Part shown: positions 1 to 64,000 of the stretch, piece after piece
Numbering within the stretch: position 1 is the stretch's first letter
How the letters are laid out: each line of letters starts with the position of its first letter
From: an uncultured archaeon
GTDB lineage: Archaea > Thermoplasmatota > Penumbrarchaeia > JASLWR01
Direction: 5' to 3'
DNA length: 64,000 nt
Assembly: GCA_964430885.1 (NCBI GenBank)
Contig: CAYSHM010000004.1
Coordinates: 134,036 to 198,035, forward strand
Notes under the pieces: generated by a model
The model's input: the letters and a program-made list of their open reading frames with translations, nothing else
Databases searched by the model: none
What the model was told of the DNA's origin: nothing
Made by a program: the position numbers and the translations under genes

Positions 1-21
1 AGGCCACTATACTACGGGGCT
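1..21 (-). tRNA. 5' fragment of a tRNA cut by the window edge, probably tRNA-Gln
   Basis: Reverse complement reads AGCCCCG-TA-GTAT-AGTGGCCT, i.e. acceptor 5' strand, U8A9, D-stem and D-loop. The 5' A start is typical of archaeal tRNA-Gln. The anticodon lies outside the window. Confidence 0.6.
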
Positions 22-203
22 TTTTATATCGATCAAAAAACTACTTTTTGTTAACATGAAAACCTTATCTATTCAGTTTGCGGTTTTTGGTTAGCAAAAG
101 TCAAGAGACTTTTTCTCACCAGTAAATATTATATTTTATACATTAATGTTGCTGTTGGAAATTCCCGCCACTTTCTTTTATAAGTGCTTATAAAGGAATC
201 CGC

Positions 204-219
204 ATAAACGGTTAAATAG
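204..219 (+). promoter_or_regulatory. putative BRE/TATA promoter, probably giving a leaderless mRNA
   Basis: TTAAATA at 212-218 preceded by an A-rich stretch, about 24 nt upstream of the ATG at 242; no SD visible. Confidence 0.4.
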
Positions 220-241
220 CGTCAAAACCTTATACCATATA

Positions 242-1054
242 ATGGCCTGGAATCAGCAAGTAATATTTTTCTCTGCCTCGGCGATCGCTCTTCTTCCGAC
301 AGCATTTCTCATCTATCTTGCCTTGAAAAGGATATATCCGATTCTAGAGGACAGGAAACTTTTTTTTCTACTGGGTCTATCACTAATGGGGGGTGTGGGG
401 GTTGCAGTGTTCCAGACCTATACAGGACTCTCTGTCAGCGGTTATTCCTTTCTGACCCTGGCAATGATGGCTTTGGTTTATTCTCTTTTCGATAATCTGC
501 TCAAGATAATAATCCTGAATCTGAAACGGTACCGGACAAAACCTGATACAACCTTTTATGGAATATGTTTTGCCCTGATGGGATCAATGATAACCGCTTA
601 TATTGCAATGTATCTTTCCAGAAACTATGCGGATGATCCCGAGTATACGATTCGTTTGATCGGCACAGGAATTATGCTGCTGGCCAGCGTTGCATATCAT
701 GGTGCAATGGGAGTTTACAATGGGTACTATTCTTCCGTAGGTCAGTTCTGGAGTTTTACACATATGTCCAGGGTTATTCTTTTATCATTACCTTTCAATA
801 TTATTCTGTTCTACTGGTATTGGACGGATTTTTTGGATGTGATATCCATTTCCGTGGCTTTGATATATTCACTCATAGTCCTAAGCCATGTTCTAAAGAA
901 ATATTTTCCTATTTCCCTTCAAAAGGATCAGCTCCCCCTTCTCACTGGCAGTAAATTCTGGGGCCGCGTTTCAAGGGAAGGCCGCGGGGGTAAGGGTAAG
1001 AGTAAGGGTGGAGTTATTTCTCAGTTCAAGGATATCAAACGGCGGGAAGATTGA
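242..1054 (+). CDS. multi-pass membrane protein, PrsW-like intramembrane protease family (degenerate)
   Basis: About 7 hydrophobic helices; FDNLLK at the EExxK position, FYG..F after it, YHGAMG His motif; basic C-terminal tail. Confidence 0.5.
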   Translation: MAWNQQVIFFSASAIALLPTAFLIYLALKRIYPILEDRKLFFLLGLSLMGGVGVAVFQTYTGLSVSGYSFLTLAMMALVYSLFDNLLKIIILNLKRYRTKPDTTFYGICFALMGSMITAYIAMYLSRNYADDPEYTIRLIGTGIMLLASVAYHGAMGVYNGYYSSVGQFWSFTHMSRVILLSLPFNIILFYWYWTDFLDVISISVALIYSLIVLSHVLKKYFPISLQKDQLPLLTGSKFWGRVSREGRGGKGKSKGGVISQFKDIKRRED

Positions 1055-1072
1055 ACGATAGTCCAAATTATT

Positions 1073-4000
1073 TTAATCATCATCTTCTTCCCAACCCACC
1101 CCTTTATCCTCTTCCATTCCTCCCAGTTCCTCGTGAGATTTTTCTTTCTCTTCACCACCATCCGCTTTTTTCCTTCTTACCAGTATTACAATAAGAAATA
1201 TTACGATAACTATCGCAACGATAGCGATCAGCAGCCATAGCCACAGTGAGCTTCCCTCACCGGAATCCTCATTTGAGGCGGTTTCCTGTACCGCTATATC
1301 GATTGTATAGATGTCGCTCTGCAGACCCTTTGAGTCCTTTACTCGAAGAGTTACAGTATATCCCCCTGCTTCCTGGAACTTTACGTCAACCTCATTGTTT
1401 GCAACCCATTGATCGTTCAGGATATTGTCAATATCAAAATTCCACATGTAGCCCACAATCGAATCCCCGTCCGGGTCGTCAGTACTGGCGCTGAAGGTGA
1501 CCTTCTGGCCGATGCCTGGTTTCTGGGGCGAGAATGTGATCAAGCAGGTGGGCGGTAGATTGCTTGTGGTTTTAATGGAAAATGCTTTCTCTGTGATGCC
1601 ACCGTCATTATCCTTTATCCTGACTGTCAGGGTATAATCCCCTTCGTGGGAATACTCGAGATAGAACTTCCCGGAAGAACCCCATCCCTGCAGGTCCCCG
1701 TCCCCGTTGTCGAACCAATACTCGGTGATCTCGCCGTCAGGATCCGAACTGCGAGTAGCGTCAATGGAAACCTTCTTTCCAACCGAGAATATATTGTCCT
1801 CCTGTTTTTTAAGGGTACCCTTGCTGCTTTTAACAAGGAGTACAGGTAATCGATTTGTAATATTGATCTCCACGGTTTTGGTTGCGATGCCCCCTTCGTT
1901 ATCCGTGACTGTGAGTACCATTGAGTATTTTCCATCCTCAACATAGGTATGTTTTGTCTGTGTCCCTTCATCAGTCTCTCCGTCTCCGAAATCCCACTGG
2001 TAAGAAATAACTTCCCCTCCGATATCCGGATCGCTAGTACCTGCAGCATCGAAGGTGATCTCAGTGTTTGTAGGGGCTTCCGTATCGGATATGTCCAGCA
2101 CGATAAGCGGTTCCTTGTTCTTGACAATTATGGTAAATGAATCCTCTACCTTCGCCCCGTCATCATCGCTGATATTGATTGTAGCTGGATACTCCCCCCT
2201 GCTGTCAAAACTATAGCTGATATTGGTCCCGAGGAATGTACCAATTCCTTCAATGTCCCAGGTGTACATACTGATAATTCCGTCCATATCTGTGCTGGCT
2301 GAAGCGTCAAAATAGACATCGTCCCCAATTCCAATAGTTGTACCTTGCTGATTTCCGAAATGGAAATCCAATTTGGGATCCCTGTTTTCAACAGATATGA
2401 GCCGATAGGTGCTCGACTCCAACCCGGAGTCGTCCGTTAATGTAAGCGTAACATTGTAGATTCCGTCATCAGCGTATTGATATTGGAATGACGATCCGTC
2501 CTTCTGTGTTCCATCTCCCATATCCCAATCATAATCTTCAACATCACCGTCAATATCATAGGACCTGTTTGCACTGAATGAGATCATCTCATAGGTCAAT
2601 ACCTCGGTCAGGTCAGCATCCAAGAGTGCTTGGGGTCTGGAGTTAATATTAAAGGTTCCCAATTCCACCATATTATTGTTTTCATAGGTCTCGTTTATCA
2701 GGTCATTGGGGTCCGCCATCAGGGTTAGAGTATGCTCACCTGAAACGGGATTATCCCAGGTCAATTCAACTGTCCGCTTACCTGCAGCTCCGAATCCCAG
2801 ACCGTAAAATGTTTTAGTGACGATCAGATTTTCACCGGCCGTTCCATGGTCCAAATAAAGTGCCAACTCTATTTCATAACCCATGAATGTCTCCACAGGA
2901 TTGCTTACTTCGGCAGTGATCATCACTGATTCATTGGTAATTATGGTCTGGGAGGATAGATCCACCGCGTCTTCATCCAATAGAATATCGCCCTTTCGAA
3001 GAACTAGGGTCTTGGGAAGGAAAGAGTCCGGTCCGGTTTTTATCAAAAGACCGTGGGATCCTACATCATATTGGATGACTGGAACGGTTTCTTTCATAAT
3101 CGTATTATCGTTTGAGGTCGGAACCGTGATATTGGCTACAAAATCACCCTCGATATCCTGAGTGGAATATGTTATGCCGGATATGTCCTCATCGAACCTT
3201 ATCTCGGAACTCTGAAAATCGCAGATGACCTGCATCTGGCCTCCCGGGTGTGCAATTCCAATATTGTTGGGCCCCATGGATACTCCAGTAGTTGTAACCT
3301 GCCAGATGTCGTAGCTTTTCAGATCCATATTTGATTCCTCAATGACCATCCCCGCAAAATCCAGATTCTCAATATGCCATCTGGCGAAATTCTTTGCTTC
3401 AGGATAGAACCACCAATCCATTTTTCCCTTTCCTCCGTCAATATCGAGTGAAGCATCCACATGATAACATCCCGAATAGGTGTCGAATCCGTTATTCAGG
3501 TTCTCTGTGTTGTTGCACCAATATTTTGCATACACCGGGCTGTCGGAGGTTATGTCATCACTCTCATCGTCTATGCCCCAGTCGTTCATCCAATCAGGCA
3601 GGTTCATCTCGTAATGGGCATTGATATGGTAATTATGGGATGATGCCCAGGCATCTTGAGTGTATAATGGGAAATCATAATCCTCTTCACCGGGAGATGA
3701 CTGCAGGGAGTTCTGGGCATTTATCACCACCACACCTCCTAGTATTCCCTGTGAAGCATTGACAACTATATGCAGGTCTCTGTAATCATTAAGCAGAGCC
3801 AGGTCTGATACACGGTACCACATGAAACCCTGTATCCACGATTGACTGGAATCAATTTCAAGGTCGACATTCTGATCGGGTTCACCATCAGGAGGGTCAT
3901 CGGTGTCGATATTTAGGTGTCCGTCCCCGCTTACTCTGCCGTTATATAAGGTCAAATTATAGACCAGTTCGGTCCTTCCGTCATGCATCCTAACCTCGCT

Positions 4001-4276
4001 TATCTCGTCAACAACGTAATCTCCTATATCTACGAGGTTGATATAACCGTCTGGTTCCACAGCAATCCGGGATGTGCGGTGATAAACCCACTTATAACCG
4101 GTATCCCATACTGGCAATTTGCATTCGTTTGCCCTGGTAGAGTTCAGTGAGATTTCACTTTTGCTATCAGGATAAATATCATTGATGTCTGTGTTCTTTA
4201 CCAAGATGTGAACCTGTGGCTCCAATAGAAAACATAATATGGCCAGGCTGAGTAGCACAATTTTGATCTTTTTCAT
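1073..4276 (-). CDS. large cell-surface protein: N-terminal beta-rich domain, CARDB, about 5 PKD domains, C-terminal TM anchor
   Basis: Signal peptide MKKIKIVLL (ATG 4276, SD GAGGGG); CARDB motif DPNDLINETYENNN; repeated YxWDFGDG...GxYxVTLTVTD; TM helix, RRKK, acidic tail. Confidence 0.85.
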   Translation of the reverse strand: MKKIKIVLLSLAILCFLLEPQVHILVKNTDINDIYPDSKSEISLNSTRANECKLPVWDTGYKWVYHRTSRIAVEPDGYINLVDIGDYVVDEISEVRMHDGRTELVYNLTLYNGRVSGDGHLNIDTDDPPDGEPDQNVDLEIDSSQSWIQGFMWYRVSDLALLNDYRDLHIVVNASQGILGGVVVINAQNSLQSSPGEEDYDFPLYTQDAWASSHNYHINAHYEMNLPDWMNDWGIDDESDDITSDSPVYAKYWCNNTENLNNGFDTYSGCYHVDASLDIDGGKGKMDWWFYPEAKNFARWHIENLDFAGMVIEESNMDLKSYDIWQVTTTGVSMGPNNIGIAHPGGQMQVICDFQSSEIRFDEDISGITYSTQDIEGDFVANITVPTSNDNTIMKETVPVIQYDVGSHGLLIKTGPDSFLPKTLVLRKGDILLDEDAVDLSSQTIITNESVMITAEVSNPVETFMGYEIELALYLDHGTAGENLIVTKTFYGLGFGAAGKRTVELTWDNPVSGEHTLTLMADPNDLINETYENNNMVELGTFNINSRPQALLDADLTEVLTYEMISFSANRSYDIDGDVEDYDWDMGDGTQKDGSSFQYQYADDGIYNVTLTLTDDSGLESSTYRLISVENRDPKLDFHFGNQQGTTIGIGDDVYFDASASTDMDGIISMYTWDIEGIGTFLGTNISYSFDSRGEYPATINISDDDGAKVEDSFTIIVKNKEPLIVLDISDTEAPTNTEITFDAAGTSDPDIGGEVISYQWDFGDGETDEGTQTKHTYVEDGKYSMVLTVTDNEGGIATKTVEINITNRLPVLLVKSSKGTLKKQEDNIFSVGKKVSIDATRSSDPDGEITEYWFDNGDGDLQGWGSSGKFYLEYSHEGDYTLTVRIKDNDGGITEKAFSIKTTSNLPPTCLITFSPQKPGIGQKVTFSASTDDPDGDSIVGYMWNFDIDNILNDQWVANNEVDVKFQEAGGYTVTLRVKDSKGLQSDIYTIDIAVQETASNEDSGEGSSLWLWLLIAIVAIVIVIFLIVILVRRKKADGGEEKEKSHEELGGMEEDKGVGWEEDDD

Positions 4277-4425
4277 TAATATCCCCTCTGTCGAATCATG
4301 TGGGTTAATTAAAAACATATTCCAAACTATTGATTAAAAGGTTTATCCCATGTAGGAATGGAAAAAATAATGTTGGATTGGGTAATAAATATTTCAATAT
4401 TGATTCAATCACAGGTGCATGACCG

Positions 4426-4812
4426 ATGAAGGGACAACATTCAAAACCTGTAAAAGGGCTGCTGCTGTTGCTGGGAACTTTATTTTTAGTAATTGGGATA
4501 GTCGGAATTTTTATCCCTCTTTTACCCACAACTCCCTTCCTTCTTATGTCGGCTCTCTGTTATCTTCGAAGTTCCAAGGGGATGTATGATTGGCTCATGA
4601 CCAACCGGTTTTTCGGGAAATTTCTGACAGACTATATGAATGGCAGAGGCGTACCACTGAGGGTGAAGATAATCACCATTCTGGTTCTATGGGTAACATT
4701 ATCCGCATCCGCATTTCTTTTTGTTGAAAAACTTTGGATGCGAATACTGTTGGCGGCAATTGCTACGGGCGTTACCATTCATCTATTGATGCTTAAAACC
4801 AGGAAGGGTTGA
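4426..4812 (+). CDS. YbaN / DUF454 family membrane protein
   Basis: GIVGIFIPLLPTTPFLL...RSS...WL signature. Confidence 0.9.
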   Translation: MKGQHSKPVKGLLLLLGTLFLVIGIVGIFIPLLPTTPFLLMSALCYLRSSKGMYDWLMTNRFFGKFLTDYMNGRGVPLRVKIITILVLWVTLSASAFLFVEKLWMRILLAAIATGVTIHLLMLKTRKG

Positions 4813-4875
4813 AATCGGTATGATATTATTAAATAGCGATTTTTAATTTATATGCGTCAGAGATATCTTTAATCC

Positions 4876-5271
4876 ATGGATGGGAGACAAAGCATGATAT
4901 GGATAGTTCTAGCTATTGGAATATTGGTTGTAATTATAGGCTTAGTAATGTTGATCATGGTAACAAGGGAGATACATAGGACCAATGATAGGTACCCGGA
5001 AGGACACTATATTTCTATAGGTATAGCTCTGGGAATACCTTTGGGTCTTCCCATAGGATTGGCAGTGGGAAATATTGCATTAGGTCCTGCATTTGGCCTT
5101 CCAATAGGTGTGGCCATAGGTGCGGCTTTGGAATCCAAGGCAAGAAAGGACGGACGATTGAGGCCGCCGACAGCAAGGGAGCGAAAGGTGAAAAAGACAT
5201 TTGTAGTTGCTGGAGGTGCGCTTCTGGTTTTGGCGATTATTTCATTATTTGTTCTTCTAATATTGAGCTGA
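4876..5271 (+). CDS. hypothetical Gly-rich membrane protein
   Basis: Glycine-zipper helices GIALGIPLGLPIG / GLPIGVAIG flanked by two TM segments; TTTATAT at 4847-4853 upstream. Confidence 0.75.
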   Translation: MDGRQSMIWIVLAIGILVVIIGLVMLIMVTREIHRTNDRYPEGHYISIGIALGIPLGLPIGLAVGNIALGPAFGLPIGVAIGAALESKARKDGRLRPPTARERKVKKTFVVAGGALLVLAIISLFVLLILS

Positions 5272-5333
5272 GGTATTTTTCTTATACTAAATATGAAATT
5301 TGTTCAGGGTAATTATTTCCGGAGACGTTTAAA

Positions 5334-5675
5334 ATGGCAAAGATAAATGTGGATGAAGAGCACAAGAAAGCCCTGGATAATATAATGCAGACTGTACCAG
5401 GGGTAAGACCTGGAAAGATGTTTGGATACCCCGCTTACTATGTAGGCCGGAAGATGTTTACCTCCTTTTATGAGGACGGCGTCTGTGCAAAGGTACCTCT
5501 GGAGCTTAAAGAGAGACTAATAGAGGATGAAAATATTGAACCTTTTATTGCAATGGGGAGACATATTAAGAAATGGGTGCTGATAAAGGTGACTTCTGCT
5601 GTTGACTATCAGAAATATGCTGATATATTTAAAACCTCAGCAGAGTATGTTGATGAACTGGTCAAGAAGAAATGA
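5334..5675 (+). CDS. TfoX N-terminal-like / YjbR-fold small protein
   Basis: KMFGYPAYYVGRKMF and MGRHIKKWV motifs; SD GGAG. Confidence 0.6.
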   Translation: MAKINVDEEHKKALDNIMQTVPGVRPGKMFGYPAYYVGRKMFTSFYEDGVCAKVPLELKERLIEDENIEPFIAMGRHIKKWVLIKVTSAVDYQKYADIFKTSAEYVDELVKKK

Positions 5676-5719
5676 ATAATTGCTTAATTGATATTTATTG
5701 GTCAAAGACGAAAAAACAG

Positions 5720-5794
5720 CGGACCCGACGGGATTCGAACCCGCGACATCCAGCTTAGAAGGCTGGCGCCCTATCCAGTCTAGGCCACGGGCCC
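5720..5794 (-). tRNA. tRNA-Arg(TCT)
   Basis: Acceptor GGGCCCG/CGGGTCC, anticodon arm CCAGC-CTTCTAA-GCTGG, T-loop TTCGAAT; CCA not encoded. Confidence 0.97.
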
Positions 5795-5828
5795 ACTATA
5801 TGTGATTTTTTCATTGACAATGATATGT

Positions 5829-6668
5829 CTAATCCAAGTAGGCTTTCAGAACATCCAGGGTGTATATCATCGAAATGAGTTTGTCATTGTTATCAGTTAC
5901 TGGCAGTTGACCGTAATAGTTCTTCCTCATCAATCTTGCAGCCTGTGCCATTGTTGATTTTCGGTAGACGGTAGTAGGTGATTTTACCATTACATCCTTT
6001 ACCAGGTTGCTTGATATTGATAGTTTCTGTTCTTCATAGAAGAAAGTCATGATGTTCTTCACACCTTCCCAGGTCCATTCATCATCATCCAGACCTAGAC
6101 CCAGCTCGGTTTTCGTCATAATTTCAGTTATTTCGGTCGTTGAGAATAGATCCCTATCAGTGATAATTCCAGTAAGATTTCCCTTGCCGTCGAGAACAGG
6201 CATGGCATAATGGTCAGTTATCTTGATGATGGTGGGAAGAAGCTCCAGCGGCATCTCTTCCCATACTGGGATGCAGTATCTATTCAGGTGGTCCTCAACA
6301 AGGATATCGCTGCATTTTGCTTCTATAACTGGAAGTAGTTCATAGGGGCTAACCAGTCCGACCAATTCATTTCCCTTTACTACACATAGGTGATATATAT
6401 TGTTTTCAACCAGGATCTTTATTGCCTTTTCCACGCTGTCCGAAGGCCTTATAGTGGGGGGCTCCCACTGCATCAGCAGTGCTAATTGGTCTTCTTTCGG
6501 TGATTCCAGAATGTCCTGTCTAGTGATGAACCCTGCGAGATTCCCATTATTCTTTATCACTGGCATTCCTGAAATATTATTGGAAATGATCTTTTTCATT
6601 ACATCGTACTTGGTACTGGGTATGGTAATTGAAACCGGATCGGTTATCATGACATTGCTGACATTCAT
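5829..6668 (-). CDS. CBS domain protein (two CBS pairs, archaeal type)
   Basis: Repeated PV...G.L.G.IT..D motifs and VxDVM starts. Confidence 0.9.
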   Translation of the reverse strand: MNVSNVMITDPVSITIPSTKYDVMKKIISNNISGMPVIKNNGNLAGFITRQDILESPKEDQLALLMQWEPPTIRPSDSVEKAIKILVENNIYHLCVVKGNELVGLVSPYELLPVIEAKCSDILVEDHLNRYCIPVWEEMPLELLPTIIKITDHYAMPVLDGKGNLTGIITDRDLFSTTEITEIMTKTELGLGLDDDEWTWEGVKNIMTFFYEEQKLSISSNLVKDVMVKSPTTVYRKSTMAQAARLMRKNYYGQLPVTDNNDKLISMIYTLDVLKAYLD

Positions 6669-6918
6669 GTTATCACTCCTTTACTGGGGAAAAACGACGG
6701 GGATAATTATGTAATGCCCCTCTGCTGTAAATCCCTTTTTAATTGTGAACCAATAGGGGAGGTTTAGGAATAAGCGAAGTTATGACAATTTTTAATCTAA
6801 ATACTTTTCTCCATTAAAATTGGTATATAAACAAAAAGGAATTATTCGACTGGTAGCCTTAAGCTGAATTGAGAAGTAAACAGAATGCATATGGGTTTTT
6901 ATTGGTAATAAATGACCT

Positions 6919-8055
6919 TCAATTCTCATAGGTGAGGGTAACCGAAACCTTGTAATCACAGGTCTCGGCAAGTAGTTTACTGCCTCCATTGGTAACTGTC
7001 TTCTCCTTTGTGCTGATCCTTAAAAACCATTGGTCAACTCCGGAATAAGATAGTTCACCAGCATTATCCGTGTGCAGTATGATCTCGCCTTCCCCGTTAC
7101 CTTCACTGCCGCCTGTATCCTGATTGTACACTATTCCGTTCTCGGGGCTGATCCCAACGCCAAAGTATAGGTCCAGATCCCATTCGGTATCGCTCCAGAT
7201 CAATTTCACCTCAATGTCAATTAGATTTGTCATATCTACTTCCGATAGGTTCCAATTATAATCTATCTTCGATTCGTATACCTGGGAACTCGGTATCATA
7301 GAACCATTTCCGTTATTCCTTAACTCGATATCAATATAATATTTATCTCCGCCCTGTCCCTGGGATACATATATCATGGTGGTTGCAGTGTCTGTAAGCC
7401 CACCGGAGTCAGTTACAGTTAGAATCACCAGATAATCTCCTGGATTTCTATAGGAATAAAATATTTCCTTCCCGTTGATATCCTGAATTCCATCGTTGTC
7501 CATATCCCATTGGAAGGTGAGGTCTGTCAGGGAATCCTCATTGTCACTGCTGTTAATGGCCGAGAACTGTACGGGCTCGCTGGTATTGACATTGTTTGAT
7601 GATACTTCAAAAACAGCGTTTGGCCGTGTGTTGTCCACAACTTTAACGGATATGGAATCACTTTCGTTAAGAGATATGCCGTTAATATCATCTTCAAGAG
7701 TGATATAGAAGGTAGCCGTGTATGATCCGGCCTCATTATACTCGTGCCAAGCAGTTACAAGTGTTCTTTCGTTCCAATCAATCACCCCGTCGCCCTCAAA
7801 ATCCCACTTGTATCTGATCGAGACTTCAATGGGATAGTTCTGTTCTTCAGCATTGTTTTTCCCCACGAAAGCCACTCTTTTACCTACCGAGGTCTTGATG
7901 TTCGAGCCGGCCTCAGGTTCACAAGTATAATCTTCTTCAGTTACAATATCATCCTTGATATTTCTCCAGGCGAGATAAAATACTGAACCTATAAGCAGGA
8001 CGACAATCATGATTATGGCTACACCCTTAAAATCACCCATTTTATCACATTCCAA
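6919..8055 (-). CDS. N-terminally anchored PKD-domain surface protein
   Basis: N-terminal TM; two PKD repeats (YKWDFEGDG, FQWDMDNDG...GDYLVILTVTD); C-terminal W....DLDLY domain resembling pre-peptidase C-terminal domains. True start may be ATG 8040. Confidence 0.8.
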   Translation of the reverse strand: MECDKMGDFKGVAIIMIVVLLIGSVFYLAWRNIKDDIVTEEDYTCEPEAGSNIKTSVGKRVAFVGKNNAEEQNYPIEVSIRYKWDFEGDGVIDWNERTLVTAWHEYNEAGSYTATFYITLEDDINGISLNESDSISVKVVDNTRPNAVFEVSSNNVNTSEPVQFSAINSSDNEDSLTDLTFQWDMDNDGIQDINGKEIFYSYRNPGDYLVILTVTDSGGLTDTATTMIYVSQGQGGDKYYIDIELRNNGNGSMIPSSQVYESKIDYNWNLSEVDMTNLIDIEVKLIWSDTEWDLDLYFGVGISPENGIVYNQDTGGSEGNGEGEIILHTDNAGELSYSGVDQWFLRISTKEKTVTNGGSKLLAETCDYKVSVTLTYEN

Positions 8056-8091
8056 AGGGGAATTTAGAACCCTGAACGGAAAAAGCCGAGA

Positions 8092-8379
8092 TTAGAATAT
8101 CTTTGCTACAATCCAACCGATGAACATTCCTATTGCCAATGGAAATGATATCAGCATCAGAAGGCTCTTTATTGCACTCCAGTCAAAGGCATCGGCAAAA
8201 CCGTCCCAATTTATATGTATAAGACCGAAGTAGGAAAGTACAGCTATTACTATGATGGATATCAGTGCCCATTTAAAGGCTCTGGAAAGTATAAAGAATC
8301 CTATCAGAAATCCAATAATCAGTTCAACGCTGAGCAATGCGATGAATGCCGTTGTGCTTATCTCTATTCCTAGAACCAT
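8092..8379 (-). CDS. FUN14-family small membrane protein
   Basis: GFLIGF...K...LSYFGLIHINW...GMFIG pattern. Confidence 0.65.
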   Translation of the reverse strand: MVLGIEISTTAFIALLSVELIIGFLIGFFILSRAFKWALISIIVIAVLSYFGLIHINWDGFADAFDWSAIKSLLMLISFPLAIGMFIGWIVAKIF

Positions 8380-8454
8380 TTTGCATCACGTCCATAAAAC
8401 CCTTTTAATATTATAAATAATTTTGGCGCTTCTTCCAATTAAAAGCCTGCTACT

Positions 8455-9513
8455 TCATACTATCTCGCCAGGGAATATTTTTTTGTCCTTTAGGCTTTTA
8501 CCCTGTGTCACTTTGACCTTTTCACCAATGACAACCTTTTCAAGAGAAACATTTTCTTCGACTATGGAATCTTTACATATATAGCTGTTTGAAAGTCTGC
8601 TCCCCTCTCCAATGGCAGAGTTCGGGGCGATTACCACATTTTTGAGTTTAACATTGTCGCCTATCCTGCAACCGTCATACACGTATACATTTTCCATCAC
8701 TACACCCCGTCCCAGCTTTACATTCTCTCCAATGAAGCAATTTCCTCTTACCTTGACATTATCCAGAACCCCTGATGATATGTATAGATTGGTGCCTTTG
8801 TTCCGTGGGAACATGTTAATATTTCCATATATGAGGTCGGCAGGTCTTCCTATATCTAACCAAAATCCAGTCAATCTCTTGCCGTATATGGGTTTGCCCA
8901 TCTCAAGGAGCTTGGGGAACAGGTCCTTTGCAAAGTCCACATTGGTCCCGAAGGGAAAGAGTTCAAGGACTTCCGGTTCCAATATGTAGACCCCGGCATT
9001 TATCAGATTGGAGAACGCCTCTTCTTTGCTCGGTTTCTCCAGGAATCGTTCTATCCTGCCGTTCTCATCCATGCCCACTATACCGAACTGTGTCGGGTCC
9101 TCTACAGGAGTGAGAGCTATTGTTGCAACAGCACCCTTTCTTTTATGGAAATCATACAGCTCCTTGAAATCTATGTCTATCAGCACATCGCCATTGGACA
9201 CAATGAAAGTTTCATTCAGTATTCCTTTGTTCTTTATAACGCCTCCGAATGTACCCAGGGGCGTATCTTCAATGGAATAGATCATGTTTGATTTCCATTT
9301 AAGACCACTTCCGAAATGCTCAATTATATCCTCTGGTTTGTAGTACATGGTCATGAGAATATCATTGAATCCGTCTCGCACTAGAGCGTCAACAAGATAT
9401 TCCAAGGCTGGTTTCCCATCAACCTTGACGAATGGTTTTGGAAGGGTCTCGGTTATGGGCCTAAGGCGGGTGCCTTTTCCTCCTGCAAGAATAACGCCAA
9501 TCATAAATTTCAC
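8455..9513 (-). CDS. NDP-sugar synthase (mannose-1-phosphate guanylyltransferase-like) with hexapeptide-repeat tail
   Basis: ILAGGKGTRLRP...PKP, EKP, INAGVY, WLDIG; left-handed beta-helix repeats; overlaps the rpiA stop. Confidence 0.92.
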   Translation of the reverse strand: MKFMIGVILAGGKGTRLRPITETLPKPFVKVDGKPALEYLVDALVRDGFNDILMTMYYKPEDIIEHFGSGLKWKSNMIYSIEDTPLGTFGGVIKNKGILNETFIVSNGDVLIDIDFKELYDFHKRKGAVATIALTPVEDPTQFGIVGMDENGRIERFLEKPSKEEAFSNLINAGVYILEPEVLELFPFGTNVDFAKDLFPKLLEMGKPIYGKRLTGFWLDIGRPADLIYGNINMFPRNKGTNLYISSGVLDNVKVRGNCFIGENVKLGRGVVMENVYVYDGCRIGDNVKLKNVVIAPNSAIGEGSRLSNSYICKDSIVEENVSLEKVVIGEKVKVTQGKSLKDKKIFPGEIV

Positions 9514-10217
9514 CTCTCTATTTTTTTCATAATGTCAAATCTTTCATCATATGCAACTATCACAACATCAGTCATACCGAGGAATAAGCCGTTTTCAAAG
9601 ATCCCTGAAATATTGTTTATGTCCTTCTCAAGTTGAGAGGGCAGGTTCAAGTTGAGGAACTCCACATCAAGAATATGATTTCCTGAATCAGTAACGAATG
9701 GTTCTTCACCTCTCAATCTCAGTTTTGGTTTTCCGCCCAACTCCTTTAGCTTTTTCATGTATGTGTCCGCCCCAAAAGGGTCAACCTCTACAGGCAAAGG
9801 CATTTTATCCCCTAGATGATCCACCATCTTGCTATCATCCACAATAATGATAAGTATCTTTGAATTATCTGCAACTATCTTTTCTCTGAGAAGGGCTCCG
9901 CCCGCACCTTTTATTAGATCTAGATCAGGGTTCACCTCATCGGCCCCGTCTATTGTTAAATCTATCACTGGATTATCTTGAAGTGTGGTCAAAGGTATGG
10001 AAAGCTCCCTGGCCAGTTCTTTGGTTGCTAATGATGTAGGTATGCCTTTTATTTCAATATTTTCCTCTCTGATCTTCCTTGCAAGTTCATGAAGTACATA
10101 GAATACCGTGGAACCGGTCCCCAGTCCGATTATCATGCCGTTCTCGACGAATTCCGCAGCCTTAACTGCAGCTTTCATTTTCTTTTCCTCAGAGTTCATT
10201 ATTATCCCAAATTGCAC
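9510..10217 (-). CDS. rpiA: ribose-5-phosphate isomerase A
   Basis: GLGTGST, DGADEV, KGAGGALLREK motifs. Likely start ATG 10199. Confidence 0.97.
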   Translation of the reverse strand: MQFGIIMNSEEKKMKAAVKAAEFVENGMIIGLGTGSTVFYVLHELARKIREENIEIKGIPTSLATKELARELSIPLTTLQDNPVIDLTIDGADEVNPDLDLIKGAGGALLREKIVADNSKILIIIVDDSKMVDHLGDKMPLPVEVDPFGADTYMKKLKELGGKPKLRLRGEEPFVTDSGNHILDVEFLNLNLPSQLEKDINNISGIFENGLFLGMTDVVIVAYDERFDIMKKIER

Positions 10218-10403
10218 AGCTTATTCAATTGATAATTTTTGGATTATAGAAGGCAGATGTAAGATATGTATTTAGTCCTATTATTTGTATTTCAAATTAT
10301 CAATTATATGAAACCTGAATGTATAGTTTTTCATAGACGTGCAGATTTGTATCTGCATTGTTTCGATGTATTTCGTACAAGAGGTCTATGAGGTGTTTGT
10401 AAA

Positions 10404-10838
10404 ATGAAAATGATAAGCAGGGCTTTTAAACACGGCGGGATGATACCCCGCAAATATACCTGTCAAGGAGATGACATCAATCCTGACCTCCACTGGGCCG
10501 GAGTGCCGAAAGGAACTCGGAGCTTTGCCCTTATCGTAGATGATCCCGATGCACCCCTGGGGACCTGGGTTCATTGGCTTGTGTGCAATATTCCTCCAGA
10601 TGCAAGGCATATATCTGAGGATTCAGTCCCGCCCCAAGCAGTTCAGGTAAAGAACGATTTCAGAAAGGAGAACTGGGGCGGGCCATGTCCTCCCAGCGGT
10701 ACCCACCGATATTTTTTAAAACTCTACGCTTTGGATACTGACAGGATAAATTCAGGCAACAAGAGATCCTTTTACGCAAAGGTGAATAAACATGCAATTG
10801 CCGAGACAGTGATGATGGGCAGATACAAGAAGACATGA
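10404..10838 (+). CDS. YbhB/YbcL family (PEBP / Raf kinase inhibitor-like) protein
   Basis: DDPDAP, WVHW, GGPCPPSGTHRY, LYALD; SD GAGGTG. Confidence 0.95.
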   Translation: MKMISRAFKHGGMIPRKYTCQGDDINPDLHWAGVPKGTRSFALIVDDPDAPLGTWVHWLVCNIPPDARHISEDSVPPQAVQVKNDFRKENWGGPCPPSGTHRYFLKLYALDTDRINSGNKRSFYAKVNKHAIAETVMMGRYKKT

Positions 10839-10875
10839 AAATCATCGCCCATGCTAGTTAGCTCGGTAAAAAAAG

Positions 10876-11005
10876 TGAGCACGGAGGGATTTGAACCCCC
10901 GATCTACAGGTATCTCCTGCTTTGCTGTAGGACAATGTGGCGTGAAGCTGCCCCATTTAGGACCAACCGAAGCCTGTCGCATTATCCGAGCTATGCTACG
11001 TGCCC
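10876..11005 (-). tRNA. tRNA-Arg(TCG) with a 55-nt intron (10912-10966) at position 37/38
   Basis: Acceptor GGGCACG/CGTGCTC, D-stem GCAT/ATGC with A20, anticodon stem ACAGG/CCTGT, T-loop TTCAAAT. BHB: CTTC pairs with intron GGAG, bulges GG|T and AT|A. Spliced length 75 nt. Confidence 0.9.
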
Positions 11006-11135
11006 ACGATTTAACGGGTTTACGAATGAAATTGTGGGAACGTTTGTGACATTAATATGTAACATTACGTGCCCTCGTACACCCAATTTACAACCGAAGC
11101 TAATTCCTTATATTAGTAATTATATTTTACCCGCC

Positions 11136-12146
11136 CTATAGTTGATATCGATAGTCATCTGATACCTTTTGATACTCGTTTAGAGGGGATTCACCCATTA
11201 GTTCTCTTATCTGCGGAAGGTAACCTTCGCACCATCTAGAAGCCCATTTTTCCTTGAAGCTCATACTAGCGTTTGACCCGCTTCTTTTATGATTGTAAAG
11301 TAATGCGAAGAACAGTTTTTCCCATTCATTCTGATTGCTTACATCGATATTCGAAATCTTTTCCTCGCCGACCGGATGGCGGATTATTAGATAATCATAC
11401 CTGGATCTATGGCCGTGATGGGTATCGAATATTATACTGGAAACCGAGTCCCATCTTATTGAATATTCAGTCTTGCCCCTTTTCCTCTTGATTTCTCTGA
11501 GCCCTACGATTATCTCATTATGCATTACCCATTTCTTCCAGAGGACCACACCTAATACGATGAACAATATGCCTGTAAATCCAAGATACGAAAGGGCTTG
11601 GAATACATCTCCCCAATATCCCCATTCATTATAGACTACATAGGCACTTAAAAGCAGTGAAGCTCCTCCGAAAGCCAGTATGAATCCAACTAGGATGGTT
11701 TTCCAGGATTTGGATATGACCACCTTATAATCATTAGGGAAGTTCTTTATTATTAGTACCGACCGCCCCAATGCTACATAGAACGAGATGACATATCCCA
11801 CCCACAGTAGAACAACTCCAAACATCAATAGAATACACAGCATATCCCCAAATGCGGTGATGGCCGATATCCAGGAAAACCCAATAGGTATAACGAGGCA
11901 TAGGATGATACATAATACCAGCCATAATTTCTGGTTCATATTCCGCCCGTCGCTTTTCATTTTTACAAATAAGAGAAATAAGGCAGTAATAAATATGGAG
12001 ATACCAGTTGACACAAATCCGAACAGTATAGGTCTTTCTCCACCATTTTCGTCCTCTTCCTCTTCATTCTGTCCGCTGACTGCATTCAATAGCAATGTGA
12101 AAACCAGGAAGATTGCAAATAGAATAATTAACTTCTTCAACCTCAT
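11136..12146 (-). CDS. membrane protein with signal peptide, about 5 TMs and a C-terminal bacterial-PH-like soluble domain (paralog 2)
   Basis: Collinear similarity to 12215-13186 (WKTI, NEIxVG, YSxxWD, FDTH, FFAxxYNH.RS.SNAS, GYxPQI). Confidence 0.8.
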   Translation of the reverse strand: MRLKKLIILFAIFLVFTLLLNAVSGQNEEEEDENGGERPILFGFVSTGISIFITALFLLFVKMKSDGRNMNQKLWLVLCIILCLVIPIGFSWISAITAFGDMLCILLMFGVVLLWVGYVISFYVALGRSVLIIKNFPNDYKVVISKSWKTILVGFILAFGGASLLLSAYVVYNEWGYWGDVFQALSYLGFTGILFIVLGVVLWKKWVMHNEIIVGLREIKRKRGKTEYSIRWDSVSSIIFDTHHGHRSRYDYLIIRHPVGEEKISNIDVSNQNEWEKLFFALLYNHKRSGSNASMSFKEKWASRWCEGYLPQIRELMGESPLNEYQKVSDDYRYQL

Positions 12147-12214
12147 ATTGTCCTACTTCCTATCTGCTAAGCTCAATAATATCAATTGAATAAATCTTTT
12201 TTTGATCAATCACA

Positions 12215-13186
12215 TCAGTAGTTCTCATTTTCCAATAAACGGTCAATTTGGGGGGCATATCCATTTGCCCATTTTCGGCCCCAGTCCGCTTCATATTGGA
12301 GGGATGCGTTCGAATCGCTCCGAGTGTGATTGTAGATTATAGCAAAGAAAAACATTTCAAATTCGTTGGGGTTTGTGATATCGGCACCTGATACGTCCAG
12401 TTTTCCGCTAATGTGATATATCCTTATTCTGTTATGGTGGGCGCGTCCCCACCAATGAGTATCAAATTTTATTTTATGTACGAGATCCCAGGGTACTGAA
12501 TAACTCCGATTGCCGGAAATTATTTTCATCTCCTTGGGGCCTACGGTTATCTCATTTCTTCTAACCCACCTGAACCAAATAATCACACCGCCAGCTAGTG
12601 TGCCTATACCTCCAGCTACAAAATATAGACCAGGGTACAAGGAATCTGACCAATTTTTCGCTTCCGCATAAACAAAATAGCATCCATAGATCAATGTGGC
12701 GGCACCCATTCCCAATATCACAAATGCAATTATAGTTTTCCATTTCTTTGGAATTACCACCCTGAATTCATCAGGGAAATCTTTAATGTACGCAACAGAA
12801 CCGCGGTATGCTTTGTCGAATATTCCAATAAATCCTGCAACCGATCCGAAAGCTCCGATATATAGAACAAAACAAAGCGCCCCTTCGCCATCTGTAAATA
12901 TTGATGACCAGAAGAATGATACAGGAAGTAAAAAACACATCAGAACGCAAAGCATCATCCAAAATTTACGTTTTAATGATCTATTTGAGCTTCTTTTTTT
13001 AACAAATATCAGCATAAAAGCTGTAAACAGCAGAAATATACCAGACCAAAATAAGTTTGCCAAGATAGGGTCCGTTTCATCTTCCTCCCCCTCATTTTTC
13101 AAATCCTGGCCCAAGACGGTGCATGATAGCAATACCGATATCAGTATGATTGTTGAAAACAGAATAATGAACCTATGGAATATCAT
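12215..13186 (-). CDS. membrane protein with signal peptide, about 5 TMs and a C-terminal bacterial-PH-like soluble domain (paralog 1)
   Basis: Tandem paralog of 11136-12146; SD GGGAG upstream. Confidence 0.8.
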   Translation of the reverse strand: MIFHRFIILFSTIILISVLLSCTVLGQDLKNEGEEDETDPILANLFWSGIFLLFTAFMLIFVKKRSSNRSLKRKFWMMLCVLMCFLLPVSFFWSSIFTDGEGALCFVLYIGAFGSVAGFIGIFDKAYRGSVAYIKDFPDEFRVVIPKKWKTIIAFVILGMGAATLIYGCYFVYAEAKNWSDSLYPGLYFVAGGIGTLAGGVIIWFRWVRRNEITVGPKEMKIISGNRSYSVPWDLVHKIKFDTHWWGRAHHNRIRIYHISGKLDVSGADITNPNEFEMFFFAIIYNHTRSDSNASLQYEADWGRKWANGYAPQIDRLLENENY

Positions 13187-13263
13187 CTGAACTCCCTTTT
13201 AGGAAGTTTACATGATTCTGATTGAATAAATCATTTGTGCACTAATAATATCAATCTTCACAG

Positions 13264-15711
13264 CTATTCCAAAAGGGTTTCTGAATAAATTTGGCATATT
13301 GTCTCGTACATGATATCCGCTGAACGCCATCTGTCTTCCTTGTTCTTAGCTAGAGCCTTTAAGATGATTCGAGATAATTCCACCGGAACCTTGGGGTTTA
13401 TGTCCGAAGCCGGCTCAGGTTTTTTATCGAGGACATTTTGTATTGCAACTACAGGGTCTTTATCCTTGAAAGGATGAACTCCGGCTGTAAGTTCGTAGAT
13501 GACAGTTCCTAGAAGGAATATATCCGTGCTCCAATCCACATCGCCATATTTTTCAGGGTCCAGCTGTTCCGGTGCACAGTAGGAAATGGTCTTACTCCCC
13601 TTTTTCAGTTTTCCTTCTTCACCACCGGCCATGAACTTTCCGATCCCCCAATCACTGATCTTTGCCATCCCATCCACAGTGAATAGAATATTCTCCGGTT
13701 TTATATCTCTGTGAACAGTTGCCATTCTATGTGCGTATGACACAGCATCTAAAAGAGATATCGATATCTTCAGACAACTTTCCATGTCGAGATGTTTGTT
13801 CTTGATAAGGTCCTTGAGATTCCCACCTTCCATCAGTTCCATGGCTATAAAGGGTACAGGTTCGGTTCCGCTTTTGTAGAACTCCACAATATTGGGATGT
13901 TTCAGCTTACCCCAGATAGTGGCTTCTCTTTCGAACTTATTGTATACCGACATGTCAAGTGTTTCATCCACCGCTTTAGGCATCTTAATGGCAGCTTTCC
14001 CATGTTCCAGACTTTTAGCACCGTAGACCTTGGCGAAACCACCTTCTCCAATTTCATGGGTCAGTGAATAATTCGGTATTATATTGGCAATATGCTTCTG
14101 TGCTGGCTCTTGCAGTCTTTTGGATTCCCCATGAAAGCCCGAAATTTTCTTTTCCTCCTCATCAAATTGATATGTCCCCATGAATCTAGTCTTCCTCTTT
14201 TGACTGATCTTGATGACTAGAACCACTAGGAAAACCACGAACAGTACCATGATGATATAGAAAACATAGTTGTTAAATTCTTTAAGCCAATCCCCATTAT
14301 CCCCTATTCCGTCTCCCATAGGCCAATCCTCATCCTTCCAATCACTTCCATCCTTTGGAAAATGATCTAGTGAAAGGCCGGTTGTGGATTCTTTTTCACT
14401 CCAACCACTGTTCCATTCATCAGGATACCCGTCGCCATCCGTATCCTTGCTGGCCGAAGGATCAATAGGAAATGCATCGAGTGCAAGGCCGGTTTGATTG
14501 ATATGGTAACTCAGCGAGGAAGGGAGCTGATTCCATTCATCCGGAAATCCGTCATCATCGGAATCTTTAGATGCTTCGGTGCGGTTGGGAAATGCATCCA
14601 GATACAACCCTGAGGTCGAATCATCCTGTCCTTTACCCTGATTCCAGACCTCAGGAAATCCATCATCATCATTATCCTTCGAAGCGGATATATCATTGGG
14701 GAATGCATCCTCTTCTAAGAGAAAACCGTCTTCATCGGGGTCCATATCCACCAGGATCATTGTTCCGTCTGAAAGTCCGAAGCAGCATTTATTTCCATCA
14801 GGGTGGATATCCGAACTATATACATCGGTCCCAGCCTTACCCAACTGATGCAGATGTTCCCTTCCTTCCAGATTCCATATGACCGCTCTTCCGTCCATCC
14901 CTCCTGATATCATATGTTCCCTTCTCCCCGCTATACAGCTTATGTCGGCGTCATGTAGGGTGAGCTCATCCTGCGTTGCCAGTGTTCGATTGTATATGTT
15001 AATTATACCATCTGTGGAGCCTGAAATGATCACATTTTCATCGAACCATAGAACGTCTACTACAGGCCCTTCATGGACATCCTCAACTACATCAAGGATT
15101 TTCGTACTGAGGTTATAGATGTAAATACTGCCGTCCTTATCTCCGCACACAATGCTGCTGTCATCGGGTGAGAAGCAGACTGAAATAGCCATGGTCTGCA
15201 GATCCACAGAATCGATCTGGCTCATAGCATCAGTGTCGTAGATGGACACCTTTCCGCTCCTTGTGGCTGCTGCAAATCTATTACCATCATTGGAGTAATC
15301 TACAGTGTCGATGCTCCCATACGGAAGAACTATGGATTCCTTCATCGCACCTGTAACAGTGTTGACGAGATAGAGGGTGGAATTACCCCCGCTCACGGCC
15401 TTGCTTCCGATCACTCCTTCAGTTCCATCGTTCATTATATCAAGTGAGAATAGTTCGCCGCCCAGTGAAACTGAGTTCCTTAAACTGCCGCCGTAATTAT
15501 ATATCTCCACGAAGCCGTCCACGGTAACTGCCATGATGTTCTCCTTGCCAGGGATGAAACATAAATCGTTTATACCCTCTCTATTCTCGGCGGTGATGGT
15601 GCTTGCAGAATAATAATTTTGTGTATCCTCGGCTGCCGAGGCTAATCCTGATAGGATGATTGCACCAAGTAATAGTAATGCAGTGAAAGCCGTTCGAATA
15701 GATATTCTCAT
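13264..15711 (-). CDS. receptor-like Ser/Thr protein kinase: signal peptide, WD40 propeller, Asp-rich Ca-binding repeats, TM, Hanks-type kinase
   Basis: IGEGGFAKVY, AIK, HRDIKPEN, DWG, APE, DIFLLG; WD40 units (SGSTDGIINIY, SGGMDGRAVIW); DAFP...ASKD.D.DG.P..WN repeats. Confidence 0.92.
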   Translation of the reverse strand: MRISIRTAFTALLLLGAIILSGLASAAEDTQNYYSASTITAENREGINDLCFIPGKENIMAVTVDGFVEIYNYGGSLRNSVSLGGELFSLDIMNDGTEGVIGSKAVSGGNSTLYLVNTVTGAMKESIVLPYGSIDTVDYSNDGNRFAAATRSGKVSIYDTDAMSQIDSVDLQTMAISVCFSPDDSSIVCGDKDGSIYIYNLSTKILDVVEDVHEGPVVDVLWFDENVIISGSTDGIINIYNRTLATQDELTLHDADISCIAGRREHMISGGMDGRAVIWNLEGREHLHQLGKAGTDVYSSDIHPDGNKCCFGLSDGTMILVDMDPDEDGFLLEEDAFPNDISASKDNDDDGFPEVWNQGKGQDDSTSGLYLDAFPNRTEASKDSDDDGFPDEWNQLPSSLSYHINQTGLALDAFPIDPSASKDTDGDGYPDEWNSGWSEKESTTGLSLDHFPKDGSDWKDEDWPMGDGIGDNGDWLKEFNNYVFYIIMVLFVVFLVVLVIKISQKRKTRFMGTYQFDEEEKKISGFHGESKRLQEPAQKHIANIIPNYSLTHEIGEGGFAKVYGAKSLEHGKAAIKMPKAVDETLDMSVYNKFEREATIWGKLKHPNIVEFYKSGTEPVPFIAMELMEGGNLKDLIKNKHLDMESCLKISISLLDAVSYAHRMATVHRDIKPENILFTVDGMAKISDWGIGKFMAGGEEGKLKKGSKTISYCAPEQLDPEKYGDVDWSTDIFLLGTVIYELTAGVHPFKDKDPVVAIQNVLDKKPEPASDINPKVPVELSRIILKALAKNKEDRWRSADIMYETICQIYSETLLE

Positions 15712-15725
15712 TTATTTCCTCCATT

Positions 15726-17738
15726 TCATTCCTTTCTTCTGGCATAAAGTACAATGATGATTATTATTACACTCAGGGTTACGGTAAGTACAAATAAAAT
15801 GCCGAAACCGCCCATGCCAGAACTATCTTCTTTTTCACTGCTATCTCCAGCACCTGCATGAGAGCTGTCATCATCTTCATAGTCGAACTTGCTTGAGCCG
15901 CCCTGGTTTCCACCAGCGGTTCCGGTATCATCATATGTGAGATCATTATCGTCATCCAGGTCTTCGGCGGTATTATCGGGCTCATCGTCATCTACCTCCC
16001 CCTCCTCCTTTTCCTCCTCCTTTACCACCAGTATCATGGTGGTGTACTCAGTGACTATCTGGTGTTCTATTGCTGTATCGATGAGTTCCTGTTCATAGAT
16101 GGAAGGGTCGTCCTCCATGAGCATCTTCTCCTCGCACCACCGAATATGCATGAATGCCCAGAAGGTTTCTATGAACTGATTTACCCTTTCTACCGAGAGG
16201 AAGCTTCCAGTAAAGTCCATGGATGAATTGCCGGCAGCCGAACCTGAACCCTGGAAAACAAGGTCATTTGCTGTGTTCTTAACCTTGCCTACAACGCAGT
16301 GTTCCTGCCCCTGGAACAGGTAGGGGGCATGCCGCTGATAAACGCTCATGGCATTCTCATATTTCAGTTCCAGATCGAATATAAGGGGGACTGAAATGGT
16401 GTCATAGAAAGAAGTGATCTGCTCGGACATGTCTTTGGAATCATCTATCCGGTAAGCTCTTGCGTAGTTCATGAAGGACAGCCGTTCCAGAAATTCGAAA
16501 TCCATGTCATAGCCGACACCTAGAGAAAAAATAGAGGTTCTGTCTGAATTCAGGTTCTTAATGTATTCACAGATTGCAGGAGCGGATGTAATGTTTCCTG
16601 CAGTCGGATTTCCGTCTGTCAGAAAAACAATTATCTTCATCCGCTCGTCAGTATCCACGAAAATTTCCAATCCCTGTTCCAGCGAATCGACTATGTTGGT
16701 ACCTCCCCCGGCATTAATAGTATTGATGTAGTCCTTAGCCTCTTGAATAGAGGTATTTGTGGGGTTTTGTATATTGTCTTTCCATACAGTGAAATCGTTA
16801 GAGAAAGAAATAATGTTGAACCTATCATATTCCAAAGATAGCTGGTCAACAATAACACCGAAGGCTGATTTGGTCTGATCCATCTTATCCCCCTGCATGG
16901 AACCTGAACGATCAACGATAAAGACAATGTCCTTCTTAAGAGGTTTTCCCCCCAGCTCGTTCAGACCAGGAGCGAAAGTATGGACGAAATATCTATTTTC
17001 CTCTTCTTCGTGGAACAGTATGGTACCGTTGGTCTGAGTATCCATGGTTTCGAATTTCACTCCCGCCGCTTGATCTAGTTTATCATTTGACAGCTGTACG
17101 TCAAGTGAAAATCTTTTTGATCCTTTATAATTGATGAGATTCCTATCCAAATTTATTGTCCCATCAGAAATAATCATAGTACTTGACTCTACATTGAAGC
17201 TTAACTCAGCCCCTATTTTTGTAAACTCGGGCAGATGGTTAGACGGGGTTATACTGAACTCAAATCCGCCCAGTTCTTTAACGAGGAACATGTTGTATGT
17301 ATAGGATAAATCCATCATCTTGCCCGGTTCAAGGTTCAGAGTCATTGAAAAACGGCTCACAGATAGTTTTTCAAGTTTTATTGCACTCTTACTCTGATTC
17401 ACGGCCTCTTCGTATTCCAGCTGGGCTTGTTTTGCTTCTTTTACTTCTCCATAGTAGGTCGAATTATTATATTTCAGGGTGAGATTTGTTAAAAATGCTT
17501 CATCGGGGATGTCCATATTATATTCAAATTCCCGAGAGGTAGACCCGCCGTTCTTCAAGGTTAGACTTGTAGTCACCGTCACGAAGGAATTGCTGATATC
17601 GACAGCAATTATCGGAGTACTTACAGTGATGTCGGATGCTCTTCCATTGTCTCTTTGTCCCTGACTAGTAGGTATCACCGCAAGGAACAGCAAGAGGACA
17701 AATAGAAGTCCGAAATTTTTTCTGATGTTTTTTTTCAT
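15726..17738 (-). CDS. VIT + vWA domain surface protein (inter-alpha-trypsin-inhibitor heavy-chain-like), C-terminal TM
   Basis: Signal peptide MKKNIRK (SD GGAGG); VIT YYGEVKEAKQA..EYEEAV; MIDAS DRSGS, GGTNI, FLTDG; acidic linker, TM, RRKE. Confidence 0.9.
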   Translation of the reverse strand: MKKNIRKNFGLLFVLLLFLAVIPTSQGQRDNGRASDITVSTPIIAVDISNSFVTVTTSLTLKNGGSTSREFEYNMDIPDEAFLTNLTLKYNNSTYYGEVKEAKQAQLEYEEAVNQSKSAIKLEKLSVSRFSMTLNLEPGKMMDLSYTYNMFLVKELGGFEFSITPSNHLPEFTKIGAELSFNVESSTMIISDGTINLDRNLINYKGSKRFSLDVQLSNDKLDQAAGVKFETMDTQTNGTILFHEEEENRYFVHTFAPGLNELGGKPLKKDIVFIVDRSGSMQGDKMDQTKSAFGVIVDQLSLEYDRFNIISFSNDFTVWKDNIQNPTNTSIQEAKDYINTINAGGGTNIVDSLEQGLEIFVDTDERMKIIVFLTDGNPTAGNITSAPAICEYIKNLNSDRTSIFSLGVGYDMDFEFLERLSFMNYARAYRIDDSKDMSEQITSFYDTISVPLIFDLELKYENAMSVYQRHAPYLFQGQEHCVVGKVKNTANDLVFQGSGSAAGNSSMDFTGSFLSVERVNQFIETFWAFMHIRWCEEKMLMEDDPSIYEQELIDTAIEHQIVTEYTTMILVVKEEEKEEGEVDDDEPDNTAEDLDDDNDLTYDDTGTAGGNQGGSSKFDYEDDDSSHAGAGDSSEKEDSSGMGGFGILFVLTVTLSVIIIIIVLYARRKE

Positions 17739-17879
17739 AATATTTCCTCCATATCCCAAATAGGATAAAAGTGTATATTTATTAAATGTGATTCATTATT
17801 ATAAATGTATTTTGGTACGTCCGTGGGATTATTATATAAAAATTTTGGAAATAAGGGAAGAACCGCTCTTATTATCCTT

Positions 17880-18848
17880 TCAGAAAGTAATTTGACGGCC
17901 CTTGGTTTTATTACCTTTCTTTTTCTTGTTGAAATAAATGACTGGCACCCAAAACAACAAGTTCCATATGACAAAGAGTACCGTGCCCAGATATGTATGT
18001 ACGAAGGCCATAGCCTCCATTCCATATCTCATAGCAATAAGTACCAGGATGGTCAATCTGATCATGTTTGCCGAATATCCGATTATTATACCAAGGGCCG
18101 CTAATGGCAGACCTTTTCTAATGCTGTACCTTGAGGCTACCATATAGGATATCATCACTGCTAGGAATGTCGCTATTGAGAAATATCCTGAACACGGGGG
18201 GCCGATGTAGAGGGAAGTTGGTCCCGAAGGTGCGGTGAAGAATAATACCTGTTTATGCCTAGCTATATCAAGTCCCAGTATGCCGAGCCATTTGGTCAGG
18301 GGCCCCACGGTGAATCGGATGTTCATGGTGGAGCGGAAAGCTCCTGATGGAAAAACGATCACAGATGTCTTGTGTGCTATCACCACACCTAGTACGAATA
18401 TCGCAAAGAAAATAAGTAGGAATCTGCTCTCCCAACTGAACTTCCGCTCCAGAATGGGGTATGCCGTTATAAATGATCCGAAGGCCAGAAGTACCAGGTC
18501 ATAATTATTGAAGGCCGATTCACCTTTAGGAGTTGACAGAGTAAGAAGAAGGGTTACTAAGAGGATTATTATGCCCAGAATGGGGAAATATATGCTCCTT
18601 TGCCTCTTTTCAGCACGTTTTTTACCCTCAACTTCGTTTCCTTTTCCTGATCCGAATCTTTTATTAATGAACCTATACGCTACCTGCACCTTGTCTTTTG
18701 TTCCCCAAATGCTGAGGCCGATTCCCAGCGCCATCATCAGCGGCCCTATGATCCATTTGAATGGAGTATGAGAATACACTACCATTTCCCTCATTCCAAC
18801 TCCCGAGAGGAGCAGCCCCGCTATCACCCTAAATCTCATATGCTCCAC
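17880..18848 (-). CDS. artC: archaeosortase/exosortase family protein, probably archaeosortase C
   Basis: About 8 TMs; catalytic-type residues PPCSG (Cys), NMIRL (Arg), VHTYLG (His); abuts a PEF-CTERM gene. Start is GTG 18848 or ATG 18839. Confidence 0.8.
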   Translation of the reverse strand: MEHMRFRVIAGLLLSGVGMREMVVYSHTPFKWIIGPLMMALGIGLSIWGTKDKVQVAYRFINKRFGSGKGNEVEGKKRAEKRQRSIYFPILGIIILLVTLLLTLSTPKGESAFNNYDLVLLAFGSFITAYPILERKFSWESRFLLIFFAIFVLGVVIAHKTSVIVFPSGAFRSTMNIRFTVGPLTKWLGILGLDIARHKQVLFFTAPSGPTSLYIGPPCSGYFSIATFLAVMISYMVASRYSIRKGLPLAALGIIIGYSANMIRLTILVLIAMRYGMEAMAFVHTYLGTVLFVIWNLLFWVPVIYFNKKKKGNKTKGRQITF

Positions 18849-18929
18849 CTAATCCTTGATCCTTCTTCTTACGATTATCACCAGTCCCGCAAGAAGTATG
18901 GCGGGCAGCGCGAACCAGGGGAATTCAGG
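18849..18929 (-). other. PEF-CTERM sorting signal (coding)
   Basis: PEF tripeptide, hydrophobic helix and RRR at the extreme C-terminus. Confidence 0.85.
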
Positions 18930-20879
18930 AGTATCATGCTCGGACCCAGAGTTCCGGAACCAGTTTCCGTCGTCATCATCCTCATCATCGGAATAGTCGA
19001 ATTTGGAAGAGCTGCCCCCACCCCCGCTGTTGCCGTCTCCACTGTCATAGGAATAGTCATCTTGTGGTTGGTAACTGCTCCCCCCTGTGCCCCCGGAATT
19101 TCCGGTGTTCTCATTTTTTTCCTTTTCTCCCTCCGCCTCCTTCTCCTCTTCTTTCTCTCTCTCTTCCTTTTCTACGACAATTATCATTGTGGTATATTCA
19201 GTGACTATTTGGTGTTCAAGAGCAGTATCTAGCAATTCCTGTTCATAGATGTCTCTGTTGTCATCCCTGAGGATTTTCTCCTCGCACCATTTTATGTGCA
19301 TGTAGGCCCAATATTTTTCCAGATTTGGGTTGATGTCATCAGAGGGTTTGAACTCTTCGTTAAAATAGGTTGTGGAATTTACCGTTATACCCGATCCGTT
19401 GAAGGATACGTCTGTATCCGGGTCAGATACCCTGCCGACTATACAGTGCTCCTGCCCCTGGAACAGATAAGGCGCCTGTCTATGGTATACCTTTTCTGCA
19501 TTCCCATAATTGAGCTCCAGGTCGAATATTAGCGGTGTGGATATTGTTTTGTAGAAATCAGTTATCTGCTCCGATATCTCCTGCTTGTCATCGATCCTGT
19601 AGGCCCTGCCGTAATTATCCAGCGATAGTCTTTCAAGGAATTCGAAATCCATATCATACCCTACACCTAGGGAAAAGATAGATATCCTTTCGGTATTCTT
19701 TTCCCTTATCTTTGTGCATATGGCAGGGGGCGATTCAATATAGCCTGTAGTGGGATTGCCATCAGTAAGGAATACAATTATCTTCATCCTGCCATTTTCA
19801 CCCTGGAACATTTCAAGGCCTTTCTCTAGGGATTCGATGATATTTGTTGAACCTCCGCTGGCCAGATCATCTATGTGATCCTTAGCTCTGCTCACATTAT
19901 CATCAGTTGTATTCTGCAGTTGATTTTTCCAAACCATAACATTGCTGCTGAAGGATATGATATTAAATCGGTCGCGCCTGGATTCCAGTTCGTCTACAAT
20001 AAGGCTGAAAGCTTCCTTTGTCCTGTCAAGTTTCTCACCTTCCATGGAACCCGAGGTGTCGATTATAAAGACAATGTCCTTTTCAAGGGCCATTCCGCCC
20101 AGCTCTTTGCTGCCTGGAGAGAAGGTATGTACAAAATAAGTTCTCTCCTGGGAACTATGGAAAACTGCTGTGCCTTCTACACTAGTACTATCAGTTTCGT
20201 AAATGACGCCAATTTCCCCATTAAGTTCATCCGAATCTACTTCAGTCTCTATTTTAATGGTGTTAGTGCCTTTATAATCCAGGTATTTCATATCAATTCC
20301 AACGGTTTCAGCAGCGGTTATCATTGTAGGACTTTCAATTTCAAAATCCACATCCAAAGGTCCGGAAATGTCTCCAGGAATTATATTCCCAGGTAGTAGC
20401 GATAGCTTATATCCTCCCAATTCCTTCACGAGAAACATATTGAAATTGTATCTGATTATAAGACTTGATTCTGGTTCCAGATTGATGGTTATTCCGAATC
20501 TGTTGACCGTTTTTTTTTCCAATTTCAAGGCATTTTTATTCTCACTTACTGCTTCTTGGTATTCCTTTTCTGCCTGATTTGCTTCCTTTACAACCCCGTA
20601 ATAGACCTCCCCCATGTAATCAATGGTCAGGTTGCTTAGAAAAGCCCCTTCCGGGATTCTCACTTCAATCCTTTGTTCAGTATTCGCATCTGCGGTATTT
20701 TCCATCATGAACTCCGCTGTGATGGTTGCGAAAGAGTTCGATACCTGCACATCGATTGATGGGTTGCAGATATTGACGGTACCGCTGCTCTTGTTCCTCT
20801 CTGCATTAGCCACTGGTGAAAGTACAGCAGTTCCAATGAATAATACAGTGATCAGAAGGAATAATGTCGCTTTTTTCAT
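18849..20879 (-). CDS. VIT + vWA domain surface protein with PEF-CTERM sorting signal
   Basis: Signal peptide; VIT; MIDAS DTSGS, GSTNI, FLTDG; C-terminus TPEFPWFALPAILLAGLVIIVRRRIKD. Confidence 0.92.
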   Translation of the reverse strand: MKKATLFLLITVLFIGTAVLSPVANAERNKSSGTVNICNPSIDVQVSNSFATITAEFMMENTADANTEQRIEVRIPEGAFLSNLTIDYMGEVYYGVVKEANQAEKEYQEAVSENKNALKLEKKTVNRFGITINLEPESSLIIRYNFNMFLVKELGGYKLSLLPGNIIPGDISGPLDVDFEIESPTMITAAETVGIDMKYLDYKGTNTIKIETEVDSDELNGEIGVIYETDSTSVEGTAVFHSSQERTYFVHTFSPGSKELGGMALEKDIVFIIDTSGSMEGEKLDRTKEAFSLIVDELESRRDRFNIISFSSNVMVWKNQLQNTTDDNVSRAKDHIDDLASGGSTNIIESLEKGLEMFQGENGRMKIIVFLTDGNPTTGYIESPPAICTKIREKNTERISIFSLGVGYDMDFEFLERLSLDNYGRAYRIDDKQEISEQITDFYKTISTPLIFDLELNYGNAEKVYHRQAPYLFQGQEHCIVGRVSDPDTDVSFNGSGITVNSTTYFNEEFKPSDDINPNLEKYWAYMHIKWCEEKILRDDNRDIYEQELLDTALEHQIVTEYTTMIIVVEKEEREKEEEKEAEGEKEKNENTGNSGGTGGSSYQPQDDYSYDSGDGNSGGGGSSSKFDYSDDEDDDDGNWFRNSGSEHDTPEFPWFALPAILLAGLVIIVRRRIKD

Positions 20880-21315
20880 TTTTATTACCTACCGTTTTCA
20901 ATGTTTAATTTGCCTTGTTTCTTGGAAAAGTAATGTCCAATCAAAGGACAATTCCAATTCCGCAGTAATTAGCAAAAAGCAGAATATATATTGATTTTGG
21001 TAGGTTAATCGAAATGAGGCCGGCACATCTGTTGAAAAAATGAATGAAAAATATTTTTATGTTTATCCTTTTCAGATTGGTGTGCTGAAGGGTGCAGACC
21101 TTGAAGCTGGGCGATATATTTTCAGGTCATATAGGCTTAACTATTTACAAGAATAAATTAATAAAATAATATGTCCGATAGAGCAGTTACCGCAGGTGTT
21201 ATTATAAAATAGGTGAACTTGAAATTCGATTATTCATCTCTGAATTCAACATAACGATCATCCTAAAGAATAGCAGTTTATTTTCTGCTGAGATGAATAT
21301 TGACAGGCATCGGGT

Positions 21316-21567
21316 TTATGAGAAATCGATCACATCATACTTCTTGAAAAGTGCTTTAAGCTTAGCAGAAACCCTCTCATAGAGTGCTTCTTCCTCATCG
21401 TCCACAATGCCGTCCTTGTCTATCTCGTCCACGATATTGCTGGCGTGTTTAGCAAGCTTGATGATTTCTTGGGTATCTATGATCTGGTCCTCTGCCACTT
21501 CTACCATGTATTCATTGATCTTCTTTTCAAGTTCTAAAAGTTTTTCCATGCTCATGATGTACACCAT
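21316..21567 (-). CDS. small acidic helical protein with two D-x-I/V-x-x-x-E loops (TerB/EF-hand-like)
   Basis: AEDQIIDTQE and DKDGIVDDEE between predicted helices. Confidence 0.65.
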   Translation of the reverse strand: MVYIMSMEKLLELEKKINEYMVEVAEDQIIDTQEIIKLAKHASNIVDEIDKDGIVDDEEEALYERVSAKLKALFKKYDVIDFS

Positions 21568-21683
21568 TTTGTCTTTTTTGCGTCCCCGAAAGGCGCAGAA
21601 AATAATAGAAACATTATTCTATTTGAAAGGTGAGGTCATTATGAAAAATAAACGCACTGAGCCCTTCATTTTCCAGATATGAC

Positions 21684-22973
21684 CTATTCCTGCTCCAGCA
21701 AGTAGCTGCCGAGCTGTGCACTGCCCATGGCTATCTGCTCTCCAGATCTCATATCCTTTACTGTCACCTTGCCTTCATTTACTTCGTTCTCCCCTATGAT
21801 GCAGGCAAATTTCGTACCGATGGCATTTGCATATTTTAAGGCCTTGGATATGTTGCGTCCTCTCAATTCCATATCCGCTTTTAATCCCATATTTCTCAAT
21901 TCCGATGTCATAGCCGCTACGAATCCGATTTCATTTTGGGATACAGGGATCAGGAATATATCGGTCCCATTTATGGAATAGCTCCTGCCTTCCTGGATCA
22001 GTGCTTCCTGCAGTCTGTCAAATCCAAGTGCGAACCCCGCAGTGGCCGTCTCCCGGCCTCCGAAAAGCGGTATCAGGGAATATTCTCCGCCCCCGCAGAT
22101 CTGTTTCTGGGCACCTAGGTCCTTACATTCGACCTCGAAAACAAGACCAGTATAATAATCCAATCCCCTGACTATACCAGGTTCGATGGTATACCTTTTC
22201 AGTCCAAGAAGTTCCATCCCCTTCAAAATATTCCTGAATCTTTCCAGAGGACCTTTGATATCTCCATGAGTTTCTGCCAGTTCAAGGAGTTGATCCAGAA
22301 CACTGCTGTTTTCCCCTTCTTCGCCCATCATTGTCAATTTAAGTATGTCGGATATGAGTTTGGGATCACAATTCTTTTCGTACAGGAATTCTTCAACCCC
22401 ATCAATGTTCGCCTTGTCGATGAGTATCATTGCTGCGCCCATATCTATTTCCTGCAGTTCTGTTTTCTTAAGGATGTTGTTGATTATTTCAAGATAGCCG
22501 ATTTTTATCTCATATTTTTCCAGACCTGCGGATTTTATCATATCATTTGCAAGAACGGGCATTTCTGCCACGGCCAATTCAGTTGAACACCCGATCATCT
22601 CCACTCCAAACTGCCAGAATTCCCTGTACCTTCCTTTTTGGGGTCTTTCATATCTGAAGCAGTTATCGAAATAATAGAGCTTCAAGGGTTTTGGCCGGTT
22701 CTGCATGGAACTCACATAGAATCTCATGGTGGACGCGGTCAATTCTGGACGCAGAGCCAGTTCCCTGCCTCCTTTGTCTGAGAAATGATAGAGCTGGCCC
22801 ATGATATCTTCACCTGAACGCTTGGTAAACAGTTCCAAACGCTCGAAGGTGGGCATCTTGATCTCGGAGTATCCGTATTTTTCCCCCGTATTGGTTAATT
22901 TGTTCAGGATAATTTTCCTGAAGGCCATTTCCTCCGGCACGAAATCCCTTGTTCCTCTCGGTCTTTTTATCAT
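21684..22973 (-). CDS. hisS: histidine--tRNA ligase
   Basis: RGTRD, LRPELT, FRYERPQKGRYREFWQ, RGLDYYTG, GGG.Y, anticodon-binding domain; start set to MIKRPRG. Confidence 0.98.
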   Translation of the reverse strand: MIKRPRGTRDFVPEEMAFRKIILNKLTNTGEKYGYSEIKMPTFERLELFTKRSGEDIMGQLYHFSDKGGRELALRPELTASTMRFYVSSMQNRPKPLKLYYFDNCFRYERPQKGRYREFWQFGVEMIGCSTELAVAEMPVLANDMIKSAGLEKYEIKIGYLEIINNILKKTELQEIDMGAAMILIDKANIDGVEEFLYEKNCDPKLISDILKLTMMGEEGENSSVLDQLLELAETHGDIKGPLERFRNILKGMELLGLKRYTIEPGIVRGLDYYTGLVFEVECKDLGAQKQICGGGEYSLIPLFGGRETATAGFALGFDRLQEALIQEGRSYSINGTDIFLIPVSQNEIGFVAAMTSELRNMGLKADMELRGRNISKALKYANAIGTKFACIIGENEVNEGKVTVKDMRSGEQIAMGSAQLGSYLLEQE

Positions 22974-23138
22974 ATTGCAAAACACCACTGATTGTTGTTC
23001 AGCCCTTTCTCTTCTTATTGGAGCCAAGCATTTATTTATATATTGATTTCAGAATTGGATACAATAAATGCAGGTACTAGCTTTGCCATGCAACCTACTG
23101 GGTTACTTCACCTACATTTCCTCCTAACAACTCGAAAA

Positions 23139-23211
23139 TGCGGGTGCCGGGATTCGAACCCGAGCAAGAAGCTTGGGAAGCTCCGATCCTACCAGGCTAG
23201 ATCACACCCGC
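23139..23211 (-). tRNA. tRNA-Gly(CCC)
   Basis: Acceptor GCGGGTG/CACCCGC-A, anticodon arm GGAGC-TTCCCAA-GCTTC, T-loop TTCGAAT. Confidence 0.97.
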
Positions 23212-23462
23212 ATAGATATATATCATTGGAATTTCCAAAAGGCCAAATTCCATATTAATTATTTTTGTTTTGAATATTGCATTATACCATCCAATATTAG
23301 AATTCCTTTTTAATTTGGTTTTTCTATTTAATTATTTAGAGCGACCATTTATTAAAGGTAATATTCGATAATAAATACGGATAATGAAAGTTATATTTCA
23401 ATAAATATAATGTACTGGCATTCATTATGAATTTGTTGAACATGGTTCGGGTGTGATCTGAT

Positions 23463-26400
23463 ATGTCGAAGAGTTCTTTTTCATATATGGTAATTATATT
23501 GATTTCCCTGCTGATTTTGCCTTCAGTATTTGGAATAGTCAGGAATAACAAGACTGAAAGAATCGATGTTGAATCTATACAGGATGTAGGGGATTTCTCC
23601 TTCTCCTCTCGGAACGCTACTGAGGGCGACAGCTGGACAATGTTCGGTTACGATCATAAAAATACCCATAATTATCCACATATTGCTCCCAACGGCTCCA
23701 CAACGGTTTGGGAATCCAATTTCGATTCGCGTTTCTTTTCATCTCCCTGCGTTGTGGACGGGAAGATATATGTCGGTGGGGATGATTTCAAACTATATTG
23801 CGTGGATGCCGGGACGGGTCAGGTTCTGTTCGATCATTTTTTCCCTTCTCAGGTGACCGCCTCCCCCTGCGTTGTGGGAGATATTGTATATGTGGCCTGC
23901 AAGGATCACAAATTATACGCTTTTAACACCACAAGAGAGGATGTTGATTGGACCTATGAGGCCTCTGGCTCCCTGGAATCCTCTCCGATCGTAAGGGATG
24001 GAGCAGTCTACTTCTCTTCCTTCGACGGCAATATATATGCTGTAGACACCTACACTCATCAATTGATCTGGAGATATGAATGCGAGGATGATTACAATAT
24101 AACAACGACTGCAGCCATTCAGGGCGGCAATGTGCTGTTCACAATAAGCGATGTAAAAAACACCCGGTCCAAACTAGTATGCCTGGATGTAAATGGTTTT
24201 TCCGATCAGAACGACGGTTTTACAGGGGAATCAGATACATCCCCGGATGCTGGTGATCTGGTTTGGGAATACGAGATGCCTGATACATCCGACAGTTCAC
24301 CTTCCATTATGTCGGGGAATGTATATGTTGGATGCGACGATCAGAAGGTCTATTGTATAGATATTGCCGATGGCTCTTACATATGGGATTCGGCCACTGA
24401 TGATTCGGTGAAAGCCTGCCCTACCCCCGTTCTCTCCACTAATACTGTGATATTCGGCTCAAGGGACGGATATGTTTACAGTGTGGATGCTTCAAACGGG
24501 GCTCTGAAATGGAAGGCTCTTATTGGCGACTCTATAATCTCACCGGCCACAGTTGCTGACGGCAAGGTCTATGTTGGTTCTCTGGATTACAATCTGTATT
24601 GTTTCGATCTCGCCGGCAACCTGGACACCACTACAGATCAGATATTCAGTGCTTATATGGGTGATTCCATGTGGTGCAGAGCTGCACCGGTGATACACGG
24701 AGGTATGCTTTATCAAGCCTGTATGGATGGATCGGTTGCCAACAGCGGTAAGATAGTTGCTCTGGGCTCGCCGGATGTAGGGATCTACAATATCCTTCTC
24801 TCGGACGATCACCCTTTCCATGGAGAAGTAGTGGATATAAATGTATACGTAAAGAACAACCGTACCGTAACCTGTCAAGCTGATGTGGAATGCTGGTATG
24901 CCAGCGGAGATAATTCCATTAAAGTGCTTATTGATACTGTTCATGTGAATTCACCCCCCAGAAGTTTGAAGGTGGTCACTGCTGAGTGGACGGCCAAACA
25001 GGGGATTTGGTATATTTGGATCAAACTCACCAATGTGACTCCCCTGGAATCCGCTGCGGATCAGTTCAACAACACCAATACCCCAGGGGAGATATCAGTA
25101 TCTCCTGTGCCTTCTACGGAGTGGAATATGTTCATGAGGGATACTGCCCATTCATCCCATTCGTCAATCCCCGTAAATGCAGGGCGAATCGAGTGGTCAT
25201 CTTCTCCCGGCGGTCATTTGTATCAGCCTGTGATCTCCAAAGGTTATCTGGTGGTTGCGGGTAAAGATGGGACGGTTTCCGCCCTTGATCAATACAGCGG
25301 CGATATTGCGTGGCAGAGGGAATTGGATGCGACCGCCCTATCCAATCCCACTATTCACAATGATAAGATATTTGTACCCTACGAAGGATTCCGGATACGT
25401 TCCATTGCCTTGGTTGGCGGACCTCAGCAGAATCCGGGGAAGGTCCTATGGACAAAAAGCTATCCTGAAATATCATCTCCAGTGACGCCGATAATGGCTC
25501 ATAATGGTATTCTGGTAGTTCCAACGACCGGGGGCAATGTATATGCTATAGATGAGGACGACGGTACCATGATCTGGTCCTGGAATCTTTCCATTGATAT
25601 TTCCACAGTCCCCCTGATATTGGGAAATGAGATATGTGTATTATCAAATAATGGTGATGTATTTCTTTTGGACATTTATTCAGGTGATTATACGGGAGGT
25701 ATTTCCCTGAACCTGACCTCACCTCTAACACCGACATATTATGGAAGTAAGATATACATTCCAACAGAGAATGGAAAATTATATTCCTATTATCCCCTTC
25801 TGAATACCTCTGATTCCAGTGTTGATCTCGAGGTCAATATCACTACTCCACTTGTTAAGGCGGGTGAAAAGGATATAAAGGTTGTGGGTACTGAAAACAG
25901 TATCCGAATACTGGATTCCACGTTCAACACTATTGGCGAGGTGGAATTGGGAGGGGTTATTCTTCAGCCCCCCGTGGGAACAGACGAGAGGTGTTATGTA
26001 ATTGACCAAAACGGTGTTCTGTATTCCATCAATACATCGGTTGGAGGTATAGGCGACAGAGAAATGTGGAACTTGAGCCTCACCTCCACACCTTCGGGAA
26101 GTCCTGTTCTATGGCAGGGTAAATTATACCTAACGACGCCTGATGGCGAGGTTCTAAGCATCGGTGCCCGTAACTCCGATCCTTTAGCTGAACTTGACAA
26201 ACCTGATGACGGGGATATGTTCCGGGTGGTTGATGAGATAGATTTCAGTGCGCTCTCTTCATCGGACCCTGATGGTGATTCTCTGCAGTTCAAATGGGAA
26301 TCATCCCTGGACGGATTGCTGTTTCTGGGGGATTCACCAACCTATAAAACAAATCTGACACCTGGACTTCATCTGATCACACTTACGGTGGACGATCAAA

Positions 26401-27275
26401 AGGGAGGCCGGGCCACTCTTACATTCCAGATCACAGTTCTTGGTAAGGAGGTCACTCAAACCTATCTGCCTGATCTAGAGGTAGGCCTGAGGATTCAGCA
26501 TATAGGAAGTGGGGTCATGACCGCAGCTGTGGATGATGAAAAACAAGGTATATCCGCAGCTTCCGAGTGGAAAGTGGTAAACATTACCACGACCTACAAC
26601 TGGTTCAGCTGGCTTGAATTGAGGTTTGAACTTCACGGGACCCCTCTGATACCAAATAATGCCAATCTGTCATCCCTGAACCTATATTATTTGGATAAGG
26701 GAACGGGAAATTGGACCGTATATCAGAATGCAGTGCTATCCTTGTCCGGCGGTTTTATCCTAGTCAATTTGACCCAGGTTGAGTTTCCCCTGTATGTTAC
26801 GGTTTACGGAAAAATCAACGTGAATGAGACGCCTAATGGCAGTGATCATGATGACCCTGTGGCAATAGCCGGTTTGGATGCCACTGTAAAGGAGGACGGG
26901 ACAGTGGATTTCGATGCCAGCGGGAGCTCTGCAGACGGAGTGAACATTTCCACCTATGTTTGGACATTTGATTATGACGGAGAGAAGGTTACTCTTTACG
27001 GGCGGACAGTTGACTATACATTTAAGATTTCAGGGGAATATGAAGTGACCCTGAATGTAACGGACGAGGACGGTAAATGGGATACTGATGAACTACTTGT
27101 GACGGTCCTAAAGAAAGATGACGGGGGTTCCGGAAGCGGAGGCGGCACATGGTTCTATATATTCTTGATAGTACTGATAATCCTAGTACTACTGGTACTG
27201 ATATTCAGGGAATACCGGAAACGCTCAGAGCAGAAAAAGATGGATGACGATTTCTTCCAGGAAGAGGAGAATTAA
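23463..27275 (+). CDS. surface protein with two PQQ-like (BamB-type) beta-propellers, an Ig/CARDB-like domain, PKD domains and a C-terminal TM
   Basis: Repeated SSP.V.DG.VYVG..D..LY..DA..G...W blades; two W.MF..D..(H/N) propeller starts; PKD motifs; TM plus acidic tail. Confidence 0.88.
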   Translation: MSKSSFSYMVIILISLLILPSVFGIVRNNKTERIDVESIQDVGDFSFSSRNATEGDSWTMFGYDHKNTHNYPHIAPNGSTTVWESNFDSRFFSSPCVVDGKIYVGGDDFKLYCVDAGTGQVLFDHFFPSQVTASPCVVGDIVYVACKDHKLYAFNTTREDVDWTYEASGSLESSPIVRDGAVYFSSFDGNIYAVDTYTHQLIWRYECEDDYNITTTAAIQGGNVLFTISDVKNTRSKLVCLDVNGFSDQNDGFTGESDTSPDAGDLVWEYEMPDTSDSSPSIMSGNVYVGCDDQKVYCIDIADGSYIWDSATDDSVKACPTPVLSTNTVIFGSRDGYVYSVDASNGALKWKALIGDSIISPATVADGKVYVGSLDYNLYCFDLAGNLDTTTDQIFSAYMGDSMWCRAAPVIHGGMLYQACMDGSVANSGKIVALGSPDVGIYNILLSDDHPFHGEVVDINVYVKNNRTVTCQADVECWYASGDNSIKVLIDTVHVNSPPRSLKVVTAEWTAKQGIWYIWIKLTNVTPLESAADQFNNTNTPGEISVSPVPSTEWNMFMRDTAHSSHSSIPVNAGRIEWSSSPGGHLYQPVISKGYLVVAGKDGTVSALDQYSGDIAWQRELDATALSNPTIHNDKIFVPYEGFRIRSIALVGGPQQNPGKVLWTKSYPEISSPVTPIMAHNGILVVPTTGGNVYAIDEDDGTMIWSWNLSIDISTVPLILGNEICVLSNNGDVFLLDIYSGDYTGGISLNLTSPLTPTYYGSKIYIPTENGKLYSYYPLLNTSDSSVDLEVNITTPLVKAGEKDIKVVGTENSIRILDSTFNTIGEVELGGVILQPPVGTDERCYVIDQNGVLYSINTSVGGIGDREMWNLSLTSTPSGSPVLWQGKLYLTTPDGEVLSIGARNSDPLAELDKPDDGDMFRVVDEIDFSALSSSDPDGDSLQFKWESSLDGLLFLGDSPTYKTNLTPGLHLITLTVDDQKGGRATLTFQITVLGKEVTQTYLPDLEVGLRIQHIGSGVMTAAVDDEKQGISAASEWKVVNITTTYNWFSWLELRFELHGTPLIPNNANLSSLNLYYLDKGTGNWTVYQNAVLSLSGGFILVNLTQVEFPLYVTVYGKINVNETPNGSDHDDPVAIAGLDATVKEDGTVDFDASGSSADGVNISTYVWTFDYDGEKVTLYGRTVDYTFKISGEYEVTLNVTDEDGKWDTDELLVTVLKKDDGGSGSGGGTWFYIFLIVLIILVLLVLIFREYRKRSEQKKMDDDFFQEEEN

Positions 27276-27421
27276 TCCGATCTTAACTCTAGCATCGAAT
27301 CTCTTTTTCAATTAGATAGGATTTGATTTTTTTAAAAACCCAATGAAAAGTTATATATGATAATGTTAACGATTCTCTGTGAGGTTTTACGAATAGCTGG
27401 AATGGTTCTTAGAGTGATATT

Positions 27422-27844
27422 ATGGTAGAGCACGCATTTAAACAGATCAGAACTGGTGGTCTCTTTTCAAAGAGGATAAAAGTATTGTTCGAAACCAAAC
27501 TTGATCGAATGCTTCCCCGGGGAGAGGTAAATACGACAGTAGTATACGAAGGAGACGGGTCCAGAAGGCTGGGTCACTGCAAGTACATGAACGAGGGTCC
27601 AGAAGGAAAGGTTACTTCATTCATTATGGATGATTGGGCCAATCCCAATATCGCCATTTCGCTTTTAAAACAATCACTCACTGTTCTGAAGAAAAAAGGA
27701 GCCAAAGAGGTAACTGCGGAGATATATGCCAAGGATAATACCACGCACAAGAAACTTGATACCTTCAAAAAGGTGAAGTTCAGGATGGATTCAGGCGGGG
27801 CTACTGTGGGATACAACCGTTACCTATTCAAGAAGAAATTATAG
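27422..27844 (+). CDS. hypothetical protein, GNAT-like fold
   Basis: Pattern resembling GNAT motif A/B (W.N..IA..LL...L..LKKKG...V...F.K..F); co-oriented with nac. Confidence 0.5.
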   Translation: MVEHAFKQIRTGGLFSKRIKVLFETKLDRMLPRGEVNTTVVYEGDGSRRLGHCKYMNEGPEGKVTSFIMDDWANPNIAISLLKQSLTVLKKKGAKEVTAEIYAKDNTTHKKLDTFKKVKFRMDSGGATVGYNRYLFKKKL

Positions 27845-27855
27845 GGTGTATTTTT

Positions 27856-28215
27856 ATGTTTCCAGGTATGGGTAGAGGTGTGAATCCCAGAAAAATGAAG
27901 TCTATGATGCGGAAGATGGGCATGGACCTTGATGAGTTGGGTGATGTGGAGGAAGTTATCATAAAGACCAGTGATAAGAAGTACATCTTCCACGATGCCG
28001 CAGTCACAGTGATGACAGTCCAAGGCCAGAAGACCTTCCAGATCGTAGGAGAACCGGATGTTGAGGAGAGCGAAGGCGAAGGCGGCATTGTCATACCGGA
28101 AGAGGATATCCAACTGGTAATGGCCCAATCCGGTGCAAGCTATGATGATGCAAAGAAAGCTCTAGAGGAGAACGAAGGCAATCCCGCAGAGGCCATCATA
28201 TCTCTAATGAGCTGA
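27856..28215 (+). CDS. nac: nascent polypeptide-associated complex protein
   Basis: NPRKMKSMMRKMG, VEEVII, GQKTFQIVG, C-terminal UBA (EDIQLVM.Q.G...A..AL...G..AEAI). Confidence 0.97.
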   Translation: MFPGMGRGVNPRKMKSMMRKMGMDLDELGDVEEVIIKTSDKKYIFHDAAVTVMTVQGQKTFQIVGEPDVEESEGEGGIVIPEEDIQLVMAQSGASYDDAKKALEENEGNPAEAIISLMS

Positions 28216-28369
28216 GGCTCCTTTTGAAATACATTTCCTTAGTGCAAGGTAAAATAAATCTTTATTGCCTTTCTTTACCTTTGAATGCCCTCTAAGATTT
28301 GTGGTTTTAATCAACTAGCATATCACATTCCCCTTTATTATTTATCAACTACCGGCGGAGGTATTTTCA

Positions 28370-28663
28370 TTGACCAGAGAGATAAGTGATGAAAAGATCG
28401 AGAAATATTTGGCGATTACGAAAAAAGCACTTGAAAAGGCCCGAATAATTGCACCGCAGGATTCTTTTTTGGAGCAGATCGCAAAAGATTTCTATGATAT
28501 GGCCCAAAGGTATCACCAAGATGCTCTCTTTTTCAGGGATAATGGAGATTTAGTCAACAGTTTTGCAGCTGTGAATTATGCCCATGGATGGTTGGATGCG
28601 GGGGCAAGATTGGGTATTTTTGAGGTGGGCGGAGATCATCAATTGTTCACTCTGGCACGGTGA
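28370..28663 (+). CDS. DUF357 family protein
   Basis: MA.RY..DA..F...GD.V..FAAVNYAHGWLDAGARLG; TTG start with SD GGAGG. Confidence 0.92.
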   Translation: MTREISDEKIEKYLAITKKALEKARIIAPQDSFLEQIAKDFYDMAQRYHQDALFFRDNGDLVNSFAAVNYAHGWLDAGARLGIFEVGGDHQLFTLAR

Positions 28664-28718
28664 GCCAATCTTTATTCAATACCTATTTCAATATCATTAG
28701 TTAGGATGGTTTTTTCAG

Positions 28719-29384
28719 ATGACGTCCAGTAATGAAGTTGAAACCGGGATTATATCGTCCTATGACTTCACACATCCGGTCCCGGGAAAAAGCTGTTTTC
28801 GCATTGATGTATTCAAGGAAGTATATTCACCAAGGGAAGATTCCTTCTTGATAATGGATCATTTAAAGCAAATGGATATGTCCCCTTCCCCAGAATTCAT
28901 GGAAATTGGGGTGGGAACCGGAATAATTTCCGTTTATGCCGGGTTGATGGGTGCCACAGTAACTGGAACGGATATCCATGATGTATCAGTAAATAATGCA
29001 GCACACAATGCAGAGATGAATGGGATTGAGGCATGCTTCTATCATGCGGACCTATTCGGAACGATTGACAAGAAGTTCGATATTATTGTATTCAATCCTC
29101 CATATTTGCCTCCAATGGATGAAGGTCGATCTGATATGGTTCTGGAGGATTGGGAGAAACGTTGCTTGGAATCCGATAAGGGAGGTGTTGGGACCACTCT
29201 TCGTTTTCTGAATGAATGTCCTTCCCGTATGCATGAAGAAAGCCTAGCATTGTTTCTAGCTAGTTCATATGGAGATATGGATGCTCTTGAAAATGCAGTT
29301 CTCCGATCCTTCAGTTCAAAAAGAGAAAAGATTGTTCTTATGGGAGAAGAGAAATTATTCCTGATAAGTATGAAAAAGGAATAG
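28719..29384 (+). CDS. HemK2/Mtq2-type release-factor glutamine methyltransferase
   Basis: VY.PREDS, EIGVGTG, FNPPY motifs. Confidence 0.9.
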   Translation: MTSSNEVETGIISSYDFTHPVPGKSCFRIDVFKEVYSPREDSFLIMDHLKQMDMSPSPEFMEIGVGTGIISVYAGLMGATVTGTDIHDVSVNNAAHNAEMNGIEACFYHADLFGTIDKKFDIIVFNPPYLPPMDEGRSDMVLEDWEKRCLESDKGGVGTTLRFLNECPSRMHEESLALFLASSYGDMDALENAVLRSFSSKREKIVLMGEEKLFLISMKKE

Positions 29385-29454
29385 AATAATATAGTTTTAT
29401 GAAATAATTGAAGAATAAGGGAGAATAATTCCCTCATTCTTAACATCAGGGATT

Positions 29455-30045
29455 CTAGATGAGCTCTATATCCCGCAGCTCTCGTGTGATGATCTTAACG
29501 GCTTGCCTTATATCCTTGGTGTTCCTGGCCCCTGTGCATACTATCTTGCCGGATCCGAAGAGAAGTGCAACCACTTTGGGTTTTTCAAGCCTGTATACCA
29601 GTCCAGGGAACTGCTCAGGTTCGTATTCCACCTTGTCGAAGGATAGGTATATGGCAGCCTTGTTGAGGTTGAGCATGGTGTTGAGGTTGCCGGTGGCCAC
29701 TATGTTCTGAATATGCACCTTTGCCTTTTCGGGTACATTCCCCAGTTCTTCAGGATGATGTTCTTTGAAAAAATTTCTGATTCTGGTTAGAATGGCGTCA
29801 ACAGCCTTCTTTGTCTGGTCTATGCTCTTGGCCCCTGTGCACACAAGTTTGCCGCTGGTGAAAAGCAGTATGGCCACTTTCGGCTCATCCATTCTGTATA
29901 TGAGGCCTGGGAATCGACTCTTGTCGTATTCCGCTTCCTCAAAGTCATCCGCTATCTCCTGAAGTGCCAGATTGACATCCAATGATGATGATGCCACTAT
30001 ATTCACAACTTTTGGTTCTTCCATCTCAATACCTTCGATCTCCAT
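29455..30045 (-). CDS. tbp: TATA-box-binding protein
   Basis: Two repeats NIVA...Y....FPGL.YR...PKV..LLF.SGK.VCTGA. Confidence 0.98.
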   Translation of the reverse strand: MEIEGIEMEEPKVVNIVASSSLDVNLALQEIADDFEEAEYDKSRFPGLIYRMDEPKVAILLFTSGKLVCTGAKSIDQTKKAVDAILTRIRNFFKEHHPEELGNVPEKAKVHIQNIVATGNLNTMLNLNKAAIYLSFDKVEYEPEQFPGLVYRLEKPKVVALLFGSGKIVCTGARNTKDIRQAVKIITRELRDIELI

Positions 30046-30317
30046 TGGTATCCCCTCTTTATTAAATCAATCTTGATTAGGACTTAACAATTCCAATATA
30101 TTTTGAACCTAATTACGGTAAAATATTACTATCCGTTTATAAATGTTCTATTTAAAAGTCTTTTCATTATAATTGTTGCTCCTATATAAATACCAAACTT
30201 TTTTCGAAGGAGTGGTTTTGTGTTGGTCTTTTCCTATTACATCAATAATTCAAATAAGTAAATATAGTATGAAAATGAGAATAATTAGAGTAAATTTAAA
30301 CGTTTGAAGGTGTCGCA

Positions 30318-31460
30318 ATGGAGGTACATTTTGGAGTAGCAGGAATTCCGCTGACATGCAAGGGGAGAACCCTTAAGGACAGTATCGACGACGTTCATGC
30401 TCTAGAACTGGAGGCAATGGAGGTCCAGCTTTTTAGATTTCCCATATTTGAGAGGGATGACAGATTTAAACTTGGCATTTTGGCCCGGGAACTGGAGGTT
30501 GAACTTTCCGTTCATGCACCCTATTATATGGATTTCTTCGGAACTCCGGAGGCTAGGGAGAGAAGTATGGAGAACATCAAAGAATCTTTCCTTATCGCCC
30601 ATGAACTACAGGCGTCTCCGGTGGTAACACACCTCGGCCTATACAATGATAAAACACCCACCCAGGCATTGAAAGAGGCTATTAAGGTTACAAGTGAATT
30701 AGTAGCCTATGCTGAGGAGAAAGGCTACAAATGCAAATTGGGAATTGAGACCTCCGGCAGAGAAAAATTGTTTGGAAGTTTAGAGGAGGTAATGATGCTG
30801 GTGGAGGAAGTGCCTGAACTGGTTCCAGTGATCAATTTTGGCCATATACATGCCAGAGAAGAAGGGATTTTACGGAAAAAACTAGCCTTTCAAAGGATCT
30901 TCGATCAGGTCCTGGAAGTAACAGGTAGCAATAATTTCTATACTCATTTCTCAGGTGTAAGCCATCAGGACGGCAACAAGATCAAGGATACTCCCATAAA
31001 GAAGAGTGATATCAAATTCGATGCTTTGGCAAAATGTCTTTTCGATAATCAGGATTTTGAAGTGACCATTATCTCAAGTTCTCCTTTATTGGAGCATGAC
31101 GCCCAGTATATGCAGCTGGTAATGGATCGGTATGCCAAGCGGTATGAGAGGAAGAAGAAGCTTGAGGAGGAAAAGGCAAAGATCCAAGAGGTGCAGGAAA
31201 AGAAAAATGTTTCTGACCCTGATAAAATAGAATCGGAGGAAGGCGCTGGTGAAGAGAAACCTGCAAAGAAGGAAAAAGAAGTGAAGGATGAAAAGAAAGG
31301 GACTTCCGAAAAAAAACCAGCTTCAAAGAATAAAACATCTGTCAAAAAACCCGCAGCCAAGAAATCCACCGCTAAGAAGTCTGCAAAGAAGCCTCCGAAA
31401 AAAAAGACCAAAACAAAGAAATCCCAACCCAAGAAGAAGTCACCTTCAAAGAAGAAATAA
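30318..31460 (+). CDS. endonuclease IV-like TIM-barrel protein with degenerate metal ligands and a Lys-rich tail
   Basis: SVHAPYY, THLG, GIETSG, NFGHIHAR, THFSG, SPLLEHDA; about 110-aa charged low-complexity tail. Confidence 0.85.
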   Translation: MEVHFGVAGIPLTCKGRTLKDSIDDVHALELEAMEVQLFRFPIFERDDRFKLGILARELEVELSVHAPYYMDFFGTPEARERSMENIKESFLIAHELQASPVVTHLGLYNDKTPTQALKEAIKVTSELVAYAEEKGYKCKLGIETSGREKLFGSLEEVMMLVEEVPELVPVINFGHIHAREEGILRKKLAFQRIFDQVLEVTGSNNFYTHFSGVSHQDGNKIKDTPIKKSDIKFDALAKCLFDNQDFEVTIISSSPLLEHDAQYMQLVMDRYAKRYERKKKLEEEKAKIQEVQEKKNVSDPDKIESEEGAGEEKPAKKEKEVKDEKKGTSEKKPASKNKTSVKKPAAKKSTAKKSAKKPPKKKTKTKKSQPKKKSPSKKK

Positions 31461-31482
31461 TATTGATCCAGATCGACTTTTT

Positions 31483-32424
31483 CTATTCGCTAATGGGGAC
31501 ATAGTAGCATTTTGTATTTCGTCCCCTCTTTTCAAGGTATAGTAATCCCAGTTCTCTTAGTTGATGAACATTGTAATTTACTGCTTTTTTATTCCGTCCT
31601 ATATTTTCAGCTAGTTTACTCTGTGTAACACCGGGATTGTTCTTAATGTGCTGAAGGATGCTTTTTTGGGTAATGGTCAGGTTCATTCCTGGCGCTTTAT
31701 TCCAGTTTGGAGGATAGAATCGCTTATATTTCCCTTCTTTTCTAGATGTAACAAATCGCTCTTTCTCCAGCCTGTCAAGATGATAGGATAGTACGCCTGT
31801 TGTTAGTTTCAGGTCCTTCTTTATAGCTCTGAAATGCCGTCCTGGATTGTCCAGGATATGCTTGTTAATGATCTGTCTGTTCTCCTGCTCTAAGAGCTCG
31901 TTCCGCCTGATCCTTGAGAACTGGGCTACGACAACGACGATAATGACCAAAATGACCACAATGGAGAGAATAAGGTAGATGAGGCATGATGCATTACTTC
32001 CATCTTCTTCATCGCAAGCTTTGCCATCTTCACCAGGTCCTTCATTATCGTTATCATTGTTTTTAGGATAAATGCCGCTGTAAGTAATGTTTACCCATGT
32101 TACTGCTTCGGGCTCCAGGGTGAAATTGGTTTGATAGTAATGCTTCCCGTAAACGTAATAGGATAGTGTGTAATTTCCTGAAGATAGGTTGTTGAATCTG
32201 AAAAACCCATCCTTATCTGATAATGAGGTGATATTGTACTCCCCACTGTCTATATTCAAAAGTTCTATAGTGATGTTTTCCATTGGGAAATCCCTTTTAT
32301 CTGAAATAATACCCGTCACAGTTGCTGAATCATTTTGGGCACAAACTAAAGGTGATTGAATTAGATTTAATAATAAAAATGAGATGAATAGTAGGGTCAA
32401 TTTGTACCACACATGGTTTTTCAT
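31483..32424 (-). CDS. membrane-anchored transcription regulator: signal peptide, carboxypeptidase-regulatory-like domain, TM, tandem winged-HTH
   Basis: VTGIISD...P.ENITI...SDKDGFF.F.NL..G.Y.L; TM; two I..NPG....I/L...L/I......YH/N...L wHTH units. Confidence 0.88.
   Translation of the reverse strand: MKNHVWYKLTLLFISFLLLNLIQSPLVCAQNDSATVTGIISDKRDFPMENITIELLNIDSGEYNITSLSDKDGFFRFNNLSSGNYTLSYYVYGKHYYQTNFTLEPEAVTWVNITYSGIYPKNNDNDNEGPGEDGKACDEEDGSNASCLIYLILSIVVILVIIVVVVAQFSRIRRNELLEQENRQIINKHILDNPGRHFRAIKKDLKLTTGVLSYHLDRLEKERFVTSRKEGKYKRFYPPNWNKAPGMNLTITQKSILQHIKNNPGVTQSKLAENIGRNKKAVNYNVHQLRELGLLYLEKRGRNTKCYYVPISE
32003..32045. repeat. 43-bp dispersed direct repeat, copy 1
   Basis: 42/43 identical to 32732-32774; the 34 bp at 32012-32045 are identical. 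Confidence 0.95.
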
Positions 32425-32544
32425 AATATCACTTTCATTTTTCCTGTTAACTGAAGTAAATACAGATGAGCCCTTGAAATAATTTATTGATAAAAATTAA
32501 ATAAAAATGAGGGAACCCCTGTTTTGGAATTCCCGTATATTCTT

Positions 32545-33387
32545 CTATTTCTTGAAATAATCAATGGGGGGTGCCGGGAGTGGCCTTACGACCTGCTTTT
32601 CTTCCTTGATTACCGGTCTCAACGGTTTATTTATGTTCTTCTTTTTGGTTGCCCAGAGTGCAGCAATTATCACAATAATAACTGCTATGATCACTATCAT
32701 TGTGATCAAACCACCTATGGCCGCGCTCCCGTCTTCTTCGTCGCAAGCTTTGCCATCTTCACCAGGTCCTTCATCGTCATCACCATACATATTATTTTCA
32801 TGGGTTGTCTGGAAAACCTCTGCTTTCATTTCAGCGGATTTCTCTATCTTGACCGTGCCATGACCTTTTTTTGTTATCATCCCATCCTCGAATACAAGGA
32901 GATCGATCCTGTATCCGCTGCCCCTTGGAAGGTCCAGTTCGAACTCAGCGGTCTGAGTTTTCATAGGTTCTATATCTCCAACCTCCACAGTTGCCTCATC
33001 CTCCGCCATGTTGTTCTCCTCTACAACTGCAAAGACCTCTACTTTCACATTCTTCGAGGTGGCTTTACCATCATTGGTGAAGAATACCTTGGCCTTTACT
33101 GTTTGTTCTTCATCATCAGCTCTCGTACTGGCATCATTGTTGACGAACCGCACTTCATCAATATACAGATGTGCAAATTTATCAGGTTCTTCTATCTTTT
33201 TTTCCTTTTTATCAAGATCCACCATTGAAAGGATTATGATGCCGGTAAGAAGTAGAGCAATAACTCCTATTCCAGCGATGATCACTTTTGCTTCGACTGG
33301 CATTTTTCTGCCTTTGTTTTTCCTGTTTTTTTGCTTTTTTTTGCTGTTTACCATAACAACCACATTCCCATGAGTAGAATATGGCAA
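32545..33387 (-). CDS. doubly membrane-anchored protein with an extracellular Ig-like (DUF7490-like) domain
   Basis: Basic N-terminus, TM, beta-sandwich (FFTNDG..SKNV.V...VGDIEP.KT...LPRGSGYRI.L.VFEDG), linker, second TM, basic/Pro-rich tail. Start is probably ATG 33354. Confidence 0.75.
   Translation of the reverse strand: MPYSTHGNVVVMVNSKKKQKNRKNKGRKMPVEAKVIIAGIGVIALLLTGIIILSMVDLDKKEKKIEEPDKFAHLYIDEVRFVNNDASTRADDEEQTVKAKVFFTNDGKATSKNVKVEVFAVVEENNMAEDEATVEVGDIEPMKTQTAEFELDLPRGSGYRIDLLVFEDGMITKKGHGTVKIEKSAEMKAEVFQTTHENNMYGDDDEGPGEDGKACDEEDGSAAIGGLITMIVIIAVIIVIIAALWATKKKNINKPLRPVIKEEKQVVRPLPAPPIDYFKK
32732..32774. repeat. 43-bp dispersed direct repeat, copy 2
   Basis: Matches 32003-32045; both copies encode most of EGPGEDGKACDEEDGS on the minus strand. 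Confidence 0.95.
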
Positions 33388-33496
33388 GGATTAATAAAAA
33401 GGAGATTGGAACGGTGATTGGACTGTTATATAAGGTTTTTGGAACGGTCAATAGACAATACCCGCGCAGAAAAAATTATTAGAATCTTAAAAAAGG

Positions 33497-33578
33497 TGCG
33501 GAGGAGGGGATTCGAACCCCCGAAGCACTAAGCACAGGGTCCTAAGCCCTGCCCCTTTGGCCGCTCGGGTACCTCCGC
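33497..33578 (-). tRNA. tRNA-Leu(TAG)
   Basis: Acceptor GCGGAGG/CCTCCGC-A, anticodon arm CAGGG-CTTAGGA-CCCTG, long variable arm, TTCGAA T-loop. Confidence 0.97.
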
Positions 33579-33705
33579 ATACAAACATATTATATTTGTT
33601 GATTAAGGCTAAAGGTTTCTACATAGTAATTTTCATTGCGGTGCTGAAGCATCCATGTATCTGCAATTTGAATATTTCAAATATTCTCCAATCTTATTGC
33701 ATCAA

Positions 33706-35301
33706 TCAACTCAGGAACAGTCTCATGTAGGGGAATATTATGACGAACAGTATCAGGGTCCCTACTAGTATTGAGGTAATGACAGTGATAGTGTTTGCCC
33801 TTTTCTCTATCTTCTCAGGGTCCTTCTTTTTCTTGCCTCTCTCCATCAAACTGGTCAGCCCATCCTTGAAGATGAATCCGCCGTCAAGGGGTATTGCAGG
33901 TAGAGCATTGAAGGTCCCTATCAGGATGTTCAGCCAAAATATATAGTAAAGACCATTGGCTATGTTCCAGAAGGTTCGCTCACTCATGAAACTGAGCCAG
34001 CCGGTCACCTTGTAAGTGTCTGTTACAGGTGAATGGAAGGGCATCATCTTCCAGTCCATTGGTAGAGCAATGGAATAGTATAGGAGATTGAAGGCTGCAC
34101 CGCCGGCAGAATCGGCGCTTCTTACTGGTTTATTCAGTATCTTTATCATCAGTTCATGGTCCTGCACGCCCACACCTAGGAACCCGTCGCCCCGGTCCTC
34201 TTCCAGTTCGGAATATTCAAACCGGTTGGCCAGGCTGATATTTGTGAAGGTCCTAAGCTCGCCCTTGTAATAGGTTCCGATATCAATAACATCGCCTGCC
34301 TTGGTAATGGAAAGGGCGTCGTTGAAATCAGAGTATTTCTCTATTTTGTAATATATTATGTCCAGGCTCTGCGGGTATTCAGTTCCGTTGGTTGCATTCC
34401 CTTTGTCCTTTTGAAAAGAACGGTTGATCCATTCGATGGATTCCGTAGATATGAGAATCCCGATGTTATCACCTATTTTTTCGGGATCCACGGCTCCCTG
34501 GAAACTTCCAAGGAATTCCCCTGAATCATAAAATCCAAGCTGATTGTAGTTCTTAATCGTATCATTGGTGTGGATCTTGTTATAGACCGTCATATTAGTA
34601 ATGATCATACCAACGTCCATATCGGCTTCTTCAGCGGGGAATTCCTTTGTCAGGGTCCTTATCATAATCCCTTCGCTAGCGGGAGTAACCGCGCCCATGA
34701 ATACCCATGAGAAGAGCAGTGCGAATATTATCCCAATAATGATGTTCATCGTTGGTCCTGCAGTGTACACCCTCATCCTCTTCTTCCGGGGTGCGTTCTT
34801 CATTGCTTCCTCGTCAGGTTCTACAAAAGCGCCTACAGGCACCACTAAGAGAAGCACTCCCATTGATTTTACCTTTATCTTGGAGGCCATGGCAAGTATT
34901 CCATGTGCAAACTCGTGAACTATGATTCCGATTATCAAGGCTACCGTACCAAAGGTAAGCGGAACAAGTTTGTTGACGCCTGGAATCACCAATATGTCCT
35001 TGGGGGATACGGGCTGAGATTCCTGCATGGTGCTCCCGATTGAGGAAAGTATAAGCGTGAAGAACATGAGGAACATTGCCAGAAAAATCAGTATGAATCC
35101 GATATTGGTGAACCATTTCCAGAAACCTTCGGGTTTTGTTAGGACCTTCAGCAATTTTTTTCCCTTTTGGGTCCTGAGCATTAGTATGGGTCCGAACATT
35201 CCCATGTTATATTTGTCAAAGAGACCTGTTTTGTGAAGAATAATGATGATACCAATAAAAATTGCTAACAATATCAGAGTTATGACAAATCCGTTAAGCA
35301 T
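33706..35301 (-). CDS. site-2 protease (peptidase M50) with PDZ-like insertion
   Basis: HEFAH, GAFVEPD, AGPTMN, FNALPAIPLDGG; PAEEADM..GM.I PDZ-like element followed by a long insertion. Confidence 0.95.
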   Translation of the reverse strand: MLNGFVITLILLAIFIGIIIILHKTGLFDKYNMGMFGPILMLRTQKGKKLLKVLTKPEGFWKWFTNIGFILIFLAMFLMFFTLILSSIGSTMQESQPVSPKDILVIPGVNKLVPLTFGTVALIIGIIVHEFAHGILAMASKIKVKSMGVLLLVVPVGAFVEPDEEAMKNAPRKKRMRVYTAGPTMNIIIGIIFALLFSWVFMGAVTPASEGIMIRTLTKEFPAEEADMDVGMIITNMTVYNKIHTNDTIKNYNQLGFYDSGEFLGSFQGAVDPEKIGDNIGILISTESIEWINRSFQKDKGNATNGTEYPQSLDIIYYKIEKYSDFNDALSITKAGDVIDIGTYYKGELRTFTNISLANRFEYSELEEDRGDGFLGVGVQDHELMIKILNKPVRSADSAGGAAFNLLYYSIALPMDWKMMPFHSPVTDTYKVTGWLSFMSERTFWNIANGLYYIFWLNILIGTFNALPAIPLDGGFIFKDGLTSLMERGKKKKDPEKIEKRANTITVITSILVGTLILFVIIFPYMRLFLS

Positions 35302-35535
35302 GGGTGATTCACCGGTTTCAAATATGTGTATTTTCAGCTATCAGAGGCGGAATTTATACCCTTCACATAATTATAAGATTGCTTTATTAAGGTATGCTCA
35401 TCAGTTATGGATTTAACCTATATTGTGGTTAATAAAGGTTATTTGTAATTATTAATATGTCATATTGTTATTTAGTAACAATTCATATGCATTATGTGAT
35501 TAGGTCTTAATCCAGGCATCATTAGCGGTGATAGA

Positions 35536-37020
35536 ATGAAGAAAAATTTGTCATGGAATATCATGGAAAAGAGCGGATATAGTCCTGAAACTCCCCTAAA
35601 AACTTTAGAAATGGCTATATTGGAAAGATTGGATCGATACGGGAAGGAGGGAAGGAGCAAGGCCTTCAAATACCAGAATCTATTCCCCAACACCATTTTG
35701 GATACCGATGTTCAGGAGAAAATAATTGCAGCCTTGCTGTCAGGTAATCACCTGCTTCTATTTGGACCGCCGGGGTCCGGTAAAACCAATCTAATCAAGG
35801 ATATTTTGAACCTTCTGCCCACTCAGAGCTTTGCGGTGAAGGACTGCCCAGTGGGTTGTTCGCCATACAGCATTGTTGATTCATCCTTTGCAGGCAAAGT
35901 ACCTCCCTGCCCAATGTGTAAATCAAGGTTTTCCAATTTAGAAATGGGGGAATTGGGGGCTTTTATTCATGAGAAGGTCAACCGTGAAAAAATACCCCTC
36001 ACAATTTTTCATATCAGAGAAGGGCACGGTTTTGCCAGGATCCAGGGTTCACCTGAAGTATTCCCTGACAATCTGACAGGAACAATTAACCTTCATAAGC
36101 TGGAGGAGATAGGAGATCCAACTTCTCCGGAAGTGATACAGCCAGGTAAGCTTCTCCAAGCTAACAGAGGGGTTCTGCTCATAGATGAGATAGGCAAACT
36201 GCCTCACGGTACCCAGAACGTTCTGCTCCAGGCTCTTCAGGAAGGGACGGTCACACCTGCCAAATCCAGGGAAACATTTCCTGCATCGTTCATAGCGGTC
36301 ACTACTTCCAACCTAACGGACCTGGATGCTATTAACGAACCTCTTAACGACCGGCTTTCCAACATATATGTAGGTTATAATACAGAGCACTACAAGAATC
36401 GGATGATTATAGATCTGCATCTGAGGGGTACAAAGGATGATGTTTTCCTTCCTGAAATTTTCATTGAGGCTGCGGTACATTTGGTGGAGGAATGGCGGAT
36501 CAAGGGCGGTGATATCTATGAGTTCAGGGAGGTGGGTTCTAACCGGACAATGATTGATATTGTTACTAGGACCCGTTCCTATGCCAAGCTTTTCGGCAAA
36601 AAGTATCTGGCCTTGGATGCGTATATCAATGGAGTGCGGGATGTTATGATGGGCCGCATCAGGGCCAGGGGCGAGGAGTCTTTCTTCGAGAACAAGAAGG
36701 TTATCGAGGATTTCGCCAAGAATCACACTCCTGAATCCGTGAAGAAGGCAGGGAAAAAATACTGGTGTAAATTCTATACAAAAGAACTCTCCTCCAATCC
36801 CATGCTTGGAAAGAAGACCCTTCAGCAGATGGAGAAGGTAATGTCCTCTTCTGAAACGCTTTCTAAGGTTATCAGATCAAAGAAAGGGTATTCCCGTTTC
36901 CTCGCATTTTATGATTATGTTATGAAGAAAGAGAGGTATCCGGGCCCTTACAAGGGGAAAATGCTTTTCAAAAGAGTTTATGATATTATGCGTAAAAATG
37001 ATGTATTCAGCTGTGACTGA
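35536..37020 (+). CDS. AAA+ ATPase (Mg-chelatase ChlI / MoxR-related)
   Basis: Walker A GPPGSGKT, Walker B LLIDE, PG.L.QANRG, QNVLLQALQEG, Arg finger PLNDR; Cys cluster CPVGC...CPMC. Confidence 0.9.
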   Translation: MKKNLSWNIMEKSGYSPETPLKTLEMAILERLDRYGKEGRSKAFKYQNLFPNTILDTDVQEKIIAALLSGNHLLLFGPPGSGKTNLIKDILNLLPTQSFAVKDCPVGCSPYSIVDSSFAGKVPPCPMCKSRFSNLEMGELGAFIHEKVNREKIPLTIFHIREGHGFARIQGSPEVFPDNLTGTINLHKLEEIGDPTSPEVIQPGKLLQANRGVLLIDEIGKLPHGTQNVLLQALQEGTVTPAKSRETFPASFIAVTTSNLTDLDAINEPLNDRLSNIYVGYNTEHYKNRMIIDLHLRGTKDDVFLPEIFIEAAVHLVEEWRIKGGDIYEFREVGSNRTMIDIVTRTRSYAKLFGKKYLALDAYINGVRDVMMGRIRARGEESFFENKKVIEDFAKNHTPESVKKAGKKYWCKFYTKELSSNPMLGKKTLQQMEKVMSSSETLSKVIRSKKGYSRFLAFYDYVMKKERYPGPYKGKMLFKRVYDIMRKNDVFSCD

Positions 37021-37053
37021 AATAAGATCTTGAAATAGACTGATAGGGATATC

Positions 37054-38901
37054 ATGTTGAAACTTCCTGACTGCCGAAAATTGGACCTTGATAATTATCT
37101 GAGCTCTTCAGAGAGAAAGGAGCTCATGGTCAGGGTGGCCACAAAGGGCAGGAGAGGTTTGGAGGAATTCGTTGAACGGATGTCCAAGAACAAGGATTCT
37201 TCCATTGCCCGCCGCATTGAGAAGGTAAGGAAGGATCTAGAGACCCAGTCAGGCCGGATGAAACAGCTGATAAGAAGAAAATTTCTTCATAAAAGACAGC
37301 GTCTTGAGGAGCAGTATGATAAATTCCGTTCTAGGAATCTTGAGGATGAACTGAAGCAGAAACTGGTAGAATCCAGTAATCAACCAATGTCCATTGATGA
37401 TCTGGATCTTGAAGAGGACAGTTTGATAGATATCATCTTGGGTATGGATAATTTGGGTAGAGAAAGGGGAAAAATGGAGCGTTGGTGGTTCCGATTCAAG
37501 GAAAGGCTTTTTAGAATTATTGGGGGAATACTCCGTTTTTTCGTATGGCTATTGATCAAGCTCAGAATAATGAGACCTACTGACCCTGGACATGATATCC
37601 CGCCTTACCAGTTCATGCTGTCATTTGATGCCATGAGAAGCCCCTATGCCTCTATCGAGCAGAACCTGGACCGGGCGATTTCCCAATCTCCAGATATGGC
37701 AAAAGTGGTAGAGAACAAGATGGGAGGAGGTCTTAAGGGTTCATTTAAAAGAGCTTGGGAGAAAATGACTCGGCCCGACAGATTCAAAAAGAGAGTCCAG
37801 GAAATGATCGCCGATGAATTGAAGGAGAAATTGAAGGAAACCCGGGAGGAATCAAAGCAGACAAAGGAGGAGGTGGAGCGTCTACTGGAGGCAGAGCAGA
37901 GGCGGCAGCAGGAGCTTCAGGAGGAAGAAGCCCATAAGGTAAAGGAACTCACCAAGGAAGAGAAGGATGAGTTAGAGAAGATGTACAAGGAGCTGAGCGC
38001 TACGCCCCTGGACCGGGTAAAAGAGGATGTAGAGAAGGACCTTAAGGAGATGGGTCTGGTGGAGGATAAGGACGGTGAGATGGCCATAACCAATAAACTT
38101 CTGGATATTTTCTCAGAGATAGTTTTCAATATGGAGATGAAGAACATACCTTCCTATCACGCGTCCAAACTCCTGAGTGGTGGAGTAAATACGGGGATAT
38201 TCAGTACTCGAAGAATGAAGAGCCTGAATGAGATGGGGCAGATGAACATTATGAAAAGTGTTGTCGAATCCAGAATATACAACCCTGGATCCCGCTCTAT
38301 AAGTGACGATCATGTCTATGTTTATGAGGAGGAGAAGGGGTCCATACAGCATGTAATACTGGAATTTGACAAGAGCGGTTCCATGGCTGACAAGAGGAAG
38401 ATGGAAGCTGCCAAAAGGGCAATACTGGCACTCTACAGGGCTGTGAAGAACTCCAATTCGGAGAATATAATTGACCTTGTATCATTCGATACCAGGGTCA
38501 ATGTAATGGATCTTAAAGAAGCCTGGAACGCCGAACCCGGAGGATTCACCAATACTGGTGAGGCCCTGAATGTTGCAAAACAGCTTTTTGATAAGACAAA
38601 TACCCTGAAAAAAAGCATCTATCTAGTTACCGATGGGCTGCCTGAAGCCTTTTCAGCCAATGGAAGGGAATATGCAGGGGATTTCGAGAAGAGCATGGAG
38701 TACGCTCTCAAATATGCACATGAGCTAAAGAAGATACCTACATTGAAGTTCACCATAATTTTACTGGAGGTCAAGGATGAGAAGTTCATAGATGCTGCAA
38801 AGAAGATATCCGATGTTCTGAGCGGAAGGATTATCATGACAAATCCTCAGAAACTTGCCTCAGAACTTCTCGTGGAATACAGCAAGAGCGGCATCATGTA
38901 G
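37054..38901 (+). CDS. coiled-coil + C-terminal vWA protein, partner of the AAA+ ATPase
   Basis: MIDAS DKSGS, FTNTG.AL, VTDG.P; long charged coiled coils; one hydrophobic/amphipathic segment. Confidence 0.88.
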   Translation: MLKLPDCRKLDLDNYLSSSERKELMVRVATKGRRGLEEFVERMSKNKDSSIARRIEKVRKDLETQSGRMKQLIRRKFLHKRQRLEEQYDKFRSRNLEDELKQKLVESSNQPMSIDDLDLEEDSLIDIILGMDNLGRERGKMERWWFRFKERLFRIIGGILRFFVWLLIKLRIMRPTDPGHDIPPYQFMLSFDAMRSPYASIEQNLDRAISQSPDMAKVVENKMGGGLKGSFKRAWEKMTRPDRFKKRVQEMIADELKEKLKETREESKQTKEEVERLLEAEQRRQQELQEEEAHKVKELTKEEKDELEKMYKELSATPLDRVKEDVEKDLKEMGLVEDKDGEMAITNKLLDIFSEIVFNMEMKNIPSYHASKLLSGGVNTGIFSTRRMKSLNEMGQMNIMKSVVESRIYNPGSRSISDDHVYVYEEEKGSIQHVILEFDKSGSMADKRKMEAAKRAILALYRAVKNSNSENIIDLVSFDTRVNVMDLKEAWNAEPGGFTNTGEALNVAKQLFDKTNTLKKSIYLVTDGLPEAFSANGREYAGDFEKSMEYALKYAHELKKIPTLKFTIILLEVKDEKFIDAAKKISDVLSGRIIMTNPQKLASELLVEYSKSGIM

Positions 38902-39007
38902 TATGTTCGTTTTGCCCTTGAATTGGTATTATTCCAATCATCCAGCCTAATTTAGATAGTTAGTATTTTAAAAATCGGATTTAAATAAGTGCAGTAATAT
39001 TGGTGGT

Positions 39008-41149
39008 GTGATGAAAAAGACCGTTCTGACTGTGATCTGTATCATAGCATTGTTCATCAACGCCTATTTCGGTTATTTTGGATATGTTGAAGATGTTGCC
39101 GATGATGAAAATGGAGATGAGAACGGCGGGGGTGATGACGATGATGACGGCAACGGGAATGGCGGAAATGACGATGATGATGACGGTCCAGGTCCACAGG
39201 CTACTGACGAGGTCATTGTTAATATAAGGAGCGGTGAAAGCCGTAGTGTGGATACCGAGAACCTATCGCTGAAGATCAAGGTATTATCCATAACCGGCAG
39301 CAAGGTGAACCTTGAAGTGGACCCCGGTTCCCACGAGGCTACTGCAGCCGAGGGCAGCGAATCCAAGATCATGCTCAGCGGGGATCATTATGTTTTGATC
39401 AAGGTACTTTCAATAGAGGGTGATACTGTATCCCTGAGAGTATCCGAGTTCGAGAAATTCTCAGTCCATCAGCCCCCTGAGATGATAGGTGACGAGTATA
39501 CCTATGATTTCGGGATGTATGTGGAAGTGTATAACCAGAACCTTACCAGTGGTGAATATACCAAGTATACCATGAGCAGCGACGGTTCCTGGGTATCCAT
39601 GGTCGAGGGCCCCTTTGATGTGGAAACAGGGTATGGTGACAAACACCCTTCCATAATGAACCGCTACATACTAAACGGCGAGTTCGAGATCACTGTGGAA
39701 ACTGAAAGTACCGGCGAGATAACAGTGAACGGTGATTTTGAAGCCGATGATAAGGAATATACTGAACTGATGGAGAAGAAGAACATCAAGTCGGATAAAA
39801 CAGGTATGATGGGCGTGGACAGCCTTCCGAATTCCAATATCGGCGGGCCTGTGAGCTACAGCGGGAAGATGAGATACTATCCCGATCCCAAGGTTGACCA
39901 GGATCCCACCATTTCCCAGAGGATATACGGGGATAAGACCATCACAGAGGGCGATACAGGCAGCGTTTACTTCGAGGGGGCTACGGAGCAATCTTCTTCT
40001 TATTATAACTGGACTGCCATAGGGCAGGAAGTATTACGGGTGCAGGGGCAGGACATCCCTACCCTTCTTATGAATATATCATCCCACAACAGCGATATGA
40101 CCACCCAGCTCAGCGAGGGTTTTGTCGATAAGAACCTGTATTATGAGTTTGATTTCAAAAGAAGCGTTTGGCTATCCAATGAGAATTCCCACATTATCCG
40201 GGAGATATTCCACACCAATACCTCCTACGAGAATGAAGAGGAGATATCCTGGTTCGTATTTGAGGAAACAAGGGATCTTCTGAGCTTCTCCGCTGGAGAT
40301 ACTGAGATACCCTGGGATCCTTCAGGGACTCCGGATTATCCTGACCGACATCCCACTGGAGAATACCTGGAATGGGATATGGTTCCTGCGGGGGGCTATC
40401 TATTTCCTCCTGATGCCGAACCCGAGGATCTGACAGTCCAGATGGACCCTGAAGCGGCCTTTGAGTTCGGTCTTGAGAACAATGACGATCTGAATGATTA
40501 TCTTGGGCAATATCCCAATGCATTCGTTACCTGGGCCAAGTACAATACTTCACTTCAGACCCCTCAGCTGAATGATAAGACGGGTTCCCATAGATGGAAT
40601 TTCTCACTGGAAGACCCCATGAGCGATGACCTGGCTCTCAGCTACAAAGAGAAAAACGGTAATTGGCCGATGAGACATTACCAGTTCAGGGTGGCCAAGA
40701 ACTTGACCATCAACAAAAATCCCCTGGATCCGAAACAGTATGATCATACAATCGAGATAGATGATGACATGGGCATGGAGCGGGGCTGGACAAATATCGG
40801 GCGCAGTGAGCTTGACAGCAGGGGTTTGACCCTCTCGGGAGCTCACGATATTATTAAAGCAGATCCTGATGCAGGTGCACAGCTCTTCGATTCCAGCGGA
40901 AATCTTATACTTGAGGATCTTGCCATTCACGTTGGGAAGATTGCAGGCGCCGAGGAGGCCCCTGGTGCCGAGATAATAGAGGCCCTTACCGGGTTGTATG
41001 TCCCGTACACCAAGTACACCTGGTCATTCCAGCGCGCCTCATTGAAGGAGATGGGGGACACTTTTATAATCAGCGTGGATGTGGATACGGGAAGGGTGGT
41101 GCAGATAACCCAGCTCGAAGGGAACCAGCTGCTAGCCATCTTTGAATAA
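39008..41149 (+). CDS. hypothetical secreted / N-anchored acidic protein
   Basis: MKKT plus hydrophobic helix, Asp/Gly-rich linker, beta-rich body; no family recognised. TTAAATA at 38981-38987. Confidence 0.8.
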   Translation: MMKKTVLTVICIIALFINAYFGYFGYVEDVADDENGDENGGGDDDDDGNGNGGNDDDDDGPGPQATDEVIVNIRSGESRSVDTENLSLKIKVLSITGSKVNLEVDPGSHEATAAEGSESKIMLSGDHYVLIKVLSIEGDTVSLRVSEFEKFSVHQPPEMIGDEYTYDFGMYVEVYNQNLTSGEYTKYTMSSDGSWVSMVEGPFDVETGYGDKHPSIMNRYILNGEFEITVETESTGEITVNGDFEADDKEYTELMEKKNIKSDKTGMMGVDSLPNSNIGGPVSYSGKMRYYPDPKVDQDPTISQRIYGDKTITEGDTGSVYFEGATEQSSSYYNWTAIGQEVLRVQGQDIPTLLMNISSHNSDMTTQLSEGFVDKNLYYEFDFKRSVWLSNENSHIIREIFHTNTSYENEEEISWFVFEETRDLLSFSAGDTEIPWDPSGTPDYPDRHPTGEYLEWDMVPAGGYLFPPDAEPEDLTVQMDPEAAFEFGLENNDDLNDYLGQYPNAFVTWAKYNTSLQTPQLNDKTGSHRWNFSLEDPMSDDLALSYKEKNGNWPMRHYQFRVAKNLTINKNPLDPKQYDHTIEIDDDMGMERGWTNIGRSELDSRGLTLSGAHDIIKADPDAGAQLFDSSGNLILEDLAIHVGKIAGAEEAPGAEIIEALTGLYVPYTKYTWSFQRASLKEMGDTFIISVDVDTGRVVQITQLEGNQLLAIFE

Positions 41150-41152
41150 GGC

Positions 41153-42388
41153 GTGATCATTGTGAAAGGTAAAAATGAGAAGATGCCTGTGAGTACCATC
41201 AAAAGAATGGCAGCGTTCTCCCTGGTCCTGTTGTCATTTGTTTTCTTATTGATTGCGCATTTTATTCCTGCATGTACAATAGAAGCGGATATGCCAGTAA
41301 GGACTCCTATGGGGGAGACCATCGAGACAGGTTTGGATGGGGAAATTTATCTCCATAGATTTGATATCGGGGCAAAGGTAGAAGGCGGGATTGTAGGTGA
41401 AAAAGTTGAAATTCAGCGTGACGGCTATTTTCTGGAAGGGCCCGGGGATGACCTTTCTGACCGATTGGGGGTCATTATGAACAGTCATGGGAATTACACC
41501 TACGAGATGGCCTCGAGGACCTCCGGTACATATGATCCCTATAAAGGCAGGAACAACGGGGGGAAGATAGCTGTCAAATCGGTTATCGAACGGGTTCCCT
41601 TCTGGGTGGGAGGATTGGAATACAGTCATAAGATCACAATCTACCTGAACAATACCATGAACCTCTCCAGGGTTGATATATCCCGAGTTTGGGTAGAGGT
41701 CTGGTACGACTATAACGATGATACCAATGATTACGAGAAGAAAAAAGTGGTATGGGAAAGGGATGTGAATGATGTTCTCGAGGATGAAACTGATTTCTTG
41801 GAATATTCCCACAGTATGAAATATACCACATCGGAAGATAAAATAGGCATTGCTACCCGGGCGGAATGTACAATGACCGATATATTGGGAAATACGGATG
41901 ACAGTCCGGACCTTCCCTTTGCCTCTGATAGCTATCCCCATCCCCACAATGTATACGTGGTCACCCATTACAACGGGATAAGGGTTGCTCTCCTGGTGCT
42001 TGCATTTCCAATGTTCATTATTTCAGCCCTTCTGGCTATCCCAGGTTCATATTTCATATTTAAGAGCCAAAGACGCGCGTTTAAATATTTTTTTTCAGGC
42101 GGTGTCATCACAGGTCTTGGAATATTTTTCTATTGGTGGGGAGTGAATGCAGTTATAGAGATGTCCTCTGCTTCCTCTGCGCTTTCCGCTATAAGCAAGA
42201 ACTTCTTTGAATGGAATTGGGCAGTTTTTATACCTTTGGTGTCATCAGTAATGCTCTTGGGTGCGGGAGTATTTATCAGATTGTCGTTTCCACCATCTTT
42301 GAAGGATATTGAGGAGGTGGAAGAGTGCTATGAAAATGATGATGGCAGCGTGATGGAAGGGATGGATGAAGGGGAAGGCAGTTCCTAA
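41153..42388 (+). CDS. hypothetical membrane protein (1+3 TM with a large extracellular loop)
   Basis: Long ORF 3 nt after the previous gene; N-terminal TM, about 230-aa loop, three C-terminal TMs, acidic tail. Confidence 0.75.
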   Translation: MIIVKGKNEKMPVSTIKRMAAFSLVLLSFVFLLIAHFIPACTIEADMPVRTPMGETIETGLDGEIYLHRFDIGAKVEGGIVGEKVEIQRDGYFLEGPGDDLSDRLGVIMNSHGNYTYEMASRTSGTYDPYKGRNNGGKIAVKSVIERVPFWVGGLEYSHKITIYLNNTMNLSRVDISRVWVEVWYDYNDDTNDYEKKKVVWERDVNDVLEDETDFLEYSHSMKYTTSEDKIGIATRAECTMTDILGNTDDSPDLPFASDSYPHPHNVYVVTHYNGIRVALLVLAFPMFIISALLAIPGSYFIFKSQRRAFKYFFSGGVITGLGIFFYWWGVNAVIEMSSASSALSAISKNFFEWNWAVFIPLVSSVMLLGAGVFIRLSFPPSLKDIEEVEECYENDDGSVMEGMDEGEGSS

Positions 42389-42579
42389 AGAACTCAGGAA
42401 AATAAAACGCTTTTTCAGCCCGAAATGTATGAGTTTTCAAGCCCCTTCTGGATGATCAGTATTTAAAAGGTAGCTAGAAACCTTGTAATTAATGGAAAAA
42501 GGTCTTTAAGCATAAGATATTTTTAGTACCTGATTCCGCTGGAATAATTGAAATTACACCATGGAATAGAGGTTTTTAA

Positions 42580-45186
42580 ATGTGTAGCAATAAGAGAACT
42601 GGTAAGTATTGGATGCTTGTTTTGATAGTAAGTGCGGCCTTGCTGGGAATGCCAGGATTTGTATTTCTTAATAATATTTCTTCTTCAGCGTCAGCGGATG
42701 ACATCTATGCTGTTCCATATCCCACTACCCGGACTAGGTCTGCTGGTGAATGGAATCTGCCCATATGGGAGGTTGGTAATTACTGGTCATTCCGAACAAC
42801 TCTGCATGGAGTTACTGACGAGGGCGATGAGTTCGATGAGTGGGAGAACCGCACCTTAACAGTAACGGCGGTGGACGAGTTATATACTGGTCACGGGAAT
42901 CCCGTGGAATGCTACAATCTCACTCTTTCAGGTAATGTTCAGAACTACATGGCAGCCGAGATGGATACTTCGGAATACGGATTTGATTTCGGAACTGTCC
43001 CTTATAAGACCACTTTGGATGCCACCATATCCGGTTATATGCTTATTGAAAAGACCAGTCTGAGCCCGGTACAGCTATACCGGGAGAAGGAAGGTGTTGC
43101 CACAATATACGACCTTCCGGCACTTGTATCTTTTCTAGAAGGCGACTATGACTACAGTGATTTTTCCATCCGAAATAATACTCCTCCACTGGAACTTTTC
43201 CAACTACCCCAGAGCGCTGGTGACTCCTATCATCTATCCTCACGGGTGGATTACTACACCGAGAACTTTCTGGATATACAGGGAGGCCAGACCCGTAGGT
43301 CCCGAAGCCATTATCTATACGAGGATGATGTGGTGGTAACAAGGGATGATATATCTGTCGATCATGCCGATGCTTTCATGAGCGGCGAGGATCAGAGATG
43401 CCTCAAGGTAGTCCATACCGAGAACGGCGGTGATCTGACTACGGACAAGGAGGAAGAAGTACAGCCGCCTGACGGAGGGACCCGCACAATTCATATGTCC
43501 ACAGTTACGGGTTGGTTCACACAGTTCACTTACGATAATCATTACGGCGACATGGCCTCCGGCTATATTGTTACAGCAGATGATTATCTTAAGGATACAA
43601 ATTATCAGGGAAGGGTACCTGAAGTGGCTGATGCTGCATTCCAAAGTGACCAGGTAATTAACAGTGGAGGCGAGAGCACAATACTGAAGGCCAATATATC
43701 CGATCCCGACGGCACTCTGGATATTGATAAAGTAGAAGCCGACCTGGTGGATATTGGAATAGGCGTTCAGGAAATGTATGACGACGGAACCCACGGCGAT
43801 AGGGCGGCCGGCGACTATGAATATGCCCTTGAGATCGACATACTGGATACCGTTCAGGCAGATACCTATTCAATTGACATTACGGCTTACGATCTTCTTG
43901 AGAACACTGCTACGGCCACAGCGGATCTTACCGTGGAGGACGATAACGAACCTCCAAGCATATATTCTGCCTATCACGACCCTTTGGTCCTATATAATGA
44001 CGGAATTACCGAGGTGAGCTTCTTTGCAGATGCAGGGGATGCTGACGGTCTTGAGGACATTGTTGATCTGTATGCCGATCTTTCCGAGATAGGGGGTGCC
44101 AGCCAGGTATCTCTTTCCGATGATGGTACCGGGGTGGACGTGAGCTCGGGTGACGGTCTGTTTTCCCTGCTGCATATAATTCCTGAAAATATAGGTCCAG
44201 GAGAATACGACGTAGTCTTTACCATAGAGGATGGGGCAGGAGCAGAGGCCAACTACTCCCTCGATGTTACAATTGAGGAATATATCCCGGTTCTCCCGCC
44301 GGTAATTATATCCTTTGGTGCGGAACCCGACACGGCCTTACTTGTTGATGATCTGGAGGTGCTTTTAACTCTGGATATAACTGACGGTAATGGTCTGGAT
44401 ACCATTATCCGGGTCGAGGGCGATCTGACAGAGTTGGACGGCAGCAACAGACAGGAGTTCTATGATGACGGCACGAACGGCGATGAGACCGCTGCCGACG
44501 GTACATATTCATATCTTGCTGAGGTCCCGGATTATCTTCTGGATGATCTGGGTGAGAAGGAGGCGGTTTTCACAATGATGGTCACGGTCACCGATGATAC
44601 CAACGAAAAAGCCTCATGCAACATTACACTAACATTGAAGGAGAATAATGAGGCCCCCTATATCCAGTCATTTTCAGCTGAAGGAAAGGATGTTCTGAAC
44701 GATAAGAAGGACGAGGTCAAGGTCACCATCATTGTAGGTGACAATAACACAGTTGCAGATATTGAAAGAGTTTGGATAGATCTCACAGGTGCAGGAGGCG
44801 TGGAGATGGACCTTGCTACAGAATCCCTGGACTTCGAGATGGTGGGAACCTATGAGGGGACCTTTACAGTTCCCAGTTCGGTTCCGCCGGGTTCATATAC
44901 CATATCGCTATATGCAGAGGATTCCGCGGGTCAGCAGGCGGTTTACAGTTTTACCATAGAGGTTACAGCACCGGCCTCAGGCGATGATGATACCGGAGAC
45001 GATGATACAACTGGAGATGACGATACTGGAGACGATGACACCGGTGGCGACGATGATATAACTGGAGATGACGATACTTCCGATGGAAAGGGCAAATCAG
45101 GTGACAGTCCCGGCTTTACGATGGCACTGGTTGCATCTGTTATCGCAGGCTTCATTATTGTGAGCATCTACCGCCGGAAAGAATAA
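42580..45186 (+). CDS. surface protein with repeated Ig-like 'choice-of-anchor X'-type domains and PGF-CTERM
   Basis: Signal peptide; three (Y/S)DDGT..D....D..(Y/F) repeats plus a degenerate fourth; GDDDT linker; SPGF-TM-RRKE. Confidence 0.87.
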   Translation: MCSNKRTGKYWMLVLIVSAALLGMPGFVFLNNISSSASADDIYAVPYPTTRTRSAGEWNLPIWEVGNYWSFRTTLHGVTDEGDEFDEWENRTLTVTAVDELYTGHGNPVECYNLTLSGNVQNYMAAEMDTSEYGFDFGTVPYKTTLDATISGYMLIEKTSLSPVQLYREKEGVATIYDLPALVSFLEGDYDYSDFSIRNNTPPLELFQLPQSAGDSYHLSSRVDYYTENFLDIQGGQTRRSRSHYLYEDDVVVTRDDISVDHADAFMSGEDQRCLKVVHTENGGDLTTDKEEEVQPPDGGTRTIHMSTVTGWFTQFTYDNHYGDMASGYIVTADDYLKDTNYQGRVPEVADAAFQSDQVINSGGESTILKANISDPDGTLDIDKVEADLVDIGIGVQEMYDDGTHGDRAAGDYEYALEIDILDTVQADTYSIDITAYDLLENTATATADLTVEDDNEPPSIYSAYHDPLVLYNDGITEVSFFADAGDADGLEDIVDLYADLSEIGGASQVSLSDDGTGVDVSSGDGLFSLLHIIPENIGPGEYDVVFTIEDGAGAEANYSLDVTIEEYIPVLPPVIISFGAEPDTALLVDDLEVLLTLDITDGNGLDTIIRVEGDLTELDGSNRQEFYDDGTNGDETAADGTYSYLAEVPDYLLDDLGEKEAVFTMMVTVTDDTNEKASCNITLTLKENNEAPYIQSFSAEGKDVLNDKKDEVKVTIIVGDNNTVADIERVWIDLTGAGGVEMDLATESLDFEMVGTYEGTFTVPSSVPPGSYTISLYAEDSAGQQAVYSFTIEVTAPASGDDDTGDDDTTGDDDTGDDDTGGDDDITGDDDTSDGKGKSGDSPGFTMALVASVIAGFIIVSIYRRKE
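44980..45078 (+). repeat. coding tandem repeat, six GDDD(T/I) units of 15-18 bp
   Basis: GDDDT GDDDTT GDDDT GDDDTG GDDDIT GDDDT with synonymous variation. Confidence 0.9.
45109..45186 (+). other. PGF-CTERM sorting signal (coding)
   Basis: PGF, hydrophobic helix and RRK at the C-terminus. Confidence 0.85.
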
Positions 45187-45246
45187 TAACCCGAAAAGCC
45201 TTCATCATATCATAAATGGTATCAGGTGCCGTGAGGTGGTGCGGTA

Positions 45247-46260
45247 TTGCGAATGGTCAGCCGTGACCCATACAAAAAGAGATTCTTCAAAAGGGAACCT
45301 TCTCCTCTAAGAATACTGCTGCTCAGATTACTGATAGTGGTAGTTCTGCTTTTCATCTTGGCCTTCATATTCTGGGCAATAGAGCGGGACAGCATAAAGG
45401 ATACCGCAGGCGGTAATTTTTCATTTTTTGATTCATTATACTTTACAGTTGTAACAGTCACAACCCTTGGTTACGGGGATATAGTCCCGGTCACCGAGGG
45501 TGCCAGGATGTTCGATGCTTTTATAATCACGCCTGTAAGGATGATAGTTTGGGTAATGTTCATCGGCACTGCATATCAGTTGATAATTCAGAAATACTGG
45601 GAGAGGTTCAGGATGAAAAGGGCTCTTAGCAAGATGAAGGGACATGTGATCGTAACCGGCTATGGAACCACTGGGGCCACCACAGTGAAGGAACTGCTTT
45701 TGAAGGGATATGATGAGAACTCTCTTGTTGTTATTGATAGGGACGAGAAGAAGGCCCAAACCGCGGGTGAGGATGGCGTTACGGCTCTAGTAGGTGATTC
45801 CACCAGGGAGAGTGTATTGATGGAGGCTGGGATAGGTACCGCACAGAGCCTACTTGTAACTATACCTCATGATGATACCAATGTGCTTATTGCCCTTACC
45901 GCAAAGGACCTGAATCCCCGGCTGAAAGTTATAGCCCGCGTTAGCCAGAAGGAGAATGTCAAACAGCTGGAAAGAGCAGGCGCGGATATTGTGGTTTCTC
46001 CTTCCCTGACCAGCGGAAATCTAATGGCCATGGCGGTCTCCAGCAGTTCAAGTGTACGGATGATGGGTGATCTTCTAACCACCAGCAGAGGCGAGAATGT
46101 ATCCCAGAGAACGGTCAAATCCGATGAAGTTGGCAAGAGACCCAAAGAATTGAAGGGGATGGTAGTAATAGGAGTGATATCCGGGCAGAAGGATTACGGA
46201 CCAACTAAACTGGACGGTCTTAAACTGAAGAAGGGTGATCAGCTGATCATTATAGGGTGA
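45247..46260 (+). CDS. 2-TM potassium channel with RCK/TrkA-N domain (MthK/Kch-like)
   Basis: Selectivity filter TVTTLGYGD; HVIVTGYG..G; GDST; L.RAGAD.VVSP. Confidence 0.95.
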   Translation: MRMVSRDPYKKRFFKREPSPLRILLLRLLIVVVLLFILAFIFWAIERDSIKDTAGGNFSFFDSLYFTVVTVTTLGYGDIVPVTEGARMFDAFIITPVRMIVWVMFIGTAYQLIIQKYWERFRMKRALSKMKGHVIVTGYGTTGATTVKELLLKGYDENSLVVIDRDEKKAQTAGEDGVTALVGDSTRESVLMEAGIGTAQSLLVTIPHDDTNVLIALTAKDLNPRLKVIARVSQKENVKQLERAGADIVVSPSLTSGNLMAMAVSSSSSVRMMGDLLTTSRGENVSQRTVKSDEVGKRPKELKGMVVIGVISGQKDYGPTKLDGLKLKKGDQLIIIG

Positions 46261-46328
46261 GTGATTTTTTAGCAATCTCCAAATTCATATTTGTATTACT
46301 ATTAGTCCATTACAAAAATAATAAAGAT

Positions 46329-46994
46329 CTATGACGAATAATCTGAATTGTAGCTGACCAGTGCAGCATCCTTGACCCCTTTGAGTTTCAGGAACTTGTC
46401 CACAGTCCCAACCTCTTTGTCCCGAAGCCTCACTTCTACCATCAGCTCTATTCCTGAACCATTGACCGTCCGCGACCTTACCTTGTGCTTGGGCAGGCCG
46501 GTCTGGACCTTTTTTTCAGCCTCCTTGTTATAGTGGATCACAAGAAGATAAGGGCTGGACGGTTTCAGGTTCACCCTGGTCAATCCAATAAGGAACAGCC
46601 CTATCATCAAGCATCCGACTATGGCTATCATGTAGAGCCCGGCTCCGCATGTTATGCCCACAGCAATGGCCCAGAAAGTGAAGATGATGTCAGTAGGATC
46701 CTTTATGGCAGCCCTGAAACGCACAATGCTCAATGCACCCACCATACCCAGGGATAGGGCGATATTGGAACTTATGGGCAGTATCACGAGAGCAGTCACC
46801 AGGCTTGTCAGGACAAGTCCTACATTGAAGTTGCGGGTATAAAGGACGCCCTTGAAGGTCACTCGGTATATGAAAAAGATAAAGAGCGCCACCAAGAATG
46901 TCACCGCCAGCGCTATTACTACCCTTTCAACTGTAAGCGTTTGATATGTGTTTGCAGGATTTGTGAATTCATCCATCAGATCGTTCCAGTTCAT
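46329..46994 (-). CDS. DUF4956 family membrane protein (MgtC/SapB-like TM domain + C-terminal soluble domain)
   Basis: Y..TF.GV.Y...FN, SNIALSLGMVGALSIVRFR.AIKDP.D, FWAIAVGI.CGAG. Confidence 0.93.
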   Translation of the reverse strand: MNWNDLMDEFTNPANTYQTLTVERVVIALAVTFLVALFIFFIYRVTFKGVLYTRNFNVGLVLTSLVTALVILPISSNIALSLGMVGALSIVRFRAAIKDPTDIIFTFWAIAVGITCGAGLYMIAIVGCLMIGLFLIGLTRVNLKPSSPYLLVIHYNKEAEKKVQTGLPKHKVRSRTVNGSGIELMVEVRLRDKEVGTVDKFLKLKGVKDAALVSYNSDYSS

Positions 46995-47696
46995 CTATTG
47001 GTCCTCCCAATCATTCAGCTTGCTGTATCTTTTACTTATAACAAATTTGCCTATTGCAGTGCGGGGATTGATGCTGGACGGCAATATTCCCCTTATATGT
47101 ACAGGCAGAATTTCGTTGAATTTAATTTCAAGTATTATCCCGTAATCACCGAATCCCATGGATATCAAATTTTTGTCGAACAGGGAAACGGAGTTCAGAC
47201 CGGTATGCAGTCCTATATCAAAGGTTATCCGAACATTGCTTATAGGGTACACATATGCCTCCCTGTAATACTCAACTATGACATCTGGTTTCAGTATGTT
47301 CAATTTGCTGTCGCTGTAGAATCTTCTAAGGAGAGGTTCCTTCGAGTTCCGCAGATGGGCTATATCCCCCTCGATCATCCTCTCAGCGTCATCCCTGGCT
47401 ACCTGCGCAATGTCTTTCTTGACATAGTTATCTATCTTTGATTTACATTCGAACTTTATTATGGTGTCCTTTAGATCGTATATCCTCAGGCGGTACTTCT
47501 TCCGTTTTCTGACCCCTGCCAATTTTTCAAAGAGCGCAGTTTTTCTGACATCGTCAAAGTACAGGCTCCTTATGTGATACTGGCCGTCCTCACCAGCATA
47601 TGGGTCCTGCTTCATTACAGTCCTCAGCTTTGTCCTCAAGAGCCGATATTCCATTTTATTTATATGGTATTTGTATTCATGCCTCAGTCCTTTCAC
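46995..47696 (-). CDS. VTC domain (CYTH/TTM superfamily) polyphosphate-polymerase-domain protein
   Basis: RHEYKY, Y.IRSLYFD, RKKYRLRIY, ECKSK, YYREAY, RITFD, ILEIKF. Confidence 0.93.
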   Translation of the reverse strand: MKGLRHEYKYHINKMEYRLLRTKLRTVMKQDPYAGEDGQYHIRSLYFDDVRKTALFEKLAGVRKRKKYRLRIYDLKDTIIKFECKSKIDNYVKKDIAQVARDDAERMIEGDIAHLRNSKEPLLRRFYSDSKLNILKPDVIVEYYREAYVYPISNVRITFDIGLHTGLNSVSLFDKNLISMGFGDYGIILEIKFNEILPVHIRGILPSSINPRTAIGKFVISKRYSKLNDWEDQ

Positions 47697-48457
47697 TTTT
47701 CCGCCCCTCCTCTATTCTTTCTATCCTTTAATCGGCCGATGAATATTACAAGTGCAATCAAAATTACTATCAGGAGTACCAATAACCATCCTTCCTTTGC
47801 GGAACCCTCTTCATCAGGTGTGATCTCGTCATTGGACCATCCAGGAGTGGGTGTTGTCAGGTATTCCCAGTTGGGATTGCCGTCGGGGTATCTGCCGTAT
47901 GAAACATCCCTGTTCTGCTTCCCGAAAATTATTGAATCGATAATGGTAGTGCCGTCCCTGTCCACCAAACCCAGTTCTTCACCGTTAGCCCTGAGCTTGA
48001 AGTCAAGGTGGAGTATTCCCAGTTCAGGCAGGTTGTCTGCCCATAGTATGATATGTCCGTCAGCCGGGATGGTCACATTGTCAGGGAACATCCATTTCGT
48101 GGGGTTACCAAGATTGTCGGTGAAATACATGCCGTCGAGAACCACCTCTTCATCTCCTCTGTTGTAAAGTTCCACCCAATCAGGATAATCTCCCTGGGAA
48201 TCGGTATAGGAACCGTCGTTGTCAGCCATGAACTCGTTGATGAAGAGTATTCCCTTTAATGGATTGGATACGTTGCTGCTTCCATTGCCTTGCCTTGTAA
48301 AGATTATCTTGGAATTATATTGCTCTGGGAGGGGGTTGATTTTCGACACTTCGGAAACATTATTGGATATTATGGTCGAGACTGAAAACAGCATAATAGC
48401 TAGAATAAATACGTCGACCCTTACACCAGAATGTCTTGGTTCGCCTCTCATGTTCAT
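47693..48457 (-). CDS. single lamin-tail-domain protein with N- and C-terminal hydrophobic segments
   Basis: FINEFMADN...DWVELYN...TDN...KW.FP...FKL.A.GE...DVSYGRYPDG...PTPG; ATGA overlap with the upstream stop, GTGA overlap with the VTC gene. Confidence 0.88.
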   Translation of the reverse strand: MNMRGEPRHSGVRVDVFILAIMLFSVSTIISNNVSEVSKINPLPEQYNSKIIFTRQGNGSSNVSNPLKGILFINEFMADNDGSYTDSQGDYPDWVELYNRGDEEVVLDGMYFTDNLGNPTKWMFPDNVTIPADGHIILWADNLPELGILHLDFKLRANGEELGLVDRDGTTIIDSIIFGKQNRDVSYGRYPDGNPNWEYLTTPTPGWSNDEITPDEEGSAKEGWLLVLLIVILIALVIFIGRLKDRKNRGGAEK

Positions 48458-51400
48458 CCCATCCAATTTATATCATCATCGTCAGATGGAGTATAGGGTC
48501 CCCGGTCATCATCACTCCTCCAGTTTCCCCAGTAGTCCCAATCTTCACTGATTTCTTCTTCTACTTTTTCTTCTTTCTTCCTAGATCTTCCGAGCCTGCC
48601 ATAGCGCCCTCGGCGCCCCCTCTTTCTGTCCTTCTTACCTTTCCCTTTCTCTCTTCTGGATCTCTCTTCCACGATCTCGACATCCAAAATTTGGGTTTGG
48701 CGATTCTCCTTTTTTTTAGATGATTCCGGTCCAATAAAGATTATTTCAGCTTCCCCTTTCTCTTGATCCTCAGTTTTTTCTTCACCCGTTTCATCTATCT
48801 CACGGGCTTCTTCTACATCTTCACCCTCAGTTTCCTCCGCACCTTTGTCTCTACCCATTTTGAGAACGCCAGCATAGATCAGGGCCAGAATGATCAGTAT
48901 AAGTACAATGTATATTGCCCAGGTGACAAGTCCTCCCCCTTTATCCTTATCATTTCCTCCACTCTCATCGGGAGGCCCACCATTGTTATCTCCGGAATGC
49001 CCGTTATTAGGATCGCCTGTCCCATTTGGAAGTTCTCCTTCAGTAGCGTTTCGAAGAATATTGGGATCTCCGGGGCTTGGATCAAGATAATGCCAAGAAT
49101 CAGTTCCGTCCGTGAATCGTCCGTATGAAACATCCTCGGTCTGAGGGCTGAAAGCCACTGAATCCAGTAAACTCGCTCCGTCTCGTGTAAAGAGAGCTAT
49201 CTCCTCACCAGAAGCGTTGAGTTTGAAACCGGCATGCAACCCCCCCAGTCGGCTCATGTTATCGGCCCATATTACCAGAAAACCATGAGGGGGTATTTCA
49301 GTTCCAGGGGGGATCATCCATTTCAAGGGTCTGTTCAAATTGTCAGTGAGGAACATACCTCCAAGGTCGACCGTAAAATTGGCCCTGTTGTATAGCTCGA
49401 TCCAGTCCGGAAAAATGCCCGTATTATTACCGTATTCCAGGGTTGCACCGTTATCAGCCATGAACTCATTGATCACTATGTTATCAGGCATTATTGAGAT
49501 TTCATCTTTGATATTGGGTTCTCCGGGGCTTGGATTGTCCATGATCATTATCCAATCCGGACCTCCGTCAGGGTATCTCCCCATTGAAGCATTGCGGTTC
49601 TGTACCCCGAATACTCTGGAATCGATAAGGGTGTATCCGTCTGAGTGGAAGAGGCCTATCTCCTCGCCGTTGCCGTCAAGTTTGAAAGAGGCGTGCAAGT
49701 CTCCGAGGTCGGCTCTTCCCGAAGCCAGGACCACCAGGAAACCGCCGGCCTTGATTGATGAGTTCGGAGGGAATACCCATTTGTCAGGGTTTGCCAGATT
49801 GTCCGTAAGATATAGGCCCTGCATATTGATGGTGCTGCTGCCCGGATTGAAAAGTTCTATCCAATCGAAACCCAGGTACTCGCTGTTCCTTGATAGATCG
49901 GTCAGCTCTGGAGGATTAGGCCTGGCCATGAACTCGTTGATCAAAATGACCGGCGGTTCAGCCGGTGGGTCGTCCAGTCTGTTAAAGGAACCCGGTGAGG
50001 GATGGTCCGCCATGAACTCCCAGTTGTCCACTCCATCGGGGAATCTCCCCATGGATACATTCCCGCTCTGATCCCCGAAATCCACCGAATCAATGAGAGT
50101 GAATCCGTCACTTGCGAATAGGTTAATGTTCTCCCCCTGGGCCCGAAGACCGAAACTGGTCCAATGACAATCATCACCAATCCATTCGTTTTCTCCGCAC
50201 CACAGGACCAGATACCCCTTGGAAGATACAGTGGTATTTTGCGGAAATATATATTTATCCGGACTCAGGGGGTCGTCGCTGAGAAAGCAGCCGTGGAGAT
50301 CCAGACTCTCGTTTCCCGTATTGTATAGCTCGATCCAATCAGGATATGTTCCATTGGGGCCTTGGATTATTCCACGGTTGGAGGCCATGAACTCGTTGAT
50401 CACTATTCCCTGGGGTAAGTTCACAATTTCTTCATCGTTATCCATGTTGGGTAAACCCGGTGAGGGATTGTCTTCCATGTATATCCAAGTCCCATTACCA
50501 TCAGGATATCTTCCGTAGGACACATCCGGAGGTATGTCCCCGAAGCTCACGGAATCGATCACCGTCTCACCGTCAGGTTCCACAAGGGAAACCTGCTCCC
50601 CGCTTGCATTCAGCCTGAAACCCGTATGCAGGGGACCAAGCCGCCTATCTCCGCTTGCCCATACCAGCAGATGTCCCTTGGGAGCTATGAACGAGCCCAT
50701 GGGGAACTGCCATTCCAGAGCGGTGCTGAGATTGTCGCAAAGGCATAATCCGCTTATATCCACGGTCCTGTTCTCAAGGTTGTATATTTCGATCCAGTCA
50801 CTGAAGTTCCCCGGTCCGTTCATATAGCTAATGGTATTCTCGTTATCCGCCATTAGTTCGTTGATCACTACTTTGGGTATTTTTCTCACAGTTGTGATGT
50901 CTGCTTTGTTCAGTGCGCTCCATTCGCCCTGGTACAGTGCTCTTGTCTTGACAGTTGCCGAGCGTTCGAGAGTTATTGGTGACGAATAGACCAAGGCTGT
51001 GGACGAGGGTGTTCCGAGAACGTTTTTCTCAGAACTTAGCTGAAGATCGAAACTGATATCACTGCTTGTATCTGAATCCTGATGCACCTCAACGGCAATG
51101 ATGTTGTCTCCCTCCATAAGGATACCTTCAGCATCCACCAGATACTCGAACCACATGTCCTCATCCGGTGTGTAGTCCGAAGCTTCAGTCATATAGTCTA
51201 TCTCAATCCCTTCTGGCATGTTGCTTCTGACCAGTTCAACACCGTTCAGATATACCACCGCTCCATCGTCTCTAAGAAGTTTTATGATCAGCTTCGAATG
51301 TTCATCAGCGTCGTCAATATGGAATGTTTTCCGAAAATATGTAGTGATATAACATGGATCTCCAGGAAGTGTTCTGCCGTCATCAACCTCTGTGGCCTCA

Positions 51401-54012
51401 TCACCGTCGCCATAGCCTAACTCAGCTGGTCCTGAGGGCCAATTGATGTCTCCGGTCCTCCATTCAGTCCCCTGGTCCGAACCGTTATCCAGGTAGTTCC
51501 AGACCTCCCCTGATTGTATCAGATCACTGTACAAGGAGACACCGGGGATACACGGATCGTTTCCGTCCAGTGTATAGTAGATAGTACCGTTAGGGCATGC
51601 CATTTCCAGCTTTTCGTCTCCAATAAGCTCTCCATTCCGCAAATCCGTTCCGTTGATCATGAATTCAGGGGGTTCTATTTTGGGGTATAATGAAGCGTCT
51701 TTGAGGAACCCAAGAACCACGTCGGTCCTGTTTGGAAATAATTCCTGATAAAGTGCATCTCTTACTGCAAGCCAATGGTCCCTGTCATAGGATGGTTTTC
51801 CCGAAACATCACCCCACCTGGCGGATTCGGCTGGAATTGCCAGATCCACCCTTTCCGCCAGTTTCCTGTAGAGCGCCATTGCGTTCTCGGGGGTTAAACT
51901 TCCGTTATTGAAGAAGTGATGGTAGACCCGGTCCCCGAACTCCTGCCTGAATTCCCAATTCTTCCTGAGAGCCTGGTATATCCAGCTGGGGCAGTCGTAA
52001 TTGTTCTCACCTGTAAGGTCTTGTCCCCAGGTGTCCAGAAGGGACATCTCGCCGTCCCATACAAAGAATCTCCAGGCTTCGCTGTTGTCACGCTTTCTAG
52101 TGGCGTGCCAGTTGTGGTGGTCCCAGTCCATTGAACCGGCATAAAGGTTCAGGAGTATGTAATCGATGAGATTTGTGGTGTTTATGAGTTTATCGAAATC
52201 AGGGTTAGGTGTTCCGTCCGGATTCTCACCTTGGATCTTCCTGTAGCTTTCATTTGTCCACATATCCTCCTCTCCCGCCATCTCTATTACCTTGTCCCAT
52301 GCGCTTCTGTTCCCGTTCTTCATCTCACCCTCGTGGATCACATCCCAGTCTTGGTTCTCACCGCCGAAGTAGCTTGTAAGATAGGATTCATCAGGCCTCT
52401 CGATGGGATTGTAAAGACCCCAGTAGAGTCCATTGACATATAGATGTACAAATGTCCCCCTGGAGTTCATGGATCCCATGGCTATCTGGGCGGCCCTGGT
52501 CCATTCATCCCTTATCAACTGGGCCAGATCCCTAGTGGTATCGGTATACAGATTGTGCCATGCGTCCTCGAAATTGGATCTGAGAATAATCGAGTTGAAC
52601 TCCTGAATACCCTCCTCGCCGAACAATGGATAGTTCAAACTGCCTGGGCCATAGCTGCTCCTGAATATCAGCCTGAAGGAGTGTTTCTTGAATCTCGGCG
52701 CCCGTCCCAAGCCGCCGTAGAGCCTTACACCGCAGTGGTGGGTGAATCCCGGTTCTCCTTCAGGATCGATAAATTCTACTGAACAGTTCCTCTCATATCC
52801 TCTACCGTCGCCCCACGTGTAGAAGTAGATGCCTGCGTCGTCAGGGTCCCAGCCATGGCGGAAGAGATCGTCCTTATCCAGCACCAGGGATATTGAGGGG
52901 ATGGATCTAAGACTGTCCTTCATGTCGAAAGGATTTCCGCCGCTGTCATTGAGGGGCATACTATTGACGATATCCGGGTCCATCTCATAGTCGCTAGGAA
53001 CATATCCCGGGGGAGTGGCGTTGCTGTCCTTTCCCCAGGTTGCAGGAAAGCCGTCCGGGAGTATGGGCTGCTCCAGCACATCATTGAAGAAAATATATGA
53101 ATTGGTCACGATATCCGAGGGAAGCCATCCCGTCTGGACGGCTATTGCCCTTACGCATGTGGTATTCTCGATAAATAGCGGAGCGGAATAGATCTCCCCG
53201 GATGTCTCATCAGGCCAGCTCCCGTCCCTTGAATATTTTATGACCGCATCCTGGTTCGGGGAATCAAGGGCGAGCTCGAAGGGGCTGTCGAAAAAGCCGT
53301 GTTCGGTATTGAAATTAACATCAGGTACTATGCCCAGGTGACCCGGGGTATTGGCTGATCCAGGTGTGGGTTCTGAAAAGTACTGTTCTTCTCCACTGAA
53401 TATTCCGTAGGATACATTGCTCCTCTGCCTTGGGAAGTAAGGGTGGTAATGGAAGTATGGAAATAGACCATTTGGCTCAACAAGGGCCAAATATTCACCT
53501 TCACCGGAGAGTCTGAAATTGGTATGCAGCTCATCGCCGCTTATCCTTCTGTCCTTCCCTGATGCGAAGACAAGTATATGTTCTTGAGGATCTATAGGGG
53601 TATCTGGGAACCGCCATTTGGTGAGTTCATCAGGGTCATCAGTGAGATACCATCCCTGAAGATTGACCTGGGAAGCGTTATTGTTTGCCAGTTCCACCCA
53701 ATCCGACAGATCACCGTCGTCGTCCATCAATATCCCGTCGTTCACCGCAAGGAGTTCACTGATTATGATATTATCAGGAAGGTCCCTAGTGTCAGGGTGA
53801 GCAGGATTGGCGTTGTGAGATGGTGCTTTAGGGCTCATTGATACTTTCGGTCCTGCTTCAGCAGATTGTTCCTCTGGGGAAAAGGATAAGCAATCCCTGG
53901 AGCTGTGGATTTCCAATGGTGAAAATAATGTTGGCAGAAGAAAAGAAATTAAAACAGCAGCAGTGAGCAGACCCCTCTTAGAATATCTGTTTTTTTTATC
54001 CATTGATCGCAC
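48454..54012 (-). CDS. giant CotH-family kinase: signal peptide, LTD, Fn3/chitobiase-C-like domain, CotH, jelly-roll insertion, four LTDs, TM, charged tail
   Basis: CotH motifs KHSFRLIF, FVHLYVNGLYWGLYNPIERPD, DWDHHNW, WDGEMS; five I(N/S)E...DW.EL LTD units; IKYSRDGS and IYYTLDG motifs. Confidence 0.92.
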   Translation of the reverse strand: MRSMDKKNRYSKRGLLTAAVLISFLLPTLFSPLEIHSSRDCLSFSPEEQSAEAGPKVSMSPKAPSHNANPAHPDTRDLPDNIIISELLAVNDGILMDDDGDLSDWVELANNNASQVNLQGWYLTDDPDELTKWRFPDTPIDPQEHILVFASGKDRRISGDELHTNFRLSGEGEYLALVEPNGLFPYFHYHPYFPRQRSNVSYGIFSGEEQYFSEPTPGSANTPGHLGIVPDVNFNTEHGFFDSPFELALDSPNQDAVIKYSRDGSWPDETSGEIYSAPLFIENTTCVRAIAVQTGWLPSDIVTNSYIFFNDVLEQPILPDGFPATWGKDSNATPPGYVPSDYEMDPDIVNSMPLNDSGGNPFDMKDSLRSIPSISLVLDKDDLFRHGWDPDDAGIYFYTWGDGRGYERNCSVEFIDPEGEPGFTHHCGVRLYGGLGRAPRFKKHSFRLIFRSSYGPGSLNYPLFGEEGIQEFNSIILRSNFEDAWHNLYTDTTRDLAQLIRDEWTRAAQIAMGSMNSRGTFVHLYVNGLYWGLYNPIERPDESYLTSYFGGENQDWDVIHEGEMKNGNRSAWDKVIEMAGEEDMWTNESYRKIQGENPDGTPNPDFDKLINTTNLIDYILLNLYAGSMDWDHHNWHATRKRDNSEAWRFFVWDGEMSLLDTWGQDLTGENNYDCPSWIYQALRKNWEFRQEFGDRVYHHFFNNGSLTPENAMALYRKLAERVDLAIPAESARWGDVSGKPSYDRDHWLAVRDALYQELFPNRTDVVLGFLKDASLYPKIEPPEFMINGTDLRNGELIGDEKLEMACPNGTIYYTLDGNDPCIPGVSLYSDLIQSGEVWNYLDNGSDQGTEWRTGDINWPSGPAELGYGDGDEATEVDDGRTLPGDPCYITTYFRKTFHIDDADEHSKLIIKLLRDDGAVVYLNGVELVRSNMPEGIEIDYMTEASDYTPDEDMWFEYLVDAEGILMEGDNIIAVEVHQDSDTSSDISFDLQLSSEKNVLGTPSSTALVYSSPITLERSATVKTRALYQGEWSALNKADITTVRKIPKVVINELMADNENTISYMNGPGNFSDWIEIYNLENRTVDISGLCLCDNLSTALEWQFPMGSFIAPKGHLLVWASGDRRLGPLHTGFRLNASGEQVSLVEPDGETVIDSVSFGDIPPDVSYGRYPDGNGTWIYMEDNPSPGLPNMDNDEEIVNLPQGIVINEFMASNRGIIQGPNGTYPDWIELYNTGNESLDLHGCFLSDDPLSPDKYIFPQNTTVSSKGYLVLWCGENEWIGDDCHWTSFGLRAQGENINLFASDGFTLIDSVDFGDQSGNVSMGRFPDGVDNWEFMADHPSPGSFNRLDDPPAEPPVILINEFMARPNPPELTDLSRNSEYLGFDWIELFNPGSSTINMQGLYLTDNLANPDKWVFPPNSSIKAGGFLVVLASGRADLGDLHASFKLDGNGEEIGLFHSDGYTLIDSRVFGVQNRNASMGRYPDGGPDWIMIMDNPSPGEPNIKDEISIMPDNIVINEFMADNGATLEYGNNTGIFPDWIELYNRANFTVDLGGMFLTDNLNRPLKWMIPPGTEIPPHGFLVIWADNMSRLGGLHAGFKLNASGEEIALFTRDGASLLDSVAFSPQTEDVSYGRFTDGTDSWHYLDPSPGDPNILRNATEGELPNGTGDPNNGHSGDNNGGPPDESGGNDKDKGGGLVTWAIYIVLILIILALIYAGVLKMGRDKGAEETEGEDVEEAREIDETGEEKTEDQEKGEAEIIFIGPESSKKKENRQTQILDVEIVEERSRREKGKGKKDRKRGRRGRYGRLGRSRKKEEKVEEEISEDWDYWGNWRSDDDRGPYTPSDDDDINWMG

Positions 54013-54207
54013 CTGATTGGTGTGTACCGACAGGCCAATTCTATGGATTATATTCCATTATAAAATTTTTGCATAGTATGTTCAGCAGAAAAACACTCAA
54101 ACCTGTTCTAGAAAGCTCATGCCTCACTAAAATAATTATATGTCCCGTATGTCTCCTGCTTTGCTTACTCTGACAATGAACAAAACAAATATAATCGAGA
54201 TACGTGC

Positions 54208-56769
54208 TTGACCTTGTTAATGGAATTGGGTAAATTAGTTCTGTTCCTGAAAAGGAAATGGTTCCTGCCTGCACTTTCAGTTTTGATAATAACCGCACTT
54301 TGCTTTACTCAACTCACAGACCTGGATTTCAGTGTTGATTTTCAGGATTTTCTTCCCGACAGCGATACGGTTAGGGCAAAGGAGGATCTAGATGAGCTTT
54401 TCTCCGGAGATTCCTCCGTGCATTTGATCCTTCTCACGGAGAACAATGCTGACGACGATGTCCTAGCCCCGGCTTCCGTTAGGGCCGGTTATTTGCTGTC
54501 AAGGGAGCTTCAGGGTGTCTCAGGCGTGGACTCGGTCAATTCTATATATTTGGGATATGATCGTATTTTTGACATGCTCACCGGTATAGGACTCATGGAT
54601 GCTTCCGATTCGGCAATTGTCAATCTGACCTCGGTATTTCACCGAGTGGTCAGGGATGATAACGGTTCGGTCTTCCTGAATTTCGCTCTCTCAGATTACA
54701 ACTATTCGGCACCCCAGGTAAACAGCACAGCAGAGGATATCAGGGATTATTCAGATGTGTTTCTATCCGGAGACTTCAAGGATCGCGGAGATGCCGGCCG
54801 AACCCTTGCCGTTCTATTCCTGGAATCGGATCTGGCCCCGGAAGAGAGGAAGGCTGTGGTCAAAGATGTTATGGATACCTGTGCGGGGTTCGCCAATAAT
54901 TACGGTTCAGGGAATTTTCCATTAAAGGCTGAACATACCGGAGAGGACCTTTTTCTACTTGAGATGGACGAGGAGATAGACTCCAACAAGATAGTTCTGG
55001 GACTCTTTGCACTTGCCTTTACCTCCCTGGTCCTTTTCCTTTCCTTCAGAAGGTTCACAAGGGTGATATTTCCCCTCCTGACACTGGGATGTGCCTTGGC
55101 ATGGACCTTCGGTCTTCCCGGATTCTTCGGAATGGAAACCTCGCCTCTAGACCTGGCAGTTGTACCGCTGGTTGCCGGATTGGGCATCGACTATATGTTT
55201 CATCTTCTCAAACGCTATGATGAGGAGATTTGCGACCTTGCAGGCGGTTCAACAACCCCATTCGATGAGGGAGAATCATCCTCTCTAGATATATATGAAA
55301 GAGCCTTGTCCCTCTCCGTTGGGAAGGTCAAAAGACCTGTGATCCTTGCATCCTTTACCACTGTGGTGGCCTTTCTTACTGCCCTGTTCAGTCCTGTGGA
55401 GGCCGTGGCCAATTTCGGGATAAAATGTACCATTGGCATAGTGATCACCCTTTTACTGAGCTTCTTCTTCCTTTTACCCCTGTGCATTTTCATAGAACAT
55501 CGCCTGGTTAGCAAGGATAAATGTCCGAATCCCAAGGATAACCGGACCCCCTACTTCATAGGCCACACCATGAACAACATTTCAAGGGGCGTGACGGTTT
55601 ATCCTGTATTTGTTGTTATAGGGATACTGCTTGTGAGTACATTCTCCCTGATATATGCTGTTGATGTTGAGAAGAGTTTCGAGACCGATGATATAATATC
55701 GAATGATCTGGACGCCCGGGCAACCGAACACACCCTGAACAAGTATATAGGGGCCTCTTCCCAGTCAAGGGTATACTATTACTACCGAGGCGATGGAGAA
55801 CCGGGGGTAGAACTTGTCAATGATATGGCCGAGAAACTGCTGTATGTAGAAGAAGCCCCCCATGTGGTTATGCTGGGAGACCTACCTCATACGAATTCAC
55901 TTCTGGATATTTTCAGCAGGGCTATAAGCCATTCACCGGAACTTGCAGAGAAATATTCATTCTCCGGGAAGGATCACCTTCCATTGACCAACTGCACGGA
56001 TAAGCAGGTGGAGGATTTTGTAAAATACCTTGAGAACAATTCAACATCCTATGGACTTCTGGAAGATTCTACTTTCTCGGATATGATCGGTAATGTATTT
56101 CAGCGCCATGGGAAGGGTTATTCGGCACTTATAGAGATTTTCGTCTATGTGGATACCTATGGGGAATCCAGTTCTCTGGTGTACAGTCTGAAAAGCGCTC
56201 TGGAGAATGAGGACAGTTCCGGGGAGATAGATATAACCTTGACCGGTTTGGCTGTAATGACAGTGGAAACAGTGGACGGTATGCAGGATACCATGCTCTA
56301 CGGCACTCTCGCAGCATTCCTGGTCGGTCTTATTGTTCTTGTGGCAGTCTACAGAAAGGTCAGTTCTCCTTTCCTGGCCATGCTTCCTGTGGTGGTGTCG
56401 ACATTATGGATATTGGGATTCATGTCAATGTTCTCCATATCGCTTAACATATTGACCATAACCATAACTTCCCTGGTAATAGGAATTGGTTTGGATTATT
56501 CTATCCACATAGTGGAACGATACGAGCAGGAAAGGAAGAAGCATGATCCTGAAAAGTCCCTCAAACGAACATTGAAATACACAGGATCCTCAATTTTTCT
56601 GTCCGCTTTTACTACAATTTGCGGATTCCTTATACTGCTGTCTTCCTCACTTCCAGTTATGAGGACCTACGGATTGATCAGCGGGATTGCCGTCCTGTTC
56701 TCATTCATCCTGTCCTGTGTTGTGGTGCCCATAATTCTACTCAAAACCCTCCGGAAGAAAACAGTCTGA
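54208..56769 (+). CDS. MMPL/RND family transporter
   Basis: Two repeats of TM, large loop and 5 TMs; GLGIDY and GIGLDYSIH...RY motifs. Probable start ATG 54220. Confidence 0.93.
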   Translation: MTLLMELGKLVLFLKRKWFLPALSVLIITALCFTQLTDLDFSVDFQDFLPDSDTVRAKEDLDELFSGDSSVHLILLTENNADDDVLAPASVRAGYLLSRELQGVSGVDSVNSIYLGYDRIFDMLTGIGLMDASDSAIVNLTSVFHRVVRDDNGSVFLNFALSDYNYSAPQVNSTAEDIRDYSDVFLSGDFKDRGDAGRTLAVLFLESDLAPEERKAVVKDVMDTCAGFANNYGSGNFPLKAEHTGEDLFLLEMDEEIDSNKIVLGLFALAFTSLVLFLSFRRFTRVIFPLLTLGCALAWTFGLPGFFGMETSPLDLAVVPLVAGLGIDYMFHLLKRYDEEICDLAGGSTTPFDEGESSSLDIYERALSLSVGKVKRPVILASFTTVVAFLTALFSPVEAVANFGIKCTIGIVITLLLSFFFLLPLCIFIEHRLVSKDKCPNPKDNRTPYFIGHTMNNISRGVTVYPVFVVIGILLVSTFSLIYAVDVEKSFETDDIISNDLDARATEHTLNKYIGASSQSRVYYYYRGDGEPGVELVNDMAEKLLYVEEAPHVVMLGDLPHTNSLLDIFSRAISHSPELAEKYSFSGKDHLPLTNCTDKQVEDFVKYLENNSTSYGLLEDSTFSDMIGNVFQRHGKGYSALIEIFVYVDTYGESSSLVYSLKSALENEDSSGEIDITLTGLAVMTVETVDGMQDTMLYGTLAAFLVGLIVLVAVYRKVSSPFLAMLPVVVSTLWILGFMSMFSISLNILTITITSLVIGIGLDYSIHIVERYEQERKKHDPEKSLKRTLKYTGSSIFLSAFTTICGFLILLSSSLPVMRTYGLISGIAVLFSFILSCVVVPIILLKTLRKKTV

Positions 56770-56913
56770 AATTTACTATTTCACTTTAAGAACCGAGCAG
56801 TAAACATTAAATCGATATAATTACTATCTGAGCATTGATCTGAGATGACCGTAATTGTGATCTGGGATGGCAAATGAATCATTGATTAATATTAGCCTGT
56901 AGAGGTGTATTGA

Positions 56914-57933
56914 ATGGATATGATCAAGGTAGGTATCAACGGGTACGGCACCATAGGAAAAAGGGTAGCTGATGCAATAACCGTTCAGAGGGACATGATG
57001 GTTGTTGGTGTGACCAAAAGAAGAGCGGATTACGAAGCACGCCTGTCCATCAAGAAGAACTACGATCTTTATGCTGCGGAAGCGGAGCATTTGGAGAGAT
57101 TTGAGGAGAAGGATATACCGGTAAAGGGAACATTGGATGATCTTTTGGAAGTTGCCGATGTAATAATTGATTGTACGCCAGGGGGTGTAGGTGCCCGATA
57201 TATGAACCGATACAGGGAGAGAGGGGTCAAGGCCATACTCCAGGGAGGTGAAAAACACGAGACCACCGGTTTTTCATTCAATGCATTCGTGACCTTTGAA
57301 GAGGCCAAGAAGGTTGATTTTGCACGGGTTGTTTCCTGTAATACCACAGGCCTCTGCAGGACTTTATACCCAATTTACAAGGTATTCGGAATAAAGCGGG
57401 TCATCAGCACGATGATAAGAAGAAGTGCAGACCCGATGGATTCCAATAAGGGACCCATCAATGCTATAGAGCCAGTCCTTACCGTGCCTTCCCATCACGG
57501 TCCTGATGTGCAGACCGTAATTCCCGACATGAACATACAGACCCTTGCAGTTAAGGTGCCTACCACAATAATGCACCTTCACTCAATAGCGGTTGACCTG
57601 ACCGATGATAAGGTAACTTCCGATGATATTCTTGATCTGTGGAACCGAACACCACGAATAAAGTTCGTTAAGGGTGCACACGGCATTAAATCCACAGCGC
57701 AGATAATGGAGGTGGCCCGTGACCTGAATAGACCAAGGGGTGATTTCAACGAGATCATAGTATGGAAGGATGGGGCTCATGTCGTGAACGGTACGCTTTA
57801 CTATTATCAGGCCATACACCAGGAGTCGGATGTTATTCCTGAGATAGTTGATTGTATCAGAGCAATGTTCGGTTTCGAAGGCGATTTCACAGAATCCGTA
57901 GCACTGACCGACAGTGCACTGGGTATTTTGTGA
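56914..57933 (+). CDS. gap: type II (archaeal) glyceraldehyde-3-phosphate dehydrogenase
   Basis: INGYGTIGKRVADA, QGGEK, VVSCNTTGL, PSHHGPDV, IHQESDV.PE..D.IRAM. Confidence 0.98.
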   Translation: MDMIKVGINGYGTIGKRVADAITVQRDMMVVGVTKRRADYEARLSIKKNYDLYAAEAEHLERFEEKDIPVKGTLDDLLEVADVIIDCTPGGVGARYMNRYRERGVKAILQGGEKHETTGFSFNAFVTFEEAKKVDFARVVSCNTTGLCRTLYPIYKVFGIKRVISTMIRRSADPMDSNKGPINAIEPVLTVPSHHGPDVQTVIPDMNIQTLAVKVPTTIMHLHSIAVDLTDDKVTSDDILDLWNRTPRIKFVKGAHGIKSTAQIMEVARDLNRPRGDFNEIIVWKDGAHVVNGTLYYYQAIHQESDVIPEIVDCIRAMFGFEGDFTESVALTDSALGIL

Positions 57934-58043
57934 TCTTTGATATGTTTGATTTTCATGGTTTTGGTTTTCATGTGCTGACCATATCCAACCGCAAGGTATG
58001 GGAATGATCGGCAATGGAGTTTAATTTGGAGTTGTGAAAAGAG

Positions 58044-58613
58044 ATGAACGTAGGTAATGTTCCACTGGAACACATTTTGAGGATAGGTTGGGCAGTTATC
58101 GCCCTGATGTTCCTAGTGGATATCTTGCTGTTATACCGAAAACCAAAAATAGGGGTTGTGGCCTTTGATCTGAAGACCGGCTTTAAGGATGAGCTTCTCT
58201 GCAACCTTCCTTCTCTATTCGCTTTTACAGTGTCCTTCGCCATGGTTATTTTCTTTCAGGTCAGGACAAGTTCATCGTCATTCTCGACCATTGACGGATT
58301 GCTCTTCGCCTGGGCTGTAATTACCATGATCTTCTATTTATTGGTACCGAAGAGGACGATATTAGCGGATGAGGGAATTTTTTATGCTGGAAATTTGGTC
58401 AAGTGGGAGAAGATACGCAAAGTGGTGCAAAAGGATGATATGGTTATACTTCGAAGGGACCGCGTCATGCTTCTCCCGCCTATCAAGCTGTTAAGTGGAA
58501 AGGAGGATATTGAATCAATATACCGCTATTCTGCGGGAAAGGCGAAACTGGTATTGCAGGAAGGCCCTTCAAATGGCCCCGGTTCCGGCGGTGATGAAAA
58601 TGACCATCAATAG
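58044..58613 (+). CDS. hypothetical 3-TM protein with a C-terminal PH-like domain
   Basis: Three hydrophobic segments followed by I..EGI......W..I. Confidence 0.7.
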   Translation: MNVGNVPLEHILRIGWAVIALMFLVDILLLYRKPKIGVVAFDLKTGFKDELLCNLPSLFAFTVSFAMVIFFQVRTSSSSFSTIDGLLFAWAVITMIFYLLVPKRTILADEGIFYAGNLVKWEKIRKVVQKDDMVILRRDRVMLLPPIKLLSGKEDIESIYRYSAGKAKLVLQEGPSNGPGSGGDENDHQ

Positions 58614-59559
58614 CCTATCCTTAGTGTTATCTGATCCCTTTCCCTTCAGTTCTTCCCAGGGTTTGGAATTGGTCCTCAGGATATTTGGGTCTATGGGCGG
58701 TGCTCCCTTCATCACCCTTGTTTCCCTTGCGGTATATTTTTTTCATCACCGCAAGATGGGTTTGGATTTGTTGTACCTCGGTATTCTGGTTTCCATAGCA
58801 GGCATGTGTTTACAATGGGTGGCAGGGATGAATCCACCGTCTCCTGATGTCAGAATGGTGGATACATCGGCGTATTCATTTCCCGATATCAATGTGGCAC
58901 GGGGCGTTTCCGTGGGTGTGATGTTGGGTTTTTTTATCCCCCGCAAGTCTGTCAGGTACACGTGTGCGGCAGCATCGTTTCTTATTGCTTTTTCCCGCCT
59001 TTATCTTGGCGTATCTTATCCTCGGGACCTCCTCGGGGGGGTCATTGTTGGACTTATTGTTCTTTTTATGTTCAGCAGACTCATCAAGTTCTACAGGCCA
59101 GCATTGAAAGCTATGGCCGTCAAGCGGGATTTTTCACCTCTTCCCATGGTATTTTTCTTCATTGTTTCGATATTTTGCCTTTTAAAAATATTTATTCCAT
59201 CGGATGATGGAGGAGCTCTTTTTCTTGGTTTTATGGGGGGTTCTGTTATGGGGCATTTCTCTTCAAGAAGAGGGGATGCATCCCCTTATGACGATGATCC
59301 CGAAGACGGCGGTACCCTATCCGGAGAAATGAACGAGATCAAGGAAGCTCCCTCCAAGCCCATGGGATGGGGGACTGCTTTCTTGCTTGTTCTTGTCTAT
59401 ACTCTTTTACTTGTTGGAATGTACTTCTTTCTTGAAAAGAACACATTGCATCCACTGTTTAAGGATAGTTTGATCCTTGTAATATCCTGCACGGTCATGG
59501 TGTTTTTGATCAATATCTATTATTATTTGGAGAATGAGAAGAATGACACGGATAATTAG
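58600..59559 (+). CDS. PAP2-family membrane protein lacking catalytic residues
   Basis: YSFPDIN (vs SFPSGH) and SRLYLGVSYPRD (vs SRxxxxxHxxxD); start set at ATG 58600 after SD GGTGA. Confidence 0.8.
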   Translation: MTINSLSLVLSDPFPFSSSQGLELVLRIFGSMGGAPFITLVSLAVYFFHHRKMGLDLLYLGILVSIAGMCLQWVAGMNPPSPDVRMVDTSAYSFPDINVARGVSVGVMLGFFIPRKSVRYTCAAASFLIAFSRLYLGVSYPRDLLGGVIVGLIVLFMFSRLIKFYRPALKAMAVKRDFSPLPMVFFFIVSIFCLLKIFIPSDDGGALFLGFMGGSVMGHFSSRRGDASPYDDDPEDGGTLSGEMNEIKEAPSKPMGWGTAFLLVLVYTLLLVGMYFFLEKNTLHPLFKDSLILVISCTVMVFLINIYYYLENEKNDTDN

Positions 59560-59655
59560 AATAAGACTCAAGGCGGAGAAGTAATAATATCTTCATGTGA
59601 TGATAAAATGATATTTCCATGAGAAATTCATAAATAATAATGACAGTAGGATGTT

Positions 59656-60213
59656 TTGAACATGATAATTGTCCTCGAGGGTATAGATAATTCAGGAAAG
59701 ACCTTTCAGTCGATGGAATTGAAAAGGATACTAGTTGCTATGGGATACAGCGTTGATGTCAAGAAAGACAACATCGAAAAGCTGCTAGCCGTGGGAAGGC
59801 GTTATGTGAAGGATAATGATGTTCCTGAATTCTTCGGTGAATTTATAGAGGGCGCTTCTAGATACCTGGGTTATTCGCACATCCCTCCAAATGCTGACAT
59901 TGTTATAATTGACCGGTTCATCCATACGGTATACTCACACAGTATCGGGAATCTTTCCGGTGTTACGGATCTCCCATCGGCCCAGCTCATTTGTGATCTG
60001 ATAATTTATCTTGACATCACTCCAGAAGAATCCCTTAGAAGGTCCAGATTACTGGGGGAACCAATCCCCTTGGGATTGGAAAAACAGGGTGAGATCAGAT
60101 CGAAATTCATGGAAATGGTGGATAGGGGCATCCTTGTTAAGGTTGATGGGATGCAGCCCTATGAAATGGTAACTGAAGAGATGATGGGTCTCATTATGGA
60201 TCGGTTAGGTTGA
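59656..60213 (+). CDS. tmk: thymidylate kinase-like protein
   Basis: IVLEGIDNSGKT P-loop, IIDRF, DLIIYLD..PE..L.R. Confidence 0.75.
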   Translation: MNMIIVLEGIDNSGKTFQSMELKRILVAMGYSVDVKKDNIEKLLAVGRRYVKDNDVPEFFGEFIEGASRYLGYSHIPPNADIVIIDRFIHTVYSHSIGNLSGVTDLPSAQLICDLIIYLDITPEESLRRSRLLGEPIPLGLEKQGEIRSKFMEMVDRGILVKVDGMQPYEMVTEEMMGLIMDRLG

Positions 60214-60276
60214 TTGGATGCTGTTTTCTTCTTGAACTTCCGCAAGTTTTCATATTCTATTATTTCCGGTTCGACC

Positions 60277-63200
60277 TCAGGGCGGTGGCGGCGGTGTTCT
60301 TTTCTTGGCAGGCGGAGGAGGCAAAACTTTCCTCACGGGTATGGTATGTGCAAATTCTTCGTCGAGAAATTCCCCCCCGCCATTTATCTCGTGTATTGGT
60401 TCTTCCGAAATTTTCAGCTCTCCGTTAACCTGACTGCAGTGCCCTTCGTCACTTACTTCGATTTCCCTTTCAGCGACACCATCAGAGAACGTGCTAACTT
60501 CCTTCTCCGTAGGGTCACCCCGCTCAATAGTATCCATTTCCGTGTTTTTGATTATATTTACCCCTGCAGTTGTTCCGTCCCCAGAATCATCCCTTTTACT
60601 CTTTCTTTTTAGCACCAGAACGATTGCGAGAATGATGACCCCTGCCATAACCACCACGATTATTAGTATTAAGGTCCAGTTGGACAACCCACTGGAACCG
60701 TCATCCCCTGTTGTATCTATCTTCTTATCATCACCGAGTATGTTCACAGTCATTTCATACTCTCCTTCCATTCCATCACCATCAGTAACCGTGAGGGTTA
60801 TTTTGGTCCTTCCCTCCTTTATTAATTGGATTTCAGCAGTGATCCCAGCAGCCTTCCGCCCTCCGATTGACCATTTGTACTCGAGACCGACCATATCTCC
60901 CGGTGTGTCGGAAGTTCCGGATGCGTTCAGTACTATTGTTCCCCCTACACGCATCTCACCGTCAATAGTGAAAAAGGCTTCCGGTGGTAGATTGACCACT
61001 GTTATGTATTTTTGGAATAGGGAGTAATCCCCGTCATCGTCCGTTACAATAAGCTCTACTTTCTGTTTGCCGGAGCTTTGGAAAGTATATTCCGCCACAG
61101 GCCGGTACAATGTTCGTTTTCCCTCAAAGGACCATGTGAAGTTGAGCCCCTCAAGGTCGGAAGGCGTATCCGAACTCCCTTGACCATTGAAGAAGACGGT
61201 GGTATTCTCGTCCACGCTGCCAGCAGGATAGCATGTGAACAGCGCTGTCGGTACCACATTGGAGATTGTTATGCTCTCAGTGACATTTGAAGTACCGTTG
61301 CTGTTGTCCATGATATGAAGCATCACCTGGAAGACTCCAGACCTATTGTAAATGTGATAGAACATCTCGCGGTTCTGCCATTCAGTAATATTTCCGTCCC
61401 CGAAATCCACCCTGTACATCAGCTCCTCCGAATCCGATATGGTATCTTCCCCCGAAGCGCTGAATCCCACCTGCATATCTTCTACGGCCTCAACATTGAG
61501 TATGTCAAGATCGCCCTCGGGCAGTAAATTCATGATGTTCACAGTGATATTCAGGCCCCCTATATCCCCGTCTCCATCCCTTACCATCAGGGCGGCAGTA
61601 TAGGTTCCCGCCTGTGTATAGATATGCTGTGCGTCACCCTCGCTACTCCACGGTGTGTAGCCTCCATCGCCGAACAGCCAGGAATATTCAAGTTCGTCCG
61701 TGTCGTTGAGTGTATCCCATCCACTTCCCTCGAATAAAACAACAGAATCTTCAGTTCCGTTTATCACAAGTTCTGCATTGACTATTGGAACCACATTGTA
61801 TATTGATAGATTGAGCGTATCGGAACAGGTATCCCCGTCATCATCCATGACGGTAAGTGTAACTATATATTCTCCCTCATCCGGGTAAGTATGGTTCGCA
61901 TAGGGGGATGATGACCAGGTCGTGTTGTGATCATTCCCGAAATCCCACTTGTAGTATAGTCCTTCTTTTATGTCGCTGTCGGTATCTGTGCTTTCACCGC
62001 CGTTGAACAGTATTCCGTTGTCCTCCCAACCGATCAGGTCCCCTCCTGCATTGGCAATAGGGGCAGGATTGCTAACATTTACAGTAATGTCCGCTGTATC
62101 TCCGAAATGGGTAACAGAATTGTACAGCCTTGCAGAAATATTGTATTCACCTTTCTGTTCATAGACCCAGTTAATGCTTAATACATCTCCATTTGCATTG
62201 GGTGTTTCCATGGACTCGAAAACTCCATCATCATCCAGATCCCATTCAACCTTGAAATCTCCGCTGGAAAGTATCTCCGATGCGCTAAGTACAGCATTGA
62301 AAACATCATCCTCAAATATCTGGTCGGGAGAGGTACTTAATGAATCTATGGACACGATGCCTTCCCCTTCCACAATGGTCAGAGTGACGCCGGTATCCAC
62401 ATAGAAAAGCTCGGTTTTGCTATCCGGGCCCCAGTTGATAAGAATGCGCTCCACCGTATCGAAATCCCCGAGACCGAAATGCACAACAGGTGAATTCTGG
62501 AATCCATGACCTCCTGCATCTCCTCCAACAGTCCTCATCATACTGAGCTGATCATCTCCATCCCTGCACCACACAATGACCGATACACCGATAGCCCCTC
62601 TGTTGGCATCAGTTCCCTGGAGTTTCAATTTCAGCCAGTTGTTATTGTTTCCCTGGTTCTGGAACAGGTGGAGCTGTCTTTTGCCTTTGAAGGGATAGGT
62701 CCCTTCGGTCACCAGGTCCAGATCGCCATCATTGTCATAATCCGCCCACGCGGCTCCGGTATTTGACCATACCCTTATGCCAAGGCTCTCGGCCTGGTCG
62801 GTGAATGAACGGTCGCCGTTATTCCGCCAGAGGTAGCACCAGTCCCAGAATGAATATGTCTTTACCTGGGGTATCCAGATGTCCAGGTCACCATCGTTAT
62901 CGTAATCGCCCCAGGTACAGCCGAAGTAATCCTCGTCTTTCCAGTATCCATTCCCCTCGTTATCGTATATTATTGTACCAGACGGCGTTATTGGAATTCC
63001 CACCTCTTCTCTCACATCCTGGAAATGGTATTCCGGAAAACCCGAGGATTCAAGAAGCTGTGAATCATCGCAGAAGGCTCCGCGGTTCATTCCTGAACGC
63101 TCGTCATCCTTGTGGGCCAGATTGCTCACCCAAAGGTCGGGGTCGAGGTCGTTGTCGTAATCGCCCCAAGCGCACCCAGGCGTATGACCATAGTAGGGAC

Positions 63201-63999
63201 CGTTACCCTGGTAATAGTCCGCATCCCCGTCGACATCAGCATGCTGGGGCCCCGCTTTATCAATGAAGGTGCCGTCTCCCTGGTTCTCCCACAGATAGTT
63301 GGGACATAGGTGATAATTACCCACATAGATGTCCTGCCATCCGTCCTGGTTATAGTCGCATACTGCGATTGACATGGCGGCATATGCCGGATTGTCCCTA
63401 TATATTCCTGCTTCCTGGGTAACATCTGTGAAGGTGCCGTCCCCGTTGTTATGCCACAGATGATCCGGCATTCCCCAGTTGGGCCAGTTGTACTGGGTAT
63501 TGTAATTATCCTTTACCCAGCAGGTCGAGAACAGGTCCACGAAACCGTCATTATCATAATCCACCCAAGCAGCTGCCTCGGTGGGTGCGCTGTCGGCGTG
63601 ATACATCTCGGGGCTTGTAGCGTTGATGAAATTGTAATTGGGAGGTCCTTCGTTGTGCCAGAGTGTGTCCCCCCTGTCGCCGCAGTAGAAATCCAGATTC
63701 CCGTCGTTATCGTAATCCGCCCATATGCTGTATCCCCGGCAGTTTAAACCCCTTTCCAGTGTAACATCGGCGAAGGTGAAATAAGGCGGACCCTGGTTTT
63801 CGAAAAGCATAGTGCCCATTGTGGTGTTTCCCCTGACCAGAAGATCAAGATATCCGTCATTATTATAGTCACCCCATGCCAGATTGTCACCTCTGATGCC
63901 CTCCAGCCCTACTTCGGGCGATACATTGATGAAGGCAACGGCTTCATTATCTCTCATATTATCAGGCAGTTTTGACAATTCCTCTCGGCCCTTGATGAT
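60277..63999 (-). CDS. FG-GAP/CRTAC1-like propeller + ASPIC/UnbV + about 6 PKD domains + TM + Pro-rich tail (5'-truncated)
   Basis: Seven W/C.DY.NDG..D repeats; NNWL.L.L.G...NR.AIG...HFGLG; PKD motifs; the frame stays open to the window end. Confidence 0.9.
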   Translation of the reverse strand: MIKGREELSKLPDNMRDNEAVAFINVSPEVGLEGIRGDNLAWGDYNNDGYLDLLVRGNTTMGTMLFENQGPPYFTFADVTLERGLNCRGYSIWADYDNDGNLDFYCGDRGDTLWHNEGPPNYNFINATSPEMYHADSAPTEAAAWVDYDNDGFVDLFSTCWVKDNYNTQYNWPNWGMPDHLWHNNGDGTFTDVTQEAGIYRDNPAYAAMSIAVCDYNQDGWQDIYVGNYHLCPNYLWENQGDGTFIDKAGPQHADVDGDADYYQGNGPYYGHTPGCAWGDYDNDLDPDLWVSNLAHKDDERSGMNRGAFCDDSQLLESSGFPEYHFQDVREEVGIPITPSGTIIYDNEGNGYWKDEDYFGCTWGDYDNDGDLDIWIPQVKTYSFWDWCYLWRNNGDRSFTDQAESLGIRVWSNTGAAWADYDNDGDLDLVTEGTYPFKGKRQLHLFQNQGNNNNWLKLKLQGTDANRGAIGVSVIVWCRDGDDQLSMMRTVGGDAGGHGFQNSPVVHFGLGDFDTVERILINWGPDSKTELFYVDTGVTLTIVEGEGIVSIDSLSTSPDQIFEDDVFNAVLSASEILSSGDFKVEWDLDDDGVFESMETPNANGDVLSINWVYEQKGEYNISARLYNSVTHFGDTADITVNVSNPAPIANAGGDLIGWEDNGILFNGGESTDTDSDIKEGLYYKWDFGNDHNTTWSSSPYANHTYPDEGEYIVTLTVMDDDGDTCSDTLNLSIYNVVPIVNAELVINGTEDSVVLFEGSGWDTLNDTDELEYSWLFGDGGYTPWSSEGDAQHIYTQAGTYTAALMVRDGDGDIGGLNITVNIMNLLPEGDLDILNVEAVEDMQVGFSASGEDTISDSEELMYRVDFGDGNITEWQNREMFYHIYNRSGVFQVMLHIMDNSNGTSNVTESITISNVVPTALFTCYPAGSVDENTTVFFNGQGSSDTPSDLEGLNFTWSFEGKRTLYRPVAEYTFQSSGKQKVELIVTDDDGDYSLFQKYITVVNLPPEAFFTIDGEMRVGGTIVLNASGTSDTPGDMVGLEYKWSIGGRKAAGITAEIQLIKEGRTKITLTVTDGDGMEGEYEMTVNILGDDKKIDTTGDDGSSGLSNWTLILIIVVVMAGVIILAIVLVLKRKSKRDDSGDGTTAGVNIIKNTEMDTIERGDPTEKEVSTFSDGVAEREIEVSDEGHCSQVNGELKISEEPIHEINGGGEFLDEEFAHTIPVRKVLPPPPAKKRTPPPPP

Positions 64000-64000
64000 C

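Follow-up and report, generated by a model that had tools for sequence, protein, structure and literature searches.

Genes coding for a CotH kinase, a VTC-domain protein annotated as a 'polyphosphate polymerase', and a DUF4956 protein are found together as accessory genes of pel operons in Gram-positive bacteria, along with DUF4832 (Whitfield et al. 2020, PMC7112168). In S. intermedius the trio is represented by SIR_1594-1592 (bioRxiv 10.1101/2024.04.20.589940), and VTC and CotH genes are present in NELoc-2 of C. perfringens (PMC11677781). The trio thus has the published status of accessory pel-locus genes with no function shown, and the original prediction, which stated that the three genes co-occur in bacteria with no established function, agrees with what is in print (PMC7112168; bioRxiv 10.1101/2024.04.20.589940). 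The eukaryotic counterpart of the polymerase is better defined: in yeast Vtc4, residues K200, R264, R266, K281, Y359, and R361 bind triphosphate, E426 binds Mn2+, and K458 is the lysine distinguishing active Vtc4 from the inactive Vtc2 and Vtc3 (bioRxiv 10.1101/2023.01.27.525886). As regards the kinase, the D228Q and D251A mutants of B. subtilis CotH are inactive (PMC7821199).

The VTC-DUF4956-CotH set is widespread and already described in bacteria, and the locus presented here, found in a window of 64,000 nucleotides of DNA, is its archaeal version with surface proteins. It comprises four minus-strand genes (Table 1), and a base-by-base reading of the ORF coordinates and junctions confirmed that they follow one another without spacers. 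The stop codon of the CotH gene (TGA, 48456-48454) and the next start codon (ATG, 48457-48455) share an ATGA overlap, the stop of the LTD gene (TGA, 47695-47693) and the VTC start (GTG, 47696-47694) a GTGA overlap, and the VTC stop (TAG, 46997-46995) abuts the DUF4956 start ATG at 46994. The VTC and DUF4956 starts are each preceded by a GGAGG-type ribosome site. For P0001, the ATG at 54003, with AGGTG six bases upstream, is a likelier start than the GTG at 54012, while P0002 may start either at TTG 48466 or at ATG 48457. The best explanation of this layout is a single transcription unit composed of a VTC-DUF4956 core pair and two membrane-anchored surface proteins. The assignment of the products to the CotH, LTD, VTC, and DUF4956 families also stood, all matches exceeding the curated Pfam cut-offs, and the archaeal nature of the host is supported by the presence of ribosomal protein S19e, a family matched among the control genomes only by the four archaeal ones.

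The pel-locus trio consists of the same contiguous families: its CotH is exported and has catalytic residues, its Vtc4-like protein is cytoplasmic, and its multi-TM protein carries an ACT domain at the C-terminus. Here too the cotH, VTC, and DUF4956 genes are co-oriented and contiguous, with the LTD gene between cotH and VTC. The present locus differs in its archaeal host, in the extra LTD-only anchor gene, and in its giant CotH protein (1852 aa, with five LTDs, a C-terminal TM segment, and a cytoplasmic tail of 135 aa). Moreover, no pel or DUF4832 gene is found among the 12 neighbouring ORFs scanned, which lie at 35.5-64 kb of the window.

Table 1. Genes, protein segments, and putative transcription signals of the archaeal cassette (positions in the window)
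Feature	Positions	Strand	Size	Basis or remark
Gene 1, P0001	48454..54012	-	1852 aa	ORF, Pfam, TM segments, sequons, start context
Gene 2, P0002	47693..48466	-	257 aa	LTD-only surface anchor
Gene 3, P0003	46995..47696	-	233 aa	cytoplasmic VTC-domain protein
Gene 4, P0004	46329..46994	-	221 aa	DUF4956 membrane protein
P0001 N-terminal signal peptide or membrane anchor	53914..53970	-	aa 15-33	Kyte-Doolittle 2.02; KKNRYSKR before it
P0001 LTD 1	53467..53772	-	aa ~81-182	PF00932 match
P0001 CotH kinase-fold domain	51787..52695	-	aa 440-742	Pfam CotH 2.4e-22; D629, N634, D653
P0001 LTDs 2-5	49153..50880	-	aa ~1045-1620	four PF00932 matches; last adjoins membrane anchor
P0001 C-terminal TM anchor	48862..48918	-	aa 1699-1717	hydropathy 2.99
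P0001 cytoplasmic tail	48457..48861	-	135 aa	no Pfam family
AAAAATTTTATAAT	54057..54070	-		candidate operon promoter; BRE/TATA-like box ~55-65 nt upstream of ATG 54003, read by eye
CTTTATTATTTTTG	46313..46326	-		candidate archaeal terminator; T-rich run immediately 3' of DUF4956 stop, read by eye

P0001 is a type-I surface protein, in which the N-terminal signal or anchor is followed by an LTD, a CHB_HEX_C/Fn3_assoc segment, the CotH domain, a second CHB_HEX_C/Fn3_assoc segment, four LTDs, a TM segment, and a charged cytoplasmic tail (Pfam LTD 1.3e-73 over five stretches; CHB_HEX_C_1 and Fn3_assoc also matched). It contains 31 N-x-S/T sequons (12.6 expected), all located between the N-terminal anchor and the C-terminal TM segment, which bears out the outward-facing orientation claimed for it earlier. 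The ectodomains are strongly acidic (net charge -159; pI of each LTD 4.0-4.4), which speaks against the LTDs binding a polyanion directly. In the tail, acidic and basic blocks alternate (KGKGKKDRKRGRRGRYGRLGRSRKK) and acidic Trp motifs are present; archaeal relatives have no such tail, their C-terminus being a short basic stop-transfer sequence. The second surface protein, P0002, has an N-terminal TM segment, one LTD (aa 72-179; Pfam LTD 1.8e-14), and a C-terminal TM segment (aa 228-246).

The CotH domain of P0001 scores 80.3 bits (PF08757 cut-off 23.8), and the CotH family profile matches B. cereus CotH (5jd9_A) over chain residues 37-357 at 2.2e-48. Residues D629, N634, and D653 occupy invariant columns of the family alignment; D629 and D653 align with D224 and D247 of the B. 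cereus protein, which lie 23 residues apart like D228 and D251 of B. subtilis CotH, and the two Bacillus pairs presumably differ by a numbering offset. P0001 keeps the catalytic (D629, N634) and metal-binding (D653) residues and, with them, an intact active site. The catalytic Asp, the Asn at +5, and the metal-binding Asp are common to it and to Bacillus CotH (5jd9, 5jda), a protein of the same kinase fold family. The Bacillus protein, 360 aa in length, functions within the mother cell, a compartment containing ATP, whereas the CotH domain described here lies outside the archaeal cell within a multidomain anchor.

P0003 comprises the VTC domain alone, matching PF09359 at 106.6 bits (cut-off 23; 1.9e-30) over profile positions 2-218 of 235; it has a pI of 9.6 and contains no TM or hydrophobic segment, no SPX domain, and no sequons. 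The solved structures that match it best are Vtc4 chains only, and the profile match to yeast Vtc4 (3g3q_A/8i6v_E) reaches 3e-15. In that alignment all six triphosphate-binding residues are retained (K200 as K9, R264 as R69, R266 as R71, K281 as K85, Y359 as Y143, and R361 as R145), while E426, K458, and S457 correspond to E190, K217, and G216 in a colinear but non-significant alignment (E 1.3). Altogether P0003 keeps eight of the nine Vtc4 residues required for polyP synthesis, E190 and K217 being taken from the E 1.3 alignment, and these residues are invariant or almost so across the VTC family; the protein can be called Vtc4-like. The T198 position of Vtc4 is occupied in the prokaryotic VTC family by an invariant Glu (E7 in P0003), located in the R-x-E-x-K motif of beta-1 and resembling the Glu with which hydrolytic TTM enzymes bind metal; P0003 might therefore hydrolyse rather than polymerise.

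P0004 matches DUF4956 (PF16316) at 40.8 bits (cut-off 30.6; 2.4e-10) and is predicted to have five membrane helices, followed at the C-terminus by an ACT-like domain (aa 147-214; AF2 model, pLDDT 78) with a pI of 9.7. In its GA.S.VRFR motif (aa 86-94), G86, A87, R92, F93, and R94 are invariant among 24 diverse DUF4956 members, of which 90% or more also keep S89 and V91. The positive-inside pattern places the RFR motif and the ACT-like domain in the cytoplasm. The MgtC/SapB/YhiD proteins likewise have a multi-helix membrane domain followed by a cytoplasmic ACT-like domain, with weak sequence similarity and a similar C-domain structure: nine of the 24 members match Pfam MgtC at E<=0.01, P0004 matches NCBIfam MgtC/SapB at 2.4e-5, and its C-domain fold matches the MgtC C-domains 7qa5 and 2lqj with a Z of 8.8. 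P0004 itself was rejected as a member of Pfam MgtC (PF02308; 21.8 bits, below the cut-off of 31.4). DUF4956 is distantly MgtC-like, the fold likeness being limited to the C-domain; what sets it apart is its GA.S.VRFR motif and its obligatory partnership with VTC.

With the yeast VTC complex (Vtc4/Vtc3/Vtc1; PDB 3g3q, 7ytj, 8i6v) the archaeal pair shares the catalytic domain family, the tie of the enzyme to a membrane protein, and basic residues at the cytoplasmic membrane face (K24/R31 of Vtc1, R92/R94 of P0004). It differs in that the polymerase is separate and soluble and lacks both SPX and a fused three-helix channel domain, the membrane partner belongs to another, MgtC-like family with an ACT domain, E7 replaces T198, and the product is proposed to go to the cell exterior instead of a vacuole. 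A eukaryotic-type VTC complex (SPX and three-helix channel fused, Vtc1-type subunits) was rejected, P0003 being a VTC domain only and a PDB search with the DUF4956 profile to E<=10 having returned no Vtc chain, i.e., no sequence kinship with the Vtc1-type channel domain.

The relation between these proteins is best seen across genomes. VTC and DUF4956 are both present in 43 of the 653 sampled genomes (301 + 151 + 201), in 6/6, 6/6, and 31/31 carriers of the respective samples, and their copy numbers match; DUF4956 above the cut-off without VTC was found in none of the 653, and only a weak VTC-like match in two. Both also occur in the same three of 14 control genomes. In 78 of 80 related loci no more than 6 kb separates DUF4956 from VTC, the two exceptions lying at contig ends, and the gene order varies. 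The linkage is far beyond chance, and VTC and DUF4956 form a constant pair that behaves as one unit across genomes, as predicted for a split synthase with a membrane partner.

CotH accompanies the pair in 29 of the 43 genomes and is absent from 14 (2/6, 5/6, and 7/31). It is also absent from the genome of a member of the Methanocellaceae, which holds the closest relative of P0003 and in which a Cthe_2159 protein adjoins the pair. Of the 27 CotH-positive Bacillota, 24 have the pair; among the three lacking VTC, two (G522 and G563) have a CotH of 360-368 aa. An exported CotH, LTD, or Cthe_2159 protein is located within 6 kb of the pair in 66 of the 80 loci, with Cthe_2159 in L004, L010, L012, L024, L088, and L089 and LTD-only surface partners in L010, L012, L013, L015, and L019, and no exported partner is found within this distance in 14. 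The surface partner is exchanged modularly, with CotH frequent but optional. The genomes with no CotH and the loci with no partner indicate that the pair works without the kinase, and an optional CotH means that kinase feeding cannot be its core role. Consequently, the original interpretation stands in part: co-occurrence elsewhere was found for VTC and DUF4956, the split synthase/translocase idea seems well supported by genomics, and the supply of polyP to CotH as the core role has to be given up.

The reading we favour, tentatively and at slightly less than an even chance, is that VTC makes polyP while docked on DUF4956, which passes it outward to an exported partner. The basic cytoplasmic VTC protein would polymerise polyP from ATP like yeast Vtc4, docked on the MgtC-like five-helix protein on whose cytoplasmic side the RFR motif and the basic ACT-like domain are exposed. 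DUF4956, probably oligomeric, would let the lengthening chain, or phosphoryl groups from it, cross to the outside, where the exported partner of the cassette would use or hold the product. Here the partners would be the LTD anchors and the CotH kinase domain, for which the cell exterior offers no ATP, and elsewhere Cthe_2159 or an LTD-only protein. We infer polyP synthesis, the VTC-DUF4956 contact, translocation, and the service of polyP as the CotH phosphoryl donor alike. The phosphate genes next to the pair in some relatives and the PPK-negative host genome, both described below, count in favour of this reading as well; E7, the Gly at the S457 position, the lack of kinship with the Vtc1-type channel, and the acidity of the ectodomains count against it.

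Neither PPK1 nor PPK2 was detected in the host genome (91.6% completeness), which would suit a VTC protein that synthesises polyP for internal storage, with the MgtC-like DUF4956 tethering or regulating it, the ACT domain sensing a metabolite, and the surface proteins co-regulated (e.g., under phosphate stress) and receiving nothing through the membrane. The distant MgtC likeness of DUF4956, the 14 loci in which the pair stands alone, and the phosphate-uptake genes adjoining it in two others (Porin_O_P in L005, a Na/Pi cotransporter with PhoU in L008) are consistent with such a store, as is the S. intermedius preprint, where the membrane protein is deemed unrelated to the polymerase and polyP is suggested to be intracellular, possibly cytoplasmic (bioRxiv 10.1101/2024.04.20.589940). 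Nevertheless, it leaves unexplained the exported partners in 66 of the 80 loci, the pair in nearly all CotH-positive Bacillota (24/27), and the translational coupling at the locus. Moreover, M. acetivorans and B. thetaiotaomicron carry the pair alongside PPK1 and PPK2, so it is not simply a PPK substitute, and we consider an internal store unlikely.

We give the same low weight to a structural role, in which extruded polyP would be held by acidic scaffolds (LTD arrays, Cthe_2159) via Ca2+/Mg2+ bridges as a matrix, cation store, or mineral nucleus, with CotH as an optional modifier and not a consumer of the polymer. It would account for the interchangeable surface partners, some of them non-enzymes (LTD-only and Cthe_2159 loci), and for the extreme acidity of the ectodomains. 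Pel is a cationic polysaccharide, and a PelG-DUF4956 fusion, found on 44 contigs, fits the same role. So does the position of the bacterial cassette next to Pel operons (PMC7112168). The conserved kinase active site, however, implies catalysis and not mere scaffolding, and the sole cation-transporter gene in a relative's cassette (Na_Ca_ex, inside that of L085) is not kept in the sister loci. Least probable of all is a VTC protein that is no polymerase but, under the control of DUF4956, signals the envelope state as a triphosphatase of the TTM type or an enzyme converting nucleotides. E7 in place of T198, with its likeness to hydrolytic TTM enzymes, and the lack of SPX and of a fused channel would point to this, but against it stand the strong Pfam VTC match, the retained triphosphate cage of Vtc4 (with the K458 equivalent, in the E 1.3 alignment), and the restriction of the best solved relatives to Vtc4.

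The cassette was probably acquired horizontally. The CotH domain of P0001 is 15-17% identical to CotH of Bathyarchaeia, while the core pair is 50-67% identical to that of the same Bathyarchaeia, which indicates that CotH was added separately. VTC-DUF4956 fusion proteins are also on record, as single entries of a read-through type that carry little weight. A small LTD protein similar to P0002 is encoded between DUF4956 and VTC in the Bathyarchaeia loci L010, L013, L015, and L019.

The four minus-strand genes occupy positions 46329-54012 in the ORF listing of the window and code for an LTD/CotH surface protein (P0001), an LTD anchor (P0002), a VTC protein (P0003), and a DUF4956 membrane protein (P0004), in which all four families score above the Pfam cut-offs. 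The original prediction that the genes are joined without spacers proved correct as a whole, as both overlaps and the abutment at their junctions were confirmed base by base. GGAGG-like sites lie 5' of the last two starts, those of the VTC and DUF4956 genes, and for the first gene the ATG at 54003 is the likelier start since AGGTG is located six bases before it. No Rfam family was found in 45000-56000.

Features of the four-gene unit, its surroundings in the window, the predicted parts of P0004, and selected features of other loci
Feature	Position	Strand	Remarks
MoxR-type AAA ATPase gene, then VWA-domain gene	35536-38901	+
Two ORFs without Pfam family	39008-42388		3' of the MoxR/VWA genes
Ig-like surface protein, 868 aa	42580-45186		next after the two ORFs
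T-rich run	46313-46326		3' of last stop; read from sequence; candidate terminator
DUF4956 gene (P0004, 221 aa)	46329-46994	-
TAG of VTC gene, abutting ATG of DUF4956 gene	46995-46997 / 46994	-	direct abutment
VTC gene (P0003, 233 aa)	46995-47696	-
Acidic Trp tail of P0003	46998-47018	-	end of VTC protein
GTGA overlap	47693-47696	-	LTD gene TGA / VTC gene GTG
LTD anchor gene (P0002, 257 aa)	47693-48466	-
ATGA overlap	48454-48457	-	CotH gene TGA / next ATG
LTD/CotH gene (P0001, 1852 aa)	48454-54012	-
AAAAATTTTATAAT	54057-54070		upstream of first gene; read from sequence; candidate promoter
MMPL/RND-type transporter gene, 853 aa	54208-56769	+	divergent from CotH gene, 195 bp apart
FG-GAP / ASPIC-UnbV / PKD-repeat giant surface protein, at least 1233 aa	60277-63978	-	runs past window end
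P0004 helices	aa 22-46, 54-74, 78-94, 100-117, 121-140		predicted, AF2 model
P0004 beta-alpha-beta-beta-alpha-beta domain	aa 147-214		predicted, AF2 model
Weak VTC-like match, 25-28 bits, in 451-aa ORF	G355:C4:82283-82813		Bathyarchaeia class
Weak VTC-like match, 25-28 bits, in 451-aa ORF	G361:C14:1602-2132		Bathyarchaeia class
Phosphate-selective porin O/P gene	L005:553-1836		directly upstream of VTC
Na/Pi cotransporter with PhoU domains	L008:13197-14846		near the pair

The VTC gene is accompanied by that of DUF4956 almost without exception. Within 6 kb of 80 public VTC homologues, counted with local HMMs built by iteration from proteins of the window, which miss some members (the CotH of locus L017 was missed in the first round and found by Pfam), DUF4956 is present at 78 loci, both misses being at contig ends, CotH at 51, LTD at 37, and Cthe_2159 at 11, while 14 loci have none of these three surface families. 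The gene order depends on the clade: VTC-DUF4956-CotH, CotH-DUF4956-VTC, or DUF4956-LTD/CotH-VTC. Genome samples, whose members are interrelated so that the counts are descriptive and carry no statistical test, give VTC in six of 301 genomes of the window's phylum and DUF4956 in the same six, strong VTC matches in six of 151 genomes of the class around L011 (Bathyarchaeia) and DUF4956 in the same six, and both families in the same 31 of 201 genomes of the phylum around L025 (Bacillota), here with matching copy numbers. CotH is found in 4/6, 1/6, and 24/31 of the carriers, respectively; outside them it occurs in one genome of the window's phylum (plus one sub-threshold match), in none of the Bathyarchaeia sample, and in three of the Bacillota. 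Among 14 control genomes VTC and DUF4956 share the same three (B. thetaiotaomicron, C. glutamicum, and M. acetivorans), and CotH is found in these and in B. subtilis. The expected co-occurrence across genomes is thus borne out for VTC and DUF4956, found in identical genomes in all three samples. The Bathyarchaeia sample also contains one broken sub-threshold DUF4956 fragment, and DUF4956 is absent from the two genomes (G355, G361) bearing weak VTC-like matches, whose 451-aa ORFs possibly belong to a different TTM subfamily.

Two bacterial MAG loci with VTCs among the closest to that of the window, L005 and L008, carry the phosphate-related genes listed in the table and, between DUF4956 and a double-LTD protein, an SdiA-regulated/NHL beta-propeller gene. 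A Ca2+ exchanger was rejected as a member of the cassette (the pair with its exported partners), as Na_Ca_ex is present in locus L085 only; the ORF at the equivalent site of L086 bears no relation to it and looks spurious. Little weight is given to gene fusions as Rosetta-stone evidence: the five VTC-DUF4956 clusters are single records reading through the gene junction, one of them without the VTC C-terminus, and in the roughly 16 DUF4956-CotH clusters half of each domain is missing. The 332-aa P0356, a VTC domain with a trigger factor C-terminus, is probably a chimera arising from assembly or gene calling. Alignment A6, with a natural VTC-DUF4956 fusion at its head, was discarded, the tails of its single-domain rows being misplaced.

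None of the three genomes of the same family contains VTC, DUF4956, or CotH, and the five VTCs of the same phylum are only 21-24% identical to P0003 and form a distant clade. In a quick tree, with the midpoint root used for drawing only and the 80 of 86 rows having both partners kept, P0003 belongs to a clade of 15 (SH-aLRT 99) comprising a Methanocellaceae MAG, ten Bathyarchaeia, and three unclassified bacterial MAGs. DUF4956 identities follow the same pattern. The CotH domain of P0001, in turn, is 15-17% identical to those of Bathyarchaeia, with a best value of 27% among all aligned, and this departure from the VTC/DUF4956 pattern indicates that VTC and DUF4956 moved together and that their surface partner was swapped. 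The genome of the nearest VTC relative has no CotH at all; its pair is followed by a Cthe_2159 gene, as it is at L024, L010, L012, L088, and L089. The data fit a two-layered cassette, with a constant core reaching from the cytoplasm to the membrane and a variable exported output.

In the PDB, the only matches to a profile built from diverse VTC homologues (A2) are yeast Vtc4 chains (3g3q, 3e-15; 8i6v_E, 1.1e-13); a narrower one (A1) gave no PDB match. Counted along the printed A2 alignment, R196, K200, R264, R266, E279, K281, K294, Y359, R361, and R373 of Vtc4 correspond to R5, K9, R69, R71, E83, K85, K94, Y143, R145, and R156 of P0003. The C-terminal profile A5 aligns with 3g3q non-significantly (E 1.3) but colinearly, pairing E426 with E190, K428 with K192, S457 with G216, and K458 with K217. 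Excerpts of a cryo-EM preprint (bioRxiv 10.1101/2023.01.27.525886) list K200, R264, R266, K281, R361, K458, S457, Y359, and E426 as required for polyP synthesis by Vtc4; of the nine, K458 alone is not shared by Vtc2 and Vtc3, which are inactive. P0003 is identical at eight of them, six through the significant alignment. Where Vtc4 has T198, the prokaryotic family has an invariant glutamate (E7), a difference that may matter. Of the 24 members of A1, 16 end with a conserved acidic Trp tail, [YF]N[DES]WED[QNS]. Many bacterial homologues (P0246-P0283, e.g., P0248, P0253, and P0257) have an N-terminal extension of 130-390 aa, rich in charged residues, without a Pfam family, and disordered-looking.

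An AF2 model of P0004 (pLDDT 78, pTM 0.63, from a 24-row alignment) consists of helices followed by a C-terminal domain resembling ACT-like folds (TM1266, Z 10.6; RelA ACT) and matching the MgtC C-domains 7qa5 and 2lqj at Z 8.8, the Foldseek E-values of the P0004 matches being weak (0.013-0.05). The full-model search gave no fold match for the membrane part, only for the ACT-like domain; a sequence search of the PDB with the DUF4956 profile found no significant relative, and an Atlas search with a P0004 homologue returned DUF4956 clusters only. Judging by the basic loops 44-55 and 92-102 and by the segment that follows helix 5, the orientation is probably N-out, C-in, which would place R92-F93-R94, invariant in DUF4956, at the cytoplasmic face.

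The CotH domain alone had no PDB match in a sequence search, so the wider profile A3 (16 CotH domains) was needed; it matches B. cereus CotH at 2.2e-48. Four columns of A3 are invariant, D629 and D653 among them, which align to D224 and D247 of that protein; their spacing of 23 residues equals that of D228 and D251 in B. subtilis CotH, mutants of which are reported to be inactive (PMC7821199). A Pfam scan of protein parts revealed a second CHB_HEX_C/Fn3_assoc module in P0001 and no family in its tail. In a hydropathy scan, P0001 is hydrophobic only at aa 15-33 and 1699-1717, and the region enclosed by these two segments contains all 31 of its N-x-S/T sequons, compared with 12.6 expected after shuffling; in P0002 such segments lie near aa 15-37 and at 228-246, and P0003 has none. 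This puts the kinase domain and every LTD outside the cell, upholding the outward-facing CotH, and the VTC protein inside. The VTC protein and the ACT domain of P0004 are basic (pI 9.6 and 9.7), and the ectodomains strongly acidic (net -159; LTD pI 4.0-4.4), an acidity that disfavours direct holding of polyP by the LTDs. Archaeal relatives of P0001 share an ending composed of the last LTD, a TPGW motif, TM, and a short basic end; compared with them, a 135-aa charged tail is peculiar to P0001. This cytoplasmic tail has acidic Trp motifs, EDWDYW and DDDDINW, similar to the VTC C-terminal tail.

The source genome (G000; 3.13 Mb, 44 contigs, 91.6% complete) is that of an archaeon, since it contains ribosomal protein S19e, confined among the controls to the four archaeal ones; mcrA was not found in it. 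The stretch is present in four DNA runs, all of one marine-metagenome study, two of which may be its source; no RNA run containing it was listed. VTC, DUF4956, and CotH each occur once in G000. LTD has 24 matches in about ten giant ORFs of 700-2366 aa, on contigs C1, C5, C6, C7, C10, C29, and C34, and is thus a common building block of surface proteins in this archaeon. Neither PPK1 (PF02503) nor PPK2 (PF03976) is matched in the 91.6% complete genome, which makes the VTC gene its sole recognisable candidate for a polyP-making enzyme.

As a Vtc4-like polymerase and a membrane protein are always encoded together, usually beside exported proteins, the pair is best explained as one that would couple polyP synthesis to trans-membrane delivery, as the yeast complex does, although its membrane partner is of a different family. 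The original prediction of a polyP-fed extracellular kinase is thus supported in part: such feeding is possible at this locus, with the kinase intact, outward-facing, and translationally coupled, but is not the general purpose of the pair. We consider rather improbable the fuller proposal, in which VTC-DUF4956 would be a prokaryotic polyP synthase-translocase, comparable in action to the eukaryotic VTC complex but with an unrelated, MgtC-like channel, carrying phosphoanhydride energy to the ATP-free surface, where CotH would use polyP instead of ATP to phosphorylate surface proteins or glycans; the pair would also be the sole polyP-making enzyme in archaea that, like this one, are without PPK1 and PPK2. 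If true, it would account for exported kinase-fold enzymes functioning without ATP. Should the pair make polyP, it would constitute a third prokaryotic route besides PPK1 and PPK2 and a candidate enzyme for archaea lacking both; should it pass polyP outward, the placement of polyP outside cells would be accounted for. The scale is given by the 31 of 201 sampled Bacillota with the pair and by the 8002 cluster representatives of the VTC family (profile search, E<=0.001).

Extracellular polyP has been reported, in abstracts, for Mycobacterium tuberculosis, and the listing and abstracts of the extracellular-polyP literature contain none naming an exporter. A search of the literature on DUF4956, on CotH with polyphosphate and VTC, and on prokaryotic VTC found no functional study and no experiment on a prokaryotic member. 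In the passages available, streptococcal, clostridial, and bifidobacterial pel loci are described as having the accessory genes cotH, polyP polymerase, DUF4956, and DUF4832 (Whitfield et al. 2020, PMC7112168), and NELoc-2 of C. perfringens as containing VTC and CotH genes (PMC11677781); for S. intermedius, an excerpted preprint models the three proteins (CotH, VTC, and DUF4956) and suggests that polyP may stay cytoplasmic (bioRxiv 10.1101/2024.04.20.589940). Compared with these, the cassette of the window represents, in an archaeon and independently of pel, a gene set already published though uncharacterised. The active sites of every enzyme are intact by sequence, so that its genes would be a reasonable choice for testing whether prokaryotes have a VTC-type polyP synthase-translocase. 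A 477-aa fusion of the PelG exporter with DUF4956, named PelG at NCBI, is found in Eisenbergiella (P0400-P0402) on 44 contigs.
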